Source: Escherichia phage vB_EcoM_WFH | DNA: 64,000 nt | Reading direction: 5' to 3' (one strand) | Sequence record: NC_048194.1 | Shown: piece after piece, positions 1-64,000 of the stretch | How the letters are laid out: every line of letters begins with the position of its first letter | Numbering within the stretch: the first letter of the stretch is position 1 | Translations under genes and position numbers: made by a program | The notes under the pieces: model-generated | The model's database searches: none | What the model was told of the DNA's origin: nothing | Seen by the model: the letters and a program-made list of their open reading frames with translations, nothing else

Positions 1-726
1 CAACCAAGCCTGCGCATTATCCCCTGATCCTGTGCCACCCATGGAAGTGGGAACGATATTTTGATCAGCGACTTGTCCGAATCCAAAAGCAGATTTCATG
101 CCCTGAATGGTAGTCTGGCCTGTACCACCATTTGTGACTGGGATTACATCTTTGTCGGTGTATATTCGCACCCAATTAGACCAAGCCGATGATGCAGCGG
201 TGTATCTTCTTTGGTGCAGCGTGTTATTGGAATAAGTTGTATATCTTTGGATGCAACTTTCTGTGGCAACGCCTGTTTGTAGCACCTCAAGAACTCCCGC
301 TTGTTCCACAGGGTAGTTAAGGGGTGCCGATGCGCCAGCATTTGCTGATTGGTGATATTGACCAAACCATGAACCAGTCAACGCATTAAGGTTGATGCCT
401 GAGGGAATCTCTCCAAAGTTTCGGACAGTACCCGTCAAAGTCGCAGCAGTTGTTCGAATGGAAAGTAAATCACCAGCCGCCCATGCACGCGCTGCAGTAC
501 CTTCCTGTGCACGCTGCACGGTCAGGACGTTTCCAACCACGGCTGTTACTGTGACTATTTCAAATTGTAGGCCTGTTGCAGCGTCGACGATTGTCGCCAC
601 TACACGCTCGTTTGCGCCCAAGGTCGGAAAGTCTGACCCTGAGCGAATTGTGATTGTGGTGTCTGAAGTTGTCGTTGGTTGAGCCAGCGCGACCTCAAAG
701 TTGTTTTTGAATATTAGCCTTGGCAT
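1..726 (-). CDS. tail fibre-like protein, N-terminal portion (partial; 3' end lies beyond window start)
   Basis: Hand translation of minus strand from ATG at 726-724 is open to position 1 (242 codons): MPRLIFKNNFEVALAQPTTT...; contains GGTG motifs (VTNGGTGQTT, SMGGTGSGD) and N-terminal pattern recalled from phage tail fibres. Not in ORF track because it is truncated. Confidence 0.5.
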   Translation of the reverse strand, partial: MPRLIFKNNFEVALAQPTTTSDTTITIRSGSDFPTLGANERVVATIVDAATGLQFEIVTVTAVVGNVLTVQRAQEGTAARAWAAGDLLSIRTTAATLTGTVRNFGEIPSGINLNALTGSWFGQYHQSANAGASAPLNYPVEQAGVLEVLQTGVATESCIQRYTTYSNNTLHQRRYTAASSAWSNWVRIYTDKDVIPVTNGGTGQTTIQGMKSAFGFGQVADQNIVPTSMGGTGSGDNAQAWL

Positions 727-764
727 TTTACGGTCCTCGTTTTGTCGACAACCGTATTATAGCC

Positions 765-1106
765 TTAATTTCTTTTGAGAGGAATATGACGGTTGCTGTC
801 ATTATTTGGTTTAATAATGAGCATAAAAACGATTAGAAAGATGATGGCTGATATACTTAATTCAATCAGCGCGGCCTGAGATATGGATTGATCTTCATGA
901 TACTGCTTTTGCATTTCTGCTTTCTTCTGAGCGCAAACTTCAGGCGATATATAATCACCTTTTGAGTTGCCATAATAAATCTCGCCATTTTCAGAAATAA
1001 GTCTGCCGCAAATATCCGTATCGGCCTTTGCACTCGACATCATAATAACGGTGCCGATGATAGCAGCAATTGTCCAGATTAGCAGTTGTGATAAAGTATT
1101 GTTCAT
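765..1106 (-). CDS. small membrane protein (two predicted TM segments)
   Basis: Internal ATG of track ORF 765..1313; product MNNTLSQLLIWTIAAIIGTVIMM... with hydrophobic N- and C-terminal stretches; upstream part of track ORF reads as non-coding and holds a stem-loop. Confidence 0.35.
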   Translation of the reverse strand: MNNTLSQLLIWTIAAIIGTVIMMSSAKADTDICGRLISENGEIYYGNSKGDYISPEVCAQKKAEMQKQYHEDQSISQAALIELSISAIIFLIVFMLIIKPNNDSNRHIPLKRN

Positions 1107-1123
1107 GATAACCTCTTTAAATT

Positions 1124-1144
1124 CCCTTCCCATATCGGGAAGGG
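1124..1144 (-). terminator. intergenic stem-loop (CCCTTCCC/GGGAAGGG), terminator or attenuator-like
   Basis: Inverted repeat cccttccc-atatcg-ggaaggg between minus-strand genes; A/T-rich flank on minus strand. Confidence 0.3.
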
Positions 1145-1302
1145 CGAATGTTATTTTAAGCGAAAGAATAGGCGAGTGCCACACAGAGAGTCCCAACGGC
1201 CTTCGCCGTCCCATATCGACCCAACACCAGCGGTGATTGGGCCAGCAGAATTGGCGGCATTGGCCCAGGCGAGACGTTTTAATTTCCAACTGCACCAACG
1301 AT

Positions 1303-1554
1303 TCACAGTTCATCTCCAGACTTCAAAATTAATCCCGCATAGATTATTGCCAAAGCTAAAGGCGCACCGCCGCCAGCCTCTCTATTCTCTTTGATTTGAA
1401 GAGTATCTTTTAGGAATTGAAGCTGAACGTTGAATTCATTTTCAATTCCAAGCACTCCAGCTAATTCTTTTACAGAATCTGCATATGCCTTGTCTATCAC
1501 TTCTTTTGGCACCGTTAAGGTTAATTCATTTGCCATTTTCTTTCCACTCCACAA
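1303..1554 (-). CDS. hypothetical protein (83 aa)
   Basis: Track ORF in co-directional minus-strand array; no recognisable motif. Confidence 0.35.
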   Translation of the reverse strand: MWSGKKMANELTLTVPKEVIDKAYADSVKELAGVLGIENEFNVQLQFLKDTLQIKENREAGGGAPLALAIIYAGLILKSGDEL

Positions 1555-1747
1555 ATGTACTGCTACTTGTTTCTCTATTTAGCAGGTATCTGCCGCGCAT
1601 TCCACGAAGGCTGAACTCAACCGTCGATGGATTAGATTTTGAAAGCCACATCACTTGACCGTCGAACGGTCCGCCAACGCATGTGTATTTGGCCTTTGGC
1701 TCACTCCTTTTGGGCCTCTTTGCCCGCTCTTTGATTGATAGTCTCAT
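1526..1747 (-). CDS. hypothetical protein (73 aa, basic)
   Basis: Track ORF, overlaps neighbours by few codons as in phage operons. Confidence 0.3.
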   Translation of the reverse strand: MRLSIKERAKRPKRSEPKAKYTCVGGPFDGQVMWLSKSNPSTVEFSLRGMRGRYLLNRETSSSTFVEWKENGK

Positions 1748-1962
1748 CAGTCTTCACCTTGAGATTCAAGACAAGTAAGAACAAGCCACGTCATCGGAAG
1801 AATCAAAACCAGAGAAATAAGTGACCAAATGGACCAACACAAGATGACAGACTTGAATGTATGAACGTCGCCAAACACAGCAGTGAAACAAAATCCCATC
1901 ACGAAAGCAAGCGCGGTGGAGTGGTTGTCAATGGCTTTGATGGCACGGTCGATGAGTTTCAT
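1747..1962 (-). CDS. small membrane protein (holin-like topology, function unproven)
   Basis: 71 aa, two hydrophobic segments (ALAFVMGFCFTAVFG and ILCWSIWSLISLVLILPMTWLVL), short charged C-terminus. Confidence 0.35.
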   Translation of the reverse strand: MKLIDRAIKAIDNHSTALAFVMGFCFTAVFGDVHTFKSVILCWSIWSLISLVLILPMTWLVLTCLESQGED

Positions 1963-2043
1963 ATTACCTCCGGTTTTGAGTTAATATGATTATAACGCAG
2001 AGTTTCAGAAAGGCAAACTTTTTGTGAATTTAAATTAAAAAAA

Positions 2044-2064
2044 TGGCCAGATTATTTCTGGCCA
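2044..2064. other. stem-loop TGGCCAG-n7-CTGGCCA flanked by A-run, in divergent intergenic region
   Basis: Perfect 7-bp inverted repeat with A7 upstream on plus strand (U-tract on minus-strand reading). Confidence 0.3.
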
Positions 2065-2109
2065 AAAGATCACCCTTTATCCACTACTAAGCTGGAATCA
2101 CAATTTTAC

Positions 2110-2139
2110 TTGATATAGCTGTCGCAAGCAAACTATAAT
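2110..2139 (+). promoter_or_regulatory. sigma70-like promoter (TTGATA-18-TATAAT)
   Basis: Near-consensus -35 and -10 hexamers with 18-bp spacer; the -10 abuts the annotated ATG at 2140, so the true terminase start may be the downstream Met at 2173. Confidence 0.45.
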
Positions 2140-3600
2140 ATGAATAAAATATTAACACATAATTGGAAAGTCATGTACCAGTTGAATCCTGCTTTAAGAG
2201 AAGTCTGGAAGACGAAAGCGCGATACAAAGTCATATACGGCGGTCGTGCATCTTCCAAATCGCACGATGCCGCTGGTTTTGCTATTTATTTGGCGGCAAA
2301 CTTCAAATTAAAATTCCTTTGCGTTCGACAATTCCAGAACAAGATTTCTGAATCAGTATATACGCTATTAAAAGATAAAATAGAGATTTCTGATTTTAAA
2401 GACGAGTTCAACTTATTAAAAAACTCTATTGAACACAAAAGAACAAAATCTGAATTTTTATTTTACGGTATCGCACGCAACGTTGACGAAATCAAATCAA
2501 CAGAAGGTGTTGATGTTCTTTGGCTTGAAGAAGCGCATGCACTGACTGAAGAGCAATGGGACATTATTGAGCCGACAATTCGTAAGGAAGGGTCCGAAAT
2601 ATGGATCATATTTAACCCTGATGAAGAGGCTGATTTCGTCTACCAGAACTTTGTTATGCGACCGCCGAAAAATGCCATCGTTAAGAAGATTAACTGGCAG
2701 GACAATCCATTCTTGTCGCAAACAATGCTGGATGTTATCGCTGGCATGTATGAGCGCGACCCGAAAAAGGCAGAACACGTTTATGGCGGAGTGCCGAAGA
2801 CAGGTGGCGATAAGTCGGTCATCAACCGTGCATTCGTCAAAGCCGCGCTAAACCTCCACAAACACCCTACGCTGGGATGGAGCTTGTCAGGGTCTAACCG
2901 TATAGGCTTCGACGTGGCGGACGACGGCGACGACTTAAACGCCACAGCGTTTGTCACAGGCAACGTATTACGTGGCATCAAGACATGGGAAGGTCTGGAA
3001 GATGAATTGCTTAAGTCCGCAAGCGGAGTCTGGAAAGACGCATTGACATTCGGCGCATCAATCACCTATGACGCCATCGGTGTTGGTGCATTTGCTGGTT
3101 CAAAATTTGATGAGCTTAATGAGTATGCAATCCATGAAAATCCAACATTCCCAAGAATCGAATTTAATGCGTTCAACGCGCAAGGTGCTGTTGATGATCC
3201 TGATGACGTCTTCCTTGAGTTACCACACGTTGAAATACTCAATAAAGACCATTTCGCAAACATAAAAGCGCAAAAATGGACTGAGATTGCCGAACGATTC
3301 AGAAAGACATATGAGTATGCGACAGGGCAAGCCGTATATCCGACCGATGAGTTGATTTCCATCGACACAGACGGCATCCCAGAACTTGGTATTCCCGCTT
3401 GGTCTGCGGAAGAAATTGAGACGTTTCTTTTTGAGATGTCAGCACCGCGCAAAGACACGTCTGTACTTGGCAAGTTCAAAGTTGAATCGAAAAAGGATAT
3501 GGCAAAGCGTGGAGTCAAATCGCCTAACAAAGCGGACGCAGCAATCATGGCATTGATGAAACCAATTGTTGCAGCATCCGGCTTCTTCTCTAACCTTTAA
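2140..3600 (+). CDS. terL: terminase large subunit
   Basis: 486 aa; N-terminal ATPase Walker A-like KVIYGGRASSKSHDAAGF, Walker B-like VDVLWLEEAH, C-terminal nuclease-like region; first large gene of the morphogenesis block. Confidence 0.85.
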   Translation: MNKILTHNWKVMYQLNPALREVWKTKARYKVIYGGRASSKSHDAAGFAIYLAANFKLKFLCVRQFQNKISESVYTLLKDKIEISDFKDEFNLLKNSIEHKRTKSEFLFYGIARNVDEIKSTEGVDVLWLEEAHALTEEQWDIIEPTIRKEGSEIWIIFNPDEEADFVYQNFVMRPPKNAIVKKINWQDNPFLSQTMLDVIAGMYERDPKKAEHVYGGVPKTGGDKSVINRAFVKAALNLHKHPTLGWSLSGSNRIGFDVADDGDDLNATAFVTGNVLRGIKTWEGLEDELLKSASGVWKDALTFGASITYDAIGVGAFAGSKFDELNEYAIHENPTFPRIEFNAFNAQGAVDDPDDVFLELPHVEILNKDHFANIKAQKWTEIAERFRKTYEYATGQAVYPTDELISIDTDGIPELGIPAWSAEEIETFLFEMSAPRKDTSVLGKFKVESKKDMAKRGVKSPNKADAAIMALMKPIVAASGFFSNL

Positions 3601-3603
3601 CAA

Positions 3604-3843
3604 TTAAAGCATTCCGTGCTGAAGGTCGAGCTTTCTTGCGGCAAACGACCTGGCACGGAATCGCTTACCCGCCCTTACTGCCTGTCGAATTTTCTTTTGC
3701 AAACACTTACGGTCAAAATCGTTGCGGTCGACGGCTTCGAGTAAATCGCGACGCAGTGCACCCAGTGTCGACTTTTCGGAGACTTCAACGCCCAGCGCGG
3801 CTGCAACATCTTTCAAAACATCGAGTTCGGTTAAAGTTCTCAT
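3604..3843 (-). CDS. hypothetical protein with Rho-N/SAP-like N-terminal helix motif
   Basis: 79 aa, MRTLTELDVLKDVAAALGVEV... resembles Rho_N-type helix-extended-helix; basic C-terminus; opposite strand to flanking terL/portal. Confidence 0.4.
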   Translation of the reverse strand: MRTLTELDVLKDVAAALGVEVSEKSTLGALRRDLLEAVDRNDFDRKCLQKKIRQAVRAGKRFRARSFAARKLDLQHGML

Positions 3844-4256
3844 TTGATAATCCCCTTGATGTCTGATTCTGCCATAAAGATTGGAGTGCCGCCGCCAGGA
3901 ACAATCGAGCGCGTGACCTTGTCAAACATATCGTTTTCTTCAACTTGAATACGATAAAATTTATTTTTGGATGAAGATGGGCACAATCCCATAAATTTGC
4001 CGATGCCGCGAACGCATTCATCTTCAAAGTATACTGTTTCACCTTGAATGGAGTCGATGTCGTCTACTGGATAGACCTTGCGACCCAATAGCCACTCATC
4101 CAAAGTCGCCTGCAAGACGTTGCGCGCATCTAAAATCCACGGGTCAATAGTAGCACCTTCATATCGCGCAGCAGTGGCCTTTGCCAGTTCTTCATATTCG
4201 CATACGTTAACGACTTCGCCGTTGTGCAAGACGACAAATACAATTGTTGTGCTCAT
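3840..4256 (-). CDS. hypothetical protein (138 aa)
   Basis: Track ORF with ATG start, overlapping stop of downstream gene (operon pair); no recognised motif. Confidence 0.4.
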   Translation of the reverse strand: MSTTIVFVVLHNGEVVNVCEYEELAKATAARYEGATIDPWILDARNVLQATLDEWLLGRKVYPVDDIDSIQGETVYFEDECVRGIGKFMGLCPSSSKNKFYRIQVEENDMFDKVTRSIVPGGGTPIFMAESDIKGIIK

Positions 4257-4418
4257 TTCAATCTCCTTTCGTTTGGTTAACTAAAATATAACTCAAAATG
4301 ATACAAAAGCAAAATATTTTATGAACTATTTATGATCACCATACATATCATTTGCTTACAAACACATGAATATTTATAATATAGATTGATTCCCTTTCAC
4401 TGTCAGGTGGCGTTAACA

Positions 4419-6794
4419 ATGAAAATTCTTGGCATAAAACTCTGGGAGAAGACGCAACCAGAAGCCGAACCAGCGGAGATGCCGCCAGGCGACCCATTGG
4501 CACCGTTTGAACGCCTTGAAAGGCGCGGCAGCGGTCAACGCTGGGAAAAGACTGAAAGCAATCGACCGACCTTTAAAACGGTTGATGACTTCCCTTTATA
4601 TGAGCCTGATATTAATGGCGATGGTGTTGCAATCATAAAAGGTCGTTCAGTCGATTCCGCAACAGTATCCAAAAAGGTTATGGATAATGCCTTAAAGAAC
4701 ATCAGTTCAGAAGGGCAAGTCAACCCATACACAGTACCTATTCAACTTCAAAACTGGTATTTGTCACAGTCATTCATCGGCTATCAAGCTTGTGCCATCA
4801 TCGCACAGCATTGGCTGGTGAACAAGGCATGTTCCATGGTAGGCCGCGATGCGGTCCGTAAAGGTTGGGAAGTCAAATCCAGTTCTGAGTCAGAATTGTC
4901 AGTACAGGCAAGCGAACGCCTAAAGCAAATTGATAAAGAATTTAATATCAAAGAGCACTTAGTTGAAGCCGAACGATTCAAAAATATTTTTGGTATCCGC
5001 GTCATCATATTTGATGTGCGTAGCGATGACCCAGAATATTACAGCAAGCCTTTTAACATTGATGGCGTGACAAAGGGGTCTTATAAGGGAATCATTCAGG
5101 TTGACCCTTATTGGATGATGCCGTTTCTGACGTCTGAAAACACCGCCGACCCTGCATCACAGCACTTCTATGATCCAGAATACTGGGTGATCAGCGGACA
5201 ACGTTATCATCGCAGCCACCTAATCATCTTGCGCAATGATGAGCCAGCTGATATTCTCAAGCCAACTTATATTTACGGCGGCATTCCTCTGACTCAGCAG
5301 ATTTATGAACGCATCTATGCCGCTGAACGTACCGCTAACGAAGCGCCATTGCTGGCAATGTCCAAGCGTACAACCACGCTGCGGACAGACGTTGACAAGG
5401 CGATTGCCAATGAGCGGTCTTTTGCAGAACGTCTGATGATGTGGATCAAGTACCGCGACAACTATGCAGTCAAAGTGCTTGGCCAAAAAGAAGAGATGGA
5501 CCAGTTTGACATTAACTTGTCAGACTTCGACAGCATCATCATGAACCAGTACCAGCTTGTGGCCGCAATCGCAAAAGTTCCGTCGACCAAACTGCTTGGG
5601 ACTTCGCCAAAAGGCTTTAACGCCACTGGTGAATTCGAGATGGTCAGCTATCACGAAGAGTTGGAAACGTGCCAGCAGCATGACCTGACAAAAATTCTCG
5701 ACCGCCATTACAAAATCCTTCTCAAATCAGAAGGGGTGGATGTCGATGTTAAGGTTGCATGGGAACCAGTTGGCTCACTTACTGCTACTCAACTTGCAGA
5801 AATCAATGATAAGCGAGCCAACACTGGCAAAACTCTTATTGATGCTGGCGTCATTTCTCCTGATGAAGAGCGCGACCGCATCAAAGACGACAAAAACAGC
5901 GGCTACAACCGTCTGCCGGAAGACGCAGCAGAAGAAACCCCAGGGATGTCTCCAGAGAATATGGCATTGCTTGGCAAGTCTGCTGGTGAAGTCCTGCAAG
6001 GTAAGGCCGATATTGAACAGGCGAAAGCTGATGTCGTTAAGATGGGCGGCCAGTTCTATAGCGAAACAGGTATTATGCCAGAGGGTGCCGCGCGTGGTGA
6101 GTTGGCGGAAAACCCTGACAAAGCGCCTGTCGAAATCAACATGGACGATACCGATGATGAATCAAGCCATCAGGTTGATGTCCTAACGCAGTTGAAAGAA
6201 GGGCTGGAGGGTATTGCGGATTACTACCTGAAAGAAGGTCAGGATGTGGATTTTGACCCTCAAAAAGATTCACGGTCGGTGCAACCGTCTACCCTTCCAA
6301 GCGTTAAAGGACACGTCGTCAACTTACGCCACAACGTGGGTAAAATGGACGCAGCATCATTACCTAAGATGAAGTTGCACGGAATGATTCTTGGCATTGA
6401 GAATCCGCGAAACAGCATTCGTAGAGGAAACAGCCTTGACGGTGAATGGGCCGTGAAGATGCCGCACCACTACGGATTCATCAAGGGCACCAAGGGCGCA
6501 GACGGTGATGAAGTCGACTGCTTTGTGGGTCCAAATCTGAAGTCGCCGAAAGTCTTTATCGTGAACCAAAACGATAACTACTCTGGCGAGTTTGATGAAC
6601 ACAAGTGTATGCTTGGATTCGATTCAGCAGAAGAAGCGAAAGAAGCTTATCAAGCATCATTTGGTAACGGTTGGAACGGATTCGACTCAATCCACGAATT
6701 AGATGTGAACTCATTCAAGGAGTGGTTGAAGGGTGATTGCTCTCAAGCATACGGAGCACTCAATAATCCTACTAATTCACCGAAGCAAGGTTGA
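4419..6794 (+). CDS. putative portal protein with C-terminal inorganic-pyrophosphatase-like domain
   Basis: ATG at 4419 with RBS aggtgg (track start 4386 is TTG). Position immediately after terL and size suggest portal; C-terminal ~120 aa carry DGDEVDC (PPase signature pattern) and GFDSAEEAKEAYQASF resembling E. coli Ppa C-terminus. Confidence 0.55.
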   Translation: MKILGIKLWEKTQPEAEPAEMPPGDPLAPFERLERRGSGQRWEKTESNRPTFKTVDDFPLYEPDINGDGVAIIKGRSVDSATVSKKVMDNALKNISSEGQVNPYTVPIQLQNWYLSQSFIGYQACAIIAQHWLVNKACSMVGRDAVRKGWEVKSSSESELSVQASERLKQIDKEFNIKEHLVEAERFKNIFGIRVIIFDVRSDDPEYYSKPFNIDGVTKGSYKGIIQVDPYWMMPFLTSENTADPASQHFYDPEYWVISGQRYHRSHLIILRNDEPADILKPTYIYGGIPLTQQIYERIYAAERTANEAPLLAMSKRTTTLRTDVDKAIANERSFAERLMMWIKYRDNYAVKVLGQKEEMDQFDINLSDFDSIIMNQYQLVAAIAKVPSTKLLGTSPKGFNATGEFEMVSYHEELETCQQHDLTKILDRHYKILLKSEGVDVDVKVAWEPVGSLTATQLAEINDKRANTGKTLIDAGVISPDEERDRIKDDKNSGYNRLPEDAAEETPGMSPENMALLGKSAGEVLQGKADIEQAKADVVKMGGQFYSETGIMPEGAARGELAENPDKAPVEINMDDTDDESSHQVDVLTQLKEGLEGIADYYLKEGQDVDFDPQKDSRSVQPSTLPSVKGHVVNLRHNVGKMDAASLPKMKLHGMILGIENPRNSIRRGNSLDGEWAVKMPHHYGFIKGTKGADGDEVDCFVGPNLKSPKVFIVNQNDNYSGEFDEHKCMLGFDSAEEAKEAYQASFGNGWNGFDSIHELDVNSFKEWLKGDCSQAYGALNNPTNSPKQG

Positions 6795-6795
6795 T

Positions 6796-7647
6796 ATGGC
6801 TTTTAAAGCTTCGAAAAAACGTGAACGCCGCTCACCCGATAGAATCGGGCGCGGCAGTCCGATAATCCCATCAAACGCTATTGCGATGGCCTACCGTCGT
6901 GAGATGAAAGGTCTTTGCTATGCGATGATTGATGACTATCAGGCAGGAATTTCAGAGTGGCTTGAAAAGAAGCAGGTGCAGAAGTTCTTTGCGCAAGACT
7001 CTGCTGATTCAACATTCCAAACTCTTATGAAACGTCTGCAGCTGAAATGGGCAAAGGCGTTTGCTCGTGTTGGGTCGAAGATTGCCGCTGATTTTATCAA
7101 GTCGGTTGAAAAGGGTGCTACTTCTGCTACATTCGCCAGCCTTAAGTCCGCAGGCATAGAAGCGCCAAAGGCCACATATAACAAATTCGTTGAGAACACT
7201 CTTAGAACAAGCGAGACGTTTAACACGACTCTAGTGACTAAGGTCGGCGAGGATATTCACAACAGAGTGTACGAAGCAGTCATGCTTTCGCTGACTTCGC
7301 CCGACCCAGCCCAGCAAGGCACGTCAGGCATTCAGGCGGCGCTGCGAAACGTAAAACACTTCTCTGCAAAGAGAGTCGACTTAATCGCTAAAGACCAGAC
7401 AAGCAAATTGTATTGCGTTCTAAGCGATGAAAGGATGCGCCAGAATGGAGTTGAAGAATTTGAATGGGCGCACTCAGGAGCAGGAAAGGAGCCGCGAATC
7501 TCTCATGAACATGTCGACGGAATGAGATTCAAACTTGATGACAAGCGTCTATGGGAAGTGGGCGGAGAGTTGAAGTTCAAAAAGGGTGACATCGGTCCTC
7601 CTGGATGGGCGATACACTGCAAGTGCAGAAAAATACCAATCATTTGA
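6796..7647 (+). CDS. head morphogenesis protein (Mu gpF / SPP1 gp7-like)
   Basis: ATG at 6796 directly after portal stop (track start 6733 is an upstream GTG overlapping portal); C-terminal ...GPPGWAIHCKCRK motif typical of MuF-like family. Confidence 0.6.
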   Translation: MAFKASKKRERRSPDRIGRGSPIIPSNAIAMAYRREMKGLCYAMIDDYQAGISEWLEKKQVQKFFAQDSADSTFQTLMKRLQLKWAKAFARVGSKIAADFIKSVEKGATSATFASLKSAGIEAPKATYNKFVENTLRTSETFNTTLVTKVGEDIHNRVYEAVMLSLTSPDPAQQGTSGIQAALRNVKHFSAKRVDLIAKDQTSKLYCVLSDERMRQNGVEEFEWAHSGAGKEPRISHEHVDGMRFKLDDKRLWEVGGELKFKKGDIGPPGWAIHCKCRKIPII

Positions 7648-7654
7648 GGTCATT

Positions 7655-8575
7655 ATGACGATACCAATCAGCACGTTTCCTCTATCTGGACAAACGCCAG
7701 TATTGCCTGCTGTATATGCTAACGGTTTGGCGATTGTTTCGGAATTCACATCCGATAAAAACCTGATTGTTCCATTGAGTCCGCCATTGGCGTCTGGATA
7801 CAATTCAGTTGGCCAGTTCTTTATGATCGGTAATGATGGCGATTCTACCAGCAAGCCGAATCTGACACTTTCAGTTCCCAAAATGAACATAACAGACGTG
7901 CAGACTGGTTTAACTGCATCTACGATCACCATCGCTTTTGGAGAAGCAGTGATTATAGGCATGGAGTCTGGAGGGTCCAATAATGCTGTCGCCGTTAAGG
8001 TAGTCAAATCCAGCAGCAACCAATACACACTACCAGCGGCAACGGCTTCTATTCTCGGCGGCGTCAAAATAGGAAGTGGCATAAGCGTTGCAGGTGACGG
8101 TACAATTAGTGTGACTCAATACTCATTACCGATTGCATCAGCATCAACCTTGGGTGGCATAAAGGTAGGAACGACACTATCAATTGATGGTTCTGGCGTC
8201 CTTAATGCTGCTGCAAGTACTGTGCAGAACGCAAGCAACAGCGTAAGCAATCCTCCGACAACTCTGGTGAATCTGGCAACCTTAAACCTGCCTGCAGGGA
8301 AATGGCTTGTGACAGCAAGTCAGTTGACTGTCGCGACAGCAGGAGTTCAAGCGAATACCGGAATTACAGTCAAACTGTCAACAAGTAATTCAGATATTAC
8401 GGATGATGCATTTACAATGTCAGCTGGAATTCGGGCTGCAGGTCGTTTCGGCGGCAATATTCCAACAAAGATAATTACCCTTGCCGCGCCTGGCAACGTG
8501 TATCTAAACTATCAATGCACAGACGCATTGACATCTACCGTTTACGGACAGATCACCGCAATTAAGTTGAACTAA
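7655..8575 (+). CDS. virion structural protein with fibre-like internal repeats
   Basis: ATG at 7655 with RBS gagg; repeated ...ASILGGVKIGSGISV.. / ..ASTLGGIKVGTTLSI.. units, Ser/Thr/Gly-rich. Confidence 0.45.
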   Translation: MTIPISTFPLSGQTPVLPAVYANGLAIVSEFTSDKNLIVPLSPPLASGYNSVGQFFMIGNDGDSTSKPNLTLSVPKMNITDVQTGLTASTITIAFGEAVIIGMESGGSNNAVAVKVVKSSSNQYTLPAATASILGGVKIGSGISVAGDGTISVTQYSLPIASASTLGGIKVGTTLSIDGSGVLNAAASTVQNASNSVSNPPTTLVNLATLNLPAGKWLVTASQLTVATAGVQANTGITVKLSTSNSDITDDAFTMSAGIRAAGRFGGNIPTKIITLAAPGNVYLNYQCTDALTSTVYGQITAIKLN

Positions 8576-8585
8576 AGAGGAAGTT

Positions 8586-8723
8586 ATGCAAAAGATTATT
8601 CAGTCACGTTACGTTAAAGTGCGAAATATTAATTGCAACTCTTTGCTTTCTTGGAAATGGGCTGTTTACGACTCGATGCTGATTGGCGTTTTAGTTGCTG
8701 GAGTGCTTTTTAATATTCACTGA
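8586..8723 (+). CDS. small hydrophobic ORF (45 aa)
   Basis: Good RBS aaagaggaa upstream of ATG; product MQKIIQSRYVKVRNINCNSLLSWKWAVYDSMLIGVLVAGVLFNIH; below track size cutoff. Confidence 0.25.
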   Translation: MQKIIQSRYVKVRNINCNSLLSWKWAVYDSMLIGVLVAGVLFNIH

Positions 8724-8756
8724 ATCGCCTGGCAATGGATTGCCGCAGGATTTTAC

Positions 8757-9040
8757 GCGTATAATGACGTATCATCCGTATCAAGTAAGTAGTTGTTTTC
8801 AAAAGAATCTTACGGATGATACGGATGATACGCGTTGCCGCGATACTTTATAGGAATTCAAATAAATTAATTTAAAATTATATATCTAATTTAATTTTAT
8901 TTTTTTATAAACTCTTATATATGAAAAGTATCCGTATCATCCGTATCATCCGTAGCACACCAGTGATAGCGCGGCTTATACACCGATACGGATAAAAATA
9001 CGCCTCATTTTATCCGTATCATCCGTATCACACTAATTAA
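8757..9040. repeat. iteron module copy A: tandem/inverted 9-mers (CCGTATCAT / TTATCCGTA) flanking an AT-rich spacer
   Basis: gcgtataatgacgta..., cttacggatgatacggatgatacgcg, ~90-bp AT-rich tract, then tccgtatcatccgtatcatccgta and ttatccgtatcatccgtatca; 45-bp core nearly identical (2 mismatches) to 60229-60273. Confidence 0.7.
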
Positions 9041-9145
9041 GGCGCGACTATATCGGTTGTTATACATATTCAAACCATAATTATTGTTTGCCTAAGTTTT
9101 TTTCATTAGATATAATACACAATACTTATTTGAGGGTGGATGCGA

Positions 9146-10558
9146 ATGCAAACGGCACGCGAAATTGACAAAAATGGATTCTTGACGATTGTGGGTTGTC
9201 CCATTTCGTCATTTGGCATTTTTGATTATTCTGCAGGTCAGGTTGGACTTGATGGTGATCCGAATCGCATCGTAAAAGTTTATCGCCCAGAGTCAGCGGT
9301 GAAAGACCCCGAAGCGATAGATTCATTCAAAAATATCCCTTTCATCGACAATCACGAAATGCTTTCTGGATTCGAAGGTGATGAGGATAACACAGCACCC
9401 GAAGAGTATGGCGTTGATGGCGTTCTAACTGGCAATGTTTATTATGACAAGCCATGGATGCGCGGCGACCTTAAAGTTTTTAGCCGTCGTCTGAAGAAGG
9501 CCATCGATTCTGGAAAGGTTGACTTGTCTTTGGGCTATGACTGTGAATTCATCATACAGTCTGGAGAGTTTGACGGGCAGCCGTATGAAGTGGTACAGAC
9601 AACTCTTCGCGGCAACCACATTGCTCTCGTGGACGTTGGTCGAGTACCAGGTGCACGGGTGCTGGATGGTCGTTGCTTTGACCATCTTTGTTTGACGACT
9701 GTAACACCATCCAACGAGGATTTAGACATGCCAAAACCGTTAAAAGGTAAAGCGCGTGATAATGCTGTTGAACAGCTGAAATCACTGATCCCTGCGCTCG
9801 AACAATTTCTGAATGAAGAGAGCACCGAAGCTGCTCATCAGGACGAAGTTGAAGTGAAAGCAGAAGAGAAGGATTCAACCGAAGAACGTGAAGAAGTGAT
9901 GGTTGATCCAGAAGTCAAAGCAGAAGCTGAAGAGACTCCAGAAGGTGAAGAGAAGTTTGAAGTTGAAACTGAATCTCACGCTGGCGGCGAGCTTCCGCAA
10001 CTGATCAGCCAAATCGAAGCACTTATTGCAAAACTGAAAGGTGGCGCGGTAGGTGATGAAGAAGAAGTTGAAGCCGAAGTCAAAGACGAAGAAGTTGAAG
10101 TCAAGGCTGAAGATGTATCACCTTGCGACAAAGCTGAAGATGTGGTTAGCGGCCTGCAAAACAGCAACGTAAAGGGGGCTTCGGTCGAAAAAGATGACAA
10201 ACCGACAAAAGCGGCGAAAGCGTCGCCAGGTCCAGCAAAAGGGGAACACTCAATGGCATCTGATTCAGCAGTTGCTGCTTTCTACGCTGATTCTGCTCGT
10301 AAGAATAGCCTCTACCAGCGCCTGTCTAAAGTTGTTGGTGCCTTTGATCATGCAACTATGGACTCCAAGTCCGTAGCGAAATATGGCGCTAAAAAGTTAG
10401 GCTTGAAGTGCGTTGATGGTGCTGAGTTTGACGTGGTGGATAATTATCTGCGCGGCGTTGAACACGGTCAAAAACAGCGTGTAGTCGCAAAACAAAAGGC
10501 CGCTGCGGATTCTGCAGCAACTGACGAAGCATTTGAAGCTTGGTTGAAAGGGGAATAA
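9146..10558 (+). CDS. putative scaffolding protein (possibly protease-scaffold fusion)
   Basis: Position between MuF-like and capsid genes; long highly acidic Glu-rich central region (EEREEVMVDPEVKAEAEETPEGEEKFEVETE...); RBS gagggtgg. Confidence 0.45.
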   Translation: MQTAREIDKNGFLTIVGCPISSFGIFDYSAGQVGLDGDPNRIVKVYRPESAVKDPEAIDSFKNIPFIDNHEMLSGFEGDEDNTAPEEYGVDGVLTGNVYYDKPWMRGDLKVFSRRLKKAIDSGKVDLSLGYDCEFIIQSGEFDGQPYEVVQTTLRGNHIALVDVGRVPGARVLDGRCFDHLCLTTVTPSNEDLDMPKPLKGKARDNAVEQLKSLIPALEQFLNEESTEAAHQDEVEVKAEEKDSTEEREEVMVDPEVKAEAEETPEGEEKFEVETESHAGGELPQLISQIEALIAKLKGGAVGDEEEVEAEVKDEEVEVKAEDVSPCDKAEDVVSGLQNSNVKGASVEKDDKPTKAAKASPGPAKGEHSMASDSAVAAFYADSARKNSLYQRLSKVVGAFDHATMDSKSVAKYGAKKLGLKCVDGAEFDVVDNYLRGVEHGQKQRVVAKQKAAADSAATDEAFEAWLKGE

Positions 10559-10560
10559 AT

Positions 10561-11178
10561 ATGACTTTCCAAACTAGTGTAGGCCGTCAATATACAACTG
10601 GCTTTCCTGGCGACATCGTTCGCGACGGCCCACAGCGTGGGAAGCCAGGCCGAATTGCCAACGCTAACGAAGGCGCAAACGTAAACGCCATCAGCCGTGT
10701 GTTCGGTTTTAAGACTGACGTATCCTTAATGGGTACTGGTCAAACCAAAACTTTGGGCGCGCAGGACTTTGAAGTTGAGCTGGGCGGCACCAACTACTAC
10801 GGCATCCTCGGCAATAGCAAGCGTTACGCGCTGTATGGCAACTCTACTGGTCCTTTGGGTGCCAGCATGGTTCTGCCTCAATATAGCGAAGGCGAGTTCT
10901 ATGATATGTGCACGGGCCTCGTAGTTGAAGTATTCAACCCAAGCACCAGTCCGCAGACGCTTAACTATGGCGACCTGCTTGCTTATGTACCTAAAGGCAT
11001 TTCCAGCGGTAACAACCCGAACAACTTGCCTATTGGTGCAATTATCGCCTATACTGGCTCATTGCCAACTGGCATGGTTGCCATCCCAGGCGGTATTGTG
11101 ATTGACCCGACGACTATTGCCCTTTCCGGCCCAAGCGTCCAGTCTTCCACTTATACCATTGTACAATTGACTCGTTAA
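10561..11178 (+). CDS. head protein (decoration or minor capsid candidate)
   Basis: ATG at 10561 with RBS aaagggga (track start 10540 is TTG); sits between scaffold and major capsid as decoration genes often do; Gly/Asn/Thr-rich. Confidence 0.35.
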   Translation: MTFQTSVGRQYTTGFPGDIVRDGPQRGKPGRIANANEGANVNAISRVFGFKTDVSLMGTGQTKTLGAQDFEVELGGTNYYGILGNSKRYALYGNSTGPLGASMVLPQYSEGEFYDMCTGLVVEVFNPSTSPQTLNYGDLLAYVPKGISSGNNPNNLPIGAIIAYTGSLPTGMVAIPGGIVIDPTTIALSGPSVQSSTYTIVQLTR

Positions 11179-11192
11179 TAGGCAGGTGAATA

Positions 11193-12332
11193 ATGACTCG
11201 CATTAGCCAAACACACTCTCGCCTCCCAGCGAGCAAGGTGCGCCCTTTTGATATGCAATCCGTGACCGACGCGGCTGTTTCCCAGCTTGCGCGTATCGGT
11301 ATTGTGTTTGATTCCGCGATTGTGCGTGATCAGATTGAGCACTTAAACCGTGCAGGTGCTTTCCGCGTAGGTGACGCCGCATTTACTGCGCCGCAAACCA
11401 CGCCATCAATCCCGACCCCGCTGCAGTTCCTGCAACAGTGGCTGCCTGGCTTCGTCAAAATCATGACCGCTGCCCGTAAAATTGACGAGCTGGTTGGTAT
11501 TGACACCGTTGGTCAGTGGGAAGATGCAGAAATCGTTCAGGGCATCGTTGAACCAGCTGGCACCGCAGTTGAATATGGTGATTTCACCTCTATTCCTCTG
11601 GCAAGCTGGAACGTGAACTTTGAACGCCGTTCCATCGTTCGCGGTGAAATGGGCATGGCAGTCGGCATGCTGGAAGAAGGCCGCGCGTCTGCGATGCGTC
11701 TGAACTCTGCAGAGACCAAGCGCCAGCAGGCTGCTGTATCTCTGGAAATCATGCGTAACGCAATCGGCTTCTATGGTTGGTATAACGGGAACAACCGCAC
11801 GTTCGGCTTCCTGAATGATCCAAACCTGCCAGCGGCAATGACTTCAAACACCACTTCCGGCTGGGCTACTGCGACCTTCCAACAGGTGACTGCAGACATC
11901 CGTTTGATGGTTCGTCAAATCCGTGTCAACTCTCAGGACCAGATTGATCCAGAGAAGGTTGATATGACTCTGGCGCTGCCGACCAACTCTATTGATTGGC
12001 TGTCAAACACCACCGACTTCGGTATTTCTGTACGTGACTGGATCACCCAGACTTATCCGAAGATGAAGATCAAATCTGCACCGGAACTCAACGGCGCACT
12101 TGGCAGTGACCCGACTTTCCTGAACGTGGCATATCTGTACGCTGATCACATCGATTCCTCAATTGATGGCTCAAGCGATGATGGTTCCGTATTCAGTCAG
12201 CTGGTCCAGACTAAGTTTATGACTCTGGGCGTTGAGAAACGCGCTAAGAGCTACGTTGAAGACTACGCAAACGCAACAGCAGGCGTTCTGCTCAAGCGTC
12301 CTTTCGCAGTCGTCCGTATGACTGGTATCTAA
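11193..12332 (+). CDS. major capsid protein (putative)
   Basis: 379 aa, RBS aggtga, follows scaffold, followed by strong stem-loop; size and position typical of HK97-fold capsid proteins. Confidence 0.55.
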
Positions 12333-12357
12333 TTGCTGTGATTACACAGTAAAACAC

Positions 12358-12387
12358 ATGGGGCGTGGTCGAAAGGCTTCGCCCCAT
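12358..12387 (+). terminator. stem-loop downstream of capsid gene (ATGGGGCG...CGCCCCAT)
   Basis: 8-bp GC-rich stem, 14-nt loop; lacks a clear U-tract, so may be attenuator or RNA-stabilising hairpin. Confidence 0.4.
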
Positions 12388-12447
12388 ATCAATAGACCTC
12401 AAGGGCTGTAGGGGCTTATCTGAGGCTTATATAAATAGGACTACAAA

Positions 12448-12912
12448 ATGCCAAAATACATCGTTTCAACTATGTCTATGTCAGTCAACTACACTTTCTA
12501 TACGGAAGTGAAAGAAAACCCGAATGCAAAAGCTGGTTCAGGCGCTCTTCCAAATATTCGCAAACAGATTCTGATCAAGGGCGGTGCTGGTCTTACTTCG
12601 GCAACTTCCGGCTTTGGTGAAATGGCAAAAGGCGCTGATGGTGCACCTTTGTGGACTCCTGAAGGAATCGTCACCGTTGTAAGCGATGCTGATTTTGAAC
12701 ATTTAAAAGATCATCACGTATTCAAGCAGCACCTTGAAAAAGGTCTGGTTAAAGTGGTTAACCACGACATCGTTGGCAATCATAAAGCTGTCGCCAAAGA
12801 AGTGCGCGGCATGTCAGATGACCCGTTCGCACCTATGACGCGTGAGACGGCTGACAAGCGCATCAAGGTTAAATTGAGCGGCGAACAAGAAGATGATTTG
12901 TTCCGCGTTTAA
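12448..12912 (+). CDS. hypothetical virion protein (154 aa)
   Basis: Track ORF with ATG in structural block. Confidence 0.4.
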   Translation: MPKYIVSTMSMSVNYTFYTEVKENPNAKAGSGALPNIRKQILIKGGAGLTSATSGFGEMAKGADGAPLWTPEGIVTVVSDADFEHLKDHHVFKQHLEKGLVKVVNHDIVGNHKAVAKEVRGMSDDPFAPMTRETADKRIKVKLSGEQEDDLFRV

Positions 12913-12926
12913 ATAAGGTGAATGCC

Positions 12927-13382
12927 ATGTCATTAGATTACGAAAAGTTCAGAATAAAATTTCCACAGTTTGCTGATCAGGTAAAATTCCCTGACACAAC
13001 GCTTCAAGTATTCTATGACATGGCATGTGAATTTATTGAATCACAAGACAGTCCTTGTCGTGTTTTAAATGGCAGTAAATTGGAGCTGGCATTGGAATAT
13101 ATGACGGCTCATCTTTTATGCATAGCCACAGACCAACAGGTGTCTGTGTCTTCTGGTGACGGAGTTGAACAAGGCGGCTTCGTGACTGGTGCAACAATCG
13201 GTGACATCACCGTGAATAAGGTAGCGCCGCCTGCAAGTGATGGTTGGGAATACTGGCTTTCAAGCACTCCTTATGGCATGGCGCTTTGGGCGCTTCTGCA
13301 AGCACTGGCTGTCGGCGGCTTGTCGTTTGGCGGTCTTCCAGAGCGCGAAGGATTTCGTAAAATTGGTGGGGTATTCTGGTGA
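12927..13382 (+). CDS. head-tail connector/adaptor-like protein
   Basis: ATG at 12927 with RBS aaggtgaa (track start is GTG 12918); MSLDYEKFRIKFPQF... N-terminus recalled from DUF4054-type head-tail joining proteins. Confidence 0.4.
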   Translation: MSLDYEKFRIKFPQFADQVKFPDTTLQVFYDMACEFIESQDSPCRVLNGSKLELALEYMTAHLLCIATDQQVSVSSGDGVEQGGFVTGATIGDITVNKVAPPASDGWEYWLSSTPYGMALWALLQALAVGGLSFGGLPEREGFRKIGGVFW

Positions 13383-13738
13383 GGATTCCTGGCGTAAACT
13401 TATATCGAGTTGCGACAAAGGTCATCGGTCGCCAACCGATTCAATATTACATGTACAAGGGGCGCACTCTTGATAAAATGCGCAACTACGTTACCACTTA
13501 TGAAGAACCAATCACGCTACTTGCTTCGGTGCAGGCTGTTCTTCGAAATCAATACGTCGAGCTTGGATTGGAGCTTCAAAAGAACTATGTCAAAATCTGG
13601 GTAGACAAAGACATTGTTGACCTTGACCGCGACGCTTCCGGCGACTATTTGTGTTTGGTGGGAAAACGTATAAAATGGAAGATGAAACGACATGGTTTGA
13701 CCAAGATGGTTGGACGACTTGCCTTGCCGTGGAAATAA
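13379..13738 (+). CDS. hypothetical head-tail joining protein (119 aa)
   Basis: GTG start overlapping upstream stop; co-directional structural array. Confidence 0.35.
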   Translation: MRIPGVNLYRVATKVIGRQPIQYYMYKGRTLDKMRNYVTTYEEPITLLASVQAVLRNQYVELGLELQKNYVKIWVDKDIVDLDRDASGDYLCLVGKRIKWKMKRHGLTKMVGRLALPWK

Positions 13739-13956
13739 AACAAAGCTTTCCAGTGTCTACTTGAGGTGTATATGACAGATGTCGACCTGATTGAACATGC
13801 TGGCAACGCGAATTGAAGAAGGTCTGGCGGCGTATAGTCGTGCAGACCTTTCTGCTGTTCCGGTCCAGAAAAAGTATCAACCGACTCAACAGGGTATTCC
13901 GACTGGTGACCAAATTTGGTTTAACCTTTTATTCTCAGTTCCGTTTTGGATGGTCC

Positions 13957-14349
13957 ATGAGGAAAAGTGAATTTGTCAATGATGAGTCTCAATTTGTAAA
14001 CGGAAAATTCAGAGATATTGAAGATCAAATATACGCTACACGTTTTCAAATCAGCGGCTTATTTCCAGAAGTTCCTGGCAATCCAGAAAAGCCTACTGCT
14101 AATGACGTATTGACTTATTTGGCAAGATTCATAACTCATAAAGCGAATTTGAGGGATTGGTTCAAAAAGCATCAGGCATCAGTATATCGAATCGACATGA
14201 ATAATAATGAAAAGTTTTATGATGACATGTCGCAATTTGAATCATTCCCTTCTTTTGATTTGGTAATACTTCACAGAAACGCAATTTCAATTGATACTCC
14301 TGCTGTTGCAAGAGCTGTTAATAATGATTTGGGTGATATTCCGGTGTAA
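13957..14349 (+). CDS. hypothetical protein; start uncertain
   Basis: Downstream, natural-looking part of track ORF 13813..14349 from ATG 13957; upstream part of that ORF looks out of frame, and a separate 57-codon ORF (13797-13970) in another frame overlaps. Confidence 0.3.
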   Translation: MRKSEFVNDESQFVNGKFRDIEDQIYATRFQISGLFPEVPGNPEKPTANDVLTYLARFITHKANLRDWFKKHQASVYRIDMNNNEKFYDDMSQFESFPSFDLVILHRNAISIDTPAVARAVNNDLGDIPV

Positions 14350-14350
14350 T

Positions 14351-14500
14351 ATGACAAAATCAAAAATGATAGAAAAACAGATTAAGGCGCTTCAGTCTAT
14401 GAAGGGGCTTACTGTTGAGGCAGGATGGTTTGATTCTACCAGATACCCTTCAGAAACTGGTGGAGAAGGAAATACTGGTGTCAGAAGTCGCGCGGCTTAA
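14351..14500 (+). CDS. small ORF, possibly N-terminal piece of a virion morphogenesis gene
   Basis: ATG at 14351 (track start 14291 upstream); product MTKSKMIEKQIKALQSMKGLTVEAGWFDSTRYPSETGGEGNTGVRSRAA. Confidence 0.3.
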   Translation: MTKSKMIEKQIKALQSMKGLTVEAGWFDSTRYPSETGGEGNTGVRSRAA

Positions 14501-14556
14501 CGAGTTTGGTCACATAGCCGTTTTGAAACTTTGGACAAGGACCAGTCAGGGTAGAA

Positions 14557-14799
14557 GTGCCACCCAGACCATTCATGAGATATGCCTATGAATTATTCGT
14601 TAGTGAGCGCAGTGAAATAGAGAATAAAATTGCTAAAAAGATTTTTTCCGGTAAAATAGACGCTAGACAGGCATTGGGTCAAATTGGGCTTGCGATGGAA
14701 GCAAAGATTGTCGAATCAATTAAAAACGGACCGTGGCAACCAAATGCCAGATATACTGTACGTGTGAAGGGGATTCGACAAGCCTTTGATTCACACTAG
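14557..14799 (+). CDS. virion morphogenesis-like protein (C-terminal part)
   Basis: GTG start; product begins MPPRPFMRYAYELF..., resembling the conserved PaRPF motif recalled from Mu gpG-type virion morphogenesis proteins. Confidence 0.4.
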   Translation: MPPRPFMRYAYELFVSERSEIENKIAKKIFSGKIDARQALGQIGLAMEAKIVESIKNGPWQPNARYTVRVKGIRQAFDSH

Positions 14800-14851
14800 C
14801 CTCATGTGGCAATCTGTCAGCAGCCAAGTCATTAAATAAGAGGACACCGAC

Positions 14852-16390
14852 GTGATCAGTCAATCTCGTTATATTAAAATTGTATCAGGGGTCGGAGCAG
14901 GCGCGGCTGTTGCAGTTCGCAAACTGTCGCTTCGCGTCATGACTTCTAATACAGTTCTGCCGCCGGGCATTGTAGCAGAATTTTCAACGGCTGATGCTGT
15001 TGGATCATATTTCGGTTATTCTTCCGAAGAATATAAGCGCGCAGCATTATATTTTGGATTCATCAGCAAGCAAATTAACTCGCCTGATTCAATCAGCTTC
15101 TCGCGTATTGTTTCAACTGCGATTCCAGCAATGGTCATCGGTGATACTGAGCCTAAAGTGCTTGCTACGTTTCAAGCATTCACTGGCGCTATTTTAAGCA
15201 TCACTTATGATGGCACAGACTACCTGACTGACGCAATTAACCTTTCAGCGGCAACAAGTCTGGCGAATGTGGCTGAACTTCTGGAAACGGCAATCAATAC
15301 TAAATTTGCAGCAGAAGGGGGCACGTCGGTGCCTGCACTTGCTGATGCAGAAGTGTATTGGAACGCTAATACTCAGCAGTTCACGCTGGAAGCAGCGCCG
15401 TCGACCGCTGGCGCAGGCAATCTGTCTATCAACGTCACAGGCCAACCGACCGACCCGTCTCAAGCATTAGGTTGGACCACCACTGGCACCGTAACCGTTG
15501 CAGGCCAGGGCGTTTCAAGTCCGGTAGAAGCCATCGCGGCATCTGTGGAAATCTCCAACAACTTTGGCTCATTCCTTTTTGCTGGGGCTGACCGAACTCT
15601 GGAAGAAATTACCGCTGTGGCAGCGTGGACTCATTCGCAGAATAATATGTACATGTATTTATTCTCGACTTCGTTCGCTAATATCGGGTCATACTACACC
15701 GCTCTGAAAGGGTACTCAGGCGTTGGCATGATGATTCGCGCAACTAACCTTGCAAACGATTACATCGACCAAGCACCTGCTGAAATCCTTGCGGCGACAA
15801 ACTATAATACTGTGAATGCGACTCAAAACTACATGTATTATCAGTTTGATACTCGCAACGTGACTGTTTCAACTGACTCTCGTGCAGACACTGCTGATCA
15901 AAACCGTGCTAACTACATCGGTGCAACTCAGCAGGCCGGACAAACCTTGGCATTCTTCCAGCGCGGCGTATTGATGGGCGGGTCTACCGCAGCAGTTGAC
16001 ATGAATACTTATGCCAACGAGATGTGGCTTAAATCTGCTATCACTTCTCAGCTGTTCAGCATGTTCTTGAATCTTGGTCGCGTGCCTGCAAACGAAGAAG
16101 GTAAAGCGACTGTACAAGCCATGATTCAAGTTGCTGTTGACAATGCGAAGGTTAACGGCACCATCTCTGTTGGTAAGGCGCTGACTGAGATTCAGAAACA
16201 ATACATCACGCAAACTTCCGGTGACAACACTGCTTGGCGGCAGGTTGAAACTATCGGTTACTGGCTGACTGTAGATTTTGATACTGAAACCACTTCAGAT
16301 GGGCGCACCGAATACTATGCAACATACACGCTAATCTACTCTAAAGATGATGCTGTGCGTCGCGTTGAAGGTCGTGACGTCCTTATCTAA
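14852..16390 (+). CDS. tail sheath-like structural protein
   Basis: 512 aa, GTG start with RBS aagagga; large protein immediately upstream of two tube-like paralogues; baseplate J/V-like genes downstream imply contractile tail. Confidence 0.45.
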   Translation: MISQSRYIKIVSGVGAGAAVAVRKLSLRVMTSNTVLPPGIVAEFSTADAVGSYFGYSSEEYKRAALYFGFISKQINSPDSISFSRIVSTAIPAMVIGDTEPKVLATFQAFTGAILSITYDGTDYLTDAINLSAATSLANVAELLETAINTKFAAEGGTSVPALADAEVYWNANTQQFTLEAAPSTAGAGNLSINVTGQPTDPSQALGWTTTGTVTVAGQGVSSPVEAIAASVEISNNFGSFLFAGADRTLEEITAVAAWTHSQNNMYMYLFSTSFANIGSYYTALKGYSGVGMMIRATNLANDYIDQAPAEILAATNYNTVNATQNYMYYQFDTRNVTVSTDSRADTADQNRANYIGATQQAGQTLAFFQRGVLMGGSTAAVDMNTYANEMWLKSAITSQLFSMFLNLGRVPANEEGKATVQAMIQVAVDNAKVNGTISVGKALTEIQKQYITQTSGDNTAWRQVETIGYWLTVDFDTETTSDGRTEYYATYTLIYSKDDAVRRVEGRDVLI

Positions 16391-16396
16391 ATAATT

Positions 16397-16414
16397 GCCG
16401 CCGTAACTGGCGGC
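16397..16414 (+). other. intergenic stem-loop (GCCGCC-GTAACT-GGCGGC) between sheath and tube genes
   Basis: Perfect 6-bp GC stem; no U-tract. Confidence 0.35.
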
Positions 16415-16437
16415 CATCTCTCTGAGAGGAATCTGTA

Positions 16438-16905
16438 ATGATTAACGTTTCCGGTTTTGGCGCTTCGATTCGTTTAGTGGCATCAAACACTTTTCCAAAT
16501 GGTGTAACTCTTTCTGATTTCGCAGATGATGCTGATCCGATTGACGCGCCTGATCTTCAAATCTCTGAAGCGGCAATGGGATTGAACGGTGACTTGGTAG
16601 TCTGGAACCGTGCCAACCCTCTTGAAGTAGGCGTCAACATCATCCCTACTTCTGAAAGCGATGTAAACTTAGATGTTCTGGCAGCGGCTAACCGTGTAGG
16701 CAAGCGCAAGAACTCTGCGAAAGACGTGATCACCCTTATTCTGACCTACCCTTCTGGCATGGTCATCACACTGAACAAGGGAACTTTGACGACTGGTTCA
16801 GTGATTCCTGGCATCCAGTCTCAGGGTCGTGTAAAAACACGTCAATATCGCTTTAAGTTTGAGAACGTAGTCAAAACTGGCGTGAGCAACCAAGAGATTT
16901 TATAA
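16438..16905 (+). CDS. tail tube-like protein (paralogue 1)
   Basis: 155 aa; MINVSGFGASIRLVA... N-terminus shared with 17856..18353 (MVNISGFGTSIRIVA...). Confidence 0.45.
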   Translation: MINVSGFGASIRLVASNTFPNGVTLSDFADDADPIDAPDLQISEAAMGLNGDLVVWNRANPLEVGVNIIPTSESDVNLDVLAAANRVGKRKNSAKDVITLILTYPSGMVITLNKGTLTTGSVIPGIQSQGRVKTRQYRFKFENVVKTGVSNQEIL

Positions 16906-17234
16906 TGTATCAAATACCACTTGACAGCGTACCTAACCAGAATATCAGCTTTAACGTTGACGGTGCTTATTGGCAGCTGCACATATTCGCCGCAATTGAG
17001 CACATGTGCGCAGATGTTTACCGCAATGGCGAATTGTTGATTCAGGGGGTACGTTGTTTTGGTGGTATACCAATGGTGCCTTATAAATATCTCATGATTG
17101 GGTACGGCAACTTTATTTTTGACAGCGTACCAGATTATGAGCATTTTAACTCTGGCGGCTGTAATTTATATTACATGTCAGAATCTGAGTTGGCTGAATT
17201 CCAGAAAACTGCTGAAGCGGAGTTTGCAATTTGA
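16905..17234 (+). CDS. hypothetical tail protein (109 aa)
   Basis: ATG overlapping upstream stop; structural array. Confidence 0.35.
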   Translation: MYQIPLDSVPNQNISFNVDGAYWQLHIFAAIEHMCADVYRNGELLIQGVRCFGGIPMVPYKYLMIGYGNFIFDSVPDYEHFNSGGCNLYYMSESELAEFQKTAEAEFAI

Positions 17235-17587
17235 CAACTCTAACGATTGAAGTTAATGATAACAATGACCTGTTTCTGCCTGATGGAAGAAATTTGAATA
17301 TCCTGTCAGGAGAAAAGGCCATGGTACAAGTTATCAAGGCGGCGCATCAAATGCGACTTGGTGAAGACTTGTACGATGTTGAAAACGGAGTCGATTATTT
17401 AGGCACTGTTTTCAAATCGCCCGTTGATGAAGACGGTGCGAGAAAGTCGATTGCAGATGCTATTCTGAAGAAAGCAGACGTTGCCGGAATCGACTCATTG
17501 ACTGTCACCATCCAAAACGGTATTCTTGGATTCACCGCTGAAGTGGTGACTATTTATGGCGAACGTATAAAGGTGAGTAATCAATAA
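17231..17587 (+). CDS. hypothetical tail protein (118 aa)
   Basis: TTG start overlapping upstream stop; alternative in-frame ATG lies 30 codons in. Confidence 0.3.
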   Translation: MTTLTIEVNDNNDLFLPDGRNLNILSGEKAMVQVIKAAHQMRLGEDLYDVENGVDYLGTVFKSPVDEDGARKSIADAILKKADVAGIDSLTVTIQNGILGFTAEVVTIYGERIKVSNQ

Positions 17588-17853
17588 TGGCACAAGTAAT
17601 TCATTTTGCTAATGGCGTCATGAAATTTGGCGAAAAATTTGAAGACGCATCGGAATTATTCAAAAAGACTTCAAACCCTGTTGCGGAGAAGAAAGAACAG
17701 GTTGAAGAGAAGGCAGTAGAATCGAAAGTTGATTTCGATTCAATGAGCGTCTCTGAATTGAAGGCTTATGCAAAGGAACATGAGATTGACATTAAAGGTC
17801 TTTCTTATAAGGATGAAATTCTTGCAGCAGTTAAATCTGCATCTGCGGAGTAA
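17587..17853 (+). CDS. hypothetical protein with C-terminal SAP/HeH-like motif
   Basis: 88 aa; ...SVSELKAYAKEHEIDIKGLSYKDEILAAV resembles helix-extended-helix DNA-binding motifs. Confidence 0.35.
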   Translation: MAQVIHFANGVMKFGEKFEDASELFKKTSNPVAEKKEQVEEKAVESKVDFDSMSVSELKAYAKEHEIDIKGLSYKDEILAAVKSASAE

Positions 17854-17855
17854 AC

Positions 17856-18353
17856 ATGGTCAATATTAGTGGATTTGGCACAAGCATTAGAATTGTCGCT
17901 CTCCAATCTTTTCCTGTTGGGCTGAATATCAGTTCTTTGTCTGATGACCAGGATTCGCTAATTATTGAGGAAGTTGAATCAGTAGGCTATCAACTTACTT
18001 ATGACGGCGGCATTTGTATTTATGACAAGGCCGCCGTCGTTCGCGTATCCATTGCAGTGATCCCAAACACTGAAGACGACATAAACCTAAAGCTTTTGCT
18101 TTCCGCTCGTAAAGGCGGATTCAAGTGGCTTCCTATACAGGATGTCACATCAATGCTTATTACATATCCTGATGGCGGCAGAGTAGCATTTTCGAACGGG
18201 ACCATCATCAGCGGTCCGCTTGGCGACTCCATTGAGCAATCAGGTCGTCGCAAGACAAACAGATACACATTCGTGTTTGCCAGCTACGGCGGCGCACAGA
18301 GTACATCGCAAATTGCAAAAGGCGTGGTGCAGAGCATATTGGGGTCAATTTAA
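17856..18353 (+). CDS. tail tube-like protein (paralogue 2)
   Basis: 165 aa, paralogous to 16438..16905 over N-terminus and overall length. Confidence 0.45.
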   Translation: MVNISGFGTSIRIVALQSFPVGLNISSLSDDQDSLIIEEVESVGYQLTYDGGICIYDKAAVVRVSIAVIPNTEDDINLKLLLSARKGGFKWLPIQDVTSMLITYPDGGRVAFSNGTIISGPLGDSIEQSGRRKTNRYTFVFASYGGAQSTSQIAKGVVQSILGSI

Positions 18354-18886
18354 TGGCTATCGATTTATTGTCATATAGTCTTTCAAACAGAAGCTTCAAA
18401 ATAAGAAGCTTCAACCTTGGGGAAGTGTCAACGCTTGGTTGGGCTATTGTTAACGTAAAAATAAGACTCCAAGCAAAGATATTCAAAAACCAAAGGGAAG
18501 ACGGAAGCTATATCGTCGATGGCAGAGTCAAAATGCCTAGAATATTGACTGTGACTGTAATAGCACAGACAAAAAGCGCGTCCGACGCAATCACAAAGAT
18601 GTTGCAGAACAGGTCCACGATATACACAATAAATTCTCGTGGGCTAATCTTTGAACGTATGGTGCTGCAAAATAACAATTTCAGCCAAGATGCTGACAAT
18701 ATAACCTCACAACCCATACAACTGGTCTTCCATGAGATATTAACACAGCAGGATGTGTCTATTCAAACAGCGCAAGCAGCCGACTCCACTGTCATTGAGC
18801 GCGGCATCGCTTATATAAAAGAGACTACTGCCAGCGTCACTGGCGTTGCAACAAAGGTGATGAATGGCATCAAGGGGATGTTCTGA
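18353..18886 (+). CDS. hypothetical tail protein (177 aa)
   Basis: ATG overlapping upstream stop. Confidence 0.35.
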   Translation: MAIDLLSYSLSNRSFKIRSFNLGEVSTLGWAIVNVKIRLQAKIFKNQREDGSYIVDGRVKMPRILTVTVIAQTKSASDAITKMLQNRSTIYTINSRGLIFERMVLQNNNFSQDADNITSQPIQLVFHEILTQQDVSIQTAQAADSTVIERGIAYIKETTASVTGVATKVMNGIKGMF

Positions 18887-19446
18887 TGGACTTTGTTTCG
18901 ATTCTGCTCTCTGGTCAATCTCTGACCATAACGAATGAGTCAACAGGGATTCCTGTATGGGCAAAGCTTTCTCCAGTGTCTGCAGAAATAACATCACCAG
19001 CAGAAACTACTCAATTTCCACTTGCTGGAACGGCGATGCAGGTTGTGGAAGTATCAAGCACATCCTCAGTAAGCAATTTACAGGCGGCAAAAGTAATAAT
19101 GCCAGCGCACATGGCGCTAAACGTAATTTGCAATGACCAATCGACTATTGAAAACATAATTAATACATTCGACAATGATGAAGTTACATTTTCAATAACT
19201 TCTCGAAGCATAATTGCAAGCAAAATGTCGATGTCTGATGTCGAAATAACTCAGTCAGAAGAAAACCTGAATGGAGTCTCAATTGTAATAACATTTGAAC
19301 AGACGTCATTTAGTATTCAGGGAAGCTTTGACCCTAAACAGTCCGCAGATGAATCGTCAAATGGCGTGGCTATTAAAGAGCCAGTCAGTTTGACTACAAC
19401 TGTGAGTTCGTTATATAATAAAATAAAATCAACAGTAGGAATATAA
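18886..19446 (+). CDS. hypothetical tail protein (186 aa)
   Basis: ATG overlapping upstream stop; Ser/Thr-rich. Confidence 0.35.
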   Translation: MDFVSILLSGQSLTITNESTGIPVWAKLSPVSAEITSPAETTQFPLAGTAMQVVEVSSTSSVSNLQAAKVIMPAHMALNVICNDQSTIENIINTFDNDEVTFSITSRSIIASKMSMSDVEITQSEENLNGVSIVITFEQTSFSIQGSFDPKQSADESSNGVAIKEPVSLTTTVSSLYNKIKSTVGI

Positions 19447-19447
19447 A

Positions 19448-19864
19448 ATGAAGATCACCAATAAACAAACTGGTCGCAAAGTAGAAATTAAAATCAGCAA
19501 AATGACTGCGATGGAAGGTTGGAACATACAGCGCCGATTCATCGAATTTGCAATGTCAAAAGACCCTGCATTTCGTTCAGAATATACAATGGAAGTATTA
19601 AGCTTTGCAAAGGTTGAACTTGATGTAGGGCAAGAAATTCCTCTGAGCACTGGCGCACTTATTGACAACCATCTTGGCGACTGGGAAAACTTGAAATTGG
19701 TTTTCGAAGCGGTGTTGATGGAAAACGGAATAAACCCAGAGACTCACGCTGAACGTGAAGGATACTGGGAACAGGCTGGCGGCGAAATGGCTGCAGCATT
19801 TATTGGCGAATCGATGCGATTAATCGCGCCATTCCTCAGCGGCGAGACTCCAAACAAGGGGTAA
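19448..19864 (+). CDS. putative tail assembly chaperone
   Basis: 138 aa acidic protein immediately upstream of tape measure gene; assignment by position only. Confidence 0.3.
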   Translation: MKITNKQTGRKVEIKISKMTAMEGWNIQRRFIEFAMSKDPAFRSEYTMEVLSFAKVELDVGQEIPLSTGALIDNHLGDWENLKLVFEAVLMENGINPETHAEREGYWEQAGGEMAAAFIGESMRLIAPFLSGETPNKG

Positions 19865-19867
19865 ACT

Positions 19868-22048
19868 GTGTCTGACTCATTAGAAAAATTTGTTCTTCAA
19901 TATACGGTGGACTTGAAAGAGTCCATCAATCGTCTTGAGCAATTGCAAGATAAGGTTGATCAGACAAACAAAAAGGCAAAGTCAGCTGGCAAAGACTTCA
20001 CTGGAGCATTCAAGGATGTGTTTGGGGAGTTGAAGCCTCTCACAGCTGAACTGGGGTCTATTGACGGAATCCTTGCGCGGCTTACTTATCGCTTTGCCGC
20101 GCTCGTCCCTGTTGTCGCAGGATTGGCTGTCGTAGTCAAATCTATCGTTGATGTTCGAAAAGAATACGAAGCGCAAAGGAAGCTTGGATTTGAAGCAGGT
20201 CTTTCACCAATTGGCGTAGAGCAATTACAGCGACAATTGAATGAAAGTTCAGGCGGAGTTCTTGGTGCGCAAGGGTCAAGGGATTTAATCAGCAAGGCTT
20301 CTAATCTCGCATTCAACGCATACACCAACCCCGATGTGATGAACAAGGATAACTTGCTGCTGAACAAGATGGGGACCAGTCCTTTCAACAGTAACGGCGG
20401 CATCAAAGACACAAACCAGCTGCTTGATGAAATTGGCACAAAGCTGAGAAGTGTGAATGAGCAAACCGCTCGTGCTATTGGTGCTCTGGCAGGTTTTACC
20501 GCCGATGAAGTCCGTGCGCTTCGTGAGCGAAATCAATCAGTCAAAGAAAGCACCCGTATAAGCGACGAAGAAACGGCGAAGCTGCAAAGACAGCAGGCTG
20601 CGCTTGAAACGATACGAAACAGCATGGGCCAAATTCAAGAAGACTGGCGACGCATTGAACTGGTAATCGGTGAGAACGTGATGCCTGCATTCTCGACGCT
20701 TGTCAGCAAGACTGCCGATACAGTCGAAGGATTCCAGATGATGTTCCAAAGGATGTCTGATGGATGGTCTGAATTTGTCGACAATTTCATCGCTGATTTG
20801 AAACACCCGTTCGATAAACAGGCAGCTGTTAACGAGCGTCACGAGCGTGCCGTTGATAGATGGATCACTCAGATGGCTGACGGCGATGTGAAACGCCAGA
20901 GGAACCAGGAGCAAAACGCGGCTGAGCAACGTTCTGCTCAAGCACTTTTCACTCGCGATATAAACCTGTTTTCAAGCGCCGTTTCAACCTTTGCTGGTGT
21001 TATTGATGAGCGACAAGCGTGGGCTGCATGGGCTGGTGAGATAGGACGAAGCGCAGGCCAATCCGCAATGCCTGGCACGCCAGCACTAAGCACTGGCGCG
21101 ACCGTAGGCAACAACTTGGGGTCAGGAAATCCGACTGCATATGACTCAATCTATGAGGAAGCCTCCAAGCGTTATGGAATCCCTGTTGCGATGATGAAGG
21201 CCGTCACAGAAGTCGAATCTGGATTCAACCCTAATGCCGTAAGCGGAGCAGGCGCGACCGGATTGATGCAAATAATGCCTTCCAACTTCAAGGGACTTGG
21301 CATCACAGACGGTAACGACCCAAGACAAAACATTATGGGCGGCGCTCAACTTCTCAAGGAATATTTAACTGCTGCCAATGGCGATTGGAATCTTGCGCTG
21401 ACTATGTATCACGGCGGATATGACCGCAGCGGATGGGGAAAGAACACCCGCGCATACCCTGGCAAGGTGATGGCCGCTCTCGAACGACAGGCGAATGGAG
21501 AATACGCCACGGGAGCGCCGCAAGGTGCACCAGTTACTCCAGTGCTTAGCGGTAGCGGAGCAGAAGCGCCGAAAGGAAGCTATGCACCAGTACAAGGCCA
21601 ATCCCGCCAAACGGTGCAATACAGACAGTTGCAAGAAGCCATTGCAGGATACCTAAACGTGCCAGTTGAGCAGCTGATGCAAGGGCAAGTTAACAAAGGT
21701 GATATTGACTTTGCTCAAACTTACCTTAAACTTGGAACGCAAAGGGATTATATTAAAAACATGCAGCTGGCTTCAACTCCAGGCGTAAGACCGAACATTC
21801 AGGCCGAAGCGATGAAGAATGCTCGTCTTGCGGCATTCCAGCTTGAGGCGTTCCAGAAATACGGCGGCGACCTCTCCGCGAATAGTCGACCTGGTGGGCG
21901 TGATATTACTGTGGGTCAGAAAAACGTTGTCATCAACGTCAACGGCGCTCAAGACCCACGAAGCACGGCTATTGAGACTAAGCGCGTGCTTGAACAAGAT
22001 GATATCAACGACATAAACAACCTTACTGCTACACCTTTGAAGTGGTGA
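19868..22048 (+). CDS. tape measure protein with lytic transglycosylase (SLT) domain
   Basis: 726 aa, coiled-coil-rich N-half; C-half contains AMMKAVTEVESGFNPNAVSGAGATGLMQIMPSNF, the classic SLT catalytic-region motif (E-S ... GLMQ). Confidence 0.6.
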   Translation: MSDSLEKFVLQYTVDLKESINRLEQLQDKVDQTNKKAKSAGKDFTGAFKDVFGELKPLTAELGSIDGILARLTYRFAALVPVVAGLAVVVKSIVDVRKEYEAQRKLGFEAGLSPIGVEQLQRQLNESSGGVLGAQGSRDLISKASNLAFNAYTNPDVMNKDNLLLNKMGTSPFNSNGGIKDTNQLLDEIGTKLRSVNEQTARAIGALAGFTADEVRALRERNQSVKESTRISDEETAKLQRQQAALETIRNSMGQIQEDWRRIELVIGENVMPAFSTLVSKTADTVEGFQMMFQRMSDGWSEFVDNFIADLKHPFDKQAAVNERHERAVDRWITQMADGDVKRQRNQEQNAAEQRSAQALFTRDINLFSSAVSTFAGVIDERQAWAAWAGEIGRSAGQSAMPGTPALSTGATVGNNLGSGNPTAYDSIYEEASKRYGIPVAMMKAVTEVESGFNPNAVSGAGATGLMQIMPSNFKGLGITDGNDPRQNIMGGAQLLKEYLTAANGDWNLALTMYHGGYDRSGWGKNTRAYPGKVMAALERQANGEYATGAPQGAPVTPVLSGSGAEAPKGSYAPVQGQSRQTVQYRQLQEAIAGYLNVPVEQLMQGQVNKGDIDFAQTYLKLGTQRDYIKNMQLASTPGVRPNIQAEAMKNARLAAFQLEAFQKYGGDLSANSRPGGRDITVGQKNVVINVNGAQDPRSTAIETKRVLEQDDINDINNLTATPLKW

Positions 22049-22052
22049 TCAT

Positions 22053-22925
22053 TTGAAAAAGAGAATCCTTAAAGTCACCTTATCCATGCCGGATGGCACA
22101 AGCCAAGTGCTTGACGAAGGATTGATGCTTAGATGCCGAATCAAAAAGGCAGCACTTTCCGTTCAGAATAAGGCCACGATTGAAGTCGCAGGATTAACAG
22201 GGTACTTGAGAGAGTACCTGCTTTCCAACTTCACGGCATTCAACAAACGTCTGCGTGATCAAGGCCAGCTGGCGGCGAACTACGTCAACGTGACTATTGA
22301 AGCTGGATACAGAGAAGGGAATGTAATCAGCAGCAACTTGGTATACAAGGGACAGGTGACGACAGTTGAGATAACAGCGCCGCCGCCGAATATTGTCATC
22401 AGAATCACTTGCTACACCAACCAAATAAACAGAACTAAGTTCATCACTCAAGCTGCGCCATCCAACCCGACTTTCAAAGAGTTTGTGGAATGGTCTGCAA
22501 AACAAATGGACATCGATACTGTTATTTGTGATACGTCGATTAACAATCAGCGACTTGTGAATCCAGGAAGGACGACATATGTTGCTGCTGCGCTGCTGCT
22601 TGAGATCCAGAACTATCAACGCAACTCCATCGCGGCATACATTGATGACGATACGTTAATTGTCAAGGATAAAGACAAAATTCTAAATCCAGACCAGATT
22701 ACGGTCATTGAGGAATTTGTCGGAATACCGATGTGGAATGAGTGGGGTGCAGACTTCACTTGTATGTATAACGCAGATTTGAAGCTTGCACAAGGTGTTA
22801 AATTCAAATCAGTCTTAAACCCAAGCTTGAACGACACTACATTTGTCATCATGCAACTTGAATATGATTTAGCAAGTCGTGATGATATATTTACGGTGAC
22901 GGGCGGCGTTGCACCATCGGCATAA
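22053..22925 (+). CDS. hypothetical tail/baseplate protein (290 aa)
   Basis: TTG start (first in-frame ATG at codon 12); follows tape measure. Confidence 0.35.
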   Translation: MKKRILKVTLSMPDGTSQVLDEGLMLRCRIKKAALSVQNKATIEVAGLTGYLREYLLSNFTAFNKRLRDQGQLAANYVNVTIEAGYREGNVISSNLVYKGQVTTVEITAPPPNIVIRITCYTNQINRTKFITQAAPSNPTFKEFVEWSAKQMDIDTVICDTSINNQRLVNPGRTTYVAAALLLEIQNYQRNSIAAYIDDDTLIVKDKDKILNPDQITVIEEFVGIPMWNEWGADFTCMYNADLKLAQGVKFKSVLNPSLNDTTFVIMQLEYDLASRDDIFTVTGGVAPSA

Positions 22926-22927
22926 AT

Positions 22928-23449
22928 ATGAGAAAGAATAAAGTAATTGACTTGTTTGGCGTTACTTATGAAATTCATCAATTCAGCGCAATAGATGCAT
23001 TCGAAATGGTGGACGACATAAGCATATTAACTCCACTTGAATTATTGAGTGAATGTTATGTCATCAAATATGACGGGTCCAAAGTAAGGCTTAATTCTGA
23101 AAAAGTAATTAGTGAGGAAGTGAAAAGCATACCTAATCACTTGCCGCCTAATCTTGTGTTGAAAGTATTAATGGAAGCCGTTAAAAAGCACAACTTTGGA
23201 TTCCTTAGCGATTGGAAAGGCACCAAGATTCCAAATAGATTCTTGGCGGATGCACCGACAGTAGAGCCTAATTATCTTGAGCCAATGGTTGCAAGTCTAA
23301 TAAATAACGGCCTTGCCTCTTTAAAGGAGTTGGAAGAATACTATTCATTGCGTGATGCATTTGCCATGTTTGATGGTTTAATAGCAAAATCACTTAATGA
23401 AGCCTACTCAAACGAAGCTGCCATTAAAGAATCAAAGTCAAATCGCTAA
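22928..23449 (+). CDS. hypothetical tail/baseplate protein (173 aa)
   Basis: ATG start; structural array. Confidence 0.35.
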   Translation: MRKNKVIDLFGVTYEIHQFSAIDAFEMVDDISILTPLELLSECYVIKYDGSKVRLNSEKVISEEVKSIPNHLPPNLVLKVLMEAVKKHNFGFLSDWKGTKIPNRFLADAPTVEPNYLEPMVASLINNGLASLKELEEYYSLRDAFAMFDGLIAKSLNEAYSNEAAIKESKSNR

Positions 23450-23459
23450 AATATTGCTT

Positions 23460-23508
23460 ATAGACTCCTTATAGATTATAATTTGTTGATCAGATATAAG
23501 GAGTCTAT
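23460..23508 (+). promoter_or_regulatory. perfect 14-bp inverted repeat enclosing the RBS and start of the next gene
   Basis: ATAGACTCCTTATA (23460-23473) and TATAAGGAGTCTAT (23495-23508), loop contains TATAAT; 3' arm contains AGGAG and first bases of ATG 23507. Confidence 0.5.
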
Positions 23509-24235
23509 GATGGCAGAAAAGTTAACCCAACTTACAAGCCCCAACCAAACTGACAAATCAAGTATGTTTGCCGCGCTTCAGGGAATGCTGGACCGTGGCA
23601 AGTATACCACTGATGGCATGATTCCTGCGCAAGTAATATCTTATGACCGCAAGAAAAATTTAGCAGTCATAAAACCTGTTATTCATTTCGTAAGTCTTGA
23701 TGATAAGCCAGTGGAGCGTCAACCTTTGGTGTCAATTCCGGTACTGGCAATCGGCGGCGGCGGATTCGTGATCAACTTCCCTTTGAAGGAAGGCGACTTG
23801 GGCTGGATATTCGCTGGCGACCGCGAGTTGTCGACATTCCTTGAAGAATTGAAGCCGACCGCGCCTACCAATGGCCGTGTAAAAACTTTCGCTGATGGAC
23901 TGTTCATACCGGATGTATTCCGAAAATACACCATAAGCGGAGAGGATGCAGGGTCAATGGTAATTCAATCCCTCAGCGGCGCTGTGAGAATTGCACTAAG
24001 CGATGACTCAATAAACATAACTGCGTCTGCTGGAGTAAACGTCAAGACCCCGATAACCACTATCGATCAACAATTGATAGTAAATGGAAAGGCAACATTC
24101 AATGGTGGGATAGAAGGCAAAGAAGGAACGACGGCAACGCTTCCGACTGGCACAACGGTCGGCGGCATTGATGTATCCACTCACGGGCATATCGGTAACG
24201 GGCCTGGAAACAGAACTGGGAATATGATAGAATGA
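23507..24235 (+). CDS. baseplate spike / gpV-like protein (putative)
   Basis: ATG at 23507 after RBS aggag (track start 23483 is TTG); OB-fold-like N-region pattern and Gly-rich C-terminus recalled from baseplate assembly protein V family. Confidence 0.4.
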   Translation: MMAEKLTQLTSPNQTDKSSMFAALQGMLDRGKYTTDGMIPAQVISYDRKKNLAVIKPVIHFVSLDDKPVERQPLVSIPVLAIGGGGFVINFPLKEGDLGWIFAGDRELSTFLEELKPTAPTNGRVKTFADGLFIPDVFRKYTISGEDAGSMVIQSLSGAVRIALSDDSINITASAGVNVKTPITTIDQQLIVNGKATFNGGIEGKEGTTATLPTGTTVGGIDVSTHGHIGNGPGNRTGNMIE

Positions 24236-25503
24236 GTGCACAATATTCTTACATAGTAAGCACTGGTGTGATCACCATTGACACGGCAGATTTATTGGCT
24301 GATGTTCAAGATGAATGGATTGAGTCTTTAGGGGTCGGGCTTGATGTTGATGCTTCGACGCCGCAAGGCACGCTAATCGCAACAGAAACGTTGGCAAGAA
24401 CTTCAGTGATGAAGAACAATGCCGAATTGGGAAGTCTCATCAACCCTAACTACTCATATGGAGTATATCTTGATGCAATCGCGGCGCTTCTTGGTATCGA
24501 GCGCACAAAGAACGTAAGCACGATGTTGAAAGGTGTGACTGCAGAGGGAGTGCCGCTGCTGGAAATTCCTGCTGGAAGTCTTCTTACTGATTCAAATGGT
24601 ACATACTGGTATGTTCTGGAAGACGTTCAAATCACTTCGACTGGCAAGACAAGCAATATGACTCTTGCGTCAAAAGATTATGGATCATTCACTGTTGCGC
24701 CTGATGAAGAGTTTACAGTGGTGCAAGGTTATGATGTCATCGGATGGTCAAGAACTTATTCAACGTCGGCAACAACGACCGTGCCAGGAACACAATACAT
24801 GAGCGACGGAGCATTAAAGGCCGCTCGTGTTAAGCGTCTTTACCAGCAGGGCATTGCATCGCTTGGTGCCATTCGCGCTCGCGCCATGTCGGTCGACGGT
24901 GTAGAATCTGTGATGGTCGTTGAGAACGACACAGGAGCGCCTGGAACGGTGCGCGGCATCACCTTCTCAACGCCTAACGGTGTTTGGGTGTGCGCAAGCG
25001 GAACATTTGACAAGCAAGTGTTTGCGGAGACGATATTCAAGGCGAAGATGGGCGGTCAACCTTGGGACTTTGGCGCTGCTAATCAAGGTGATCCGGTAAA
25101 CTCGCCTGATGGAATCGAAGTGGTCGATGCAGAATCACAACTGTCTTATTTCGTCAAATTCAACACTGCAGTGATATATGATTTGTATGTTGATATAACC
25201 GTTTCAAGAGGAACGGCTACCGCTGATGCTGAGTCTATTATTGCCGCTGTACTGAATTACGGCAATGGCAATTTTAACGGTGAGCAGGGGTATACAGTAG
25301 GGCAATCTCAATCTTCTTTTGAAATTGCTTCAGCAGTATCCTGCGAATATCCAGGACTTTACATCAAAGATTGCAAAATTGCAGCAGTCAAAAGCGGACA
25401 GGCAGCGCCAACTTATCCTTCCGATTATGGCAGCGAGTGGATTGCCAATCCATGGGATAAGGCCAATACCATGCGCGGCTTCATCAACGTTAAATTTGTG
25501 TGA
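24232..25503 (+). CDS. baseplate J-like protein
   Basis: 423 aa, ATG overlapping upstream stop; N-terminal pattern recalled from baseplate_J family; position after V-like gene. Confidence 0.45.
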   Translation: MSAQYSYIVSTGVITIDTADLLADVQDEWIESLGVGLDVDASTPQGTLIATETLARTSVMKNNAELGSLINPNYSYGVYLDAIAALLGIERTKNVSTMLKGVTAEGVPLLEIPAGSLLTDSNGTYWYVLEDVQITSTGKTSNMTLASKDYGSFTVAPDEEFTVVQGYDVIGWSRTYSTSATTTVPGTQYMSDGALKAARVKRLYQQGIASLGAIRARAMSVDGVESVMVVENDTGAPGTVRGITFSTPNGVWVCASGTFDKQVFAETIFKAKMGGQPWDFGAANQGDPVNSPDGIEVVDAESQLSYFVKFNTAVIYDLYVDITVSRGTATADAESIIAAVLNYGNGNFNGEQGYTVGQSQSSFEIASAVSCEYPGLYIKDCKIAAVKSGQAAPTYPSDYGSEWIANPWDKANTMRGFINVKFV

Positions 25504-25509
25504 GGAACT

Positions 25510-28248
25510 ATGCAAAAGTTTGACACAAACCTGTTGCAAAACCTTAAGTGGATGCAGAACAACGCGCCAAACATCACATCTTTGGTTCAGAAGAAGAGCG
25601 ACTGGTATGAGCGATATCAAGATCAGTTTTGGATTGACTGGTACAAGAACATATTCAACATTGATACTTGTGATGCAATGGGCATCTATATTTGGTGTGA
25701 CATCCTATGCATACCAAGGGATTTTGTTGACTTAAGCAACTATGAGCACAACTGGGCGTTTGGACCCACACGCGACAACTTCGAAGGGCCGGACAATATC
25801 GGCGGCAACTTCTTTGGTGCTGGCGGAAAGGTTGTGAAAAACATCGAAGAAGCCCGCATCCTTCTGAAGCTTCGTTATCTGACGCTTACAAGTGATGGCC
25901 GCATAGAAAGCATCAACCGTATGCTTAAGTGGATTTTCAACCGTGGAGAAGATTGGGATTACTCTTCATCGCGCTACGCATATGTGACAGATAATACTCA
26001 AGGCGCGGTGTCTTCTTCTGAAGCCACAAACGGCTCATTCCTTCTGTACGACTGGCAGGGGTCAACTGAGATTCAGCACGATTATAAACAAGTTCTTTTG
26101 AGCCACGGCAACAACGCAGGACTTACCATAAGTGGGGTGGCAGGGACCGTTTCGCGAATGGCACACCCAGACTGGTATTCATGGGGCAATGGTTCCGGCG
26201 CTGGTATTGTCGGCGGCGATACACGACAATATGGCGGCCCTGACTATTACGGCCAACTGTGCGGTGACTACCCAGGAGAGGCCATAGAGAATTTCGCCAA
26301 CGCAGTACGGGTCATCAAGACCGCTTCCAGCGGCGAGCCTGTGTATTCTTTGGCCAATAATCCAAGCGCCCAATCTATTGCGCTTCCTTCTCAGGCTGGT
26401 GTCAACGTTTGCTATAGCTTCTACATAAAAGTGCTTTCTGAAAACGTGGCTTCTGTTTCCGTAACAGAGAACAGTGATGCATCGAGTAATGGAAAACTTT
26501 TCGACCCAGTGACTGGGCAGTTCAATCTTGACTCTTCTTTGAGTTATTTCATCACAGGCAAGTTCGACGGTGTGAGAAGGGAATCAAACCGTGGTGGCAT
26601 CAAGGCAATCGGCGGCGATTGGTACAGAATCTGGATTGTAGAGCAAACTGCAAACGCGACGGCTGGGGTGAAAACAAGCTTTTCAATTGAGTTGAAAGCA
26701 ACTGCCGCTGGATCAACCCAGACTCGCGAATTGCCTGAAGGGTCTGATGCGCTTCTTTTTGGATACTCCATTTGTGTTTGCGACCCTGTTCAAAATCCTA
26801 ATGGGCCTGAGCCTTATTTCTATGGGACTCAAAATCCTCCTGCAGATGGAACGGCAATCCTGTCTGTTACGGCAGGAACGCTCAACAACATATCTTGCGC
26901 AAACGGTCCGTTGACCACAAGGGATGGCGTGGTAGGTGAATCATTCATGCAGCCTGGTTCATCGCTTGCATACTCTGGTTCAATCGGCGGCTACCCGTAC
27001 CCAGGAAACGCAACATTGATTGCAGAGACAGATGGAATCAGACGCTCATGGAACGTTAGCCGACTGGACGGCGTACCGCCGCCGCCGACCGCTGACTATT
27101 ACATGGAATATGTCATCGGGCCTTATTTCGCCAACAACTTATCCGACAACTTTAAGACGCTAGTTGGCGACAGGAATGAAGGATTCTTGCCAGCAAATGC
27201 CGGAATACGTTGGCAGCTTTACCAAGAAGTCGCAGACTTATCTGATATTGATTTGACCGTCAGCAACATAACAGACACGCGAGTAGGATTCGAAACGGAA
27301 GGTGTCGCATGGATTAACACTGACGGCATCATCAGAGTTGGCGGCATAAACGAGTGGCCGTTAAACAACTTCAAAGGTGTTATACGACAGCTTGAATCTT
27401 TGAAAGGTGTGAACCAAGTTATCGACGGCGCACTTGTCAACGACTATTCAATCTCAAAAGCATCAAGAGATGACTTTGGTCGTGAAATCCCACGTGCTGC
27501 GATCACAAACTACTGGCGATACACACAGCCCAATGACGGCACATCTTTTGGAAATATCGTCAAGGACGGAGATAACACGGTAACGGCGACGCCAATCAGC
27601 GGTGTGCCCAACCAGTTCCCATCATTCAAGCTTTCCGCTACAATAGGGACTGTGCCAGCGTCCGGCTATGCACGTGCTGTACTTGCTACTAAATACACTG
27701 GCAACCTGACTGGTCCTTTGTCATTTATCGCAATAGTTAAAAACAACACGGTAAACGGTCAAAAACTTTTCGTAACCGTACCGGATGGTATGGGCGGCTA
27801 TATCCCTAAATTCTACAGCATAGGCGCAGGTGATTTGCAACGCATCGAAATTGACCTTGCCGCTGAGATTGTTGCAGGAACGACTTGGGATGGTTCGACA
27901 GGTGGAATCAGCATTGGTTTGATATCAGGGAAAGACTTGCCGACCGAAGTCGGTACGACTCTTGAACTTGATATTTTAAGCTTGATGCTTGTTTCTGGTA
28001 ATACGATGAATGCGCTTGCGATTTCAACAAGCGAAGACTTTGCAAAGAAAACTGCAACTTCTATATACATCAAAAACCCAGGGTCACTGGCGACTGGAGT
28101 TCAATTGATAGCTTCGAATGGGGATGTTGTAGCGACAGTAAACTTTCCAAGAAGTGCTGCTGGCGGTTATGTCTCAAGCATGAATATAACTGACTTAACT
28201 GGTGATTGGGCATCAACCCTTTTATCAAAAATTAAATACATCGTGTAG
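25510..28248 (+). CDS. large tail fibre / baseplate wedge protein
   Basis: 912 aa, Gly/Ser/Thr/Asn-rich with repetitive beta-rich character; located between baseplate J-like and distal fibre genes. Confidence 0.45.
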   Translation: MQKFDTNLLQNLKWMQNNAPNITSLVQKKSDWYERYQDQFWIDWYKNIFNIDTCDAMGIYIWCDILCIPRDFVDLSNYEHNWAFGPTRDNFEGPDNIGGNFFGAGGKVVKNIEEARILLKLRYLTLTSDGRIESINRMLKWIFNRGEDWDYSSSRYAYVTDNTQGAVSSSEATNGSFLLYDWQGSTEIQHDYKQVLLSHGNNAGLTISGVAGTVSRMAHPDWYSWGNGSGAGIVGGDTRQYGGPDYYGQLCGDYPGEAIENFANAVRVIKTASSGEPVYSLANNPSAQSIALPSQAGVNVCYSFYIKVLSENVASVSVTENSDASSNGKLFDPVTGQFNLDSSLSYFITGKFDGVRRESNRGGIKAIGGDWYRIWIVEQTANATAGVKTSFSIELKATAAGSTQTRELPEGSDALLFGYSICVCDPVQNPNGPEPYFYGTQNPPADGTAILSVTAGTLNNISCANGPLTTRDGVVGESFMQPGSSLAYSGSIGGYPYPGNATLIAETDGIRRSWNVSRLDGVPPPPTADYYMEYVIGPYFANNLSDNFKTLVGDRNEGFLPANAGIRWQLYQEVADLSDIDLTVSNITDTRVGFETEGVAWINTDGIIRVGGINEWPLNNFKGVIRQLESLKGVNQVIDGALVNDYSISKASRDDFGREIPRAAITNYWRYTQPNDGTSFGNIVKDGDNTVTATPISGVPNQFPSFKLSATIGTVPASGYARAVLATKYTGNLTGPLSFIAIVKNNTVNGQKLFVTVPDGMGGYIPKFYSIGAGDLQRIEIDLAAEIVAGTTWDGSTGGISIGLISGKDLPTEVGTTLELDILSLMLVSGNTMNALAISTSEDFAKKTATSIYIKNPGSLATGVQLIASNGDVVATVNFPRSAAGGYVSSMNITDLTGDWASTLLSKIKYIV

Positions 28249-28258
28249 AGGAACGGCA

Positions 28259-30043
28259 ATGCCAACACTTATTAACAGACCTTTCGCGCAAAGCGGTGAT
28301 GTATCCGTGGTGCCGGATGCAAGCCCAAGCGGTTATGTGAACTTCCAGCGCGGCTACACACCTGACTATGCGCTTGCCCTGGAGGCTGGAAACGTCGCCG
28401 CGAAAGCTGTTGAGCGCGAATCCATGAACTGGTTGCTGAATTTGATTACAGACAACCTTATGTTTATTCAAGATCATGGCGCTCAACAATATTTCTCTTC
28501 TGACTTGAAGCCGGATGGATACCCGAAAAACGCCATCGTAGTAAGCAACTCTGGAACGCCTTCAGCGCCTGAGTGGCGCATCTTTCAAAGCGTGGTCGAC
28601 GGCAACACAAGCGCCGTACCAGCCAACGGAGAAACGGAATCTTGGCAGGAATTAACGCTGCCCAGCGAAGCGCGAAAATACATTCCGATGCCTGCTGGCG
28701 GCGATGCGCAAAACCCGTACTTTGTTCGTGGATTGATTTCAAGTTTTGTGGACTTCGATAATATCACGACTTCCACAACTATCGTGATTCAATCCGATTC
28801 CGTCGCCGCTCTGTGCTCTAACATCCCGAATGCGGTTGGCGCAACGAAGGTTGCAGGTCGGCTGCAGGTCTGCGCTTGGCAGGTCGATGCGCAGACCTTT
28901 GCCTTGCAGCAATATACATCAATGAATGGCTATTTGTTTACTCGCTCTTATGCTTCTGGTGCTTGGAGTGCTTGGATTCAAAATGCCACTGTTCAAGACG
29001 TGCAAATTGGAACGCCGAATCTTGCATCAGGTAAAGGAGCGCAAGACATAATCCTTACCGTCCCAGCAGGTTATTCATGGCCTCCGTCAGCAGGTAGTCG
29101 CCTGACAATCGTCAATGATGTAACGACTACCGGACCTGTCACAGTGACCATTGGTGTAAACAAAGTTGCCGTTCTTGGATTCGACGGCAGCGAGTTGCCA
29201 GCTGGCGCTATCGTAGGCCTGTTGCCATTCACCATCATCTATGACGGCACTGTTTGGCGTCTTCTTCAGGCATTCGGCGCGGCGCAAATCGGCGTTGATG
29301 CTACGGAGCCGCAGCAGTTTGTTACCAAAAGGCAACTTGACGCGCTTGCCGCGAAGTTGATTACCATGGGCGACGTATTCGAAGTTGGTGAGACTCGATT
29401 CCTTACCAACGGTACTAACCCAAACACTAAACTGGGCGCTTACGGTCAGGTATGGACAAGGTTGCCTGATAACATGGTGATTCGCACGTCTGGCACGGCG
29501 CGAAACGGTCTTGATACAGGCGGTGCAGACTCTGTTACTCTTACCGCTGCAATGCTTCCACTCCACAATCACAGTGTGAACATTACCACGCGACAAAGTG
29601 GTCCATGGTCAAATACCACTGGAGACGCAGGCAACCATAACCATATAGGTGATACAAGCCAAAACGGTGCTCACTCTCACGGTATGGATGCGGCTGGCAA
29701 CCACCATCACGACAGTGGATGGGGCGAGGCGTTTGCCGACCAAGCTCGATACGGAGTTTATGATGGAACAAACAACAACATTGGAAGCAGAAAGACGGAT
29801 TATGATAACTACAAGTTCAACACTTCAACTAACGGCAACCATGTCCACAATATTCAATCTTCTGGTTCACACACCCATGGCTTGAATATTCAATTTTCCG
29901 GCAATCACAGCCACAGCTATACACTTCCCGCTCACACTCACGATGTGGTCGGTAACACTGGCGATGCAGGACAGTCCGTGCCGACGGCTGTTGCTACTTT
30001 GCCGCGATACGTTGTTTTGAATGGCTGGTACAGAAGCGCATAA
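28259..30043 (+). CDS. tail fibre protein with His-rich HxH repeat tip
   Basis: ATG at 28259 with RBS gaggaa; N-terminus MPTLINRPFAQSGD..VPD typical of fibre proteins; C-terminal region has repeated HNH/HSH/HTH/HVH triplets as in T4 gp12/gp37 metal-binding tips. Confidence 0.6.
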   Translation: MPTLINRPFAQSGDVSVVPDASPSGYVNFQRGYTPDYALALEAGNVAAKAVERESMNWLLNLITDNLMFIQDHGAQQYFSSDLKPDGYPKNAIVVSNSGTPSAPEWRIFQSVVDGNTSAVPANGETESWQELTLPSEARKYIPMPAGGDAQNPYFVRGLISSFVDFDNITTSTTIVIQSDSVAALCSNIPNAVGATKVAGRLQVCAWQVDAQTFALQQYTSMNGYLFTRSYASGAWSAWIQNATVQDVQIGTPNLASGKGAQDIILTVPAGYSWPPSAGSRLTIVNDVTTTGPVTVTIGVNKVAVLGFDGSELPAGAIVGLLPFTIIYDGTVWRLLQAFGAAQIGVDATEPQQFVTKRQLDALAAKLITMGDVFEVGETRFLTNGTNPNTKLGAYGQVWTRLPDNMVIRTSGTARNGLDTGGADSVTLTAAMLPLHNHSVNITTRQSGPWSNTTGDAGNHNHIGDTSQNGAHSHGMDAAGNHHHDSGWGEAFADQARYGVYDGTNNNIGSRKTDYDNYKFNTSTNGNHVHNIQSSGSHTHGLNIQFSGNHSHSYTLPAHTHDVVGNTGDAGQSVPTAVATLPRYVVLNGWYRSA

Positions 30044-30051
30044 GGTGATTT

Positions 30052-30696
30052 ATGATTAATGCAAACGTAATATCTAAAGGGACCGGATGCAGCATGGATG
30101 TTGCAGAGAAATGGGTGGACCATTTCAAGCAGGCTTGTGAGCACTACGGAATCAAAAGCAAGAATGCCATCGCGGCATTCCTTGCAAACGTAGGAGTAGA
30201 GACGGGCAGCTTGAAGACCTTTGTGGAAAATCTCAACTACTCTGCTCAAGGTCTTGCCAATACATGGCCTAGTCGTTACAGCGTCAACGGTCGCTCTGGA
30301 AGTGCCCCGAACTCATTGGCCCTGTCGATTGCCCGTAAACATGTGGAAATCGCCAATAATACATATGCAAACCGCATGGGCAACGGTTCAGTAGCATCTG
30401 GCGACGGTTGGAAGTACCGTGGCCGTGGTGCCATTCAGCTGACTGGAAAGGCCAACTATGCGGAATATACGCGTCAATCAGGCTATGATGCATTGAACAA
30501 TCCTGATATTCTGACTGAACCAAAATACATTGCTGACAGCGCGGCATGGTTCTTTAAGAATAGCGGCTGTATTCCTCTTGCGGATGCAGGAAATTTTGAT
30601 TCAACCGTTAAGCGGATTAACGGGGCCGCGCCGAACGCAGCAAACCACGGCGAGTTGCGAAGAAAGCGTTACAAGGATGCATTAGCAGTTATGTAA
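30052..30696 (+). CDS. endolysin, glycoside hydrolase family 19 (chitinase class I-like)
   Basis: 214 aa; motifs ...FLANVGVETG..., ...YRGRGAIQLTGKANY... match GH19 signature regions; no signal peptide. Confidence 0.8.
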   Translation: MINANVISKGTGCSMDVAEKWVDHFKQACEHYGIKSKNAIAAFLANVGVETGSLKTFVENLNYSAQGLANTWPSRYSVNGRSGSAPNSLALSIARKHVEIANNTYANRMGNGSVASGDGWKYRGRGAIQLTGKANYAEYTRQSGYDALNNPDILTEPKYIADSAAWFFKNSGCIPLADAGNFDSTVKRINGAAPNAANHGELRRKRYKDALAVM

Positions 30697-30699
30697 GAA

Positions 30700-30719
30700 A
30701 AAGGCCCATATGGGCCTTT
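30700..30719. terminator. bidirectional intrinsic terminator (perfect 20-bp palindrome AAAGGCCCATATGGGCCTTT)
   Basis: GC-rich stem flanked by A-run upstream and T-run downstream; sits where plus-strand late block and minus-strand block converge. Confidence 0.7.
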
Positions 30720-30721
30720 GT

Positions 30722-30934
30722 TTATTTTACGGCTTCAACTTGGACGGGCGGAGCGGAACTTGTATCAATGTCTGGCAAGTCGAAGTAATACCCCGCCATA
30801 CCAATTGCACCCACAATCGCGGCCCGTGCCACCTTGTTGCTAATTGACTCCCCAATAAGCTTTACCAACAGGGATAAGATTTGAGACGTCAAAGCCTTTT
30901 TCAGCCTTTTGTTTTCTTCCAAATCTTTCTGCAT
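30722..30934 (-). CDS. small single-TM protein (70 aa)
   Basis: ATG at codon 7 of track ORF with RBS gggtgg; hydrophobic segment AAIVGAIGMAGYYF. Confidence 0.3.
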   Translation of the reverse strand: MQKDLEENKRLKKALTSQILSLLVKLIGESISNKVARAAIVGAIGMAGYYFDLPDIDTSSAPPVQVEAVK

Positions 30935-30948
30935 AACTACCACCCATG

Positions 30949-31491
30949 TCAACGCACTTCCTGTGTCTTAACATTACCTGAAGCATCTCTCAAGGGCAGT
31001 GGATAGTAGGCCATTTGGTAGTCTGATACGCCTTCAATGTGATAAAACACGATTACGTCTTTGCTGTTGATGAGCATGTTAACGACATCTGATTTATCTT
31101 CTGGAGTGAGTATTAGTGCGCCGCCTGTCCTGCTGTCTACTGCAACAGGGTATGTCTTGTCGACAAGGCCGCTGTCCAATGTATTATACCTGACAACGAT
31201 TTCAGGGGCATCAACTTTTGCCATTGACATTCCGAACACAAACGACACGACCTGCCGACCGCGATCATTCATTACGCACATCTTTTCTTTGTCAAATCTT
31301 TCTTTTATTACGTCGTATTTATTCCAGCAAAACTCAAATGACTGCCCATTGTTAAAATATCTTGTCAAAACTTTTGCACTTCCATTCGGCGGCGTAAACA
31401 TATTTTCAGCCGATGCAGTCTTGGTGAAGAATATAACTGTCAGCATAGCCATGATGATGATCAAAACAATCTTTAATTTGTTCGCTTTCAT
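30949..31491 (-). CDS. secreted/periplasmic protein with N-terminal signal peptide
   Basis: 180 aa; MKANKLKIVLIIIMAMLTVIFFTKTASA-EN signal-peptide-like N-terminus. Confidence 0.45.
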   Translation of the reverse strand: MKANKLKIVLIIIMAMLTVIFFTKTASAENMFTPPNGSAKVLTRYFNNGQSFEFCWNKYDVIKERFDKEKMCVMNDRGRQVVSFVFGMSMAKVDAPEIVVRYNTLDSGLVDKTYPVAVDSRTGGALILTPEDKSDVVNMLINSKDVIVFYHIEGVSDYQMAYYPLPLRDASGNVKTQEVR

Positions 31492-31573
31492 TATAATTCA
31501 CCTTTTGATTATGAATATTAATAGTATAGGCTTAAGGTTTTGAAAGTAAATACGCCGAAAGTAAATAAAAGAA

Positions 31574-31593
31574 AAGCCGGAAATTTCCGGCTT
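31574..31593 (-). terminator. intrinsic terminator (perfect 20-bp palindrome AAGCCGGAAATTTCCGGCTT)
   Basis: On minus strand the stem is followed by TTTTCTTTTATTT; located just downstream of the ligase gene. Confidence 0.65.
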
Positions 31594-31666
31594 TATGTAT
31601 ACACTGTATATTAAATTCTAGAAAACGGCGCGATAGATTATACGCAACAATTATTTATCCAGTGTG

Positions 31667-32641
31667 TTAAAAATACTCCATATCGGTAATATCACGGAAG
31701 CACTTATACAAGGCAGAGCGCGGCACGTCAACTATGCCAAAGTTAAAGAATTTATATGTCAAATACTTGTTTCGATAATTCTCGCGATTCTCCCAAAGCA
31801 TTTTTCTCTCTGCCATAGGCATTGAACCAGCGGAGACGCGGAAGGGAATCATTTCACCTTTCTCATCAACATATTTTGGATTGACAACCACAAATGATCC
31901 AAGGTATCCTTTTGCAACTAAGCCTTCAGCCTCTTTCGAACGCTTAGTGCGACCCAACTCATCAATGAATGCTTCGTTGTTATTCTCCATCATCTCAACG
32001 AAGTCTATGATCAGTCCTTCTTCATCGGTCCACGGCTTGTCCTTCCACACATCACGTGACTTTGGCGTCGCGCGGCCATGCTTGTATTTGCCCGTCCAAG
32101 ACTTGCCATACAAGCCTTCATAGCCAAGCTGGTCTGCTTCGATTTGCATCGCCGCGTACTGTTCCATATTTTCGATGTTTCGATATTCGAGAGCGCGAAG
32201 GAATGGGCGTCGACCATGGTTGATGAGGTGCTGATTGACTTCAGCAACTCTAGCGCGATAGTTTGCATAACGCTTTTCAAAAGGCAAATCAGGGTCGCTG
32301 AAGTCATCAAACACCCACCATGTAAAGTTAGTGATTGCATCAGTGTTCATGCATGCAGTATAGGCCTGTTGCATGACGTTCTTGTCATTCGGATTACCGT
32401 CAATTAGCTCTCCATCAAGTCCGTGAATCAATTCACCCAAGAATAGGAACTCTTTTTTGATTTGAATGTTGCGCAGTGCCATGCCGGATGTGCCCATTGG
32501 CAAGTTGTCATACGCCATCGCGCGTATTCCATCGACCTTGAAGGATAATCCGCAAGGCAGCGGCACATCTTCGCCGCGCTCGATGATTTGTTTACGCTGG
32601 CAACCTTTCATTGGTTTTAATGCTTTGATTTCTCCTGCCAT
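31667..32641 (-). CDS. ATP-dependent DNA ligase
   Basis: ATG at 32641 overlapping upstream stop (track start is GTG one codon earlier); nucleotidyltransferase motif I KVDGIR near N-terminus, further DG/ELDGE-type motifs; size as T7-type ligases. Confidence 0.6.
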   Translation of the reverse strand: MAGEIKALKPMKGCQRKQIIERGEDVPLPCGLSFKVDGIRAMAYDNLPMGTSGMALRNIQIKKEFLFLGELIHGLDGELIDGNPNDKNVMQQAYTACMNTDAITNFTWWVFDDFSDPDLPFEKRYANYRARVAEVNQHLINHGRRPFLRALEYRNIENMEQYAAMQIEADQLGYEGLYGKSWTGKYKHGRATPKSRDVWKDKPWTDEEGLIIDFVEMMENNNEAFIDELGRTKRSKEAEGLVAKGYLGSFVVVNPKYVDEKGEMIPFRVSAGSMPMAERKMLWENRENYRNKYLTYKFFNFGIVDVPRSALYKCFRDITDMEYF

Positions 32642-33234
32642 CACTCAAACTCCTTATTCATCACTTGTTCCAGCGCATAGGCATAAGCCTGATCAGTCGA
32701 TTTAATAAACGTTCCGTTGTACATCACACCTTTACGGTCCTTGATGTCTTCATAGGCGGCTTGAGCGCAATCAGACAGTCGAAGTCCATAATCATGCGCT
32801 ACGCCGGAAAGATAATCGACTGCGGCCATGATAGTGACATCAATATCCATGCTTTGATTTTTAGCAATGGCGTCACCAAGCCGTCCGAGAGTCTTCGCCA
32901 AGCGAAGGATAAAGGAATGAGGGTGAGCGCCTTTGTCAGCGCAACCGCCTCCGTTGATGTCTTCGATTTTTGCACCATTTTGCGCGGCAAGAATAGTTAA
33001 CACAACAAGGCAATCACCGATGTCGTCCTTGATTGCGGCTTGCAAATCACAAATGGCCTGCTCTGTATATCCGATTTCAGGGTCAAAGAACACAAGGTCA
33101 TGGAGTTGATCCACGTGGTCGGTCAACTCCCCAAACTCGCTAATAAGCTTCGGGTATTGGTCTTTAAGGCCGCAACCTTTGATGATGTTACGGTCAGAAG
33201 CCCATTGGCGAATGTTTGCATAAATCTGGTTCAT
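32641..33234 (-). CDS. MazG-like nucleoside triphosphate pyrophosphohydrolase
   Basis: 197 aa; EFGELTDH ... DDIGDCLVVLTILAAQNGAKIED pattern matches MazG/HisE-type EExxE...D motifs. Confidence 0.5.
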   Translation of the reverse strand: MNQIYANIRQWASDRNIIKGCGLKDQYPKLISEFGELTDHVDQLHDLVFFDPEIGYTEQAICDLQAAIKDDIGDCLVVLTILAAQNGAKIEDINGGGCADKGAHPHSFILRLAKTLGRLGDAIAKNQSMDIDVTIMAAVDYLSGVAHDYGLRLSDCAQAAYEDIKDRKGVMYNGTFIKSTDQAYAYALEQVMNKEFE

Positions 33235-33749
33235 TTATTTTCCTTTGATGCGTTGAATTGGTCGATTTTAATTTTAGCCTGATTATAAGTATCAATCAAG
33301 CTATTAACTTTCTCTTTTAATCGGTTCGTTTCTGCGGCGAACTGAACAAGAAATCGGACATCCTCTTCTGATAGTCCACAGTTTCCTTCTGGGATAGAGA
33401 GGCGTCCAGTGGTCGCAGAGTAGGGCACACTCCTGAGTAATTCACGGGAACAGCTGAGTTGCTCGCGCAGCTTGATATTCCCAGACTTGTAACGAGCAAT
33501 AGTGTCATCAGCAACCAGTTGCGCTTCCTGGCGACCCTTCTCATATGCCGATGCCGATTCAACCTGTAAAGATGCAATTTGCTCTTCGAGTGCATTTATC
33601 TTGTCCTTACGCTCATTAAGCGATGTCAGATATTGATTGTCCTTGGCCAGTGATGCGTTGGTTTGCTGAAGGTCTTCAACGTATGATCCAGCGGCGAACG
33701 CGCCAACAAGGGCCAGAATCTTCAGTAGCGGTACAATTCTTTCTATCAT
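33231..33749 (-). CDS. i-spanin (Rz-like): N-terminal TM anchor plus coiled coil
   Basis: 172 aa; IVPLLKILALVGAFAAGSYV TM segment then heptad-rich region; contains an embedded out-of-frame lipoprotein ORF. Confidence 0.55.
   Translation of the reverse strand: MIERIVPLLKILALVGAFAAGSYVEDLQQTNASLAKDNQYLTSLNERKDKINALEEQIASLQVESASAYEKGRQEAQLVADDTIARYKSGNIKLREQLSCSRELLRSVPYSATTGRLSIPEGNCGLSEEDVRFLVQFAAETNRLKEKVNSLIDTYNQAKIKIDQFNASKENK
33317..33544 (-). CDS. o-spanin (Rz1-like) lipoprotein embedded in the Rz-like gene in another frame
   Basis: From internal ATG: MRRVARKRNWLLMTLLLVTSLGISSC-ASNSAVPVNYSGVCPTLRPLD...; positive n-region, hydrophobic core, lipobox ISSC, Pro-rich mature part. Confidence 0.5.
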   Translation of the reverse strand: MRRVARKRNWLLMTLLLVTSLGISSCASNSAVPVNYSGVCPTLRPLDASLSQKETVDYQKRMSDFLFSSPQKRTD

Positions 33750-33806
33750 GATGCACCAGATAAATAAAAGGCCGCCAATCGGCAGCCTTGTTGATTTGAT
33801 TGTCGA

Positions 33807-34667
33807 TTAAAACTCTTCTGCGTCGGTCGGAGTTTCATTGACAGGACCAGCGGCACCACTTGCTTCTTCCTGCTTGCTGCGGTCAATGTTAACGTTGCCG
33901 CCAACCACGTCGTTGTGGAATGCTTTGGCGACTTCGTACAGGCCTTTGTCCTGCACCAGACCTTCCAGCTCAAACTTCAGGACGGACCAGGTGTTGCCGT
34001 CTTTGGACTGAGACGCAGTACCCATGCGAACGATGTTCATGAAGGTCGGCGGCGTTTTCAGGCCCTGCGGAGTCTGAACTTTCTTCTGCTGCAGAGCGGT
34101 CATCAGCATGCGAGACGGCTTGATCATGGAAGAAGTCAGAGACAGCATTGCACTACCAAATTCACCAGTTTCTTCGTTCAACAGAATCACGAAGTGGTTA
34201 CGTGTATCTGCGTAGTAAGGTGATTTCTTCTCGTGCACCTTGCCGTTTTCGTCTGGCACAAACACCTTACCGTTGATCTCAACAGCGCGGCCTGCCGCGA
34301 CTTCTGCATCAACGTGCTCTTTGGTGAATTCACCTTTAAAGCCTTTATCGTCGGACTCGCGACCGCCCCAAAGGATGAAGGTGCGTTTGAATGCGCAAGG
34401 GATGATCTGCACGCCCTTCTTGCCGTCATACAATTCACCAGTAACGGTGTTGTACAGCATACCAGCTTTTGCGCCAGGAACGTGTTTTGGATCATCTTCG
34501 TCGACCATCGGAGACATCTTTTGCAGTACGACGATAAAAGGAATGGCATAAGCGTCGGCATCGGCACCTTCAAAACCAGCGCCAAAATCGGTCATATCGA
34601 CAAAATCAGCCATAGCGGACATCTGGGTGTTTTTTGCTGCAACTTCGGTAGTTTCTTTCTTAGACAT
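33807..34667 (-). CDS. single-stranded DNA-binding protein (T7 gp2.5-like)
   Basis: 286 aa; acidic C-terminal tail ending ...ETPTDAEEF (acidic tail with terminal Phe as in gp2.5-type SSBs); position in replication block. Confidence 0.45.
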   Translation of the reverse strand: MSKKETTEVAAKNTQMSAMADFVDMTDFGAGFEGADADAYAIPFIVVLQKMSPMVDEDDPKHVPGAKAGMLYNTVTGELYDGKKGVQIIPCAFKRTFILWGGRESDDKGFKGEFTKEHVDAEVAAGRAVEINGKVFVPDENGKVHEKKSPYYADTRNHFVILLNEETGEFGSAMLSLTSSMIKPSRMLMTALQQKKVQTPQGLKTPPTFMNIVRMGTASQSKDGNTWSVLKFELEGLVQDKGLYEVAKAFHNDVVGGNVNIDRSKQEEASGAAGPVNETPTDAEEF

Positions 34668-34726
34668 TTGGTGTTTTCCTATAGTATCAAGTTTCGTGGC
34701 AACCTGATTTCAAGATAAAGGTTAAA

Positions 34727-35284
34727 TTACTTTTTGCTTTTAGGCAAGGTTATTTTAGCTTCTTTATACTCAAAAACGCTAATATCTTCACTAACTGGAT
34801 TACCCGCTTCCAGCTGTTCTTTAACAAATGACTTCAGTGTAGCAGAATGAACGCCTTGTTTCAACGTGGCTTCAACACCGTCTTCACGCAGCGCGGCAAC
34901 AATCTCTTGCGCTTGCTCGATTTCTTCGCGACCGAACTCAGCCGTGACGCTGGACTTGATCAAGCCGCCGTAACCGTTGTTGACGAGCCAATCGAATACC
35001 TTCAATTCATTTTCTTTCTTGATTGAAGCATTTACTTTTGACTCGACCTTGATTTTGGTCTTGTCTTCAAGCTTGATTTCGGACACGCCAAGCTCATCCA
35101 TGACGCCAGGAAGCAGAACAGTTTTGATTTCACTGATGCGCTGCTTTTGCATATCAGCTTCATCTTCAAGCTCTGTCAAAGCTTCTTGGCGTTCTGCCAA
35201 TTCCGATACTAAGCGCGCAAGGCGCTCTTGAATGCTCTCAGGAGCGACCTGCGGCAAATCATCTTCCCAATTAATATTGCTCAT
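34727..35284 (-). CDS. hypothetical protein (185 aa, acidic, coiled-coil N-region)
   Basis: ATG overlapping upstream stop; no recognised motif. Confidence 0.4.
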   Translation of the reverse strand: MSNINWEDDLPQVAPESIQERLARLVSELAERQEALTELEDEADMQKQRISEIKTVLLPGVMDELGVSEIKLEDKTKIKVESKVNASIKKENELKVFDWLVNNGYGGLIKSSVTAEFGREEIEQAQEIVAALREDGVEATLKQGVHSATLKSFVKEQLEAGNPVSEDISVFEYKEAKITLPKSKK

Positions 35285-35544
35285 ATTTTACCTTCTTGCA
35301 TTAGCCCTTCAACACGGGTCATTTGATAACGTTCAGGTTTCCAAGCCGCCAAAGCCTTCTCAGCGCCTTTTAAAGTCTTATATGCCTTGATGCCAGGCAT
35401 AATTACGGTATTCACCCCAGCACCGTTGCCATAATCAAACTCTTTTACAACGCGGAACATGCCGTCAATTTCTTTGACCAAAAGACGTTTGAACGCGATT
35501 GCGCCAGTAGCTTCATTTTTGTAACGTTCAAGGATGCGTACCAT
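35281..35544 (-). CDS. hypothetical protein (87 aa)
   Basis: ATG start, operon context. Confidence 0.35.
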   Translation of the reverse strand: MVRILERYKNEATGAIAFKRLLVKEIDGMFRVVKEFDYGNGAGVNTVIMPGIKAYKTLKGAEKALAAWKPERYQMTRVEGLMQEGKI

Positions 35545-35618
35545 TTTGTATTCCTCTATTTCGTTTCGATGAAGTAATTATGACTCATCTTCCGTGACAA
35601 GTCAAATTATTTTTGATA

Positions 35619-37142
35619 TTAATTCATCTTTTTGCCGTCGAGGATGTGATCAGCAAGCATTGACTTCATACTGAGTGAACGCTGAATTTCTTCGTCGATG
35701 GTATCAACACCAATAAAATCAACATACAACACGCTTGATTTGGTGCCGATGCGGTGATTTCGGTCTTCGGATTGTTTGCGCAGCTCGTTGTCGTAGTTGC
35801 AAGAATAATAAATTGCCAAGTCAGCGGCGGTAAGCGTGATGCCGATGCCTGCCGCTGCAGCGTGGCAAACCAATACCTGTGTTCCACCATTCGCGACTGT
35901 GTTCTTCTGGAAGTCATCAATTAAGAACTCGCGCTGCTCTTTGGACGTTTCACCGTTGTATACACCAGTGACCACGCCTTCAGACTCAAGCCAGTCCTTA
36001 ATCTGGTTCATCTCTTCCTTAAAGATGGCCCAAACGATGAATTTGCGCTCTGGGTCGTCTTCCAGCACCCCTTCCACATAATCCTTAAAGGCCGTGAATC
36101 GTGGGTTGTCTTCCATGTAGACCATCTCATCATACACCTTAACAAAACCGGATGTCACCTGCTTCATCTTAGTGCGCGACGCGATCATCTCAAACTTGAC
36201 GTTTTCTTCTTCGCCCTTGTATTCCATCAAATAGTTGTACTCATTCTTGAGTTCATCGTAAACATCGCGTTGTTTAGGCGACAACTCGAAGTCAATAAAC
36301 TTGTACACCTTCTCTGGAAGGTCAGGCAAGTATTCTGCTTTTGTTGCACGAAAATAGTGCGGTTCCATCAGCCGGATAAGCTTGTCAAGGTTCTTGTACA
36401 TCGGTCGGCCAAACTGGTCTTTGCGCGGCACTTGCGGAATCCCATAGCCATTGCCGCCGATTTTCTTGAGGATGGCTTGCATCTCTGGGTCGTGCGCTTC
36501 AAGCAGCACAGTGAATTCAGAGTTAAAGGCACGGAATGATTTGGTGCCGAGCAATCCTGCTTCAAGGAAGTGGTATTGCATGTAAATATCCGCAGGCGAG
36601 CGCGGCAACGGCGTGCCAGAAAGGATTCGACGGGCCTTTGCCAGCCGTCCCAATTCCACAACCTTGATGGAGCGTTTGGCTGTGTTATTCTTGATGCGCG
36701 TTGATTCGTCGATGATCATCAGGCAGCGGTACTTCTTCAAGACCGACTCGATGTGTTGATAACCGACTGGTGTGTTGACAGTATCGATGTTGAATGAGAA
36801 GATGCGCGCAGGCACTTCGCCTTCGGGGTAGTGATCAGCAAACATCTTCTCCCAAAGCGCCTTGCCCTTTTTAGTTTTCATCTTGTCGTTGCCGCGCCAG
36901 TAGTGCCCAATCCACTTGATGGAAAGGTGCTCTGGCGCTTCACGACGAATCCAGTTTGAGTGGACACCGTTTGGAGCGATGACTACCATGGCATCGAACG
37001 CGCCAGCGTTGAAGTGCTTTTCAAACTCTGCCAAAGCGGTCCAAGTTTTACCAAGACCCTGTTCCATGAAATAGGCAAAGTATTTTCTGCGGCCTGCTTT
37101 ATCAAGCGCCAGAAGCTGGTGGCGCATCCCTTGTGTTTTCAT
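35619..37142 (-). CDS. SNF2-family (SF2) DNA helicase
   Basis: 507 aa; N-terminal ATPase region with GLGKT-type P-loop context (FMEQGLGKTWTAL), DEAH-like box (IIDESTRIKN), SNF2 motif ILSGTPL, C-terminal helicase domain. Confidence 0.75.
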   Translation of the reverse strand: MKTQGMRHQLLALDKAGRRKYFAYFMEQGLGKTWTALAEFEKHFNAGAFDAMVVIAPNGVHSNWIRREAPEHLSIKWIGHYWRGNDKMKTKKGKALWEKMFADHYPEGEVPARIFSFNIDTVNTPVGYQHIESVLKKYRCLMIIDESTRIKNNTAKRSIKVVELGRLAKARRILSGTPLPRSPADIYMQYHFLEAGLLGTKSFRAFNSEFTVLLEAHDPEMQAILKKIGGNGYGIPQVPRKDQFGRPMYKNLDKLIRLMEPHYFRATKAEYLPDLPEKVYKFIDFELSPKQRDVYDELKNEYNYLMEYKGEEENVKFEMIASRTKMKQVTSGFVKVYDEMVYMEDNPRFTAFKDYVEGVLEDDPERKFIVWAIFKEEMNQIKDWLESEGVVTGVYNGETSKEQREFLIDDFQKNTVANGGTQVLVCHAAAAGIGITLTAADLAIYYSCNYDNELRKQSEDRNHRIGTKSSVLYVDFIGVDTIDEEIQRSLSMKSMLADHILDGKKMN

Positions 37143-37561
37143 GACAATTCCTCTAAATACTTGATGATGTGATGAATAGTGCCCTTCACGATTATCTCAC
37201 GTTGAACGTCTGCAATATTATAACGCTTTAATTCAATCGAAGGGTGGACTAAATAAAACATCTTCTCAGAATCGACTTTAAGCAAAACAAATGATGGGTA
37301 TTTCCAATCATTCCACGAAGAAAGAAAGCTGCACTGACCTTTCTCAAATGCATTTCTGAAAGGTGCAGTGGTGGCCCTTGCAGGCCACGATTCAAAGAAC
37401 TTCATTTCAAGCCAAAAGCCGCGCCCTTTCCGGTTGGTGCCGATTACGTCCGGCACACCATCACCCGTCATTGATTCGATTCTTTGAAGCTTCAAGATTG
37501 ATTCTGAATGCTTCTTCAAAGGCACGAATATGTATTTCTGTTCACGGTTATTTGTTGCCAT
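37139..37561 (-). CDS. VRR-NUC domain nuclease
   Basis: 140 aa; GVPDVIG...GRGFWLEMK core resembles the VRR-NUC PD-(D/E)xK pattern; gene immediately precedes and overlaps the SNF2 helicase gene, a common pairing. Confidence 0.5.
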   Translation of the reverse strand: MATNNREQKYIFVPLKKHSESILKLQRIESMTGDGVPDVIGTNRKGRGFWLEMKFFESWPARATTAPFRNAFEKGQCSFLSSWNDWKYPSFVLLKVDSEKMFYLVHPSIELKRYNIADVQREIIVKGTIHHIIKYLEELS

Positions 37562-40445
37562 CTGGATACACCTGTTTGATCACGTCGACGATAAACATGT
37601 CAATACCTTCAAGCTTGCGGCCTTTCATCAGAAAGAATGCGCCGTTCCCGACGTTCTCTGCAATGTACTTACCGTATTTCTGGAACTTCTCTGGGCGAAT
37701 CCTGAAGCGCATTGGCGAGTCGGTCGAATCGTCCTTGCACATAAGGTCAATGAACTGAGTCTCAAGCTTGTTTCCATACTGGTCAAACTCTGCGTAGCGG
37801 CCATCAGCTTGAAGACCCTTTTTAAGTTTGCCGTGCTTTGTATAAATGCCGCGCTCAAGACGTTTACGGATGCGTGTCGCTTCGTTCTCGTCAGCCAGCA
37901 CTTTCTTGGTCAACTTGCCGATTACTATTGCACGCTCGTCATCGCCGACTTCCTTCATCTGGCGTATTGAAGCACCGGAAGTAACGCCAATCAGATAGGG
38001 GTCATTATACGCCCAGCCAAACTTGGTGTGCATCTCTGTAAGGTCGCCGTATTTGACTTCAGCATTGGCCAATGCATCCTTTTGTTTTTGCGTTAAGGTT
38101 CCGGCTTCACGCGCTTCGATGTACTTCATCGCCTTCACCATTCCGTACCCTTTGGCGTTCATTATGCCGCCGATTAGCTTTCCGTTAGCGATGGTCCAGT
38201 TCATTGAAGAGTGATCAGGGTCGATTGGCACATAATCCACGCCTTCCTTTGCAAGTTCACGTAATATCGCAATCGTCTGGTCTTCGTCCTTAGCAGCGCG
38301 TAAGCAAGCAGCGGCAAATTCCAACGGGTAGTGTCGTTTAAGCCACAAGGTCCAGTAAGTCACGACCGCGTATGACACGGAGTGTGACTTGTTAAAGCCC
38401 CATGACCCGAACGTCGCCATCGCCTGCCAAAGCTTTCTTGCATCCGCTTCCGGTACGCCGTTATTTATTGCGCCTGCAACGAAGTCTTCGCCAAGCTTGT
38501 TAAAGTATTCCTCACCCTTACGACCTGACATCGCCTTACGCACAGCTGACGTTTTCGCCCAGTCGAATGAACCAATCTCTTTAACCACGGCCATGATTTG
38601 CTCTTGGTAAAGAAACACGCCATAAGTCTCTTTTAAGTACGGCTCAAGCTGCGGCACGTCGTACTCAATCGGCGCACGTCCTGCCGCGCGTTCAATGTAT
38701 TTCTGGGCCATACCGGACGACAACGGGCCAGGTCGGCCAAGTGCTGTCAGGTTATCGATTTTGTTAAAGTTATCAACGTGCACAAAGTTGGTCACTGAGC
38801 GTACAGCGTCGCCTTCAAACTGGAAGATGCCTGACATCTTGTTTTCGTTAAGGATGTCAAGGACGCTTTGGTCATCAAGCTTGATTCCGTACAGCGTTTC
38901 AGCATCTATCACGCCAGTATCAGAAATGATTCCGAGGGTGCGAAGACCCAATGCATCAAGCTTCAAAAGGTTAAGGTATTCGCTGTCAGGCTTATCAATT
39001 TGTGCAATCCCTTCCGCCGTTACCGTACAGTAATCAGAGATTGGGTCATTACAAACGATGATTCCCGCTGCGTGAACGCCAGTGTGGGAAGGGTGAATCT
39101 CAAGGTCACCCATGCATCGCGCGGCATCGGGATATTTAGCCACAAACTCTTGGCCCGTGGTCGTTGTTGCAAAGGTGTCCTCCAGGCCGTGGCCATAACG
39201 GGCGTCACCGGATGAGTATTCAAGCAATGCGTTTTTAATGTTGGCCGTTTCGTGATATCCAATGTTGAATTTCTTACCAACCTGAGCCATTACTGAGTTG
39301 GCCTTAAGCGTGTTGATGTTGCCAAGTTTTGCAACGTTCATTTCGCCGTATTTTTCTTTAAGGTAATCAAAAACCATATAGCGTTTGGTATCCTCAAAGT
39401 CAATATCAATATCAGGAAGGTCTGCGCGGCTTACGTCAATGAATCGGGCAAACAGTAGCTTATACGGGATTGGGTCAACCTCCGTGATGCCGAGGCAATA
39501 ACAAACCAGTGAACCAGCCGATGAGCCGCGAGCGGGTCCGACGAGCATTTTTGTTTTTGCGAATCGTACAAGGTCCGCTACCACCAGAAAGTATGAGTCG
39601 AAATCTTTCAGCTGAATCTGGTGAATCTCTTCGTTGAATCGGTCCTCATATTCCTGAGTCCATTCTTTGATGTGACCTGCCTTAAGGCGGTACTCCATCC
39701 CCTCACGAGCAAGCTTTACCATGTCACCAGCAAGGTGGATAATCGGTGCCTTGCGCAGCTTCAGGTCAAGCCCAACGATTCCATTTGCAATATCAACCGC
39801 ATTGGCCGTTGCTTGATTCAACTCGTCTTCGGTCAGGATTCCTTTAAGCTGTTTGCGCAAGTCTTCCGCGTCAACGATGCAGTGCGGCTTAACCGTGTCT
39901 CGAACTTCCCATGCATAAGCAAAGTCAACGTGCTCAGGTGAAGGCATGTGGTTGTATCCGGTTAAAACCAGCGGCCTTCCGTTGCTGCGGTGAGCCAATA
40001 CCTGGCGCTTGGCCAAAAGGAACGATGATGGGTTGACGTCTATATAATCATAGTCCTCTGGCCGCAGCAGCTCCACGGCCCCGCCACAGAATTTAACGAC
40101 GCCATCGAGCGCCCCGAACTCTGCACGGGTCAGTCCGCCGCGCTGTGTTGCAAGCGTGGTCGCGTTGTAAAAGGATTTCAGGTCAAGCGCCAATATCCAA
40201 GCCTTCGGTTTGAATCCCTTTTTCGGGTCCGCATCAGGGTCAATGATTGGAATCTCCATACCGAACATAGGCTTGATATCATTCTTCTGACATTCCTTTT
40301 CCCATCGAACGTGACCCCATGTATTGTTATCAACTAATGCCGCGACTTCGCAGCCCAACTCTTTGAGCCGTGCTATAATTTCAGGATGCCGTCCATATAC
40401 TTCTTTGAACGTGTAACCGCTGCGAACTCTCAATTGTGGAAACAT
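37548..40445 (-). CDS. dnaE: DNA polymerase III alpha subunit (DnaE-type replicative polymerase)
   Basis: 965 aa; N-terminal PHP-domain pattern; hallmark motif GFNKSHSVSYAVVTYWTLWLKRHYPLEFAAACL matching DnaE palm region. Confidence 0.9.
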   Translation of the reverse strand: MFPQLRVRSGYTFKEVYGRHPEIIARLKELGCEVAALVDNNTWGHVRWEKECQKNDIKPMFGMEIPIIDPDADPKKGFKPKAWILALDLKSFYNATTLATQRGGLTRAEFGALDGVVKFCGGAVELLRPEDYDYIDVNPSSFLLAKRQVLAHRSNGRPLVLTGYNHMPSPEHVDFAYAWEVRDTVKPHCIVDAEDLRKQLKGILTEDELNQATANAVDIANGIVGLDLKLRKAPIIHLAGDMVKLAREGMEYRLKAGHIKEWTQEYEDRFNEEIHQIQLKDFDSYFLVVADLVRFAKTKMLVGPARGSSAGSLVCYCLGITEVDPIPYKLLFARFIDVSRADLPDIDIDFEDTKRYMVFDYLKEKYGEMNVAKLGNINTLKANSVMAQVGKKFNIGYHETANIKNALLEYSSGDARYGHGLEDTFATTTTGQEFVAKYPDAARCMGDLEIHPSHTGVHAAGIIVCNDPISDYCTVTAEGIAQIDKPDSEYLNLLKLDALGLRTLGIISDTGVIDAETLYGIKLDDQSVLDILNENKMSGIFQFEGDAVRSVTNFVHVDNFNKIDNLTALGRPGPLSSGMAQKYIERAAGRAPIEYDVPQLEPYLKETYGVFLYQEQIMAVVKEIGSFDWAKTSAVRKAMSGRKGEEYFNKLGEDFVAGAINNGVPEADARKLWQAMATFGSWGFNKSHSVSYAVVTYWTLWLKRHYPLEFAAACLRAAKDEDQTIAILRELAKEGVDYVPIDPDHSSMNWTIANGKLIGGIMNAKGYGMVKAMKYIEAREAGTLTQKQKDALANAEVKYGDLTEMHTKFGWAYNDPYLIGVTSGASIRQMKEVGDDERAIVIGKLTKKVLADENEATRIRKRLERGIYTKHGKLKKGLQADGRYAEFDQYGNKLETQFIDLMCKDDSTDSPMRFRIRPEKFQKYGKYIAENVGNGAFFLMKGRKLEGIDMFIVDVIKQVYPDGNK

Positions 40446-40987
40446 TATTTACTCCAGATGTCATATACGCCAATTTGTTGGCAGACTTTGTGCAGTAATA
40501 TTACGTCGTCTAATGCACGGTGTTTCTGTTCATATTTTCCGAAATATAATTCATACAGCTCTTGAAGCTTAACTCTTCGGCCAAAAATAGGCAAGGTTTG
40601 CTCGACTGTACAAATGTTTATTTCTGGAAAATTAACATCACCAAGTGTAAGACCTTCGCGCTGTAGTGCATAATCAAGAATGTTCTTATCGAACGCATGG
40701 TTGTGCGCGATAGTTGCATCAGTCTTCTTGAAGATTTCTTTTAGCTGCGGAACGAAATTGATGAATGGTGGATTGCACTCAAGGTCTTCATTTGTTAATC
40801 CGGTAATCTTTGTGATGATTTCTTCAATCACAATTTCAGGATTAATTATGAACTCGAAAGTTTCAAGAATCTCTTTTCCATCCGTCAACAGGCCTGCAAA
40901 TTCAATAGGGCGCGGCTGCATCCCAAGCGGCGCTTTCGGGTGCACGGTTAATCCGGTTGTTTCGAAGTCATAAGGGAGAAATAACAC
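40445..40987 (-). CDS. DnaQ-like 3'-5' exonuclease (DEDD family)
   Basis: 180 aa, GTG start with RBS aggagg; Exo I motif YDFETTGL; gene directly upstream of dnaE. Confidence 0.75.
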   Translation of the reverse strand: MLFLPYDFETTGLTVHPKAPLGMQPRPIEFAGLLTDGKEILETFEFIINPEIVIEEIITKITGLTNEDLECNPPFINFVPQLKEIFKKTDATIAHNHAFDKNILDYALQREGLTLGDVNFPEINICTVEQTLPIFGRRVKLQELYELYFGKYEQKHRALDDVILLHKVCQQIGVYDIWSK

Positions 40988-40998
40988 ATTAGCCTCCT

Positions 40999-41025
40999 AC
41001 AAAAAGGCCGCCCATTAGGACGGCC
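40999..41025 (-). terminator. intrinsic terminator downstream of the enzyme cassette
   Basis: GGCCG..CGGCC stem; on minus strand followed by TTTTTGT. Confidence 0.45.
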
Positions 41026-41041
41026 ACAGATTCACGATTCG

Positions 41042-41593
41042 TTATACAGTGTACGGAGTACCGTCTTGATTCAACCGCACGATGAACTTAAGGTCGACAC
41101 CAATGATTTCACGCGTATCAAAGATCACATAGTTGTAACGACGCTGACCAGCAATGTTTGGGTTGGTGTGAGAGTCGGTCACAACTTCCTGCGCAACCTG
41201 AATGCCTTCTTCTTTAAAGAACTTGCGCCATTCAGCAAGTTCAGCGGCAGTCACGTGCATACCAAGATGGCTAACCTGATTGTCGTGCGCATCGATGTAT
41301 TCGATGTTTTCGTGAATCCAGTTGCAACCTTTTGTATAGTCAAGAATTTCAAGCTCAAGAGGCTTACCAGCTCCGCCATCGGTGCCGTTGCCAGCCTGAT
41401 AGTTGAAGCGCAAGTCAGCTTCGTTGGTGCAATCGCCGCGCTGACCCTTAAAGACATCAGCTTCAAATACGCGACCAGTAGCAACAACGTGATCATGGAA
41501 CCATTCTGTCAGGCCGATTTTAGCCAGGAAATTCTGTGCGCGCTGAGCACCTGGAATTGACAGGGCGATTTGTTCAATTTTAAAATGTGGCAT
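41042..41593 (-). CDS. VOC (glyoxalase/bleomycin-resistance-like) family protein, putative
   Basis: 183 aa; two-module hydrophobic beta-alpha-beta pattern (KIEQIALSIP...FLAKIGL and VSHLGMHVT...EEGIQV) suggestive of VOC fold; weak. Confidence 0.3.
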   Translation of the reverse strand: MPHFKIEQIALSIPGAQRAQNFLAKIGLTEWFHDHVVATGRVFEADVFKGQRGDCTNEADLRFNYQAGNGTDGGAGKPLELEILDYTKGCNWIHENIEYIDAHDNQVSHLGMHVTAAELAEWRKFFKEEGIQVAQEVVTDSHTNPNIAGQRRYNYVIFDTREIIGVDLKFIVRLNQDGTPYTV

Positions 41594-41683
41594 TTTGTTT
41601 CCTTAATTAAATATTATTGATTAATTACTGTGTTGTCTTCGTCCTGTTTTTCAGGAGCAGCGACAACTTCAAATGTTCTTGAT

Positions 41684-42367
41684 TTATTTACCAAATGGAA
41701 TATCAGTACCAGACATAAAGCGCCATGCGCCCGTAATTAAGATATGGCGAATGAAGTCAGCAATTACTTGCGGCTCAGTCTCCAATCCATTCATCAGCGC
41801 CTTTTTCTGGTATTCAGCAGCATACTCAGGAGTCCAGCCGCGAGTCGCGCAAACAGCATCTTCAATCTGTTTGGACATGCCAGTACCACGTAGCTTGTTA
41901 GGACTAATAGAGAATACCGTGATCCCGTATTTAGGCGTAAGCTCGTGAGCCATCTGCTTGCTAATCATGAGCGCAGCAGCCTTGGAAGCATTATAACACA
42001 AGCTGGACGTCATAGGAATATGCGCAGCGTTGGAAACGATGTTGATCACAAAACCTTTGTTGTCAATAAGACTTTTCAGCGCGGCCTGAGTCGTGTTGAC
42101 GAAAGAGAAGGCGTTGGTGTGCATAACGCGATTGAACTCTTCGTAGTTAACATCTTCGAACCAGTTGTTGGAGTTGACGCCAGCGCAGTTGATCAAGCCT
42201 TCTACGTCGTATTGAGAGAGAAGCTCTTTCATCTGTTTCGCGTTACGGATGTCATAGCCGTTCTCCAAATCAATACCGACAACTTCATGACCGTAAGCGC
42301 CAAGGGTGTCAAAAATGGATTTACCAAGACCGGAATTGCAGCCAGTTACAACAATTACTTTTTTCAT
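41684..42367 (-). CDS. short-chain dehydrogenase/reductase (classical SDR)
   Basis: 227 aa; Rossmann motif VTGCNSGLG, NCAG, catalytic Y-x3-K (YNASKAA). Confidence 0.85.
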   Translation of the reverse strand: MKKVIVVTGCNSGLGKSIFDTLGAYGHEVVGIDLENGYDIRNAKQMKELLSQYDVEGLINCAGVNSNNWFEDVNYEEFNRVMHTNAFSFVNTTQAALKSLIDNKGFVINIVSNAAHIPMTSSLCYNASKAAALMISKQMAHELTPKYGITVFSISPNKLRGTGMSKQIEDAVCATRGWTPEYAAEYQKKALMNGLETEPQVIADFIRHILITGAWRFMSGTDIPFGK

Positions 42368-42432
42368 TTATTTATCCTTTTTGGACTTCGTTTCGATGAG
42401 ATAAATATAACTCATCGAAACGCACAAGTAAA

Positions 42433-43305
42433 CTATTTATTGAAATTAATATTATGGGTGTTGACAAGACGTTCACACATGGCGCTGTAAACACCATCAT
42501 CGTGTATTGAGTCTTCGTGCTTCAGGCCGCTGATTGCGAAGCGTGTAAGCTTGACAATCTTAAGCTCGAACAGATGCCACATGTGGTAGTCTTCCGGCGT
42601 TTTCAACGTCACGCCATTAGGGAAAAGCACCTGCATAACCTGACCTACCATCACAGCGTTATCGCCATAGACAGCGTTGCGCTCACGGAAGGTTGCTGCC
42701 ATCGCATCAAGAATATCGGCGGCAGTTGCCGGAGATTGTTCAACTTCCACAGCCTTAGTCTCTTCTTGCCCTGTTGCACTTGGATCAATTGCTAATTGTT
42801 GCACCACTTCACCTGCCTTGCAAAGATTAAATGTAAAAGCGATTTTATTTTGAGCAACGGAATTATAATACAATGCTTCATCTTGCATCCGCGCGAGTAC
42901 GTCTTGTCGGTCGTCGAATACATTGATGATTCGATAATCGCCGTGCCGCAATGCGTGCGACAGCCATGCAGATTTCATAATAGTTGATGGACGTTTGTCG
43001 CCATAGTCTCTCATCTTGATTGTAAATTCATCAAAAGGGAAAACATTGTCCAGACGTTCAAAAGTCACTTGTCTGTATTTTTCTGGCCTTGCAGTCCAAT
43101 ATTCAACCGCCTCACCGCGAAGAGATGCCGACTCTACTGCTGATGCAATGTGAGGATAGAACTGATCATAACCAATACCGCTGTGATAATCATCATAGTC
43201 TGACAACGGACCTGCCACCTTGATGCGGTCTAAGCGCCAACGGTCATCAAACAGCGTTCCGTCAAGGTCGAATACGTTTAAGATTTCGCTGTTTTTAATG
43301 CTCAT
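42433..43305 (-). CDS. HAD-superfamily phosphatase fused to a C-terminal domain of unknown function
   Basis: 290 aa; HAD motif I FDLDGTLFDD at N-terminus; C-terminal ~120 aa unrelated. Confidence 0.55.
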   Translation of the reverse strand: MSIKNSEILNVFDLDGTLFDDRWRLDRIKVAGPLSDYDDYHSGIGYDQFYPHIASAVESASLRGEAVEYWTARPEKYRQVTFERLDNVFPFDEFTIKMRDYGDKRPSTIMKSAWLSHALRHGDYRIINVFDDRQDVLARMQDEALYYNSVAQNKIAFTFNLCKAGEVVQQLAIDPSATGQEETKAVEVEQSPATAADILDAMAATFRERNAVYGDNAVMVGQVMQVLFPNGVTLKTPEDYHMWHLFELKIVKLTRFAISGLKHEDSIHDDGVYSAMCERLVNTHNINFNK

Positions 43306-44105
43306 CCTTTTGATACTCCATCTTTAGCAACTGGATTGTTGGTGATTGGCATCGCACTCCAAAACTGGATGCGCAACTCTTCTTGCTGTGCCGTGGTATC
43401 CATCCAATCACGATACCAAGGGCAATGGGCTTTACCGTGACGAGGAAATGCGCACTTACCCATACCAATGCATTGCGGCTGCAGTAATGGATTCGCCCAA
43501 GGGTGCACCTTGAGGACTTCCGCAACCATTGCGCGGAATACTTCTTGATACTCTCCTTGCGTGCGCGTGCACAAGCGGTTTGACGCCATCTGCTGCAGCG
43601 TGCGCAAGTTGAACTTTGCCATGATATGCGTTTGCATATTAGAAGGCAACACGGCACGTGCATCTTGAATCTCTGCGCCAGCCGCGCGAAGCTCTTGATA
43701 CAAAGCGTCGATAGTCGCCATCGCATCATCCCACTTCTCTGCCAGTTCAGCTGCCTTCTCGTCATGGCGAGTCCATCCCTTTGGATCATCCTCTGGGTAA
43801 GTGAATTTAGCAGGACGAATCGCATCAAATGCAGACGACTCCTGAGCGCGGCTGGTGCGTTCTTGATATGCGCCTGTGCGTGTGCGTACCATCTGATGGG
43901 TCATGTTCTTTGATACAGCTGTGATATCAAAGATATAGTCCACAAAGTCAAAAGGCGACTTGATTGTATCAAGCATGTAGCGCCAATGCTCTTGCTTCTC
44001 TGATTCCGTCATCTCAGAGACAGGCTTACCAGTCATGCGCGTGTTCTTTGTTTCCAGCAAAAGGTCAAGTGCATCTTGGGTGTATCGAATTAATTCAACT
44101 TTCAT
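43302..44105 (-). CDS. ThyX-like (flavin-dependent thymidylate synthase family) protein with non-canonical motif
   Basis: 267 aa; segment QMVRTRTGAYQERTSR aligns to ThyX RHR-x7-S signature but with Thr in place of His; Cys/His cluster near C-terminus (CIGMGKCAFPRHGKAHCPWY). Confidence 0.5.
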   Translation of the reverse strand: MKVELIRYTQDALDLLLETKNTRMTGKPVSEMTESEKQEHWRYMLDTIKSPFDFVDYIFDITAVSKNMTHQMVRTRTGAYQERTSRAQESSAFDAIRPAKFTYPEDDPKGWTRHDEKAAELAEKWDDAMATIDALYQELRAAGAEIQDARAVLPSNMQTHIMAKFNLRTLQQMASNRLCTRTQGEYQEVFRAMVAEVLKVHPWANPLLQPQCIGMGKCAFPRHGKAHCPWYRDWMDTTAQQEELRIQFWSAMPITNNPVAKDGVSKG

Positions 44106-44118
44106 TTTAATTGTCCTA

Positions 44119-44565
44119 TTAACGGTAATTCACTAGTTGCTGATCACCAGAGAAGGTGCAATGATAAACGAATTGTGCGTTATAAAGCAACTGAAAACTT
44201 TTCTTTGGTTCATTATTAGAACTCATTGATGTAAAGATTTCTGCACCAGAACGGTTTTCACCAATCAGATTGATAAAGCCGCCAGTTGAACGAGGTTGAA
44301 CGAAAGTGAAACGTTGCATCCACGGAGTCCGGTTGACACCTTTTCCGGTGAATCCTTGAATCTGAATATTCAGACCTTCTTGCTCATTCACACCGATGTA
44401 AGTGGTAATCTTCGCACCAGTCGTTGCTGCGGTCTTACCGTCCATCGCTTCGCAATCGTAAACAGCGATTGAATCGGAAGTACGGATGGCGGCTTCAGTC
44501 GCTTCCATATACATGGTGCCGAGAATAGCAGTTGCGGCAAGCGCGATTCCAGTGATTCGTTTCAT
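44119..44565 (-). CDS. secreted protein with signal peptide (148 aa)
   Basis: MKRITGIALAATAILGTMYMEA... N-terminal signal-peptide-like sequence. Confidence 0.45.
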   Translation of the reverse strand: MKRITGIALAATAILGTMYMEATEAAIRTSDSIAVYDCEAMDGKTAATTGAKITTYIGVNEQEGLNIQIQGFTGKGVNRTPWMQRFTFVQPRSTGGFINLIGENRSGAEIFTSMSSNNEPKKSFQLLYNAQFVYHCTFSGDQQLVNYR

Positions 44566-44585
44566 TTTCGTTTCCTCTATGAGTT

Positions 44586-44622
44586 CTGCTTCAATGATTA
44601 AAGTATACGCCCATTGAAGCAG
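44586..44622 (-). other. intergenic stem-loop (11-bp inverted repeat CTGCTTCAATG / CATTGAAGCAG)
   Basis: Between FAD-oxidoreductase stop and next gene's RBS; possible processing or regulatory hairpin. Confidence 0.35.
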
Positions 44623-44630
44623 AAAGCAAA

Positions 44631-45626
44631 TTATTTATTAGCAATATAAGCAAATTTTTGATAGTTATTTGCTTTGATGAGTTTTTCGACTTCAACAAGG
44701 TCATGAGCGACGTCATCAAGCAAGATATTGCGCCAGGTCGCGAATCGACCGACACTAAACACGTTTAAATCCATAGTCAGCTGCAGGAGTAGGGCGTGTC
44801 GCAAGTCTTTCGGAATGTCGACAATCTTGCCATATTTCTGGTCGACCTTTTCAACTTCTTCAAGAGCAATGTCACTCCATGAAAGGCCAAAGGCCGTCAA
44901 CACTTCGTCGACTTCTGCGCGCAGCTTCATGTCACGGTAACGAGTGATGCCGCCTGCGGCTTCAACTGCAGCTTCACTCACGCTGACCAAAGGAATTGTT
45001 TCAATGATAAGCGTGTCACCAGTAATTGATGCGCGGTAAGTTCTGACGGAGTAGTCAGGGAAGTAAATTGTCTGATACAAATCACACTTACGTTTAATCT
45101 TAAAGCGGTAAACGCGAATGTTTGCTTTATCAAATGAGAAATCAAGCTTTTGATCAATTCCAGCAAGCTTCATCATGACTGGCAGCGGCGACGTGTTGAT
45201 GATTGGCGTCTCGCTATAGCCGCAAAGAGTATCAACCGGAGTATTAAAGAATATGCGGTCACCCAGTTTGTCGACAAGCTGATCATAAAAGTCATCAGGC
45301 GCAATATAACGCGTTGCAGTCTTAAGCTTCATGATTGAACGGCTGCCAAATTGATTGGTGACCTTCATGGAATACATATTGGCAAGGTTGATTGGGCAAT
45401 GGTCGTGATAGTAGTTGCCGCGAAAATACACAGCCTTGTCAACTGTCACGGCCTTAAAAGGGATTCCGGTAATACGGCTTACTTCTTCGCCGCGAAAGCG
45501 TAGCAGCGCCTTGTGCTGTTGCGCTCGTTCCCCTGCTTCGTACACAATAGAGTTCGGGAAGTGACACGCGGTGATAAGTCCTGCCAATCCGCCGCCGATA
45601 ATCATTACAGGTTGTTTCATGTTCAT
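44631..45626 (-). CDS. FAD/NAD(P)-binding oxidoreductase
   Basis: 331 aa; N-terminal dinucleotide-binding fold MIIGGGLAGLITA; C-terminal GRFATWRN...DD reminiscent of flavoenzymes such as UDP-galactopyranose mutase or amine oxidases. Confidence 0.55.
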   Translation of the reverse strand: MNMKQPVMIIGGGLAGLITACHFPNSIVYEAGERAQQHKALLRFRGEEVSRITGIPFKAVTVDKAVYFRGNYYHDHCPINLANMYSMKVTNQFGSRSIMKLKTATRYIAPDDFYDQLVDKLGDRIFFNTPVDTLCGYSETPIINTSPLPVMMKLAGIDQKLDFSFDKANIRVYRFKIKRKCDLYQTIYFPDYSVRTYRASITGDTLIIETIPLVSVSEAAVEAAGGITRYRDMKLRAEVDEVLTAFGLSWSDIALEEVEKVDQKYGKIVDIPKDLRHALLLQLTMDLNVFSVGRFATWRNILLDDVAHDLVEVEKLIKANNYQKFAYIANK

Positions 45627-45711
45627 TTGTCCTTTGTGGGTGATATGAGAAGTATAATAGCTAAATTATTTTACAGCAACAAGTCATTTTATTTAGTACA
45701 GATGAAAAAAA

Positions 45712-45732
45712 GACCCACAACAAGTGTGGGTC
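45712..45732 (-). terminator. intrinsic terminator (GACCCACA-n5-TGTGGGTC)
   Basis: On minus strand the 8-bp stem is followed by TTTTTTTCATC; directly downstream of the K/A/E-rich gene. Confidence 0.65.
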
Positions 45733-45759
45733 AATTACCGCTGCATAACCGTCCTAAGG

Positions 45760-46599
45760 TTATTCCGCTTGATCACCGTCTTCGGCATCTTCGTTGGGTT
45801 CAACATCGACAAACTCGATGTGGCCCATCTCTTCCAGCTTGCTCAGGTAGGAGCGAACGGAAGCGCCAAACAGTTGATCTTTAACTTTTTCGCCCAGCTC
45901 ATCGATAGACTGCGCCACGCCAACTTCGCCTTCTTTGATCGCCGCCAGAACGCGTCCACGGGTGGAATGCTCTTGCGGCTGGCTCAGGCCATTGCCAGTG
46001 TAGATGAAGTGAGTAGCTTTTGCACGACGTTGACCGTTTGCCTTTTTAGCGGCCTTACGTTCTGCGATGGCTTTGCGACGTTCTTCAGCTTCTTTCTTAC
46101 GCTGTTCTTTCTGTTGTTCTGCAGCTTCTTTCGCCGCAATCTTAGCAGCTTCACGCTCTGCCTTGCGTTTCGCTTTAGCTTCTTCTTTGGCCTTCTCTTT
46201 TTCGGCCTTCGCTGCAGCACGGGCTTGATCACGCTCTGCTTTCTTAGCAGCAGCTTGTTCAGCTTTCAGGCGCTTGGCTTCTTCTTTAGCCTTTGCCTTT
46301 TCGATTTCTTTTGCTGCTTTAGCGGCTTCACGCTCTGCTTTCTTAGCAGCAGCCTTTTCTGCACGCTCTTTAGCTTTCTTAGCTGCTTCTTCAGCACGCT
46401 TCTGAGCCTTCTCATCAGCAGCCTGCTTGCGTTTCAGGGCAGCTTCTTCACGCTTGGCTTGTTTTTCCTGCTCACGCTTCTGGCGTTTTTCTTCGGCTTC
46501 TTTCTTTTTAGCCAGACGTTTTTCTTCAGCCACGCGACGGCGTTCTGCTGCAGCTGCTTGCTTTTCTTCTTTAGATAATACTTTGATTGCTTCGGCCAT
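45760..46599 (-). CDS. K/A/E/R-rich coiled-coil protein with C-terminal globular domain
   Basis: ATG at 46599 (track start is GTG two codons earlier); ~200 aa of low-complexity charged helix (AEEKRQKREQEKQAKREEAALKRK...), then ~80-aa domain (..GRVLAAIKEGEVGVAQSIDELGEKVKDQLFGASVRSYLSKLEEMGHIEF..). Confidence 0.6.
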   Translation of the reverse strand: MAEAIKVLSKEEKQAAAAERRRVAEEKRLAKKKEAEEKRQKREQEKQAKREEAALKRKQAADEKAQKRAEEAAKKAKERAEKAAAKKAEREAAKAAKEIEKAKAKEEAKRLKAEQAAAKKAERDQARAAAKAEKEKAKEEAKAKRKAEREAAKIAAKEAAEQQKEQRKKEAEERRKAIAERKAAKKANGQRRAKATHFIYTGNGLSQPQEHSTRGRVLAAIKEGEVGVAQSIDELGEKVKDQLFGASVRSYLSKLEEMGHIEFVDVEPNEDAEDGDQAE

Positions 46600-46758
46600 A
46601 TTCACAGTCCTTAAATAAATTAGTTTATTTTATATTCCCCTTTTGGGATAACTTAATTATGCCTTCAGTCGCCGCCAGTAGCAACTAAAAACTCTGGCGG
46701 CAATGCCACTTTAATTAAACTGATTTTCAGTTTTATTTTTCGTAAATTTACGTCAACA

Positions 46759-47943
46759 TTAACGCGCTTTCAAATCACGGTACACGGTCAGATTCTTCTT
46801 AGCGCGGGTGATGGCTGTGTACATCATCTTGGCATACGGAACGCCGCGCAAGATTTCTTCTAGCACGCACACATTGTCCCACTCGCTGCCTTGCGATTTG
46901 TGCACCGTTATGACATAGCCATAGTCCATGCCTCCAACAGCGCGTTGAGCCTCTTTGCGCACTTCCTGATCAGTAGAGAAGGAAAGAGGATTTATCTTCA
47001 CCTTTATATCTTTGCCATCGGTAAGCGAGCGCAAATTGACATACATGATTTCATTAGACTCGTCTTCATCCCTTTCAAAGTCCGGTACTGGCTCATAACT
47101 AATAACAATCCCTTGCTCGCCATTACAGAATCCTGGACCGTGTTGATTGAATGTGCAAATAACTTTCTCGCCGATTCCTGGCATTGGCGTTATACGTCCG
47201 CTCACTTGGCGCAATAATGAATTCCATTTATCTTTGGTGCTATTATAAGAGCAAATAATTTGATCATCTTCGCCCATGAATTTCTTCAGTGCGGTAACGC
47301 GCGGCGATTCAGCCAACACCTTTACGTCATCGTATTCACGCGGAGGAAGTCGGTTGCCCTGTCGCACGAAGAAGGAAGCGCGGATTATGTTTGACTCTTT
47401 CCCCTGCCGCATGATTTCGGTTAACAGTACGTCAACGGCATCTTCAGTGAAGTAGGCGGCGGCTTTTACCGGAGGGACTTGTCCAATGTCGCCTAATGCC
47501 AGGACAGGGATGCGGTGATCAAGAAGGCGCTCTGTGTCCCACTCACCGACCATTGAAGCTTCATCAAGGACGACAAGGTGCGGCCTTTCATCAAGCGTTG
47601 ACTTTCTTGCGAAGATTGGTTCATTGTCATCGTTAACGCCGCGCACGTTATAGATGAACTGGTGAAGGGTCTTAGCGCCACGACAACCTTTTTGCTTTAA
47701 TCGGCTGGCGGCCTTTCCGGTCGGCGCAATATAAATGGCACCGTACTCACCGACACAACGGCGCACAATCTCACGCGCAATAGAGGTTTTACCTGTTCCT
47801 GCATAGCCAGCGATGAAAAACACGCGCTTCGTCGTTTTACCGTCCTGCAATCGCTTGTACCATGCAACGGCCTTTTCGATGGCATCAATCTGTTGCGCGT
47901 TGAACTGAATCACTGGCTCATTATTAAATTCTGGAATGTTCAT
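46759..47943 (-). CDS. Dda/RecD-like SF1 DNA helicase
   Basis: 394 aa; Walker A GYAGTGKTS, Walker B VVLDEASMV, C-terminal TVHKSQGSEWDNV motif. Confidence 0.75.
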   Translation of the reverse strand: MNIPEFNNEPVIQFNAQQIDAIEKAVAWYKRLQDGKTTKRVFFIAGYAGTGKTSIAREIVRRCVGEYGAIYIAPTGKAASRLKQKGCRGAKTLHQFIYNVRGVNDDNEPIFARKSTLDERPHLVVLDEASMVGEWDTERLLDHRIPVLALGDIGQVPPVKAAAYFTEDAVDVLLTEIMRQGKESNIIRASFFVRQGNRLPPREYDDVKVLAESPRVTALKKFMGEDDQIICSYNSTKDKWNSLLRQVSGRITPMPGIGEKVICTFNQHGPGFCNGEQGIVISYEPVPDFERDEDESNEIMYVNLRSLTDGKDIKVKINPLSFSTDQEVRKEAQRAVGGMDYGYVITVHKSQGSEWDNVCVLEEILRGVPYAKMMYTAITRAKKNLTVYRDLKAR

Positions 47944-48269
47944 TATAACTCCACTACGCTTTCAAGGTCCAGATATACTGGAATAAAATGGCAATCTTCT
48001 TTTCGTTCAAACATCTCACCGTCAACGTGACTGAAGAAAACAGTCGTGTTTGGTATCTTCCACCCTTTCTCGTCGCGCACCAGGTACGCCATGGATTCAA
48101 CAGGGATGTAAAGCGATACCGGATTTGCGGCAAAGATGAATTTGATTCTGTCTGGTTGACCCAGGAATCGCATAATTGTAAGACTTGAATTCAGTCTTGT
48201 ATTAAGAAAGGACTCAACGATTCCGACGTGTGTCGCACGTTCGCGTTGCTTCGTATCTTTTTCGTTCAT
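47943..48269 (-). CDS. hypothetical protein (108 aa)
   Basis: ATG start; first gene of the minus-strand block next to divergent promoter region. Confidence 0.4.
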   Translation of the reverse strand: MNEKDTKQRERATHVGIVESFLNTRLNSSLTIMRFLGQPDRIKFIFAANPVSLYIPVESMAYLVRDEKGWKIPNTTVFFSHVDGEMFERKEDCHFIPVYLDLESVVEL

Positions 48270-48372
48270 TTCAGGCGACCTTTGTTAGTGCGGAAATATT
48301 TTCTGATAGTATAATTGCAGATATAGTATAAAGCAAAGTAAATCGAAATTGTGAACTAAATGGTAAATATTG

Positions 48373-48400
48373 TTGACTTTGTATCACTCAATATTATACT
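48373..48400 (+). promoter_or_regulatory. sigma70-like promoter (TTGACT-16-TATACT)
   Basis: In AT-rich divergent intergenic region about 30 bp upstream of primase-polymerase ATG. Confidence 0.45.
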
Positions 48401-48429
48401 GCAGGTATTGATCACCGAAGGAAAGAAAG

Positions 48430-49512
48430 ATGGCTAGTTTAAGAGAAGAAGCAAAAATAATCGAAGAGTTTTTGACGGAACTCCAAAGAGGCATTCCAGA
48501 AGATGAACGCGTCATGACCGTGTTTGCTCCTGAAGCAACAGTGCAGACTGACGAGCGCGGCAAAAAGATTAACAGCAGCTTCTGGCCTAAGCCTTGGAAG
48601 CTTGGCAAGCCGCTGATGCAACATCAGAACGGTTACGCCTGCATAAGTTCAATGCGTAAGTCTCCCAACCCAAAGACAGGCGAGATGCGATACTGGCGCA
48701 CGGAATCGGCTTTCGGTCATGGCATGGCGATGATGGTCGACGACATCGGACACGGTAAAGGGTCCAAAGGCGATTTGGATTTGGAGTTCTTTTTCGAGCG
48801 CCTAAAACCAACCGTCATTGTCGAGACTTCGCCGAACAACCACCAGCTGTGGTACTTCTTTAAAGACCCGATTGACCATCTTATCCAGTTCAAGGCATTT
48901 CTTGGGTCTTTCGTAAACATGGTACTCAAGAAGGGCGGCGACAACACGATTAAAGATGTGACGCGCGTTGGCCGTGTTCCTGGGTGTATCAACAACAAAC
49001 GTGTGACTCACGACGGACCTTACAAATATGTCGATGAGAACGGCGACCCGTTCCGCTGCCGACTTGTTCATGCAGACTACTCTTTGCGCTACACAATCGA
49101 AGAGATTTGCCAAGCCTTCGGTTTCCACGTCGTTATGCCGCAAAAGCGTGAAATTCAAATCGACGTTGACGAATACAAATATGACGCTGTTTGGTATAAG
49201 ATAGCCCAGCAAATCCTTGCGCGCAATAAGATGGGCGAAGGGTCCGATGGCGATGTGGTTGAAAACATGTCAGGTAAATGCCGCATCATCTGTCCTTGGG
49301 GTGAAGAGCACACCAACGGCGACCCATACGGCGCTTATTTTCGCGGCCCAATCCCTGGCGCTGAACATGAATTCGTTTTCGGTTGCGCTCACGACTGCCA
49401 CCGGAAAGGGGAAGGCAAGAAAGGATGGACCGCTTTTGTTGAAGCAGTAGTTATGCCTTATATTGAGAATCAACTTGATATGATAAATCGTCGCGCAGGT
49501 GGCATAAAATAG
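48430..49512 (+). CDS. primase-polymerase (archaeo-eukaryotic primase superfamily) with C-terminal zinc-binding region
   Basis: 360 aa; AEP-like motifs MVDDIGHG (DxD), ETSPNNHQLWYFF (His motif), TRVGRVPGCINNKR (motif III-like); C-terminal CRIICPWGEEH...FGCAHDCH cysteine/histidine cluster. Confidence 0.55.
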   Translation: MASLREEAKIIEEFLTELQRGIPEDERVMTVFAPEATVQTDERGKKINSSFWPKPWKLGKPLMQHQNGYACISSMRKSPNPKTGEMRYWRTESAFGHGMAMMVDDIGHGKGSKGDLDLEFFFERLKPTVIVETSPNNHQLWYFFKDPIDHLIQFKAFLGSFVNMVLKKGGDNTIKDVTRVGRVPGCINNKRVTHDGPYKYVDENGDPFRCRLVHADYSLRYTIEEICQAFGFHVVMPQKREIQIDVDEYKYDAVWYKIAQQILARNKMGEGSDGDVVENMSGKCRIICPWGEEHTNGDPYGAYFRGPIPGAEHEFVFGCAHDCHRKGEGKKGWTAFVEAVVMPYIENQLDMINRRAGGIK

Positions 49513-49570
49513 TTTGCTTTTATTTTTCTAGCAACTATAATCATTTTATGAACTGAAGCAGAGGTGATTT

Positions 49571-49716
49571 ATGCAAAGCGAAGAATTGAACATCGAGCTT
49601 GAAGGTCTGTTAAATTCGTTAGAACCTAAGCACGTAGAGCTTCCCACCCTTGAAGGTGTCATGGCTCACCACCAATCGGCTGCGGCCAAACACTACTCTG
49701 AATTTGTTAAGGAATA
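49571..49716 (+). CDS. small ORF (48 aa)
   Basis: ATG with RBS gaggtga; below track cutoff. Confidence 0.3.
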
Positions 49717-49718
49717 AA

Positions 49719-50009
49719 ATGAACGAACCAAAAATGATGACCACTGAAGAAGCACAAAAACTTCGCGTGGAGAACGAGCTGAAGCTTGTCAATGAAATTC
49801 TTCCTCTGTTTAAAGGCTATGCGGTTGAAGAAGTCGTTGGCGCAATCCTTAATGTGTCGACTCACGTGGCGATGAATCTGAATGCAGAGCGTTTCAATAC
49901 TTTGCTGACGATCAACAACTTTACTGTCAGTGCGACATTTACCGTTGAGCCAGTCAATTTTGAAGAGGCTGCAGCCGCGATTCAACAACAGAGAAATCAA
50001 GAGGTGTAG
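49719..50009 (+). CDS. hypothetical protein (96 aa)
   Basis: ATG at 49719 with RBS aaggaa (track start 49650 upstream in frame). Confidence 0.4.
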   Translation: MNEPKMMTTEEAQKLRVENELKLVNEILPLFKGYAVEEVVGAILNVSTHVAMNLNAERFNTLLTINNFTVSATFTVEPVNFEEAAAAIQQQRNQEV

Positions 50010-50274
50010 CATTGGCGCTTTCCGCAACGAGTTCATTTGGAACGTTACAAGCAGTCTTTCGACTTGTCCTAACTGTACGAGCGATGTTATCAAGGTGCGG
50101 CAGCATCGCAATGCAGAGGAAGGTGCCTGGGAGGACGGCGACCTTGTAGAGTGCCAGTGCTGCTCTCACGAAGGCGTGGTGGAGCTTTACGCCGGAGAAG
50201 GTTGCCCACCAGCAGACCGTTCAGCACGCGTTGAATGGGATGCGACAGACTCCATCGGTGATACTCAACAGTAA
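49930..50274 (+). CDS. cysteine-rich (zinc-ribbon-like) protein; start uncertain
   Basis: C-terminal part CPNC...CQCCSHEG suggests a Zn ribbon; annotated start overlaps the preceding gene by about 80 nt. Confidence 0.3.
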   Translation: MRHLPLSQSILKRLQPRFNNREIKRCSIGAFRNEFIWNVTSSLSTCPNCTSDVIKVRQHRNAEEGAWEDGDLVECQCCSHEGVVELYAGEGCPPADRSARVEWDATDSIGDTQQ

Positions 50275-50292
50275 ATTTAGGTATAGATACAT

Positions 50293-50397
50293 ATGAAAGC
50301 CGTAAAGAAATACACATTAATCATTTCCCTTGTAATCATCCTGGGGCTATTATATGTATTGGATATGGCATATTATTTGGCAGGGGTGAGTAAATGA
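50293..50397 (+). CDS. small hydrophobic peptide ORF (34 aa)
   Basis: MKAVKKYTLIISLVIILGLLYVLDMAYYLAGVSK; stop overlaps next ATG (ATGA). Confidence 0.25.
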   Translation: MKAVKKYTLIISLVIILGLLYVLDMAYYLAGVSK

Positions 50398-50684
50398 ATA
50401 TTGTAATTCTTTATGGTGAGAATATCAGCGATGACGACATCGAAGTTGCCGTTGATGTTTACGGTATCGATGAGGTGAAACGTGTTGAAGAAATTAATGG
50501 CTCAAATCTTAATGAGATTGCCAAAGAAGCTGGTTGCCCTTCTGAAGAGATTCTGGTGGTTACTAACGATGACCTGTCTTCTATGGATTGTTTGCGCCGC
50601 ATCTTCACCGATTGCCAATACCTTCATTCTGTTCAGTCAGTAAACAAATTGAGAAAGGCATACGCTGACCAATTTCCTTGCTGA
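50394..50684 (+). CDS. hypothetical protein (96 aa, acidic)
   Basis: ATG with RBS gggtgag. Confidence 0.4.
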   Translation: MNIVILYGENISDDDIEVAVDVYGIDEVKRVEEINGSNLNEIAKEAGCPSEEILVVTNDDLSSMDCLRRIFTDCQYLHSVQSVNKLRKAYADQFPC

Positions 50685-50820
50685 TAGTTCACCAGTTATA
50701 TTGCTTTAAACTGAGTTTTACTATATTAATATACAACGCCAGATTTCTGGCGTTTATTTACCGCACCCTGAAAGGATATATCCATGCAACAATATAACAA
50801 AGCCGTATCAGGAGGATTAA

Positions 50821-52491
50821 ATGTCAATTGAACATGACAATCTTCCAGAGGATACAGGTGATGAATTTGGTGCAATCTTTGACGAAATTCAAGACGCTGG
50901 TGTTTCAGAAGAAATGCAAGCGGCAGAGCAGCAAGGCACCAGAGCTAAAATCAGCCTACAGCACAAGGCTGTTGAGAAAGATGCAGAGCGCATGGAATGC
51001 TACGGTGAAGAAGACTTGGTTGAAAGAGCACGTTTGCTCGCCTCACTTCAGGTAATCAAGTTCCCTCATTATAAACCGACGAAAGATGATTTTGTTCTTC
51101 AGGCGGACCGGACGAGTGACATGAACCGTTATGCGGTTTTCGACGCGTTGTTTGATAAGGGAAGCGGCATCGTCCCATTCCCTCACAAAGATACTTTTCG
51201 TGGACGCTTAGTCGACCATCGCGGCGAAACATTCACCGACCGGACGTTGGAAGTCACAGAGATAGTTGCCGCTGTCGATGCAGCAGGCCTGTCCAACCCA
51301 AACTCACGTCAGGTCGCTCAATCCTATAAGGAATGGGCCATGCGTTATCAGCGCGACGACCTGATGGACTTCTTCTACAAGAAGCTTCCTGAATGGGACG
51401 GTACTGCGCGCATTGAGAAATACCTTATCGAGCTATTCCGACCGTTCGATACAGAGTTAAACCGACAAATCGGTGTGTATTTTTGGCTATCGCTCTATAA
51501 CCGCCTGACCAACCCTGGCTGTCAAGCGCCAATCTCCATCGCGCTCATCGGCGGCCAGAACGCAGGGAAGAGTTATTTTAGTAAGCTGCTTTGCGAAGCT
51601 ATTATGAACGACCGCCACGCAACACCGATTCCGTTGAACTTGGCCGCGCAGAACTTCAACCCGTTCTTGCGAGCTATTACGGGTCGCTCAATTATCGCGA
51701 ACGTTGGCGAGATGACGGGCTTTAAAAAGGCCGACATCGAAAACATGAAGGCATTCCTGACTAAGACGGAAGATGACCTGGACTTCAAATTTGAAGACAC
51801 GCAGGTCAAACCACGCCAGTGGATTGCTATCATGGACGGCAACGAATACGCAGGCATGCAGCGTGACGATACGGGCAACCGTCGTGTGTATCCTATCTTT
51901 GTTGGCCAACTCGCCGACAAGGACGGGCAACCGAACTGGTCAAAAGACTTCCAAGCTGACCTTTCCACTTTGAAAGAAGACGTTTGGCAACTGATGGCTG
52001 AGTGTGCTGCGTGGATGGAGAAGCACGGCGAAGCAGGTTACAACGCGTTTGTCGGTGAAACGTCTCGCATGCTTACTGAGTTCAGTAAGAACGAAATGGA
52101 ACGCGCTCGCGGCGTTATCCGTGATGAGATGGTCGACAACGACCTTGTTGAAGTCGTCATTACCGCGCCTTATGACCGACATCACAGCGGACGCTGGCAC
52201 ATCACCAGTGGTGCAATCGCTATGGGATTCAGAGCTAAGTGCGGCAAGTCGCCTTTCTCACGTACCCTTGCGCCGCACATGTCGAAGCTTGGATTTGAGC
52301 CTGCAACCTATCGCAACCAGCGCGGCTACTTTACGCCGCTGATTAAGAATGAAGCAGGGGAATACATTTCTGACTTGATGACTATCTTAGCGTATCTTAT
52401 TCGCGACGAGTCTGACCCTGAAGATATTGAATTCTTGAAGAAGGTTATTGAACGCAAACGTTCTTTAGGAAGAGATAAGGATGAATTCTGA
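50821..52491 (+). CDS. P-loop NTPase, primase-associated helicase-like (D5/VirE-type)
   Basis: 556 aa; Walker A IALIGGQNAGKSYFSKLL in central region with upstream primase-C-terminal-like segment; RBS ggagga. Confidence 0.45.
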   Translation: MSIEHDNLPEDTGDEFGAIFDEIQDAGVSEEMQAAEQQGTRAKISLQHKAVEKDAERMECYGEEDLVERARLLASLQVIKFPHYKPTKDDFVLQADRTSDMNRYAVFDALFDKGSGIVPFPHKDTFRGRLVDHRGETFTDRTLEVTEIVAAVDAAGLSNPNSRQVAQSYKEWAMRYQRDDLMDFFYKKLPEWDGTARIEKYLIELFRPFDTELNRQIGVYFWLSLYNRLTNPGCQAPISIALIGGQNAGKSYFSKLLCEAIMNDRHATPIPLNLAAQNFNPFLRAITGRSIIANVGEMTGFKKADIENMKAFLTKTEDDLDFKFEDTQVKPRQWIAIMDGNEYAGMQRDDTGNRRVYPIFVGQLADKDGQPNWSKDFQADLSTLKEDVWQLMAECAAWMEKHGEAGYNAFVGETSRMLTEFSKNEMERARGVIRDEMVDNDLVEVVITAPYDRHHSGRWHITSGAIAMGFRAKCGKSPFSRTLAPHMSKLGFEPATYRNQRGYFTPLIKNEAGEYISDLMTILAYLIRDESDPEDIEFLKKVIERKRSLGRDKDEF

Positions 52492-53138
52492 TGAATAAAG
52501 CAATCAACATCGCTAAATTCTTTCAACATCTCGGTGAACTGAACAAAGAGAGTGACGTTCACGGAGAAGAAATGAACCGGATGATTTCAACCGTGTTGCG
52601 TGGTTTTGGTTACGATAAGGACTCAATCACCTGTAAGCGCACGAAGCTTGTCGATGAGACATACCTTTACTACGTTGAATTGCGCGTAGGCAAAGATTTG
52701 ATGATCATCGACCCTAAATTGGAAGGGGCGCACTGTTTTGGCGCTCACCCTCGTGCGAGTGAATTCAAGGGTCGCGGTCGCAACCGACTCCAGAAGCTTG
52801 ATGATGCAGGCGACCTGAACATCTCGATGTTCCTCAAAGAGTTCCTTGCTCTGCCGAAGGTTGCATCTTCAACGGGCCGTGATGACCTGTGCAAGATTGG
52901 ATTCAGAACTAAAGATTTGCGCAATGCGCTACGCAAGAAGGGATTTGTGCCTTCTTATGATAACGTCGCCGCGCTGATGGCTTCCATGGAGGAAGCTGAA
53001 GCAATGGACAAGGTGCGCGGCTATTTCCTGAATACAGGCTACACAATGTATGAGTGGCACACCAAAGGATTGACGGTCGCCGACTTCATCTATTCATTAG
53101 AGCAGAAGTATGTACGCAATATGCAGGCCACAGGATAA
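52491..53138 (+). CDS. hypothetical protein (215 aa)
   Basis: ATG overlapping upstream stop. Confidence 0.4.
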   Translation: MNKAINIAKFFQHLGELNKESDVHGEEMNRMISTVLRGFGYDKDSITCKRTKLVDETYLYYVELRVGKDLMIIDPKLEGAHCFGAHPRASEFKGRGRNRLQKLDDAGDLNISMFLKEFLALPKVASSTGRDDLCKIGFRTKDLRNALRKKGFVPSYDNVAALMASMEEAEAMDKVRGYFLNTGYTMYEWHTKGLTVADFIYSLEQKYVRNMQATG

Positions 53139-53177
53139 TTATCATCAAAATATTTGCTTTTCTGACGAGGTGATATT

Positions 53178-53402
53178 ATGATTAATTTAGACAGGATTGA
53201 GTTAGCACTTAGTACCTTAATCAAATATTACCAGTTTGCTTTTAAGGCTAGTTTATTTGGCTTGTTCAATCCTCATCAAGCAGCAAAGGCGCGAAGCAAT
53301 GCCAACCGCCTGCGCTGCACTGGTATAGTCATCCACGACCGGATATTGACAGAGGGTAGATTCAGCCATGAATACACAAGGGAGAATAACAAAGCAACGT
53401 AG
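53178..53402 (+). CDS. hypothetical protein (74 aa)
   Basis: ATG with RBS gaggtga. Confidence 0.35.
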   Translation: MINLDRIELALSTLIKYYQFAFKASLFGLFNPHQAAKARSNANRLRCTGIVIHDRILTEGRFSHEYTRENNKAT

Positions 53403-53577
53403 GGCTTTACAAGTCCTCACCCACTACCTGACACGCCTTTATCCTACGGCGCACGAGCAGAATCCATCAACTGGTCACCTGTTTAAGCGCCGTAACCTTT
53501 CGTTGAAAACATTCGCTTTAATCCAATACGACCGATACCTGGACGGGCGCTACTGCGGCCCGAAGGACTCACTATGA
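53368..53577 (+). CDS. hypothetical protein (69 aa)
   Basis: Track ORF overlapping neighbours; basic. Confidence 0.3.
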   Translation: MNTQGRITKQRRALQVLTHYLTRLYPTAHEQNPSTGHLFKRRNLSLKTFALIQYDRYLDGRYCGPKDSL

Positions 53578-53852
53578 TTTCTACATACAAAGTGTTCTTT
53601 GTCAAGTGCACGTCATCGATTGATGACCAGTTTACTGCTGGAAAGAATTATCCCGTGATTTCTGAGTCAAGACTAGATATAATCTTGAACGATCATGAAA
53701 TCTATGAGCCGATGCCGGCAACTGCGTTTGATGTTATCGGTCACGTTCGGATTAAGACGAATGTTGGAACGATGCATGACCCGTTGTTCAAGAAGCAAAT
53801 TAAGAATGCCATGCAAGACTTTTGCTCGGCTATGTTTAAATACTATAAGTGA
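53574..53852 (+). CDS. hypothetical protein (92 aa)
   Basis: ATGA overlap with upstream gene. Confidence 0.4.
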   Translation: MISTYKVFFVKCTSSIDDQFTAGKNYPVISESRLDIILNDHEIYEPMPATAFDVIGHVRIKTNVGTMHDPLFKKQIKNAMQDFCSAMFKYYK

Positions 53853-53859
53853 GTTGAAG

Positions 53860-54081
53860 ATGAGAAAGAAAACTCTTAAGGCTGGGGACCGCATCCGTTG
53901 GATGTCAGGACAGAATATGCGAGCAGGCACCATCCTTGAGCTGGATCAATACCTTACTGATTCGCGTGGTCGCAATCACTATCGCGTTCGAATCGATACG
54001 GTAAAAGAAGATGACAAGTCACTGGTTGGTGAAGTGGTCATCGTTACTCCACGTCAAATTAAGGCGGCTTGTGAAGCATGA
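53860..54081 (+). CDS. hypothetical protein (73 aa)
   Basis: ATG at 53860 (track ORF 53695 starts upstream in frame). Confidence 0.4.
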   Translation: MRKKTLKAGDRIRWMSGQNMRAGTILELDQYLTDSRGRNHYRVRIDTVKEDDKSLVGEVVIVTPRQIKAACEA

Positions 54082-54233
54082 ATAAATTTCAGTTTAACGA
54101 TAACAAAATCAATAAGGCAGATGCAATCAAGCAGCTTCGGCGCGTACTTGAAGCCAGCGGCCACACGAAAGAGCGTGCACGCGTCTTAGCCAAAGAACAT
54201 TATAAACGTTTTGTGTCACAAATCAGAGGTTGA
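54078..54233 (+). CDS. small ORF (51 aa)
   Basis: ATGA overlap with upstream gene; MNKFQFNDNKINKADAIKQLRRVLEASGHTKERARVLAKEHYKRFVSQIRG. Confidence 0.3.
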   Translation: MNKFQFNDNKINKADAIKQLRRVLEASGHTKERARVLAKEHYKRFVSQIRG

Positions 54234-54235
54234 CC

Positions 54236-54583
54236 ATGGCTCATGTTAAAGACGAAGTGTTGTTTGGCGCAGAGATTAAGAAGCGTGTCAGAGAAATGGC
54301 AGGAGAAGAAAGAATGAAACCGCTGCGAAAAGGTTTTGATCACATCAATGGCGTATCCGGCACGAAGGAGATGGGCGTGTTGGTAAAAGACATTCGCATT
54401 GGGGATGTCATGGTCATCGACCGACAAGCGCGAGTTGTTATCCAGGTGCAACCGAACGATGATGAAGGATGTGTCCTATTGAAGCTGAAGAAGCTTTCAT
54501 CCAGCCCAGCAAAGGCCGTCATTAAGAAGGTCTGGCCCGAAGGATTACGCAAACTCATTCGTCGACCCGTGGAGAATGTATGA
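54236..54583 (+). CDS. hypothetical protein (115 aa)
   Basis: ATG at 54236 (track start 54230 is TTG). Confidence 0.4.
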   Translation: MAHVKDEVLFGAEIKKRVREMAGEERMKPLRKGFDHINGVSGTKEMGVLVKDIRIGDVMVIDRQARVVIQVQPNDDEGCVLLKLKKLSSSPAKAVIKKVWPEGLRKLIRRPVENV

Positions 54584-54819
54584 TGGAAGATTATATCAAC
54601 GCAATGTACATGGCATTCTATGTCGTACAACTTCCCAATGGCGCGGTATTTTATGGCGAGTATACCTTTGACGTTCAATATGACGTCTCAGAGCGTACAG
54701 TGTTAACAAGGGAGTTGATTGCGGACCTTAAGGACGACATCAAGCGCGTCGCGCGGCAGCAGTTCAATTTGGATGACACCGTCATCGTTCGAATTACCGG
54801 AATAACAGAGGTGCAGTGA
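54580..54819 (+). CDS. hypothetical protein (79 aa)
   Basis: ATGA overlap. Confidence 0.4.
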   Translation: MMEDYINAMYMAFYVVQLPNGAVFYGEYTFDVQYDVSERTVLTRELIADLKDDIKRVARQQFNLDDTVIVRITGITEVQ

Positions 54820-55148
54820 TGACCCGTGATCAGATACTCGCCGCGCATGAGCGTGGGTTGATAAAGGAAGTGTGGAAGAAGGCCAATGCCTTTGCTGATT
54901 CTTATTACTTCTTAAAGAAGTGCATCAAGCAAAACGCAAAGATGGATAACACTGTATTGACATTCAACCTTTTGTCTAACGGAGCGAAGCTTGATGCAAT
55001 ATGCGGTTGCAGAATTGCCAGTGTGATGTTTGAACGAGGTGCTCACAAAGACTCTTTCTTCTATCAATTCTCTCACCGGACGGGTGATACAAAGATAACA
55101 AGGACGCGTGAAGAGCTGGAGATTGACCTACTCCACTATGTAAAATGA
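54816..55148 (+). CDS. hypothetical protein (110 aa)
   Basis: GTG/ATG start overlapping upstream stop. Confidence 0.4.
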   Translation: MMTRDQILAAHERGLIKEVWKKANAFADSYYFLKKCIKQNAKMDNTVLTFNLLSNGAKLDAICGCRIASVMFERGAHKDSFFYQFSHRTGDTKITRTREELEIDLLHYVK

Positions 55149-55153
55149 ATATC

Positions 55154-55185
55154 AAAAAGGTGAGCTAAATGCTTGCCTTTTCTTT
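55154..55185 (+). terminator. intrinsic terminator, copy 1 of a duplicated element (AAAAAGGTGAGC-TAAAT-GCTTGCCTTTT)
   Basis: Hairpin with G:U-tolerant stem followed by TTTTCTTTT; near-identical copy at 56692-56725. Confidence 0.55.
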
Positions 55186-55233
55186 TATCAATACTTATAC
55201 TCTTTTCATCAAGACTAACAAGTGAGGTGAATT

Positions 55234-55551
55234 ATGATTTACTTAGGCATCGACAAGGAACAAGACGAGCGGTTAGGAAGCGTGTTAAACGTAGACTTGA
55301 ACACAGCTGTACATATCAAGCCTTGGCCAGATGGCCACCCCGACGTAGTTGTACCCGTTGCACCTTGGACGCGTTACGTGGCCATTGACGATGATGGCCT
55401 TGTCCATTGTTATTCAGAAAGGCCAACGTATTTCGAGCTTCACCGCGAATGGCTGATGACTGGATGGGCAAAGGTGCGCTGTTGCGGCGAAGTCGGTCTG
55501 GAATGCTGGGGATTCAAGGCTAGTGAATCGTGTGTCGAGGTGCAATTATGA
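55234..55551 (+). CDS. hypothetical protein (105 aa)
   Basis: ATG with RBS gaggtga after terminator-promoter spacer. Confidence 0.4.
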   Translation: MIYLGIDKEQDERLGSVLNVDLNTAVHIKPWPDGHPDVVVPVAPWTRYVAIDDDGLVHCYSERPTYFELHREWLMTGWAKVRCCGEVGLECWGFKASESCVEVQL

Positions 55552-55766
55552 ATGCCGCGCTGGGTAAGCTGTCTTTCAACAAGCGCAATGAGCTGCGCAT
55601 GGTGTCGCGCTTTCAACAAACGTATTCATCACTAATAAAGATTGCAAATAAGGCCGACTCTAGAGCTTGCCATAAAGAAGAATGGGAAGCATTGAACGAG
55701 CGTCGTAAACAATTACAACATGCTGCATTCAAGCTGCAGCAATATGCTATGGAGTATGCAAAATGA
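55548..55766 (+). CDS. hypothetical protein (72 aa)
   Basis: ATGA overlap (track start 55530 upstream). Confidence 0.35.
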   Translation: MNAALGKLSFNKRNELRMVSRFQQTYSSLIKIANKADSRACHKEEWEALNERRKQLQHAAFKLQQYAMEYAK

Positions 55767-56047
55767 AGGTGCAACGCTGCCCACATTGCTTGTCAACTAT
55801 GCGACTTCCTGTTGAAGAATATTTACATCACGTTAACGTTTGTGAAGCTAATCCTGAAAATTCGACGCGTTACTATTATCACTATCACGCAGAAGCGGAA
55901 GATGGATCAGGCGCAACAGGAATCGTTACCACGAAAGAAATGGTGATCACCAAAAAGGCGTATGAAAGCCTGCTGGATACAATAAAGGAAGTATCTGGAA
56001 AAGAAATAATCTGCATTAAATCTTTGTCTTTCTTACACGAGGTGTAA
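55763..56047 (+). CDS. zinc-finger-like small protein (paralogue 1)
   Basis: MKVQRCPHCLSTMRLPVEEYLHHVNVCEANPEN; C-x2-C...H-x3-C pattern; paralogous to next gene. Confidence 0.45.
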   Translation: MKVQRCPHCLSTMRLPVEEYLHHVNVCEANPENSTRYYYHYHAEAEDGSGATGIVTTKEMVITKKAYESLLDTIKEVSGKEIICIKSLSFLHEV

Positions 56048-56048
56048 A

Positions 56049-56432
56049 ATGAGAATGAAACGTTGTCCGTATTGCCACGATGTGATGCATCTTCCACATG
56101 AAGAGTTTGTGCAGCACATGACTAACTGTGATAAGAATCCTAATAGCGAAAGCCAACTTGAAGAAAGAATGTTCTTGGTGTCATTCAAAGCTTCTGCTTA
56201 TGAAGTGCAACGTTCTTACGGCGCACCAAGTACGATTTACTGTCCAACGACATTGAGAAGCGACATCGACTCAATTCAGCTTGCGGCCTGGATTAACGTT
56301 AAGGAAGGAATCACGCCGCACTTTATCGCGCGCATCCAATCCCAGATTCTACAAATCAAGCGCGAATACAACCGTGACATCACTGAAGTGAAGGTGTTGT
56401 CTATCACACCGATGAATAAGGAGTTGCCGTGA
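56049..56432 (+). CDS. zinc-finger-like small protein (paralogue 2)
   Basis: MRMKRCPYCHDVMHLPHEEFVQHMTNCDKNPNS; same motif as 55763..56047, with extra C-terminal region. Confidence 0.45.
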   Translation: MRMKRCPYCHDVMHLPHEEFVQHMTNCDKNPNSESQLEERMFLVSFKASAYEVQRSYGAPSTIYCPTTLRSDIDSIQLAAWINVKEGITPHFIARIQSQILQIKREYNRDITEVKVLSITPMNKELP

Positions 56433-56689
56433 ACAAGGGTCCGATGACTAAGTTAGCCGTTGCCGCGCGGAAGCTTCGACAAGCCGTTAATGGGTCGCGG
56501 CCCGTGGTGTTAACACTCGACGATGCAAAGGCACTGGTAGAGCTACTCGACGAGCACAACCGACGCAAGAATCTGGAGAACACATTACGCTGGCGCGTTA
56601 CTCCGAAAGGGCGGGAGAGCGAGAAGAAAGCTTACTTGCGACGCAAACTAAGGTCAGTCGGCCTCCACGAAGAGGCGAAGAATATTTAA
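56429..56689 (+). CDS. hypothetical protein (86 aa, basic)
   Basis: GTG start overlapping upstream stop. Confidence 0.35.
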   Translation: MNKGPMTKLAVAARKLRQAVNGSRPVVLTLDDAKALVELLDEHNRRKNLENTLRWRVTPKGRESEKKAYLRRKLRSVGLHEEAKNI

Positions 56690-56691
56690 TT

Positions 56692-56725
56692 CAAAAAGGT
56701 GAGCTAAATGCTTGCCTTTTTATTT
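56692..56725 (+). terminator. intrinsic terminator, copy 2 of duplicated element
   Basis: caaaaaggtgagctaaatgcttgccttttt followed by T-rich tract; near-identical to 55154-55185. Confidence 0.55.
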
Positions 56726-56766
56726 GCCTGTATTATACTTAGTTCATCAAGCAAAGGAGAATGATT

Positions 56767-57069
56767 ATGAGTTACGACGAAAGGTTTGGCAGAAGCGGAT
56801 TATTTCATGACGCTGTACACAAAGACAGCAAAGATGTTGTCTGCGCATTCAAGGTTGATTCTTACGGTACACTGAAACCTTTTAAGGTCGGCGAAACATA
56901 CAAGCTGTTTCACGGCTGGTTGACGCGTCGCAACAACTTGCCTGACATGGAAGTCTGGTGGATAGAATACAAGGGTCAGGCTCATCGTTGCAAGGTTGTA
57001 GAGGTGCGCGGCGTGGAATACTATCAATCTGTTATCAGCGGCTTTGTTTTTAAAGAGGGTGAGCTATGA
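56767..57069 (+). CDS. hypothetical protein (100 aa)
   Basis: Second ATG chosen for RBS spacing (aaaggaga); track start 56761. Confidence 0.4.
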   Translation: MSYDERFGRSGLFHDAVHKDSKDVVCAFKVDSYGTLKPFKVGETYKLFHGWLTRRNNLPDMEVWWIEYKGQAHRCKVVEVRGVEYYQSVISGFVFKEGEL

Positions 57070-57371
57070 GTACAGAAGCGATGAAGAAAAAGATTTTGAA
57101 CGCTTTGCAAGAAGCCGTGAACTGTGGTGCAATTAAAACCTTTACTGAAAGGCAAGTCGGTGAGGTGACGGTGCACGGATTCAATAATAACAAAAACGGA
57201 ATTGCTGCCATAATGCTGTTGAAGAACAGCGATGACACATTCATCCTTTACGTCGGCGGATATGAGCTTATCGTTGATGATTTGTTCATCACTTGCGCTG
57301 ACGGCCTTAACCCAATGTTAACGTTCGAGCGGCGCGGCATCCGTGTTGCAACGTTTGGAGGGAAGTTATGA
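57066..57371 (+). CDS. hypothetical protein (101 aa)
   Basis: ATGA overlap. Confidence 0.4.
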   Translation: MSTEAMKKKILNALQEAVNCGAIKTFTERQVGEVTVHGFNNNKNGIAAIMLLKNSDDTFILYVGGYELIVDDLFITCADGLNPMLTFERRGIRVATFGGKL

Positions 57372-57532
57372 CATCAAATCTTAAAGCCCGTTTATTATTC
57401 ATCAAGCCGCATGTGCCGTATAAGATTAGTAAGCGCACCTGGCTTAACATTTACAACCGCAGCGGCGACCGTTGCTTGTACAAGGCAAAGCGACGAAAGA
57501 AGGTTTATTCTTACACGGCATCCATCAAATAA
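57368..57532 (+). CDS. small basic ORF (54 aa)
   Basis: ATGA overlap; MTSNLKARLLFIKPHVPYKISKRTWLNIYNRSGDRCLYKAKRRKKVYSYTASIK. Confidence 0.3.
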   Translation: MTSNLKARLLFIKPHVPYKISKRTWLNIYNRSGDRCLYKAKRRKKVYSYTASIK

Positions 57533-57550
57533 GATTAGGAGAAGACTAAA

Positions 57551-58054
57551 ATGAAAATTGAACAACTCGAAGCAGTATTGGAAATGGCCGTAAAGGCAGG
57601 CGCAATCAAAAGCTATCGTCGCGAGAAGTCAGACGATGATGCGAACTTTTGCCGCAACTTCTATATCGTCGGCAACCTTAACGACCACTACACCATCGAG
57701 TGGTATATCAATATCATGACACTTAAGTCGCGCACAATGGAGCTTTGGTGCGATGACATCTGCTTATCTAACACCCATCCATCCTACGACGTTGCGTTGG
57801 CATTCTATTACGGAAGCCGTCAACCTGTCGCCCACATCGGAGAGAAGCATGAGCACCTTAAGGCACGACCAGAGGAATCAATGGAAGGCTGGATTGAATG
57901 GGCTGGAGGAAAGAATCCGGTGCCTGGTAAGAAGGTCATGTTGATGTGGAGGAATGAAGAAAAGTCGTCGTATTCGTCCAATTCGGAGGGATGGCTATGG
58001 CACCACAACGGAAGCGTTTATGACATCATCGCTTATCGCGTCGTGGAGGAATAA
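57551..58054 (+). CDS. hypothetical protein with C-terminal GGxNPVPGK module (paralogue 1)
   Basis: 167 aa; C-terminal WIEWAGGKNPVPGKKVMLMWRNEEKSSYSSNSEGWLWHHNGSVYDIIAYRVVEE shared with 58938..59369. Confidence 0.45.
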   Translation: MKIEQLEAVLEMAVKAGAIKSYRREKSDDDANFCRNFYIVGNLNDHYTIEWYINIMTLKSRTMELWCDDICLSNTHPSYDVALAFYYGSRQPVAHIGEKHEHLKARPEESMEGWIEWAGGKNPVPGKKVMLMWRNEEKSSYSSNSEGWLWHHNGSVYDIIAYRVVEE

Positions 58055-58395
58055 TGGAAGAGCAAGAAGGCCGTGAGCTAAAGTTCGACGAGCAAATGAA
58101 AGAGCTTCAGCGCACATCGCCGCTGCGCGGTAAGGTTGTTGACATCGAGGCGAGCGATTCCAATCTCACCCAGTGGCGGCTCAAGTGCACCAGCACAAGC
58201 AAGGACATGTTAAGCTTCAAAGTCGGTCAGACTTATTTGCTTTATGAGGCAAAAGGACTTATTATTGATGGAAGGCAAATTGTCTTCACCGTCGTCAACG
58301 GCATGCGTTGGTTTGTGAAGCGTGATGTCGAGGGTCGTGACATGTTTGTCGCAGGCTTTCCAGAAACAAGATTCGAATTGGAGAAGGTTAAATGA
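58054..58395 (+). CDS. hypothetical protein (113 aa)
   Basis: ATG overlapping upstream stop. Confidence 0.4.
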   Translation: MEEQEGRELKFDEQMKELQRTSPLRGKVVDIEASDSNLTQWRLKCTSTSKDMLSFKVGQTYLLYEAKGLIIDGRQIVFTVVNGMRWFVKRDVEGRDMFVAGFPETRFELEKVK

Positions 58396-58724
58396 AATTG
58401 AAATGGTACGTGGACCCTGAGCCAACAGGCCAATACAGGTCATTCCAACGTCGCGGCTGGCCGACTTGTTACAGCGGCAATCCCGATAAAGAAGATTGCG
58501 AGCTGCTTGCCGCTATCGTAAGCCTCGACCATCACGGCTATGAAGGCCACTACGCGAGAGCGACCAACCTTCGGCTCAAGGTGCGCATCCATTTCAAGGT
58601 CGCAGGCGAGGACCGCACCGGACTCTCCAAGGAAGAGTTCAGCAGCATTGCCGACGCAAAGGCATGGCTCAAGGCATTCTATAAGAACAACCCTAAATTC
58701 TATCCAACTAAGGATGCATCATGA
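58392..58724 (+). CDS. hypothetical protein (110 aa)
   Basis: ATGA overlap. Confidence 0.4.
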   Translation: MKLKWYVDPEPTGQYRSFQRRGWPTCYSGNPDKEDCELLAAIVSLDHHGYEGHYARATNLRLKVRIHFKVAGEDRTGLSKEEFSSIADAKAWLKAFYKNNPKFYPTKDAS

Positions 58725-58954
58725 CTGATAAACAATACGCAGTCGGACAACGTGACATCGAGCAACTCGACGAAGGCGGCTATTATACGCGCCACATCCA
58801 TGCCATGACGCATGAAGGACTTTACAGCAAGTCAGACATCGCCGCTGAACTGGCCCACCGTGACTTGCAAATTGACATGTTGCATCTTGCTCTTGAGAAG
58901 CAAACGCAAATCGCTATTGAAATTTTGGAGAAGTTAAATGATACAACGTTATGA
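58721..58954 (+). CDS. hypothetical protein (77 aa)
   Basis: ATGA overlap. Confidence 0.4.
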   Translation: MTDKQYAVGQRDIEQLDEGGYYTRHIHAMTHEGLYSKSDIAAELAHRDLQIDMLHLALEKQTQIAIEILEKLNDTTL

Positions 58955-59369
58955 TTTGACATACGATGTGGCGACAGAAGATTTCGACATCACTCCTGTT
59001 CCAGAAAGTCACGAAGGACGTTTTGTTGCATATGAGGACTACGCCGCGCTGGAAGCGAAATATAGTGAAGCGCAACGCGAGTTGGTTGCATTACGCTCAC
59101 AGGTCCGTGATGCGTCTGCGCTCGTTAAGCAGTTGCATGACGTCGTTGCTACTATAGGCGTGGATGCTGATGCGCCGAAGGAGGAAGCGTGGACCGTGTG
59201 GCATGGTGGAGAGAATCCGGTGCCTGGTAAGATGGTGGTGTTTGAATTGCGTTTCGGATATAAATCTAAATCGCCTGCTCTTTCAGATGATTTGAGATGG
59301 AAACGTAAGATGATTGATTGCCCTTCTGCATCAGACATCATAAAGTATCGCGTTGTTAAGGAGGGGTGA
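58938..59369 (+). CDS. hypothetical protein with C-terminal GGxNPVPGK module (paralogue 2)
   Basis: 143 aa; C-terminal WTVWHGGENPVPGKMVVFELRFGYKSKSPALSDDLRWKRKMIDCPSASDIIKYRVVKEG. Confidence 0.45.
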   Translation: MIQRYDLTYDVATEDFDITPVPESHEGRFVAYEDYAALEAKYSEAQRELVALRSQVRDASALVKQLHDVVATIGVDADAPKEEAWTVWHGGENPVPGKMVVFELRFGYKSKSPALSDDLRWKRKMIDCPSASDIIKYRVVKEG

Positions 59370-59818
59370 TGGGTAAACGCCTTATCGCCGCTGGTTGGGC
59401 CATACCGAAGTGGGGTCATCGTGCGCATTACTTTGACGAAGGAGAAGTGCAAAGCCTTTGTGGTCGCGCAACGTATTTCGGTGATGAGCGCGTCAGCGGT
59501 GATTATATCGACTCGCTTTTAGGTAAAGGTGATTGCAAGAAGTGTCAGAATATATTAAGAGATATTCTTACGCAAAAAGGATTGCTTGAGCTTGATGAAT
59601 CGGAAGAAGTAATTGAACTTAAGCTGGAAGCAAATTACCTTATTTATACGTTCAAGAACTATTACGCAACTAATATGCGCTCAAAAATGAGCGAGGAAGT
59701 AATAGAAAATGTGTTCACCTACAATCCGCTAAGGATGAATAAAACCAAATTGAAGAAGTTTAATATAATGTTAAGGAAAGAATTTAAAAGGCTAGGAGTG
59801 AAGAATTTTATATTTTAA
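59369..59818 (+). CDS. hypothetical protein with CxxC...CxxC pairs and Lys-rich C-terminus
   Basis: ATG at 59369 with RBS aggaggggtg (track GTG 59366); ...SLCGRATYF...GDCKKCQNIL...; last gene before strong terminator. Confidence 0.4.
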   Translation: MGKRLIAAGWAIPKWGHRAHYFDEGEVQSLCGRATYFGDERVSGDYIDSLLGKGDCKKCQNILRDILTQKGLLELDESEEVIELKLEANYLIYTFKNYYATNMRSKMSEEVIENVFTYNPLRMNKTKLKKFNIMLRKEFKRLGVKNFIF

Positions 59819-59834
59819 TAGTGATTAATGTTAA

Positions 59835-59859
59835 GAGGGCCGATTGGCCCTTTTTGTTT
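59835..59859 (+). terminator. intrinsic terminator (AGGGCC-GATT-GGCCCT + TTTTTGTTTG)
   Basis: GC-rich hairpin followed by U-tract, ends the long plus-strand small-gene array. Confidence 0.7.
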
Positions 59860-60115
59860 GTCCATGTGGTGTGAGTCTTTATTATCGGATAAAGCGATTG
59901 ATTTGTGTAAATCTATTAGAGGATTGTGGGAAGTGAGTATTGTGACGTGAATTTTGTGCCTTGGATATGTGTGCGAATTTGGAAGAATATTGTACTGTGG
60001 TGTTGTGGGATTGGAGAGGGAATCACTAGGTTTTGGGGCGTGTACCGTGGTGTGTGGGCCTGTAGGCTGCGCCGTCTCTGGGATTGCCGCTTGAAATTAA
60101 AAAGGAGATATAGTT
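59860..60115 (+). other. strand-asymmetric G+T-rich non-coding tract
   Basis: About 250 bp dominated by GTG/TGG/GGG runs on plus strand (C-rich, G-poor on minus strand); the only ORF is a Cys/Trp-rich artefact. Confidence 0.5.
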
Positions 60116-60143
60116 AGCTGGCTAACCTTACGCATAGAATTTA

Positions 60144-60440
60144 AGCGTATAATGACGTAAGATTTGGACCTATCCGTAGTTCACTCCACACACTTCTATG
60201 GTGCGCCGCGACTGGGTTCAGTGGTACATCTTACGGATGATACGGATGATACGCGTCGCCGCTATACTTTATACAACTTTGAAAAAAACAATTAACTCCA
60301 TTTTGAATTAATTTAAATTAATTTTTTTCTACATCCTCATACTTATACTAAACTTATATTTATACGTATTATCCGTAAGATATAAGTAAAAACAAAGACT
60401 TGCGGCAATACGGATGATACGTCATGATACGCTTCAACCA
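60144..60440. repeat. iteron module copy B (homologous to 8757-9040)
   Basis: gcgtataatgacgta...; tcttacggatgatacggatgatacgcgtcgccgctatactttata (45-bp core, 2 mismatches vs copy A); AT-rich spacer; ttatccgtaag and caatacggatgatacgtcatgatacgc. Confidence 0.7.
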
Positions 60441-60578
60441 GCCAGCAGCGGCTAAGTCATTGATTTGCATAACAAGCGGCGAAAGGGATGGATTTCTTTT
60501 ATGCGTATCAAACAGTACACCACGCACCACGGTCCGATATTCATTCAGCACTATGATTTATGTACTTTTACAGCCAAT

Positions 60579-60605
60579 TTGAACATCAATCTGCACTTGA
60601 ATATA
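60579..60605 (+). promoter_or_regulatory. promoter-like element (TTGAAC ... TGnAATAAT) upstream of TerS-like gene
   Basis: -35-like TTGAAC and extended -10-like TGAATAAT about 50 bp upstream of ATG 60658, followed by two tandem ATTTGCACTATG repeats. Confidence 0.35.
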
Positions 60606-60657
60606 ATGTTCAATCATTGTATAATTCACACTATTAATTTGCACTATGGGATTTGCA

Positions 60658-61133
60658 CTATGAGTCAAGATTATGTAGCAATGCCTGAAGACTTTGAAGA
60701 CCCGCGATTTGCAGAGCATAATCAGGCATTATTCGATGAGTTCATTGACCTTGTTATTCAGGGCCATGACATGCGCGCAGCTTTTGCACTAGTATTTGGC
60801 ATGGAGGTTGCGACCGATAACTACACTGGCCAGCGAATCCTGTGCACTCAGCGCAACCCGTACTACAAGATGCGCTACAAAAAGCGCATGGAAGAAATGC
60901 CATTGAAGGAATTGTGGAGCGTAAAAAGTTCCATCCACAATTTAGTGAAGCTTGTGCGTGATCCAGAAGTCGCGGCGTCAGCCAAGCTTAATGCCATTCG
61001 TGAACTGAATATCATCTACGGCATCACGATGATTGATGAAAATGGCAATAGTAAAATGGGCCGTTCCATGGACGATTTCTACAAGGATTTTGGAGAGGCA
61101 GCCAAAGAGGGTGAGCAATTCTCCCGCCACTAG
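60658..61133 (+). CDS. terminase small subunit-like DNA-binding protein (tentative)
   Basis: ATG at 60658 (track ORF 60465 starts upstream in AT-rich non-coding DNA); 158 aa; ...NQALFDEFIDLVIQGHDMRAAFALVFG...RILCTQRNPYYKMRYKK... resembles TerS N-terminal HTH pattern; start codon overlaps a repeat copy. Confidence 0.3.
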
Positions 61134-61150
61134 CCAATTTGCACTATAAA

Positions 61151-61188
61151 ACGGCCCTAGAACACATTTTCTCCACTTCTAGGGCCGT
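61151..61188 (+). terminator. stem-loop (ACGGCCCTAGAA-n14-TTCTAGGGCCGT) downstream of TerS-like gene
   Basis: 12-bp stem; no strong U-tract. Confidence 0.45.
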
Positions 61189-61561
61189 TGGTAATACGAC
61201 GGGGAAGGCTGCAACCATGAACGCGTTAGAAAGTGTATTATTATAAGTCATCTTTTAGTCACTTTACGTAACAATTTACGACCTTCCGCCGTCCAGTCGA
61301 ACGACTCCACCAGCAGATTTGCACTATAACCTAAGACGATGCGCCCCTTCTCGTTATCGACCCGCCAACAAGTCTCGAATAGCATTCGATTTGCACTATT
61401 AACTATCGCCGCAACGCGCGTTGGGTAAGCGCAATTTGCACTATGGTCGTAAAGGGATAAGGTGCGACCACTGCCGATGGACAACGTAGCGATGAGAATA
61501 AGCGTATTCATAAGCCACCAATTTGCACTATGAAAAGCGACCCCGAAGGGCCGCCATTCGA

Positions 61562-62188
61562 TTAGATAATCTGGAAGGTGTAGGACTTGTTGCCGAACTC
61601 GAAGTTCAAGCGCCCAGCTTCCTTAAGCTTCATGCGGAAGCGAATATGTTTGCTATCCGGTAAGCCCAGCGCGGCGAACGCTACGCGGACCGATTTGAAC
61701 TCGCCTACACCCTCGACCATAACGGCGTTACGGGTGAGACGCTTTTGCGCCACTTCCTTGTTATCCCAACTTTTTGCAATACCTTCGCTATTAGAACGGC
61801 GATGGGAAGGAGTTCCATTTTGCACTACGCAATTTGCACTATCGTTTAGGCCGCTCTTAACGAAGGCTTCATACTCTTCGTCGGTCATCGCGTCGAGTTC
61901 TTCCTGAGTCGGCTCGGCCTTTTTAACGACCGCACGCGCCTTATGCGTTTTTACATCGCTGGACACTTCCTCGCGCGGCTTCGCGTCGGGGATGGGCAAT
62001 TCGTTGGACGGCTCATCGAGCGCGTTTAAGGACTCGATTAACGCGATGACGCGAGTCTCAGCGGTGCGACGGTCCACAAACTTCTTAATCGGTTTTGAGC
62101 CGGAGTTGGCATTATAGAATGCAACGAGGTCGGCGGTCTTAGTTGCGATAACGTCGCCGCTAGTAGAAAAGCGATTTAAGCTAACCAT
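61562..62188 (-). CDS. hypothetical protein (208 aa)
   Basis: Track ORF in CpG-rich block; contains two ATTTGCACTAT-type motifs within its coding sequence (61817-61842); no recognised domain. Confidence 0.4.
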   Translation of the reverse strand: MVSLNRFSTSGDVIATKTADLVAFYNANSGSKPIKKFVDRRTAETRVIALIESLNALDEPSNELPIPDAKPREEVSSDVKTHKARAVVKKAEPTQEELDAMTDEEYEAFVKSGLNDSANCVVQNGTPSHRRSNSEGIAKSWDNKEVAQKRLTRNAVMVEGVGEFKSVRVAFAALGLPDSKHIRFRMKLKEAGRLNFEFGNKSYTFQII

Positions 62189-62268
62189 AATAAACTCCTA
62201 TTTGTTAGGGCGCTAGGCGCGAAAGAATTTTATTAAAGCGCCGCGCACGACGCTCTAAAAATCCTCTC

Positions 62269-62583
62269 TTACTCTTCGTCGTCTTCGATTAATTCGAAGG
62301 CGAAGGCATAAGCTTTGCTATCGTAATTAACTAAAACGGCGAGTTCGAACTCGTTAATAAACGCCGTTTTACCGCATAAATTTAATTCCGCATCGACTTC
62401 GAAGAATCCGTTTTCGTCGCGCTCTAAGCGAGAAGCAGCGAGTTGCTCGATTACCGTCGCGTCGTTAATTTCTTCGCCTAAGCGAACGCCGGAGAATTTC
62501 GCGAGAATTTCGCCGTAAGTAAGCGTAACACCCTGGACTTCGGCGGTTGCGTTTTCGAGGGTGAAGCGGGTAACGATAGCCAT
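62269..62583 (-). CDS. small acidic protein, paralogue C (104 aa)
   Basis: RBS aggag; very acidic (ends ...FELIEDDEE); similar size and charge to 62808..63110 and 63217..63507; driven by minus-strand copy of shared promoter module. Confidence 0.45.
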   Translation of the reverse strand: MAIVTRFTLENATAEVQGVTLTYGEILAKFSGVRLGEEINDATVIEQLAASRLERDENGFFEVDAELNLCGKTAFINEFELAVLVNYDSKAYAFAFELIEDDEE

Positions 62584-62651
62584 TTTAAACTCCTAGTTGG
62601 GAGAGGCGTTAACGACCTATTCGTTAACTCATCCCGTCCCGATATGAGTAC

Positions 62652-62679
62652 ATTATAATATAGTGTAGAAAAAAGTAAA
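62652..62679 (-). promoter_or_regulatory. sigma70-like promoter, minus-strand copy of shared module (TTTACT-16-TATAAT)
   Basis: Reverse complement of 62634-62686 reads AAAGTGCTTTACT...TTATAAT...ATATCGGGACGGG, matching the two plus-strand copies. Confidence 0.45.
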
Positions 62680-62723
62680 GCACTTTTTCGATAAAAATGC
62701 GATAAATTATTTTATCTTTTTTC

Positions 62724-62751
62724 TTTACTTCTTCGTACACTCGCGTATACT
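62724..62751 (+). promoter_or_regulatory. sigma70-like promoter, plus-strand copy 1 (TTTACT-16-TATACT)
   Basis: CTTTACTTCTTCGTACACT core shared with 63121-63149; followed by ATATCGAGACGGG. Confidence 0.45.
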
Positions 62752-62807
62752 TGTTTATATCGAGACGGGCGATGGCCCTTTCTTCTACTAGCATCGGGAG
62801 CTTTATT

Positions 62808-63110
62808 ATGACTACTTTAATCTCTTCCATCCTTACTTACGACGAAGACCGCTTAACCGTTCGCTCTCTTATCGCCGCCGTTAACGCGGAACTAGAATCT
62901 AGCGCCATCAAGGTCCGTGCCGTTGCCTTCGTCGGCCTTTCCTTCGACGATATTAAGTATGCAGAGTATAGCGCCATTCGCGTTGTTACTACCGACGATA
63001 ACGCCGTTACCCTTATCGAGACGGTTACGCCGCGCGGCGAAGCGTTAATTATCGTCGAGTATATCGACGTAGAAGGCGATAAAGCTTATAAATATTTTAT
63101 CGCAGAATAA
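62808..63110 (+). CDS. small acidic protein, paralogue A (100 aa)
   Basis: ATG at 62808 with RBS gggag (track start 62751 upstream); MTTLISSILTYDEDRLTVRSL... Confidence 0.45.
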   Translation: MTTLISSILTYDEDRLTVRSLIAAVNAELESSAIKVRAVAFVGLSFDDIKYAEYSAIRVVTTDDNAVTLIETVTPRGEALIIVEYIDVEGDKAYKYFIAE

Positions 63111-63120
63111 CGAAAAGTGC

Positions 63121-63149
63121 TTTACTTCTTCGTACACTAAGACTATAAT
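63121..63149 (+). promoter_or_regulatory. sigma70-like promoter, plus-strand copy 2 (TTTACT-17-TATAAT)
   Basis: AAAGTGCTTTACTTCTTCGTACACT...TATAAT...ATATCGAGAGGGG. Confidence 0.5.
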
Positions 63150-63216
63150 GTTTTATATCGAGAGGGGATGAGGTAGCGAATAGGTCGCTACCCTCCCGAC
63201 TAACTAGGAGAATATT

Positions 63217-63507
63217 ATGATTACTTTAGCCGCTATCCGTTCCGCTCGCGTCGAAACTTCCGAAAACTCTAACGTATTTGGCGAAAAACTTAAAAACGTT
63301 TATCTCTTTAACGTAGATGCGACTATCGAAGAGCTTCATAGTCCTATCGATTTTAGCGAATTTACGGAACTCGAAGAGGAAGATATTACTACCTTCCGCG
63401 TTACTATCGAAGGTAAGGTTTATTTTGCTACGGAGTTCGGCGGCGAATATCTCGCGGTATCCGAAGGCGAAGGCCGTTACTCTTTCTTTAAAATCGTCTC
63501 CTTATAA
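63217..63507 (+). CDS. small acidic protein, paralogue B (96 aa)
   Basis: ATG with RBS aggag; MITLAAIRSARVETSENSNVFGEKLKNVYLFNVDATIEELHSPIDFSEFTELEEEDITTF... Confidence 0.45.
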   Translation: MITLAAIRSARVETSENSNVFGEKLKNVYLFNVDATIEELHSPIDFSEFTELEEEDITTFRVTIEGKVYFATEFGGEYLAVSEGEGRYSFFKIVSL

Positions 63508-63527
63508 TACCCTTCCGTTACTAATAG

Positions 63528-63553
63528 GCCGCGCTTAGTCGCGGCTTTTCTTC
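63528..63553 (+). terminator. intrinsic terminator (GCCGCG-CTTAGT-CGCGGC + TTTTCTTCG)
   Basis: GC stem plus U-tract directly after paralogue B. Confidence 0.6.
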
Positions 63554-63960
63554 GTCCCTATCTCGATGCGCTTCTCCGCGAAAACTCCTTTATCCTTCCC
63601 TTCGTCGTCGCATAATCTTCGTCGAGATGCGCCTTAGTTCGCATAACAGGTATTACGTTAAATGGAGAACATCGCGTAAGTCCTTGTTTTATATAGACAC
63701 CTATATCGGACCGTTAGGGAGGGTCGCGCAAGTCGTTGTTTTATAAAGGCGCAAAACTTTCCCTTCGTTCCGAACTAAAACGAGAAATATGCCGACCCTT
63801 CGCCCGAAAATAGTACGCATGCGAAATTACATGTATCTAGAATAATCCCCACCGATATTATCCTACACGCAATCATTAGCTTTCGAATCATTATGCTTCA
63901 TACTATTATGCGTCGAATCATTCGCTTTCTAATTGTAACGCTGGAAACTGTAACGGCGAT
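63554..63960. repeat. ORF-free tract rich in short direct repeats at window end
   Basis: No ORF of 60 aa or more; recurring short motifs (AATCATT x3, TTCGAATCATT x2, TTGTTTTATA x2, GATGCGC x2, CGCATAA x2, TGTAACG x2); window ends inside it. Confidence 0.4.
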
Positions 63961-64000
63961 TGATTATTGCGTTCGTGTGGTTTTTAGGGCATGGGTCTTT

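What the first reader, a model, noticed from the sequence alone, without database searches (positions are those of the whole stretch)
3604..4256. Opposite-strand two-gene insert between terminase and portal (moron-like)
In most tailed phages the portal gene directly follows terL. Here two minus-strand genes (138 aa and 79 aa, the latter with a Rho_N/SAP-like helix motif) are wedged between them, flanked by AT-rich intergenic DNA on the portal side. Inserts of this kind between conserved morphogenesis genes are frequently accessory cargo (defence, anti-defence, toxin-antitoxin). Neither protein matches a family I can name.
Basis: inference. Interest (0 to 1): 0.45.

Follow-up and report, generated by a model that had tools for sequence, protein, structure and literature searches.

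The report
Conserved leftward two-gene operon, not insert
The two opposite-strand genes between the terminase and portal genes are real, but they are the trimmed-down remnant of an old, lineage-wide block of small non-structural phage genes rather than recently inserted cargo, and their function is still unknown.

Summary
Two minus-strand genes (138 aa, 3840-4256; 79 aa, 3604-3843; ATGA overlap) lie between terL and the portal gene of a Wifcevirus-type E. coli myovirus, next to a 162-bp AT-rich spacer.

The "moron-like insert" reading does not hold.
- Both genes occur in all 27 Wifcevirus records.
- Both are under purifying selection (dN/dS 0.03-0.12).
- Both have genome-typical GC.
- Both have homologues at the same position in Pantoea phage Kyle and four metagenomic relatives.
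- The 138-aa protein is homologous to Pseudomonas phage PB1 gp17 (phrog_5124), which is likewise the first leftward gene divergent from the portal gene.

Across PB1-like phages the terL-portal gap holds 1-14 mostly leftward genes. Wifcevirus has the minimal version. It has lost a lipoprotein protease and a DUF2786/DUF7168 gene that its closest outgroup keeps.

The 138-aa protein is acidic, with a small alpha/beta domain and an SH3/Tudor/Sm-like barrel. The 79-aa protein has an acidic half and a very basic tail. A Rho_N/SAP motif was not confirmed. There are no toxin-antitoxin, defence, TerS, plasmid or E. coli chromosomal matches.

Most likely this is a sigma70-driven non-structural operon encoding macromolecule-binding proteins. 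Interest is low.

The parts
3840..4256 (-). Gene A, 138 aa. Acidic (pI 4.6, net charge -8) cytoplasmic protein. N-terminal beta-beta-alpha-beta domain (about residues 1-43) and C-terminal SH3/Tudor/Sm-like beta-barrel (about residues 59-137). Homologue of Pseudomonas phage PB1 gp17 (phrog_5124).
3604..3843 (-). Gene B, 79 aa. Translationally coupled to A (ATGA overlap). N-half acidic (pI 4.6), C-half Arg/Lys-rich (pI 11.9), with one conserved Cys and a conserved aromatic-Arg motif.
   Evidence: ORF. Present in 27/27 Wifcevirus records. dN/dS 0.05-0.06. Homologues in L006 (66% identity), L007, L008, L009 and Kyle gp24 (35%, E 6e-11). pI values. No Pfam or PDB match.
4285..4312 (-). Inferred leftward sigma70-type promoter P_L for the A-B operon: -35 TTGCTT (4312..4307), 16-nt spacer, -10 TATATT (4290..4285). 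Predicted start site is about 20-25 nt upstream of the A start codon.
   Evidence: Both hexamers and their spacing are conserved in L006-L009 and Kyle although the spacer sequence has diverged. It belongs to a motif family with 8 copies in the window against 0.72 expected. No transcript data, so this is inference.
4263..4268 (-). Shine-Dalgarno sequence AAGGAG of gene A, 6 nt before the ATG.
   Evidence: Read directly from the sequence. An RBS is annotated at the same place in phage Mansfield.
4332..4351 (.). Inverted repeat ATGAT-N10-ATCAT between the two divergent -35 elements. Possible operator or UP-like element.
   Evidence: Sequence. The ATACATATC core is partly conserved in relatives. 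Function not tested.
4352..4380 (+). Inferred rightward sigma70-type promoter P_R for the portal/head operon: TTGCTT-N17-TATAAT.
   Evidence: Conserved as TTGCTT or TTGATT plus TATAAT in all enterobacterial relatives. Kyle's equivalent was found by the scanner. PB1 has an annotated sigma70 promoter at the same place.
3607..3665 (.). Stable stem-loop immediately after the terL stop codon and inside the last ~20 codons of gene B. Likely a shared 3'-end or terminator structure for the two convergent transcription units.
   Evidence: Free energy -31 kcal/mol, z -4.6 on the + strand and -2.4 on the - strand. The outer stem is invariant in seven Wifcevirus loci. PB1 and MyoSmar have a terminator at the equivalent terL boundary. 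No covariation is available.
2173..3600 (+). terL (large terminase, Terminase_3), convergent with gene B. Context.
   Evidence: PF04466 E 3e-37. Start as annotated in relatives.
4419..6794 (+). Portal gene with a C-terminal InPase domain, divergent from gene A. Context.
   Evidence: PF06381 E 3e-88 and PF18823 E 3e-46. phrog_4660.

Best explanation
The two ORFs form one small leftward operon: promoter P_L, gene A, gene B (translationally coupled), then a hairpin at the terL boundary. It is not an insertion.

It is the minimal surviving form of an ancestral block of leftward, non-structural genes that separates terL from the portal gene in PB1-like myoviruses. In Pbunavirus this block is referred to as part of the early genome region. 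Gene A is the positionally fixed, promoter-proximal member of that block, from Pseudomonas PB1 (gp17) to E. coli Wifcevirus. Gene B is conserved in the enterobacterial branch. The Wifcevirus lineage deleted a lipoprotein serine-protease gene that lay between A and B, and a DUF2786/DUF7168 gene that lay next to terL.

Inferred mechanism: host sigma70 RNA polymerase transcribes the operon from P_L. Both products act inside the infected cell, not in the virion.
- A has no conserved catalytic-type residues. It most likely works as a binding or adaptor protein, using its SH3/Tudor/Sm-like barrel against a host or phage protein or nucleic acid.
- B most likely binds nucleic acid through its Arg/Lys-rich tail.

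Shown: the genes are real, they are conserved, the synteny, the gene losses, and the fold class of A. Inferred: the promoter, the timing, the intracellular role and the binding functions.
For: Real genes under purifying selection:
- dN/dS is 0.03-0.12 for A and 0.05-0.06 for B, against 0.013 for terL.
- Both have Shine-Dalgarno sequences and share an ATGA overlap.

Conservation and synteny:
- Both are in 27/27 Wifcevirus records.
- A and B homologues lie in the same portal-proximal cassette in Kyle and in four metagenomic contigs.
- A against PB1 gp17: hhalign probability 97.7%, E 1.6e-12. PB1 gp17 is phrog_5124 and is the first leftward gene next to the portal gene.
- gp17 orthologues are in 298 Pbunavirus records.
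- The gap holds 13 leftward genes in PB1, 8 or 9 in MyoSmar, 14 in Salmonella PCSE1, 5 in Kyle and 1 in Pluto.

Gene loss in Wifcevirus:
- The closest outgroup L006 (TerL 91%, portal 81% identical) has A-protease-B-DUF2786.
- Neither lost gene is found in the window or in Wifcevirus records.

Other support:
- Native composition, GC 0.45-0.51.
- A and B diverge much faster than terL and portal: 54% and 66% against 91% and 81% identity to L006. This is typical of host-interaction genes.
- Promoter hexamers are conserved across lineages, and the spacer is 96-99% identical where neighbouring dS is 0.3-0.9.
- Charge properties.
- Pbunavirus ORFans of this region are called early-region genes, and two of them are host-directed: 14-1 gp12 against RNA polymerase and YIP against YfiN (PMC8085984; PMC10914365).
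Against: - There are no transcript, proteome or phenotype data for these genes in any phage.
- The promoter class TTGCTT-N16/17-TATAAT also drives the portal operon, so it says nothing about timing.
- The SH3-like fold is generic, and no specific structural neighbour was found. Foldseek against PDB gave E > 0.2, and BFVD returned only family members.
- Nucleic-acid binding by B rests on charge alone.
- A virion or assembly role is not excluded experimentally.
Confidence: 0.6

Rival explanations
1. A and/or B are anti-defence factors, for example anti-restriction proteins. An acidic early protein (A) or a nucleic-acid-coating basic protein (B) would protect incoming phage DNA or block a host immunity protein.
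For: [quoted passage not shown]
- A is acidic (net charge -8) and promoter-proximal in a sigma70-driven operon.
- A and B evolve faster than their neighbours.
- Neighbouring genes at this locus in relatives include accessory functions.
Against: - No similarity to any known anti-restriction or anti-defence family in Pfam, PHROGs or PDB.
- A's model is a compact two-domain fold with no resemblance to any named DNA-mimic structure in the searches run.
- A is conserved across hosts with very different defence repertoires (Pseudomonas, Pantoea, E. coli), which argues for a more basic role.
- No experimental link exists.
Confidence: 0.15
2. A and/or B have a morphogenetic role tied to their neighbours. 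Examples would be a chaperone or regulator of portal or terminase assembly, or a minor internal virion protein, which would explain the fixed position beside the portal gene.
For: - A keeps a fixed position next to the portal gene from PB1 to Wifcevirus.
- The pair survives while other genes of the gap were lost.
- B is basic, like some internal DNA-associated proteins.
Against: - Opposite strand and a separate promoter from the head operon.
- A and B diverge far faster than terL and portal.
- A is absent from Pluto, BcepF1 and MyoSmar, which have homologous terL and portal genes.
- B is absent from PB1.
- TerS of the Pbunavirus E217 is a different protein encoded ~58 kb from terL (PMC9611059), and neither A nor B matches any PDB chain.
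Confidence: 0.1
3. One reading: a recently acquired moron-like cargo cassette, variably present between otherwise adjacent terL and portal genes.
For: Opposite-strand orientation, an own promoter, an AT-rich flank and a hairpin at the 3' end resemble an autonomous transcription unit. The wider locus is variable in content.
Against: - Present in 27/27 Wifcevirus records.
- Native GC and GC3.
- Homologues at the same position in Kyle, L006-L009 and PB1.
- No relative has terL adjacent to the portal gene.
- The closest outgroup has more genes here, not fewer.
Confidence: 0.03
4. A and B are a type II toxin-antitoxin-like pair: an acidic upstream partner neutralising a basic downstream toxin.
For: Sizes, opposite charges and the ATGA translational coupling.
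Against: - In every relative outside Wifcevirus a protease gene separates A from B, and PB1 has A without B.
- No toxin or antitoxin domain was found, and PADLOC gave no hit.
- An exhaustive HMM search of 1.84 billion representative proteins found only 4 clusters. The three whose contigs were retrieved all lie on phage-type contigs. The contig of the fourth (P0012) was not looked up.
- No match in 72,556 plasmids (A protein) or in 5,426 complete E. coli genomes (DNA of the pair).
Confidence: 0.03

Closest known systems
Pseudomonas phage PB1 gp17 (ORF16) and its Pbunavirus orthologues, PHROG family phrog_5124 (function unknown)
   Same: Homologous over the full length to gene A (hhalign probability 97.7%, E 1.6e-12). 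Similar size (133 against 138 aa). Same position and orientation: first leftward gene, divergent from the portal gene across an AT-rich promoter spacer.
   Different: Only about 25% identical. The window protein scores just E 2e-4 over two-thirds of the PHROG profile. In PB1 it heads a 13-gene block, here a 2-gene operon. No function is known for either protein.
Pantoea phage Kyle gp26/gp24 and the A-protease-B-(X)-DUF2786 cassette of related uncultured phages (L006-L009)
   Same: A and B homologues (25-54% and 28-66% identity) in the same order, on the same strand, behind the same promoter, between portal and terL.
   Different: Those cassettes contain a lipoprotein trypsin-like protease between A and B, 0-3 further small genes, and a DUF2786/DUF7168 gene next to terL. 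Wifcevirus has none of these.
Pbunavirus early-region ORFans with known host targets (14-1 gp12 binding the RNA polymerase alpha subunit; YIP peptides binding the diguanylate cyclase YfiN)
   Same: Small lineage-restricted proteins from the same leftward non-structural region of related phages. They act by protein-protein interaction with host factors (PMC8085984; PMC10914365).
   Different: No sequence relationship to A or B. No target of A or B is known. In the published screen of 38 early ORFans only gp12 and the YIPs gave a phenotype, and whether the gp17 orthologue was among those tested is not stated.
Morons (autonomous promoter-gene-terminator insertions between conserved phage genes)
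   Same: Opposite-strand unit with its own promoter and a 3' hairpin between two morphogenesis genes.
   Different: Not variably present, not compositionally distinct, and ancestral at the locus.

Membership tests
PB1 gp17-like proteins (phrog_5124) | Significant full-length sequence homology to PB1 gp17 | tested here: met
   hhalign of the 7-sequence family profile against PB1 gp17: probability 97.7%, E 1.6e-12, 118 aligned columns. phmmer of single sequences against PB1 proteins picks only gp17, E 1e-4 to 2e-6.
PB1 gp17-like proteins (phrog_5124) | Match to the PHROG profile itself | tested here: inconclusive
   E 2.1e-4, 22 bits, residues 4-98 against profile positions 6-88 of 133. Kyle gp26 scores similarly, E 1.8e-4. 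PB1 gp17 scores E 8e-85.
PB1 gp17-like proteins (phrog_5124) | Position: first leftward gene divergent from the portal gene | tested here: met
   True in the window, Kyle, L006-L009, L014, PB1 and probably Salmonella PCSE1.
Moron | Variable presence among close relatives, with flanking genes adjacent in relatives that lack it | tested here: not met
   Present in 27/27 Wifcevirus records. No examined relative has terL adjacent to the portal gene.
Moron | Base composition different from the surrounding genome | tested here: not met
   GC is 0.451 (A) and 0.508 (B) against 0.462 for the window. GC3 is 0.47 and 0.50 against 0.46-0.49 in terL and portal.
Moron | Own promoter and terminator | tested here: inconclusive
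   A conserved sigma70-like promoter and a 3' hairpin are present, but the same holds for the ancestral leftward block in PB1. No transcript data.
Type II toxin-antitoxin pair | Recognisable toxin or antitoxin domain, or a defence-system model hit | tested here: not met
   No Pfam, NCBIfam or PADLOC hit.
Type II toxin-antitoxin pair | The two genes are always adjacent and co-inherited, with homologues on chromosomes or plasmids | tested here: not met
   A protease gene separates them in all relatives outside Wifcevirus, and PB1 has A only. No plasmid or E. coli chromosomal matches. Only 4 representative clusters among 1.84 billion proteins.
Rho_N / SAP / HeH helix-extended-helix domain (claimed for the 79-aa protein) | Match to the domain profile or to a reference member | tested here: not met
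   No such Pfam family at E <= 10 in any of six family members. hhalign against the E. coli Rho N-terminus, with the Rho sequence supplied from memory, gives probability 0.16%.
Small terminase (TerS) | Homology to a known TerS, in particular the Pbunavirus E217 TerS (PDB 7UXE) | tested here: not met
   Sequence and profile searches of all PDB chains with A and B gave no TerS hit. The E217 TerS gene lies ~58 kb from terL (PMC9611059). A's predicted fold is a beta-barrel, not a helical TerS core.
SH3-like barrel superfold (Sm/Tudor/KOW/PsaE), C-terminal domain of A | Five-stranded small beta-barrel topology | tested here: met
Known anti-phage defence systems | Hit to a PADLOC model | tested here: not met
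   No hits at E <= 10.

The most novel reading that the evidence does not exclude
Gene A (acidic, promoter-proximal, lineage-wide) and/or gene B (basic tail) are the still-unidentified genome-protection or anti-restriction function of Wifcevirus. These phages resist nearly all tested restriction-modification and defence systems without any known protection mechanism. If so, the PB1 gp17 family would be a new class of broadly conserved anti-defence protein in therapeutic Pbunavirus phages as well.
Probability: 0.1. Interest if true: 0.6.

Novelty: new member of a known kind. Interest (0 to 1): 0.2.

Why it matters
It corrects a tempting misreading. In PB1-like myoviruses, which include the Pbunavirus phages widely used in therapy and the very fast-replicating Wifcevirus phages, terL is a lone rightward gene inside a leftward non-structural region. 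Genes found between terL and the portal gene are therefore ancestral, not cargo.

The analysis also links an E. coli phage ORFan to the PB1 gp17 family, which is present in about 300 Pseudomonas phage genomes. It shows that Wifcevirus kept only two genes of this block. That makes these two genes the best candidates for the indispensable functions of the block, in a host (E. coli K-12 derivatives, BASEL phages Bas98-101) where they can be studied genetically.

Beyond that, this is an ordinary pair of uncharacterised small phage genes.

Tried and rejected
Searches that found nothing useful:
- Pfam, NCBIfam, PADLOC and PDB sequence searches with single sequences and with family profiles gave nothing significant.
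- The weak CarD_TRCF_RID and WGR Pfam hits of A (E 0.1-0.2) were followed up on seven family members and did not recur. They were dropped.
- The weak phrog_2130 hit of B recurs in only 2 of 6 members and was dropped.
- Rfam found no RNA family in 1900-4700.
- The IMG/VR scan with the A profile returned only four Wifcevirus contigs.
- The literature searches found no function for PB1 gp17 orthologues. The supplementary TSS tables of the 14-1 cappable-seq paper are not held.

Structure work:
- The first AF2 run, with a 7-sequence near-identical alignment, was poor (pLDDT 55). It was replaced by a 10-sequence divergent alignment (pLDDT 83).
- Foldseek against PDB and BFVD gave no specific neighbour.
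- The afdb50 library was unavailable.

Hypotheses rejected:
- TerS identity for A or B.
- MyoSmar's portal-proximal gene is not an A homologue.
- Deliberate antisense read-through of terL from P_L was considered. It was downgraded because a strong hairpin sits at the B/terL boundary and PB1 has a canonical terminator there.

Error noted: my first portal dN/dS values were wrong because of a one-base coordinate error. They are not used.

Full report
**What the window is.** Bases 2000-7000 are 98.9% identical to Shigella phage CWP003 and 91-99% identical to 26 other Wifcevirus-type E. coli/Shigella myovirus records. More distant matches are to Pantoea phage Kyle, Burkholderia BcepF1, Luteibacter Pluto, Serratia MyoSmar and about 300 Pseudomonas Pbunavirus (PB1-like) records. 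terL (PF04466) is at 2173-3600. The portal gene (PF06381 with a C-terminal InPase domain, phrog_4660) is at 4419-6794. A Mu-F-like head morphogenesis gene follows.

**The observation.**
- A's stop overlaps B's start (ATGA). Both starts are preceded by Shine-Dalgarno sequences.
- B's stop is 3 nt from terL's stop.
- The 162-bp spacer between A and the portal gene has GC 0.28, against 0.46 for the window.
- Against six other Wifcevirus genomes, dN/dS is 0.03-0.12 for A and 0.05-0.06 for B, with dS up to 0.94. Both are therefore real protein-coding genes.
- GC and GC3 of both genes match the genome.

**Distribution within Wifcevirus.**
- tblastn finds both proteins in all 27 Wifcevirus records: A at 94-100% identity, B at 96-100%.
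- The word-indexed search of 5.8 billion proteins and an exhaustive HMM search of 1.84 billion representatives found only a handful of relatives of A, four representative clusters in all.
- The contigs of three of those clusters were retrieved. All three are 23-73 kb phage-type contigs.
- There is no match to the pair's DNA in 5,426 complete E. coli genomes, and none to A in 72,556 plasmids.

**Synteny beyond the genus.**
- In Pantoea phage Kyle and in four uncultured relatives (L006-L009), the portal-terL gap holds a leftward cassette. Its order is:
  1. an A homologue (25-54% identical);
  2. a ~190-aa trypsin-like protease with a lipoprotein signal peptide (…LAGC);
  3. a B homologue (28-66% identical; Kyle gp24 gives E 6e-11);
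  4. zero to three further small genes;
  5. a DUF2786/DUF7168 gene convergent with terL.
- The pairwise comparisons are, and the B alignment.
- In Pseudomonas phage PB1 the gap holds 13 leftward genes, gp05-gp17.
- PB1 gp17, the first leftward gene and divergent from the portal gene, is phrog_5124. It is homologous to A over its full length (hhalign probability 97.7%, E 1.6e-12). Its orthologues are in 298 Pbunavirus records.
- PB1 gp09 is the DUF2786/DUF7168 gene. B has no detectable PB1 counterpart.
- The gap holds one leftward gene in Pluto, two rightward genes in BcepF1, eight or nine leftward genes in MyoSmar (including a T4 Imm-like gene), and 14 in Salmonella phage PCSE1 (including an endolysin and a methyltransferase). 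PCSE1's first gene is a probable A homologue. MyoSmar's first gene is not.
- A separated terL and portal is therefore the ancestral state of this lineage. The gap is a variable block of non-structural genes, and A is its positionally fixed member.

**Direction of change in Wifcevirus.** L006 is the closest outgroup: TerL is 91% and portal 81% identical to the window, A 54% and B 66%. It carries A-protease-B-DUF2786. Neither the protease nor the DUF2786 gene is found in the window. Among 50,697 phage records, the protease gene is found only in three Pantoea phage records. The DUF2786 gene is found in 338 records, and no Escherichia or Shigella phage appears among the organisms and records that the search listed. 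Wifcevirus has therefore lost genes here. The deletion of the protease gene recreated the same ATGA coupling, now between A and B. This is the opposite of an insertion.

**Regulatory anatomy (inferred).**
- The spacer is 96-99% identical among Wifcevirus genomes whose flanking genes have dS 0.3-0.9.
- Aligned with L006-L009 and Kyle, it shows two back-to-back sigma70-type promoters with conserved hexamers and spacing:
  - P_R (+): TTGCTT 4352-4357, N17, TATAAT 4375-4380, leading to the portal gene.
  - P_L (-): TTGCTT 4312-4307, N16, TATATT 4290-4285, about 20-25 nt upstream of A's start. In relatives it reads TTGACT…TATAAT or TATAGT.
- An inverted repeat ATGAT-N10-ATCAT (4332-4351) lies between them.
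- The pattern TTG[ACT][CT][TA]-N16-17-TATA[AT]T occurs 8 times in the window, against 0.72 ± 0.76 in shuffles. These are members of a genome-wide promoter family. Because the portal promoter belongs to the same class, the promoter does not reveal timing.
- A stable stem-loop (3607-3665, -31 kcal/mol, z -4.6 on the + strand and -2.4 on the - strand) sits right after terL's stop and within B's last ~20 codons. On the minus strand it is followed by GCUUUAAUUGUU.
- Its outer stem is invariant in seven Wifcevirus loci, so there is no covariation evidence.
- PB1 and MyoSmar have terminators at the equivalent boundary.
- No Rfam family matches the region.

**The proteins.**
- A is acidic (pI 4.6, net charge -8).
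- With a divergent 10-sequence alignment, AlphaFold2 gives pLDDT 83. The model has an N-terminal beta-beta-alpha-beta domain (about residues 1-43) and a C-terminal small beta-barrel (about residues 59-137).
- The invariant residues (I5, V6, F7, A25, W40, R59, G72, F77, D79, R83, G84, G86, I103, I133, G135) are mainly hydrophobic and glycine positions with a few charged ones, with no conserved His, Cys or Ser. This suggests a binding module rather than an enzyme (inference).
- B has an acidic N-half (pI 4.6) and an Arg/Lys-rich C-half (pI 11.9). It has an invariant Cys and a conserved aromatic-Arg motif.
No such Pfam hit appears in six family members at E <= 10, and hhalign against the Rho N-terminus gives probability 0.16%.
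- Neither protein has a signal peptide or a transmembrane segment by inspection.
- Neither is TerS. In the Pbunavirus E217 the TerS gene is ~58 kb from terL (PMC9611059), and no PDB chain matches A or B.

**Interpretation.** The best-supported account is a conserved leftward operon of non-structural, intracellular proteins. It is the minimal remnant of the ancestral block that in Pbunavirus is treated as early-region ORFans. Two of those ORFans are known to act on host proteins: 14-1 gp12 on RNA polymerase and the YIP peptides on YfiN (PMC8085984; PMC10914365). A and B evolve several-fold faster than terL and portal, as host- or regulation-directed proteins usually do. I commit to the following, at about 0.6 overall:
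- A is a non-enzymatic adaptor or binder, acting through its SH3-like barrel.
- B is a nucleic-acid binder, acting through its basic tail.
- Both are expressed from a host sigma70-type promoter.

The anatomical and evolutionary parts of this account are much firmer than the functional parts.

**Rivals.**
- An anti-defence role is about 0.15. It is attractive because Wifcevirus resists RM systems with no known protection mechanism (PMC11990801), but nothing ties these two genes to that resistance.
- A morphogenetic role is about 0.1.
- A moron or recently acquired cargo cassette is about 0.03.
- A toxin-antitoxin pair is about 0.03.

**Verdict.** The "moron-like insert" interpretation is largely not supported, although the locus is an accessory-gene hot spot in the wider lineage. 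This is an ordinary, already-annotated pair of hypothetical phage genes. The new points are the link of A to the PB1 gp17 family and the evidence for gene loss at this locus in Wifcevirus. Interest is 0.2.

Noticed in passing
L006 5411-6019; L007 5414-6013; L008 5426-5998; L009 1857-2417; L001 (Kyle) 4775-5320: Relatives encode a ~190-aa trypsin-like serine protease (PF13365) with a lipoprotein signal peptide (…LAGC lipobox) between the A and B genes. A phage-encoded envelope-targeted lipoprotein protease is unusual. It is absent from all Wifcevirus, and among sequenced phages it was found only in Pantoea phages.
   Followed up: partly
L006 6311-7072; L005 (PB1) 4029-4808; L003 (Pluto) 3484-4230; L001 3398-4147: A DUF2786+DUF7168 gene lies in the terL-portal gap, directly convergent with terL in Kyle, Pluto and L006-L008, and further from terL in PB1 (gp09). 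It matches 338 phage records, including Pseudomonas, Serratia, Xanthomonas, Acinetobacter and Vibrio phages. No Escherichia or Shigella phage appears among the organisms and records listed by that search.
   Followed up: partly
window 4352, 9088, 23454, 49514 (+); 19468, 15073, 4312, 2016 (-): A promoter-like motif family TTG[ACT][CT][TA]-N16-17-TATA[AT]T occurs 8 times, against 0.72 ± 0.76 expected from shuffles. It probably marks the phage's host-RNA-polymerase promoters.
   Followed up: partly
window 4257-4418: The A-portal spacer is 96-99% identical among Wifcevirus genomes whose flanking genes have dS 0.3-0.9. It is therefore under stronger constraint than synonymous sites. It contains the inverted repeat ATGAT-N10-ATCAT (4332-4351) between the divergent promoters.
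   Followed up: partly
window 2044-2064 (minus strand): A canonical intrinsic terminator (8-bp GC-rich stem plus T7) lies on the minus strand just upstream of terL. No minus-strand gene lies between it and gene B. It can only stop leftward transcripts running antisense through terL, and it sits just before the next leftward promoter (2016..1989). It is annotated as a terminator in phage WFC.
   Followed up: partly
window 3604-4256 compared with L012 (FEC19) and L014: Synonymous divergence is mosaic. Against FEC19, A has dS 0.12 while terL has 0.56. Against L014, A has dS 0.94 while B has 0.38 and terL 0.58. This implies recombination breakpoints around and within the pair.
   Followed up: no
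window 4419-6794: The portal protein carries a C-terminal inorganic-pyrophosphatase-like InPase domain (PF18823, E 3e-46). The same domain occurs in giant polyvalent and DarB-like phage proteins in PHROGs.
   Followed up: no
window 7586-8575: A 329-aa fibre-like ORF sits inside the head module, between the Mu-F-like gene and the region where relatives place the prohead protease gene. It is annotated 'tail fiber protein' in Bas99 and has a faint Phage_head_fibr hit in L014. PB1 has only two tiny ORFs at this position.
   Followed up: no
P0008 (Logan contig, 17.9 kb): One metagenomic copy of gene A is frameshifted after residue ~98 and reads through to 156 aa. This is probably an assembly error or a pseudogene.
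   Followed up: no

Follow-up and report, generated by a model that had tools for sequence, protein, structure and literature searches.

A pyrophosphatase-type InPase domain on the portal protein of Escherichia phage vB_EcoM_WFH: a putative packaged effector enzyme

Introduction

In Escherichia phage vB_EcoM_WFH, a myophage of E. coli and Shigella that belongs to the genus Wifcevirus and has a genome of about 68 kb, the portal protein continues through a predicted disordered tether into an InPase domain, a trimmed version of the family I pyrophosphatase fold. The conserved residues of this domain are intact, it is under purifying selection, and its fusion to the portal is conserved. The reading favored here, at a probability of roughly 55%, is that the portal-tethered InPase is a packaged effector enzyme, probably released by the head maturation protease.

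InPase in WFH is a canonical example of a family, and of an architecture, that were both on record already. The original prediction, which is partly supported overall, had taken a pyrophosphatase joined to a portal as not known to be described; both the family and its portal fusions were in fact reported by Iyer et al. 2017 (PMC5512222), who set the InPase clade apart within the type I pyrophosphatase domains by its lack of the β-hairpin seen in the solved enzymes, pointed out the portal fusion in Burkholderia phage BcepF1 (BcepF1.124), and proposed either a nucleotide-like substrate or clearance of pyrophosphate (PPi), as well as an effector role. With a curated Pfam model in existence and the portal fusion noted in 2017, the system is not of a novel kind. 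It nevertheless points to a genuine gap: for all the more than 11,000 sequence clusters of the InPase (PF18823) family, biochemical tests are apparently nonexistent. A search of the full-text literature for experimental work on InPase or on a portal-pyrophosphatase link returned none beyond Iyer et al. 2017. The domain is likewise not mentioned in the Wifcevirus BASEL paper, and portal data are absent from the phage K8 paper, which was consulted for virion proteomics.

Identity and Fold of the C-Terminal Domain

The InPase domain lies at 6351..6743 on the plus strand (aa ~645–775) of the 64-kb stretch of DNA analyzed here (the window). Pfam PF18823 matches aa 649–771 at a level well outside chance (E = 2.9e-46; 157.1 bits, where 26.8 is the cut-off), spanning profile positions 12–135 of 135. 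A pyrophosphatase-like module of about 120 residues had been placed at 6430–6794; its nature and its position at the C-terminus are borne out, although the module begins some 70–80 nt further upstream (around nt 6351–6363) and measures some 130 aa, with a tail of 16 aa behind it. The classical pyrophosphatase profile to which the original prediction had pointed, PF00719, scores 18.0 bits, below its cut-off of 23.5, and aligns with aa 679–703 only. Similarly, phmmer against pyrophosphatases of the PDB gives E-values of 0.12–0.8.

An AlphaFold2 model of aa 640–791, built from 20 sequences, reaches a mean pLDDT of 88.5 and a pTM of 0.83 and shows a β-barrel followed by a helix, a strand, and two further helices. 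Foldseek against the PDB returns 25 matches at E ≤ 0.001, every one of which is a family I pyrophosphatase (TM ~0.45–0.5). On this model, the domain is of the pyrophosphatase-type OB-barrel fold, in keeping with what had been anticipated for the C-terminal segment.

Profile comparison with E. coli Ppa supports the same assignment. An hhalign run of a profile of 164 InPase domains against a Ppa alignment yields a probability of 92% (E = 6.5e-7), in which the confident block, HYGFIKGTKGADGDEVDCFV, corresponds to the Ppa segment containing Y55, D65, D67, and D70; the extension outside this YG...DGDxVD block is of low confidence and sets FDEHK at odds with the strand order of the model. The 164 domains were drawn from the best representatives of an exhaustive search with 11,272 clusters at E ≤ 0.001 (9,365 at E ≤ 1e-10). 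The Ppa profile is shallow, given that its homologue search gave only relatives of at least 82% identity, and the Ppa query differs from the database representative (P0176) at three non-catalytic positions. With a single Ppa sequence, merely 26 columns are aligned. The pairwise alignment to Ppa that had been suggested thus holds for the block with Y55, D65, D67, and D70, whereas the remainder is of low confidence and leaves K29, E31, and K142 without clear counterparts.

InPase of WFH has about 45 residues fewer than Ppa, as had been estimated, and the difference is best accounted for by deletions at three separate places, of about 11 residues from strand 1 to the YG strand, about 8 past the DxDxxD strand, and about 22 from the D102/K104 strand to the helix that follows. 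From the glutamate of IENP to the YG tyrosine there are 24 residues, against 35 in Ppa (E20 to Y55). The shortened spacing is consistent with the missing β-hairpin that defines the InPase clade, although a short hairpin is still modeled at aa 667–680. The NYKKGH-like motif that usually stands ahead of InPase domains reads ASLPKMK here.

A Portal with a Tethered C-Terminal Domain

The N-terminal part of the protein matches the Pfam portal family Phage_portal_3 (PF06381) at 4782..5822 on the plus strand (aa 122–468; E = 3.3e-88) and is homologous to the solved portals of phages E217 (PDB 8fvh) and Pa193 (PDB 9b41). The E217 chain 8fvh_O matches aa 107–538 (E = 9.5e-190), while Pa193 gp19 (chain 9b41_L, 765 aa) aligns over aa 14–779 (E = 5.6e-251), with an identity of about 59% in the InPase part. 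Judged by this homology, the N-terminal part is a genuine portal of the dodecameric type, which puts the earlier, provisional portal assignment on firm ground. Beyond the core, an AlphaFold2 model of aa 500–791 contains a long helix at 5952..6041 on the plus strand (aa 512–541) that matches the C-terminal barrel helix of the E217 and Pa193 portals.

According to the cryo-EM papers on E217 and Pa193, these portals are modeled to residue 528 only and their C-terminal helical barrel points into the head; residues 529–765 have “no discernable density,” and a pyrophosphatase-like domain is mentioned in neither paper. By homology to these two portals, twelve InPase domains would be suspended in the capsid interior close to the portal, each on a flexible tether. 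The Pa193 paper further notes that the N-terminal 93 portal residues are missing from LC-MS and passes over the C-terminus. Such a report of N-terminal loss only is compatible with an InPase that is kept in the virion, whether attached or not. Approximately 240 C-terminal portal residues are thus invisible and unmentioned in the structural atlases of E217 and Pa193, relatives that are used in phage therapy.

Between the barrel helix and InPase stretches an acidic, mostly disordered linker at 6042..6350 on the plus strand (aa 542–644). Its net charge is –11 over aa 539–644, and in the model of aa 500–791 its pLDDT falls below 50 at aa 543–574 and 599–641. Two features stand out within it, a predicted amphipathic helix at 6159–6224 on the plus strand (aa 581–602) in the same model and a semi-conserved R-[ST]-V-[KQ]-P-S motif at aa 619–624. 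Across genera, the linker retains 15–25% identity with indels, against 60–80% for the portal core and about 60–64% for InPase. Within the genus, however, comparison with the most divergent congener, vB_Eco4M-7, gives a dN/dS of 0.021 for the linker, 0.017 for InPase, and 0.008 for the portal core; such constraint on the linker suggests that it has a role of its own.

A Candidate Packaged Effector

In the proposed arrangement, the inward-facing C-terminus of a dodecameric Wifcevirus portal would run on into a flexible acidic tether, some 100 residues long, with InPase at its end, and twelve copies of the domain would be built into each head beside the packaged DNA. InPase may then represent a virion-packaged effector, namely a Mg2+-dependent phosphoanhydride hydrolase for PPi or for nucleotide-derived pyrophosphate, with the portal serving as the capsid-targeting device that would have the enzyme on hand at the start of the next infection. 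Given that a tether of this length falls far short of spanning the tail, release from the portal would be needed for the domain to act in the next host. Proteolytic release is probably required, and the candidate for it is the head maturation protease (DUF2213 family), whose gene lies 2.3 kb downstream of the portal-InPase gene at 9140..10558 on the plus strand (PHROG 3778, E = 8.5e-173; PF09979, E = 5e-35).

The relatives of the WFH domain favor such a packaged effector. A tblastn search locates the domain in 469 phage records, which include about 300 from Pseudomonas phages (Pbunavirus) together with Wifcevirus, Serratia phages MTx and MyoSmar, Xanthomonas phage XcP1, and Burkholderia phages; homologous portal-InPase fusions occur in the Pbunavirus, Serratia, Xanthomonas, and Burkholderia phages. 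The portals of E217, Pa193, and BcepF1 share the whole layout of N-terminal extension, PF06381 portal, barrel helix, variable linker, and InPase, and in the Pbunavirus and BcepF1 lineage the gene neighborhood likewise runs from portal to MuF-like gene to head protease. What distinguishes WFH from E217 and Pa193 is its host (E. coli/Shigella), its genus (Wifcevirus), its diverged linker, and its length (791 against 765 aa). Certain related portals go on past InPase, one of 1,191 aa (P0026) into an ADP-ribosyltransferase (ART) and one of 1,106 aa (P0031) into a topoisomerase IB. InPase also stands alone, in two proteins (P0008 and P0009) whose genes directly follow those for LydB and DarA_N in P1-like Dar operons. 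Operons of this type encode capsid-internal antirestriction proteins that are injected. Together, the enzymatic extensions on related portals and the stand-alone InPases of Dar operons argue for a packaged effector.

Additional InPase domains are found by tblastn in other phages, within large proteins labeled “DNA methylase,” “ParB-like,” or “tail.” Carriers from the best 150 representatives of the 11,272 clusters are 957 aa long at the median and 6,421 aa at most, a span that matches the sizes of polyvalent proteins. That the family resides mostly in such giant proteins is a further point in favor of an effector role. The InPase of polyvalent proteins (PF18823) resembles that of WFH in every family-invariant residue and in its phage- and virion-linked context. 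In contrast to those proteins of 1,000–6,000 aa, however, the carrier in WFH is the portal itself, with no other effector domain. The context of InPase in WFH is similarly virion-associated, as the portal fusion sits within a module of TerL, portal, MuF, protease, and major capsid protein.

As a proposed logic, placing an enzyme inside the head for the onset of the next infection resembles that of T4 Alt, the P1 Dar proteins, and MuF-toxin fusions, capsid-packaged injected effectors that are summarized in PMC5512222. The likeness to T4 Alt extends to the relative of the WFH portal that carries an Alt-like ART domain. The difference would lie in the means of targeting, where covalent fusion to the portal, with a number fixed at 12, would take the place of a capsid-targeting sequence, DarA, or MuF.

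The same covalent attachment speaks against an effector role, as InPase cannot leave the capsid while it remains attached. No maturation-cleavage motif common to the linker and to the modeled-region ends of the major capsid protein and portal was found, taking as first modeled residues 66 of the E217 major capsid protein and 94 (Pa193) or 97 (E217) of the portal. An alternative is that InPase is an active hydrolase of the producing cell or the procapsid that is never delivered, and that stays on the portal or is degraded in the mature head; it might, for example, clear the PPi released when DNA and RNA are made on a massive scale late in infection, or have a local function at the portal in packaging. 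The lack of an identified cleavage site in the linker speaks for this account, as do a linker of roughly 100 residues set against a tail of roughly 1,300–1,500 Å and the purifying selection on the linker within the genus. PPi clearance is, moreover, listed as an alternative by Iyer et al. 2017 (PMC5512222). Twelve copies per particle would nonetheless be an inefficient way of supplying bulk pyrophosphatase to a host that already has Ppa. The ATP hydrolysis of terminase generates ADP and Pi and not PPi, and the portals bearing an Alt-like ART or topoisomerase IB, together with the Dar-operon context, indicate cargo for the next host. On balance, action confined to the producing cell or procapsid is a possible but rather unlikely explanation, and the packaged effector is preferred.

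Conserved Residues and Likely Catalysis

In E. coli Ppa, which is a free cytoplasmic enzyme and not, as InPase is here, the C-terminal module of a structural protein, the active site comprises E20, K29, E31, R43, Y51, Y55, D65, D67, D70, D97, D102, K104, Y141, and K142. The metal-binding and general-base signature of family I pyrophosphatases (PF00719, PS00387) is present in WFH as DGDEVDC at 6501..6521 on the plus strand (aa 695–701), where it had been recognized from the sequence; it fits the pattern D-[SGDN]-D-[PE]-[LIVMF]-D-[LIVMGAC] and no other match turns up when the 64-kb window is translated in all six frames. Its aspartates D695, D697, and D700 correspond to Ppa D65, D67, and D70 by both phmmer and hhalign and are conserved in 162, 156, and 164 of the 164 domains, respectively. 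The two further resemblances that had been pointed out are also there, the upstream NYG(F/Y)I-like element as HHYGFI at aa 683–688 (nt 6465–6482) and the segment likened to the C-terminal part of Ppa as AEEAKEAYQASF at aa 737–748. A second invariant cluster of acidic and basic residues, FDEHK (D726, E727, and K729; 6591..6605, plus strand), is conserved in 163–164 of the 164 domains and, from the strand order in the model, is the putative counterpart of Ppa D102/K104.

Every residue conserved in at least 90% of the 164 domains is kept in the WFH portal protein: E661, N662, R668, G670, W677, Y685, G686, D695, D697, D700, Q717, D726, E727, H728, K729, A740, Y744, and W769. The confident part of the Ppa alignment covers Y55, D65, D67, and D70. 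By chain order only, plausible Ppa counterparts can be named for E661 (E20), R668 (R43), D726 (D102), K729 (K104), and, probably, Y744 (Y141). The position of Ppa D97 is variable, with D719 in 93 of the 164 domains, and in the 164-domain comparison and the profile alignment to Ppa no evident counterparts appear for K29, E31, and K142.

A degenerate derivative, which the original prediction had entertained, is ruled out by the conservation of residues among the 164 domains and by the dN/dS values. A related idea is that the domain is catalytically dead and serves as a structural element of the head, for instance as a plug or spacer, as a binder of the DNA end or of cations near the portal barrel, or as an assembly or scaffolding contact. 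The smaller size relative to Ppa, the three missing counterparts, and the subthreshold PF00719 score could all be taken in its favor, and binding of nucleic acid is conceivable for an OB-type barrel. The metal ligands and general base D695, D697, D700, and D726, together with K729 and Y685, are nevertheless invariant in more than 160 domains, including those of unrelated architectures that lack a portal. Invariance without a portal is the pattern expected for catalysis and not for a portal-specific structure, and InPase is encoded as a stand-alone gene and within polyvalent proteins as well. A purely structural domain is accordingly very unlikely, and by its sequence InPase is likely to be catalytically active.

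In Ppa, K29 and K142 help to hold the leaving phosphate. With counterparts of K29, E31, and K142 not evident, PPi itself may not be the substrate; speculatively, the apparent loss of K29 and K142 would fit a leaving group that is bulkier and of the nucleotide type. In its most specific form, the packaged-effector reading would have the protease free twelve InPases that are co-injected with the DNA and, in the new host, cut not plain PPi but a pyrophosphate derived from a nucleotide; immune second messengers, alarmones, and modified nucleotides would be examples. As a complete chain of events, this is a tentative and fairly improbable proposal. If protease release and co-injection were true, the portal would be a stoichiometric vehicle for a virion-borne anti-defense enzyme in Wifcevirus and in therapeutic Pbunavirus. 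The BASEL isolates of Wifcevirus infect engineered derivatives of E. coli K-12 (with the O-antigen restored and cryptic prophages or defenses removed), which makes the WFH-type portal a convenient genetic handle for asking whether portals carry injected enzymes and what InPase hydrolyzes.

The Gene and Its Genomic Setting

The portal-InPase gene occupies 4419..6794 on the plus strand, with an ATG at 4419 and AGGTGG just upstream, and its translation of 791 aa plus a stop is without interruption. The ORF has 99.3% nucleotide identity with the “minor head protein” gene that phage ManiWeber_Bas99 carries and is present at full length, without an internal stop, in all 27 Wifcevirus records (91–99% nucleotide identity); phages Mansfield, vB_Eco4M-7, and RCIP0319 have it annotated as one CDS. 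PHROG 4660 covers the protein from end to end, which indicates that the portal-InPase fusion is a protein family in its own right. An artefactual fusion of two genes by an assembly or sequencing indel, which the original prediction had allowed for, finds no support and is ruled out for practical purposes by an ORF that stays uninterrupted across 27 Wifcevirus genomes, each sequenced independently and the lowest at 91% nucleotide identity, by the homologous fusion in hundreds of Pbunavirus orthologues and in Serratia, Xanthomonas, and Burkholderia phages, and by the deposited Pa193 gp19 chain, whose 765 aa include InPase.

Scans of the 64-kb window for tRNAs and Rfam families gave no matches. 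The genes around portal-InPase run in the order TerL (2140–3600), two small reverse-strand ORFs, portal-InPase, a MuF-like gene, a gene without an assigned function (7586–8575), the head maturation protease, a cement protein, and the major capsid protein. The MuF-like head-morphogenesis gene (SPP1 gp7/Mu F family) is at 6796..7647 on the plus strand, with its ATG at 6796 (PF04233, 30.8 bits; PHROG 324, E = 2.7e-68); in other phages, it is usually MuF that carries packaged effectors. Doubled features seen among the Wifcevirus nucleotide matches merely reflect the overlapping start of the next gene.

A Conserved Intergenic Gap in the Head-Gene Module

Directly upstream of the head protease gene, and within the head-gene module, lies a gap of approximately 415 nt without ORFs (window 8724-9139). 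This gap is 94-99.8% identical across all 27 Wifcevirus records, a degree of conservation that exceeds that of the portal gene, and in these same records its annotation is nearly always absent. Six copies of CCGTATCATCCGTATCA, the 9-bp unit of which is ATCCGTATC, are distributed over both of its strands where none would be expected by chance, and these copies flank a stretch of about 70 nt that is almost pure A/T. The gap also contains a promoter-like TTGCCT-17-TATAAT (9088-9116). The same CTTACGGATGATACGGATGATACGCG element is found again, followed by an AT-rich run, at 60229-60330. The RNA fold z-score of the gap is -8.3, which is attributable to the inverted copies of CCGTATCATCCGTATCA. Over the window as a whole (1-64000), ARAGORN called neither tRNA nor tmRNA genes, and an Rfam scan gave no match at or above a family's gathering threshold. 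The repeats could be iterons that, together with the AT-rich stretch, form an origin, or else clustered operator or promoter elements. A gap of approximately 510 nt occupies the matching position in Pbunavirus NH-4.

Neighboring Genes of the Head Module

A gene at 7586-8575 (+ strand) separates the MuF-like gene from the protease. It shows a short head-fiber-like match to PF11133 (27.7 bits) and also matches tail-fibre PHROGs weakly, by way of repeated '...ASxLGGxKxG...' motifs. Since no more than two tiny ORFs stand in its place in Pbunavirus NH-4, it may be a Wifcevirus-specific gene. Between the terminase large subunit and portal genes are two small reverse-strand ORFs of 79 and 138 aa (3604-4256), for which the only family match was PHROG 5124 at an uninformative E = 2e-4; their counterparts in phage Mansfield are annotated as hypothetical.

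The Portal Linker and Associated Enzyme Domains

Within Wifcevirus the portal linker is under purifying selection (dN/dS 0.021). It includes a predicted amphipathic helix, HQVDVLTQLKEGLEGIADYY, followed by an R-[ST]-V-[KQ]-P-S stretch (window 6159-6290; aa 581-624), and both recur across genera although the rest of the linker diverges. This segment could serve in docking or processing.

Two homologous metagenomic portals extend beyond the InPase domain, one with a C-terminal ADP-ribosyltransferase (PF03496; P0026, 1,191 aa) and the other with a topoisomerase IB (PF01028; P0031, 1,106 aa). Portals of this lineage therefore carry enzyme arrays, and in this they resemble small polyvalent proteins. 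InPase genes also stand alone, as the last gene of a P1-like LydB - DarA_N operon, on two contigs of approximately 70 kb (L002, 6001-6726; L003, 6001-6699), and encode proteins of 232-241 aa. L003 additionally has a holin gene call upstream, and a GmrSD_N gene near the InPase gene.

What the first reader, a model, noticed from the sequence alone, without database searches (positions are those of the whole stretch)
8757..9040. Iteron module A: inverted tandem DnaA-box-like 9-mers around an AT-rich spacer, upstream of the scaffold-capsid genes
In the 560-bp gap between the fibre-repeat structural gene and the scaffold gene: gcgTATAATgacgta, then cttACGGATGATACGGATGATACGcg, about 90 bp of nearly pure A/T, then tCCGTATCATCCGTATCATCCGTAgc, taCGGATAAaa and tTTATCCGTATCATCCGTATCAc. 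The 9-mer TTATCCGTA differs from the DnaA box TTATCCACA at two positions. Repeated 9-mers in both orientations flanking an AT-rich unwinding-like element is origin-of-replication architecture; it could equally be a late promoter with activator sites. A 45-bp core is duplicated almost exactly at 60229-60273.
Basis: seen in the sequence. Interest (0 to 1): 0.65.

Follow-up and report, generated by a model that had tools for sequence, protein, structure and literature searches.

The report
Internal twin of phage origin/terminus module
This 300-bp non-coding stretch of an E. coli Wifcevirus phage is one of two copies of a palindromic element: short repeats on both sides of the most A/T-rich DNA in the genome. 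It is most likely a replication origin read by the phage's own SaPI-Rep-like helicase, and its twin copy is where the packaged DNA end is made.

Summary
All ten exact copies of the 8-mer CGTATCAT in the 64-kb window lie in module A (8757-9031) or module B (60145-60432).

The window is a Wifcevirus, an ECML-117/WFC-like E. coli myovirus with a ~3.7-kb direct terminal repeat (DTR).

A and B are collinear paralogues. Each has inverted 9-bp iteron arms around the two most A/T-rich 80-bp stretches of the genome.

The same A/B pair, with different iterons, occurs in Pantoea (Kylevirus), Serratia (Myosmarvirus) and Pseudomonas (Pbunavirus) relatives.

- A always sits upstream of the head protease gene.
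- B always holds the physical DNA end and lies upstream of a small terminase gene that Wifcevirus records leave unannotated.
- In three genera B lies directly downstream of a primase-helicase whose best structural match is the SaPI1 initiator Rep1.

The architecture matches the SaPI origin. The best reading (about 0.5) is that A is an internal copy of a Rep-type iteron origin, and that B is origin plus packaging start.

The DnaA-box idea is rejected, and the "TATAAT" is an iteron variant. The real promoter is at 9088-9116.

Rival readings are a terminase-binding site that lacks the cut site, and transcriptional control of the head operon. No replication or binding data exist.

The parts
8757..8785 (+). 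Module A, outer-left array: three tandem 9-mers GCGTATAAT|GACGTATCAT|CCGTATCAA (the 'TATAAT' is unit 1)
   Evidence: no -35 partner; same 23-mer at 60137-60159 (D15)
8811..8832 (-). Module A, left inner arm (ACGGATGAT)2ACG
   Evidence: 22/22 inverted repeat with 8933-8954 (I5); identical at 60232-60253
8833..8858 (+). G/C-containing joint CGTTGCCGCGATAC plus a 'TTTATAGGAA' box. Similar TATA(A/T)AGG-type boxes follow the left arm in PA1, MTx and PA8P1
8845..8925 (.). A/T-rich spacer, the most A/T-rich 80 bp of the window (91%); proposed DNA-unwinding element
   Evidence: part of a long imperfect palindrome (ssDNA fold dG -33.1 kcal/mol, z = -7.5)
8930..8954 (+). Module A, right inner arm ATCCGTATCATCCGTATCATCCGTA
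8989..8996 (-). Single degenerate unit CGGATAAA
   Evidence: aligned with ATACGGATGATACG of module B
9010..9031 (+). Module A, outer-right array TTATCCGTATCATCCGTATCAC
9088..9116 (+). Sigma-70-type promoter TTGCCT-17-TATAAT of the protease/scaffold/capsid operon. It is adjacent to the iteron module, not part of it
   Evidence: homologous promoter in phage 14-1 has a mapped TSS (P014, 13257)
9140..10558 (+). Head maturation protease gene (DUF2213), the gene downstream of module A in all four genera
60145..60162 (+). Module B, outer-left units GCGTATAAT|GACGTAAGA
60232..60253 (-). Module B, left inner arm, identical to 8811-8832
   Evidence: D2, I3
60254..60364 (.). Module B spacer, containing the physical left end of the virion DNA between 60299 and 60300 (AATTAACTCC|ATTTTGAATT)
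   Evidence: WFC record (DTR 3784 bp) starts at the base homologous to 60300. The Mansfield record, opened at its PhageTerm DTR boundary (PMC6753283), ends at 60299. The second most A/T-rich 80 bp of the window is here. The 'AACTCC' at the cut is conserved in three B copies but reads 'AATTTA' in A
60365..60382 (+). Module B, degenerate right inner arm CGTATTATCCGTAAGATA
60409..60432 (-). Module B, outer-right array ATACGGATGATACGTCATGATACG
   Evidence: (I1)
60660..61133 (+). Small terminase gene, annotated 'hypothetical' in the Wifcevirus records
   Evidence: phmmer against PDB: E217 TerS 7UXE, E=9e-33; a TerS homologue lies directly downstream of module B in PA1, MyoSmar, MTx and PA8P1
60300..64000 (.). 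Left part of the direct terminal repeat; its right boundary lies about 95 nt beyond the window end
50821..52488 (+). VapE-like primase-helicase, the candidate iteron-binding initiator
   Evidence: Pfam PF05272 E=1.6e-28. SaPI1 Rep1 7PDS by sequence, E=4e-11, and by fold, E=1.9e-16, TM 0.5-0.6. Predicted C-terminal winged-helix-like fold at residues 459-504. C-terminal 150 aa are 21-34% identical between genera against 52-61% for the core
48430..49509 (+). RepB-type primase gene, which lies upstream of the helicase in all relatives (pri-rep order)

Best explanation
Module A is the internal copy of a two-copy replication-origin element of the iteron type.

Proposed mechanism:
- The 9-bp units nCGTATCAT lie in opposite orientation on the two sides of an ~80-90-bp A/T-rich spacer.
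- They are proposed to be read by the C-terminal winged-helix domain of the phage's own SaPI-Rep1-like self-loading primase-helicase (window 50821-52488).
- Complexes assembled head-to-head on the two arms would melt the spacer and start replication.

The twin copy, module B at 60145-60432, is the same element with extra sequences added. These include a conserved AACTCC|A cut site, strand-skewed flanks, and the small terminase gene directly downstream. They make B also the place where the left end of the virion DNA (the left boundary of the DTR) is generated. Module A lacks those cut-site bases and is not known to be cut.

Shown: the anatomy, the A/B paralogy, its conservation with co-varying iterons in four genera, the position of the DNA end in B, and the homology and predicted fold of the helicase.

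Inferred: that the helicase binds the iterons, and that either module fires as an origin.
For: 1. Architecture. Both modules have at least two iterons on each side of an A/T-rich centre, pointing in opposite directions. The spacers of A and B are the two most A/T-rich 80-bp windows of the genome here and in PA1, MyoSmar and PA8P1. This is the layout PMC9371898 describes for SaPI origins.

2. Cognate initiator candidate. The VapE-like protein's only PDB sequence hit is SaPI1 Rep1 (7PDS, E=4e-11). Its AlphaFold model (pLDDT 86) has Rep1 as best fold match by a wide margin (E=1.9e-16 over ~480 columns; the next hit is 4e-07). The model ends in a beta-alpha-alpha-beta-beta unit typical of a winged helix.

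3. Synteny. In Pbunavirus PA8P1, Myosmarvirus MyoSmar and MTx, and Carpasinavirus XcP1, module B (or a B-like module) lies directly downstream of this gene, which follows a RepB-type primase. This is the pri-rep-ori order.

4. Co-variation. The iterons differ between genera: CGTATCAT in Wifcevirus, AACGGTTAT in PA1, TACTTTTCG in MyoSmar/MTx, GGTAATTTGG in PA8P1. Within each genome they are the same in A and B, and B is the best non-self blastn hit of A in all four (E=1e-18, 9e-21, 7e-10, 1e-14). The helicase C-terminal 150 aa is the fast-evolving part of the protein. It is identical in its putative recognition helix in MyoSmar and MTx, which share an iteron.

5. The only iteron change between the window and WFC copies of A falls on the variable n position.

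6. Transcription. No start is listed inside the core of the homologous 14-1 module. There is no Rfam family and no host copy.

7. Precedents for two iteron sites read by one initiator are P4 ori/crr and SPP1 oriL/oriR (my own knowledge).
Against: - There are no replication data for any member of the group. GC skew only follows transcription direction.
- The one function demonstrated for the paralogue B is packaging-related. The virion end lies in its spacer in Wifcevirus, Kylevirus, Myosmarvirus and Pbunavirus, and TerS is encoded directly downstream in five phages. The iterons could therefore be terminase sites.
- In this window the helicase gene is 7.7 kb from B and about 42 kb from A.
- Carpasinavirus XcP1 has a B-like module but no A, so A is dispensable in at least one lineage.
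- SaPI iterons are 5-6 nt and dispersed. Here the units are 9 nt and contiguous.
- TerS also diverges fast (31-40% between genera).
Confidence: 0.5

Rival explanations
1. Terminase-recognition module. The iterons are binding sites of the small terminase, and B is the pac / DTR-left-end site. A is a second terminase-binding site that lacks the cut site. It could serve an auxiliary role, such as synapsis with B (as proposed for T4 gp16 sites) or coupling head-gene expression to terminase level.
For: - The physical DNA end lies between the iteron arms of B in four genera.
- TerS is encoded immediately downstream of B in Wifcevirus, PA1, MyoSmar, MTx and PA8P1.
- Repeats flanking a central cut is the layout of the P1 and SPP1 pac sites (my own knowledge).
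- TerS is the least conserved of the compared proteins (31-40%).
- A differs from B exactly at the conserved cut-site bases.
Against: - E217 TerS showed no appreciable DNA binding in vitro (PMC9611059).
- An uncut pac-like site kept for this long upstream of the protease gene has no known role.
- In XcP1 the B-like module stays next to the helicase gene but is 3 kb from TerS.
- 80-90 bp of nearly pure A/T, the least stable DNA of the genome, is typical of unwinding elements rather than of known pac sites.
- None of the 27 Wifcevirus records matched starts at A.
Confidence: 0.22
2. Transcriptional control region. The iterons are operators for a phage regulator that times or boosts the sigma-70 promoters just downstream, those of the protease-scaffold-capsid operon at A and of terS at B. 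The A/T-rich DNA would act as a bend or UP-like element.
For: - Both modules lie 60-230 bp upstream of good sigma-70 promoters of head or packaging genes.
- The 14-1 homologues of those promoters are real (P014, P041), and one TSS (P040) starts in the right arm of B.
- Earlier papers predicted a promoter in the A/T centre of the Pbunavirus module (PMC3008698).
- Unrelated contigs carry the same 9-mers in operator-like inverted repeats.
Against: - No TSS is listed in the core of module A in 14-1.
- 'GCGTATAAT' has no -35.
- The model explains neither the DNA end in B nor the extreme A/T content.
- In Pbunavirus the arms are about 200 bp from the promoter.
- No candidate regulator was found. Pfam found nothing for 10 flanking ORFs, and PHROGs matched only families of unknown function.
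Confidence: 0.13
3. Host-DnaA-dependent origin, with the 9-mers acting as DnaA boxes.
For: The units are 9 nt long, and two copies read TTATCCGTA, which has 2 mismatches to TTATCCACA.
Against: - No iteron is within 1 mismatch of TTATNCACA, and matches are not enriched (50 against 62 expected).
- The mismatches fall in the conserved CACA part of the box (my own knowledge of the consensus).
- The iterons change completely in relatives that infect other hosts, including Enterobacterales whose DnaA box is the same.
Confidence: 0.03
4. Functionless duplication or host-derived repeat: A is a decaying copy of B kept similar by gene conversion.
For: A and B resemble each other beyond the iterons (75-80% over 100-150 nt), as gene conversion would produce.
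Against: - A is present at the same position in four genera whose protease is only 44-58% identical.
- A's arms are intact, and it is a better palindrome than B (z = -7.5 against -2.7).
- There is no match in 5,426 E. coli genomes.
Confidence: 0.04

Closest known systems
SaPI/PICI replication origin with its Rep self-loading helicase (SaPI1 Rep1, SaPIbov1 ori; PMC9371898 and the Ubeda et al. papers cited there)
   Same: Short iterons in two sets of opposite orientation flank a central A/T-rich region. The initiator is a hexameric helicase with a C-terminal winged helix. The origin lies directly downstream of rep, after a primase gene; here this holds for module B in Pbunavirus, Myosmarvirus and Carpasinavirus. 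Specificity is lineage-specific. Rep1 is the best sequence and fold match of the phage protein.
   Different: The units are 9 bp and contiguous rather than 5-6 bp and dispersed. There are two copies per genome. Module A is far from rep and sits in the head-gene cluster. Module B also contains the virion DNA end. The element belongs to a virulent 68-kb myovirus, not a satellite. Binding is untested.
Phage P4 ori and crr, bound by the alpha primase-helicase (my own knowledge)
   Same: Two separate iteron clusters kilobases apart are read by the winged-helix domain of one primase-helicase.
   Different: P4 ori and crr are 4.5 kb apart and differ in structure. Here the two copies are collinear paralogues 16.7 kb apart (51.5 kb the other way round). 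Whether both are needed in cis is unknown.
Bacillus phage SPP1 oriL/oriR (G38P) and T7 primary and secondary origins near the concatemer junction (my own knowledge)
   Same: There is more than one origin-like module per genome. One lies in the late-gene region (SPP1 oriR) or next to the terminal repeat (T7 phiOL/phiOR).
   Different: The initiators differ: G38P for SPP1, T7 RNA polymerase promoters for T7. In neither case has the DNA end been mapped inside the origin spacer itself.
pac sites of P1 and SPP1 (my own knowledge)
   Same: Repeats lie on both sides of a central cleavage region next to the terminase genes. This fits module B.
   Different: Module A has no known end and lacks the conserved cut-site bases. 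Known pac sites do not have 80-90 bp of nearly pure A/T. A conserved second copy is not a feature of pac sites.
oriC-type origins with DnaA boxes
   Same: 9-mer repeats lie next to an A/T-rich unwinding element.
   Different: The repeats do not match the DnaA box, and they change between relatives.

Membership tests
Rep-type iteron origin (SaPI/PICI-like) | Two sets of short iterons in opposite orientation flanking a central A/T-rich region | tested here: met
   Arms 8811-8832 (-) and 8933-8954 (+) flank a 91% A+T spacer, with outer arrays on both sides. The same layout holds in PA1, MyoSmar/MTx and PA8P1.
Rep-type iteron origin (SaPI/PICI-like) | Genome encodes a Rep-like self-loading helicase with a C-terminal winged-helix domain | tested here: met
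   Window 50821-52488. 7PDS (SaPI1 Rep1) matches by sequence at E=4e-11 and by fold at E=1.9e-16. The model shows beta-alpha-alpha-beta-beta at residues 459-504. This is a prediction, not a solved structure.
Rep-type iteron origin (SaPI/PICI-like) | Origin lies immediately downstream of the rep ORF | tested here: inconclusive
   Not met for module A in any genome. For module B it is met in PA8P1, MyoSmar, MTx and XcP1. It is not met in this window (7.7 kb of small ORFs lie between) or in PA1 (6.2 kb).
Rep-type iteron origin (SaPI/PICI-like) | Rep binds the iterons specifically and melts the A/T-rich region; the element supports replication | not testable with these tools
   Only indirect support is available. 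The iterons co-vary in A and B across four genera, and the helicase C-terminus evolves fast.
DnaA-box origin (oriC type) | Cluster of sites matching TTATNCACA | tested here: not met
   No iteron is within 1 mismatch. The window holds 50 matches against 62 expected, with no enrichment in 8757-9040.
pac / terminase recognition site | A virion DNA end maps inside the element | tested here: inconclusive
   Met for module B. For module A, none of the 27 Wifcevirus records matched starts there and the conserved AACTCC cut-site bases are absent. Raw reads were not examined.
pac / terminase recognition site | Lies in or next to the small terminase gene | tested here: not met
   Module A lies between a 45-codon ORF and the protease gene. 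TerS is about 16.7 kb upstream of A on the linear genome map, at window 60660, beside module B.
pac / terminase recognition site | Small terminase binds the repeats | not testable with these tools
   E217 TerS was reported not to bind DNA appreciably in vitro (PMC9611059). The substrate used is unknown to me.
Sigma-70 promoter (for the 'TATAAT' at 8760) | -35 and -10 hexamers at 16-18 bp spacing, and a transcription start | tested here: not met
   The scan does not pick it. The only strong site is 9088-9116. In 14-1 the only TSS listed in the homologous region is the protease-proximal P014.

The most novel reading that the evidence does not exclude
In this whole phage group (Pbunavirus, Wifcevirus, Kylevirus, Myosmarvirus) the packaged DNA end is made inside the unwinding spacer of a Rep-type origin. 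Replication initiation and terminase cutting would then be physically coupled: the initiator complex or the melted origin would license the cut, while TerS has little sequence specificity of its own. Module A would be a cut-site-less origin that separates the two functions.
Probability: 0.2. Interest if true: 0.75.

Novelty: new member of a known kind. Interest (0 to 1): 0.5.

Why it matters
Pbunavirus phages are among the most used therapeutic Pseudomonas phages, and Wifcevirus phages are reported to replicate unusually fast. For neither group is an origin of replication or a packaging signal defined.

This analysis gives two concrete candidate cis elements, a candidate initiator (a SaPI-Rep1-like primase-helicase) and the small terminase gene, which Wifcevirus records leave unannotated. 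It also shows that the DNA end lies inside one of the two elements in four genera.

That makes several questions directly testable by EMSA, marker-frequency sequencing and iteron swaps. Where do these phages start replication? How is the left boundary of the terminal repeat chosen? Why is an uncut twin of that site conserved in front of the head genes?

It is also useful for engineering, for example in rebooting phages, building minimal replicons and defining packaging signals.

Tried and rejected
- **GC and AT skew**: they only mirror transcription direction and give no origin signal.
- **DnaA-box scan**: negative.
- **Host origin of the repeats**: blastn against 5,426 E. coli genomes found no match.
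- **Rfam**: only sub-threshold hairpin-like chance matches.
- **Pfam and PHROGs on 10 ORFs around module B and in the DTR**: no DNA-binding family was recognised.
- **Profile of the helicase C-terminus against PDB sequences**: nothing found.
- **Protein search with the C-terminal fragment alone**: nothing found.
- **Exact-pattern scan of IMG/VR for (ACGGATGAT)2**: apart from Wifceviruses there were four single hits. Two are coding (TDDTDD) and two are operator-like in unrelated GC-rich contigs. None is informative about the reader protein.
- **Sister-genus test** (contig L028), meant to separate TerS from the helicase as the iteron reader: both proteins and the iteron core are conserved together, so the test did not discriminate.
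- **Literature on Carpasinavirus termini**: nothing usable.
- **The E217 terminase paper**: could not be read.
- **A role for TTGCCGC as a module-specific second motif**: rejected, because the 7-mer is over-represented genome-wide.
- **The small ORF 8695-8853** (52 aa, TTG start) that overlaps the module: not treated as a gene, because it runs through the iterons and no relative's annotation has it.

Full report
**What the window is.** Megablast of 8000-10500 finds 27 phage records at 95-99.6% identity. All are E. coli/Shigella myoviruses of the genus Wifcevirus, such as WFH, WFC, ECML-117, FEC19, Mansfield and Bas98-101. These genomes have about 68 kb of unique sequence plus a direct terminal repeat (DTR) of about 3.7 kb (PMC6563267, PMC6753283).

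The gene map, taken from the Bas99 and WFC annotations, runs as follows:
- large terminase, portal, head morphogenesis protein, a fibre-like protein and a 45-codon ORF;
- the 415-bp gap that holds the finding;
- head maturation protease (9140-10558), scaffold-like protein, major capsid protein, tail genes and endolysin, all on the + strand;
- replication genes on the - strand;
- two primase-type genes and about 45 small ORFs on the + strand, up to a second gap at about 60.1-60.6 kb;
- the DTR.

The repeat unit is a 9-mer, nCGTATCAT, mostly in contiguous tandem. Units lie at 8758, 8768 and 8777 (+), 8816 and 8825 (-), 8933, 8942, 9015 and 9024 (+), with partial units at the array ends and at 8989-8996.

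The arms 8811-8832 and 8933-8954 are a perfect 22-bp inverted repeat 100 nt apart.

The spacer is the most A/T-rich 80 bp of the 64-kb window, at 91%.

The 13-mer ATCATCCGTATCA with up to 2 mismatches occurs 14 times against 1.4 expected. All ten exact CGTATCAT cores of the window lie either here (6) or in a second cluster at 60145-60432 (4).

The "TATAAT" at 8760 is simply the first unit of the array GCGTATAAT|GACGTATCAT|CCGTATCAA, and it has no -35 partner.

As single-stranded DNA, 8800-8965 folds into a long hairpin (dG -33.1 kcal/mol, z = -7.5). The core is therefore an imperfect ~145-bp palindrome.

**The second copy is more than a 45-bp duplicate.** I call the finding module A and the 60.2-kb cluster module B. 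The two align collinearly over about 300 nt (blastn E=1e-18). The shared order is:
- outer-left units,
- left arm (identical 22-mer),
- a G/C-containing joint,
- a TATAGG-type box,
- the A/T-rich spacer,
- right arm,
- outer-right units.

**Module B contains the physical left end of the genome.** The WFC record (72,472 bp) carries the DTR at both ends, since gp001 at 361-834 equals gp107 at 69049-69522. Its first base corresponds to window 60300. The Mansfield record was opened at the DTR boundary predicted by PhageTerm (PMC6753283), and it ends at window 60299.

The end lies in the spacer of B (AATTAACTCC|ATTTTGAATT). That is 46 nt from the left arm and 65 nt from the degenerate right arm, close to the dyad centre.

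**The gene directly downstream of B is the small terminase.** The gene at 60660-61133 is annotated "hypothetical" in the Wifcevirus records I inspected. It matches the solved TerS of Pseudomonas phage E217 (7UXE) at E=9e-33. That agrees with the report that E217 TerS lies ~58 kb from TerL (PMC9611059).

**Relatives.** The same pair of modules, with different iterons, exists in three other genera. In each genome the repeated 8-mers of the protease-upstream gap cluster at exactly one other place, and that place is the best non-self blastn hit of the gap.

| Genus and phage | Iteron | Module A (upstream of protease) | Module B | blastn A vs B |
|---|---|---|---|---|
| Wifcevirus (this window) | CGTATCAT | 8757-9031 | 60145-60432 | 1e-18 |
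| Kylevirus, Pantoea PA1 | AACGGTTAT | 60197-60487 | 42611-42840 | 9e-21 |
| Myosmarvirus, Serratia MyoSmar | TACTTTTCG | 54793-55055 | about 3467-3607 | 7e-10 |
| Pbunavirus, Pseudomonas PA8P1 | GGTAATTTGG-like | 19484-20034 | across the record ends | 1e-14 |

Further points from the relatives:
- In all four genera the two spacers are the two most A/T-rich 80-bp windows of the genome.
- TerS lies directly downstream of B in every case.
- The physical end lies in B wherever it is known:
  - MyoSmar: the PhageTerm DTR boundary at 3559 is 34 nt from an iteron.
  - MTx: the DTR boundary lies between its arms.
  - Kyle: a 3,603-bp DTR whose left end lies in the spacer.
  - Pbunavirus Ab27: position 1 was set from reads with a fixed end (PMC4482731), and PA8P1 starts 2 nt away. 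Both lie between the arms.
- Xanthomonas phage XcP1 (Carpasinavirus) has a B-like palindromic A/T-rich module but no module A.

The finding is therefore a deeply conserved element whose repeats co-evolve with those at the genome terminus. It is not a host repeat, because 5,426 E. coli genomes give no match.

**Which protein reads the iterons?** There are two candidates.

The first is TerS. It is always next to B, and B is where the DNA is cut.

The second is the VapE-like primase-helicase at 50821-52488:
- Its only PDB sequence hit is SaPI1 Rep1 (7PDS, E=4e-11).
- An AlphaFold model built on 38 homologues (pLDDT 86) has Rep1 as its best fold match by nine orders of magnitude (E=1.9e-16, ~480 aligned columns).
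- The model ends in a beta-alpha-alpha-beta-beta unit (residues 459-504) of winged-helix type.
- Between genera the ATPase core is 52-61% identical, but the C-terminal 150 residues are only 21-34% identical.

According to PMC9371898, SaPI Reps are self-loading helicase-initiators. Their C-terminal winged helix reads iterons. The origin lies immediately downstream of rep and has an A/T-rich centre with at least two iterons on each side pointing in opposite directions.

That is the anatomy of modules A and B. It is also the position of B in Pbunavirus, Myosmarvirus and Carpasinavirus, where B follows the helicase gene, which itself follows a RepB-type primase gene. In Wifcevirus and Kylevirus, 6-8 kb of small ORFs lie between the helicase gene and B.

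In XcP1 the module stays with the helicase gene and is 3 kb from TerS.

**Transcription.** The only good sigma-70 promoter in the gap is 9088-9116, TTGCCT-17-TATAAT.

Its homologue in Pbunavirus 14-1 is a mapped start site (P014, 13257). No start is listed within the core of that module. In B, one start (P040) lies in the right arm and another (P041) just upstream of terS (supplement of 10.1101/2023.10.13.562163).

An older prediction of a promoter in the A/T centre (PMC3008698) is not borne out by those data.

**DnaA.** No iteron is within one mismatch of TTATNCACA, and such matches are not enriched (50 against 62 expected). The iterons also change completely between relatives.

**A differs from B at the cut.** Three B copies (this window, WFC, and a sister-genus contig whose helicase is 75% identical) share AATTAACTCC|ATTTT, although the rest of the spacer varies. 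Module A reads AATTAATTTAAAAT at the aligned position.

None of the 27 Wifcevirus records matched starts at A. B also has flanks that A lacks:
- a C-poor G+T-rich tract on the left (59900-60080);
- a 21-mer shared with MyoSmar (60197-60217).

**Conclusion.** The best-supported reading (about 0.5) is that A is an internal copy of a Rep-type iteron origin. B is the same element combined with the packaging start.

The main rival (about 0.2) is that the iterons are terminase sites and A is an uncut auxiliary site. A regulatory role for the head operon is less likely (about 0.13). The DnaA version is rejected.

Nothing here shows binding or initiation; those steps are inferred.

The sister-genus comparison could not separate the two candidate readers, because TerS, the helicase C-terminus and the iteron core are all conserved together.

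Noticed in passing
window, whole length (e.g. 8740, 8835, 60084, 60402): The 7-mer TTGCCGC occurs 43 times against 12.9 expected (0 of 100 shuffles). It lies on both strands and mostly inside genes. PA1 has 36 copies and MyoSmar 30; no expected count was computed for those two.
   Followed up: partly
window 60641-60663, 61127-61149, 61307-61329, 61822-61844; L028 15185-15220: The motif TTGCACTAT(G/A) recurs upstream of genes in the terminal repeat. Two copies abut or overlap the TerS start codon, and a sister-genus contig has three copies there.
   Followed up: no
window 59900-60080: A strongly strand-skewed tract, G+T-rich and almost free of C, lies just left of module B. Similar tracts lie left of B in MyoSmar, MTx and PA8P1. 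C-rich tracts lie right of B in PA8P1, MTx and XcP1, where the 11-bp unit ACAACCCCAGA repeats four times.
   Followed up: partly
window 60197-60217; MyoSmar 3655-3632 (reverse complement): The 21-mer CTATGGTGCGCCGCGACTGGG is conserved between Wifcevirus and Myosmarvirus just left of module B. In MyoSmar an inverted partner lies about 260 nt downstream, bracketing the module.
   Followed up: no
window 60660-61133: The small terminase gene is annotated 'hypothetical protein' in the Wifcevirus records inspected. It lies inside the direct terminal repeat, so virion DNA carries it twice.
   Followed up: yes
window 63885-63935; WFC 3575-3640: Two copies of AATCATT(A/C)GC(T/C)TTC(G/T)AAT lie about 150 nt before the right boundary of the terminal repeat. 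No CGTATCAT iterons occur there. The window ends about 95 nt before that boundary.
   Followed up: no
window 55152-55186 and 56691-56725; 57883-57942 and 59183-59242: Near-identical 35-nt (94%) and 60-nt (78%) direct repeats occur among the small early ORFs. They suggest paralogous small genes or repeated translation-start regions.
   Followed up: no
L018 about 5200-5500; L025 about 3370-3450 (IMG/VR contigs): Unrelated GC-rich viral contigs carry the same (ACGGATGAT)2 tandem as part of inverted repeats in non-coding, operator-like regions.
   Followed up: partly
window 59800-60228 compared with other Wifcevirus genomes: In 13 of the 27 matching records, homology to this window begins exactly at 60228, the left edge of module B's arm. 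The early-gene side of B is therefore a mosaic breakpoint within the genus.
   Followed up: no
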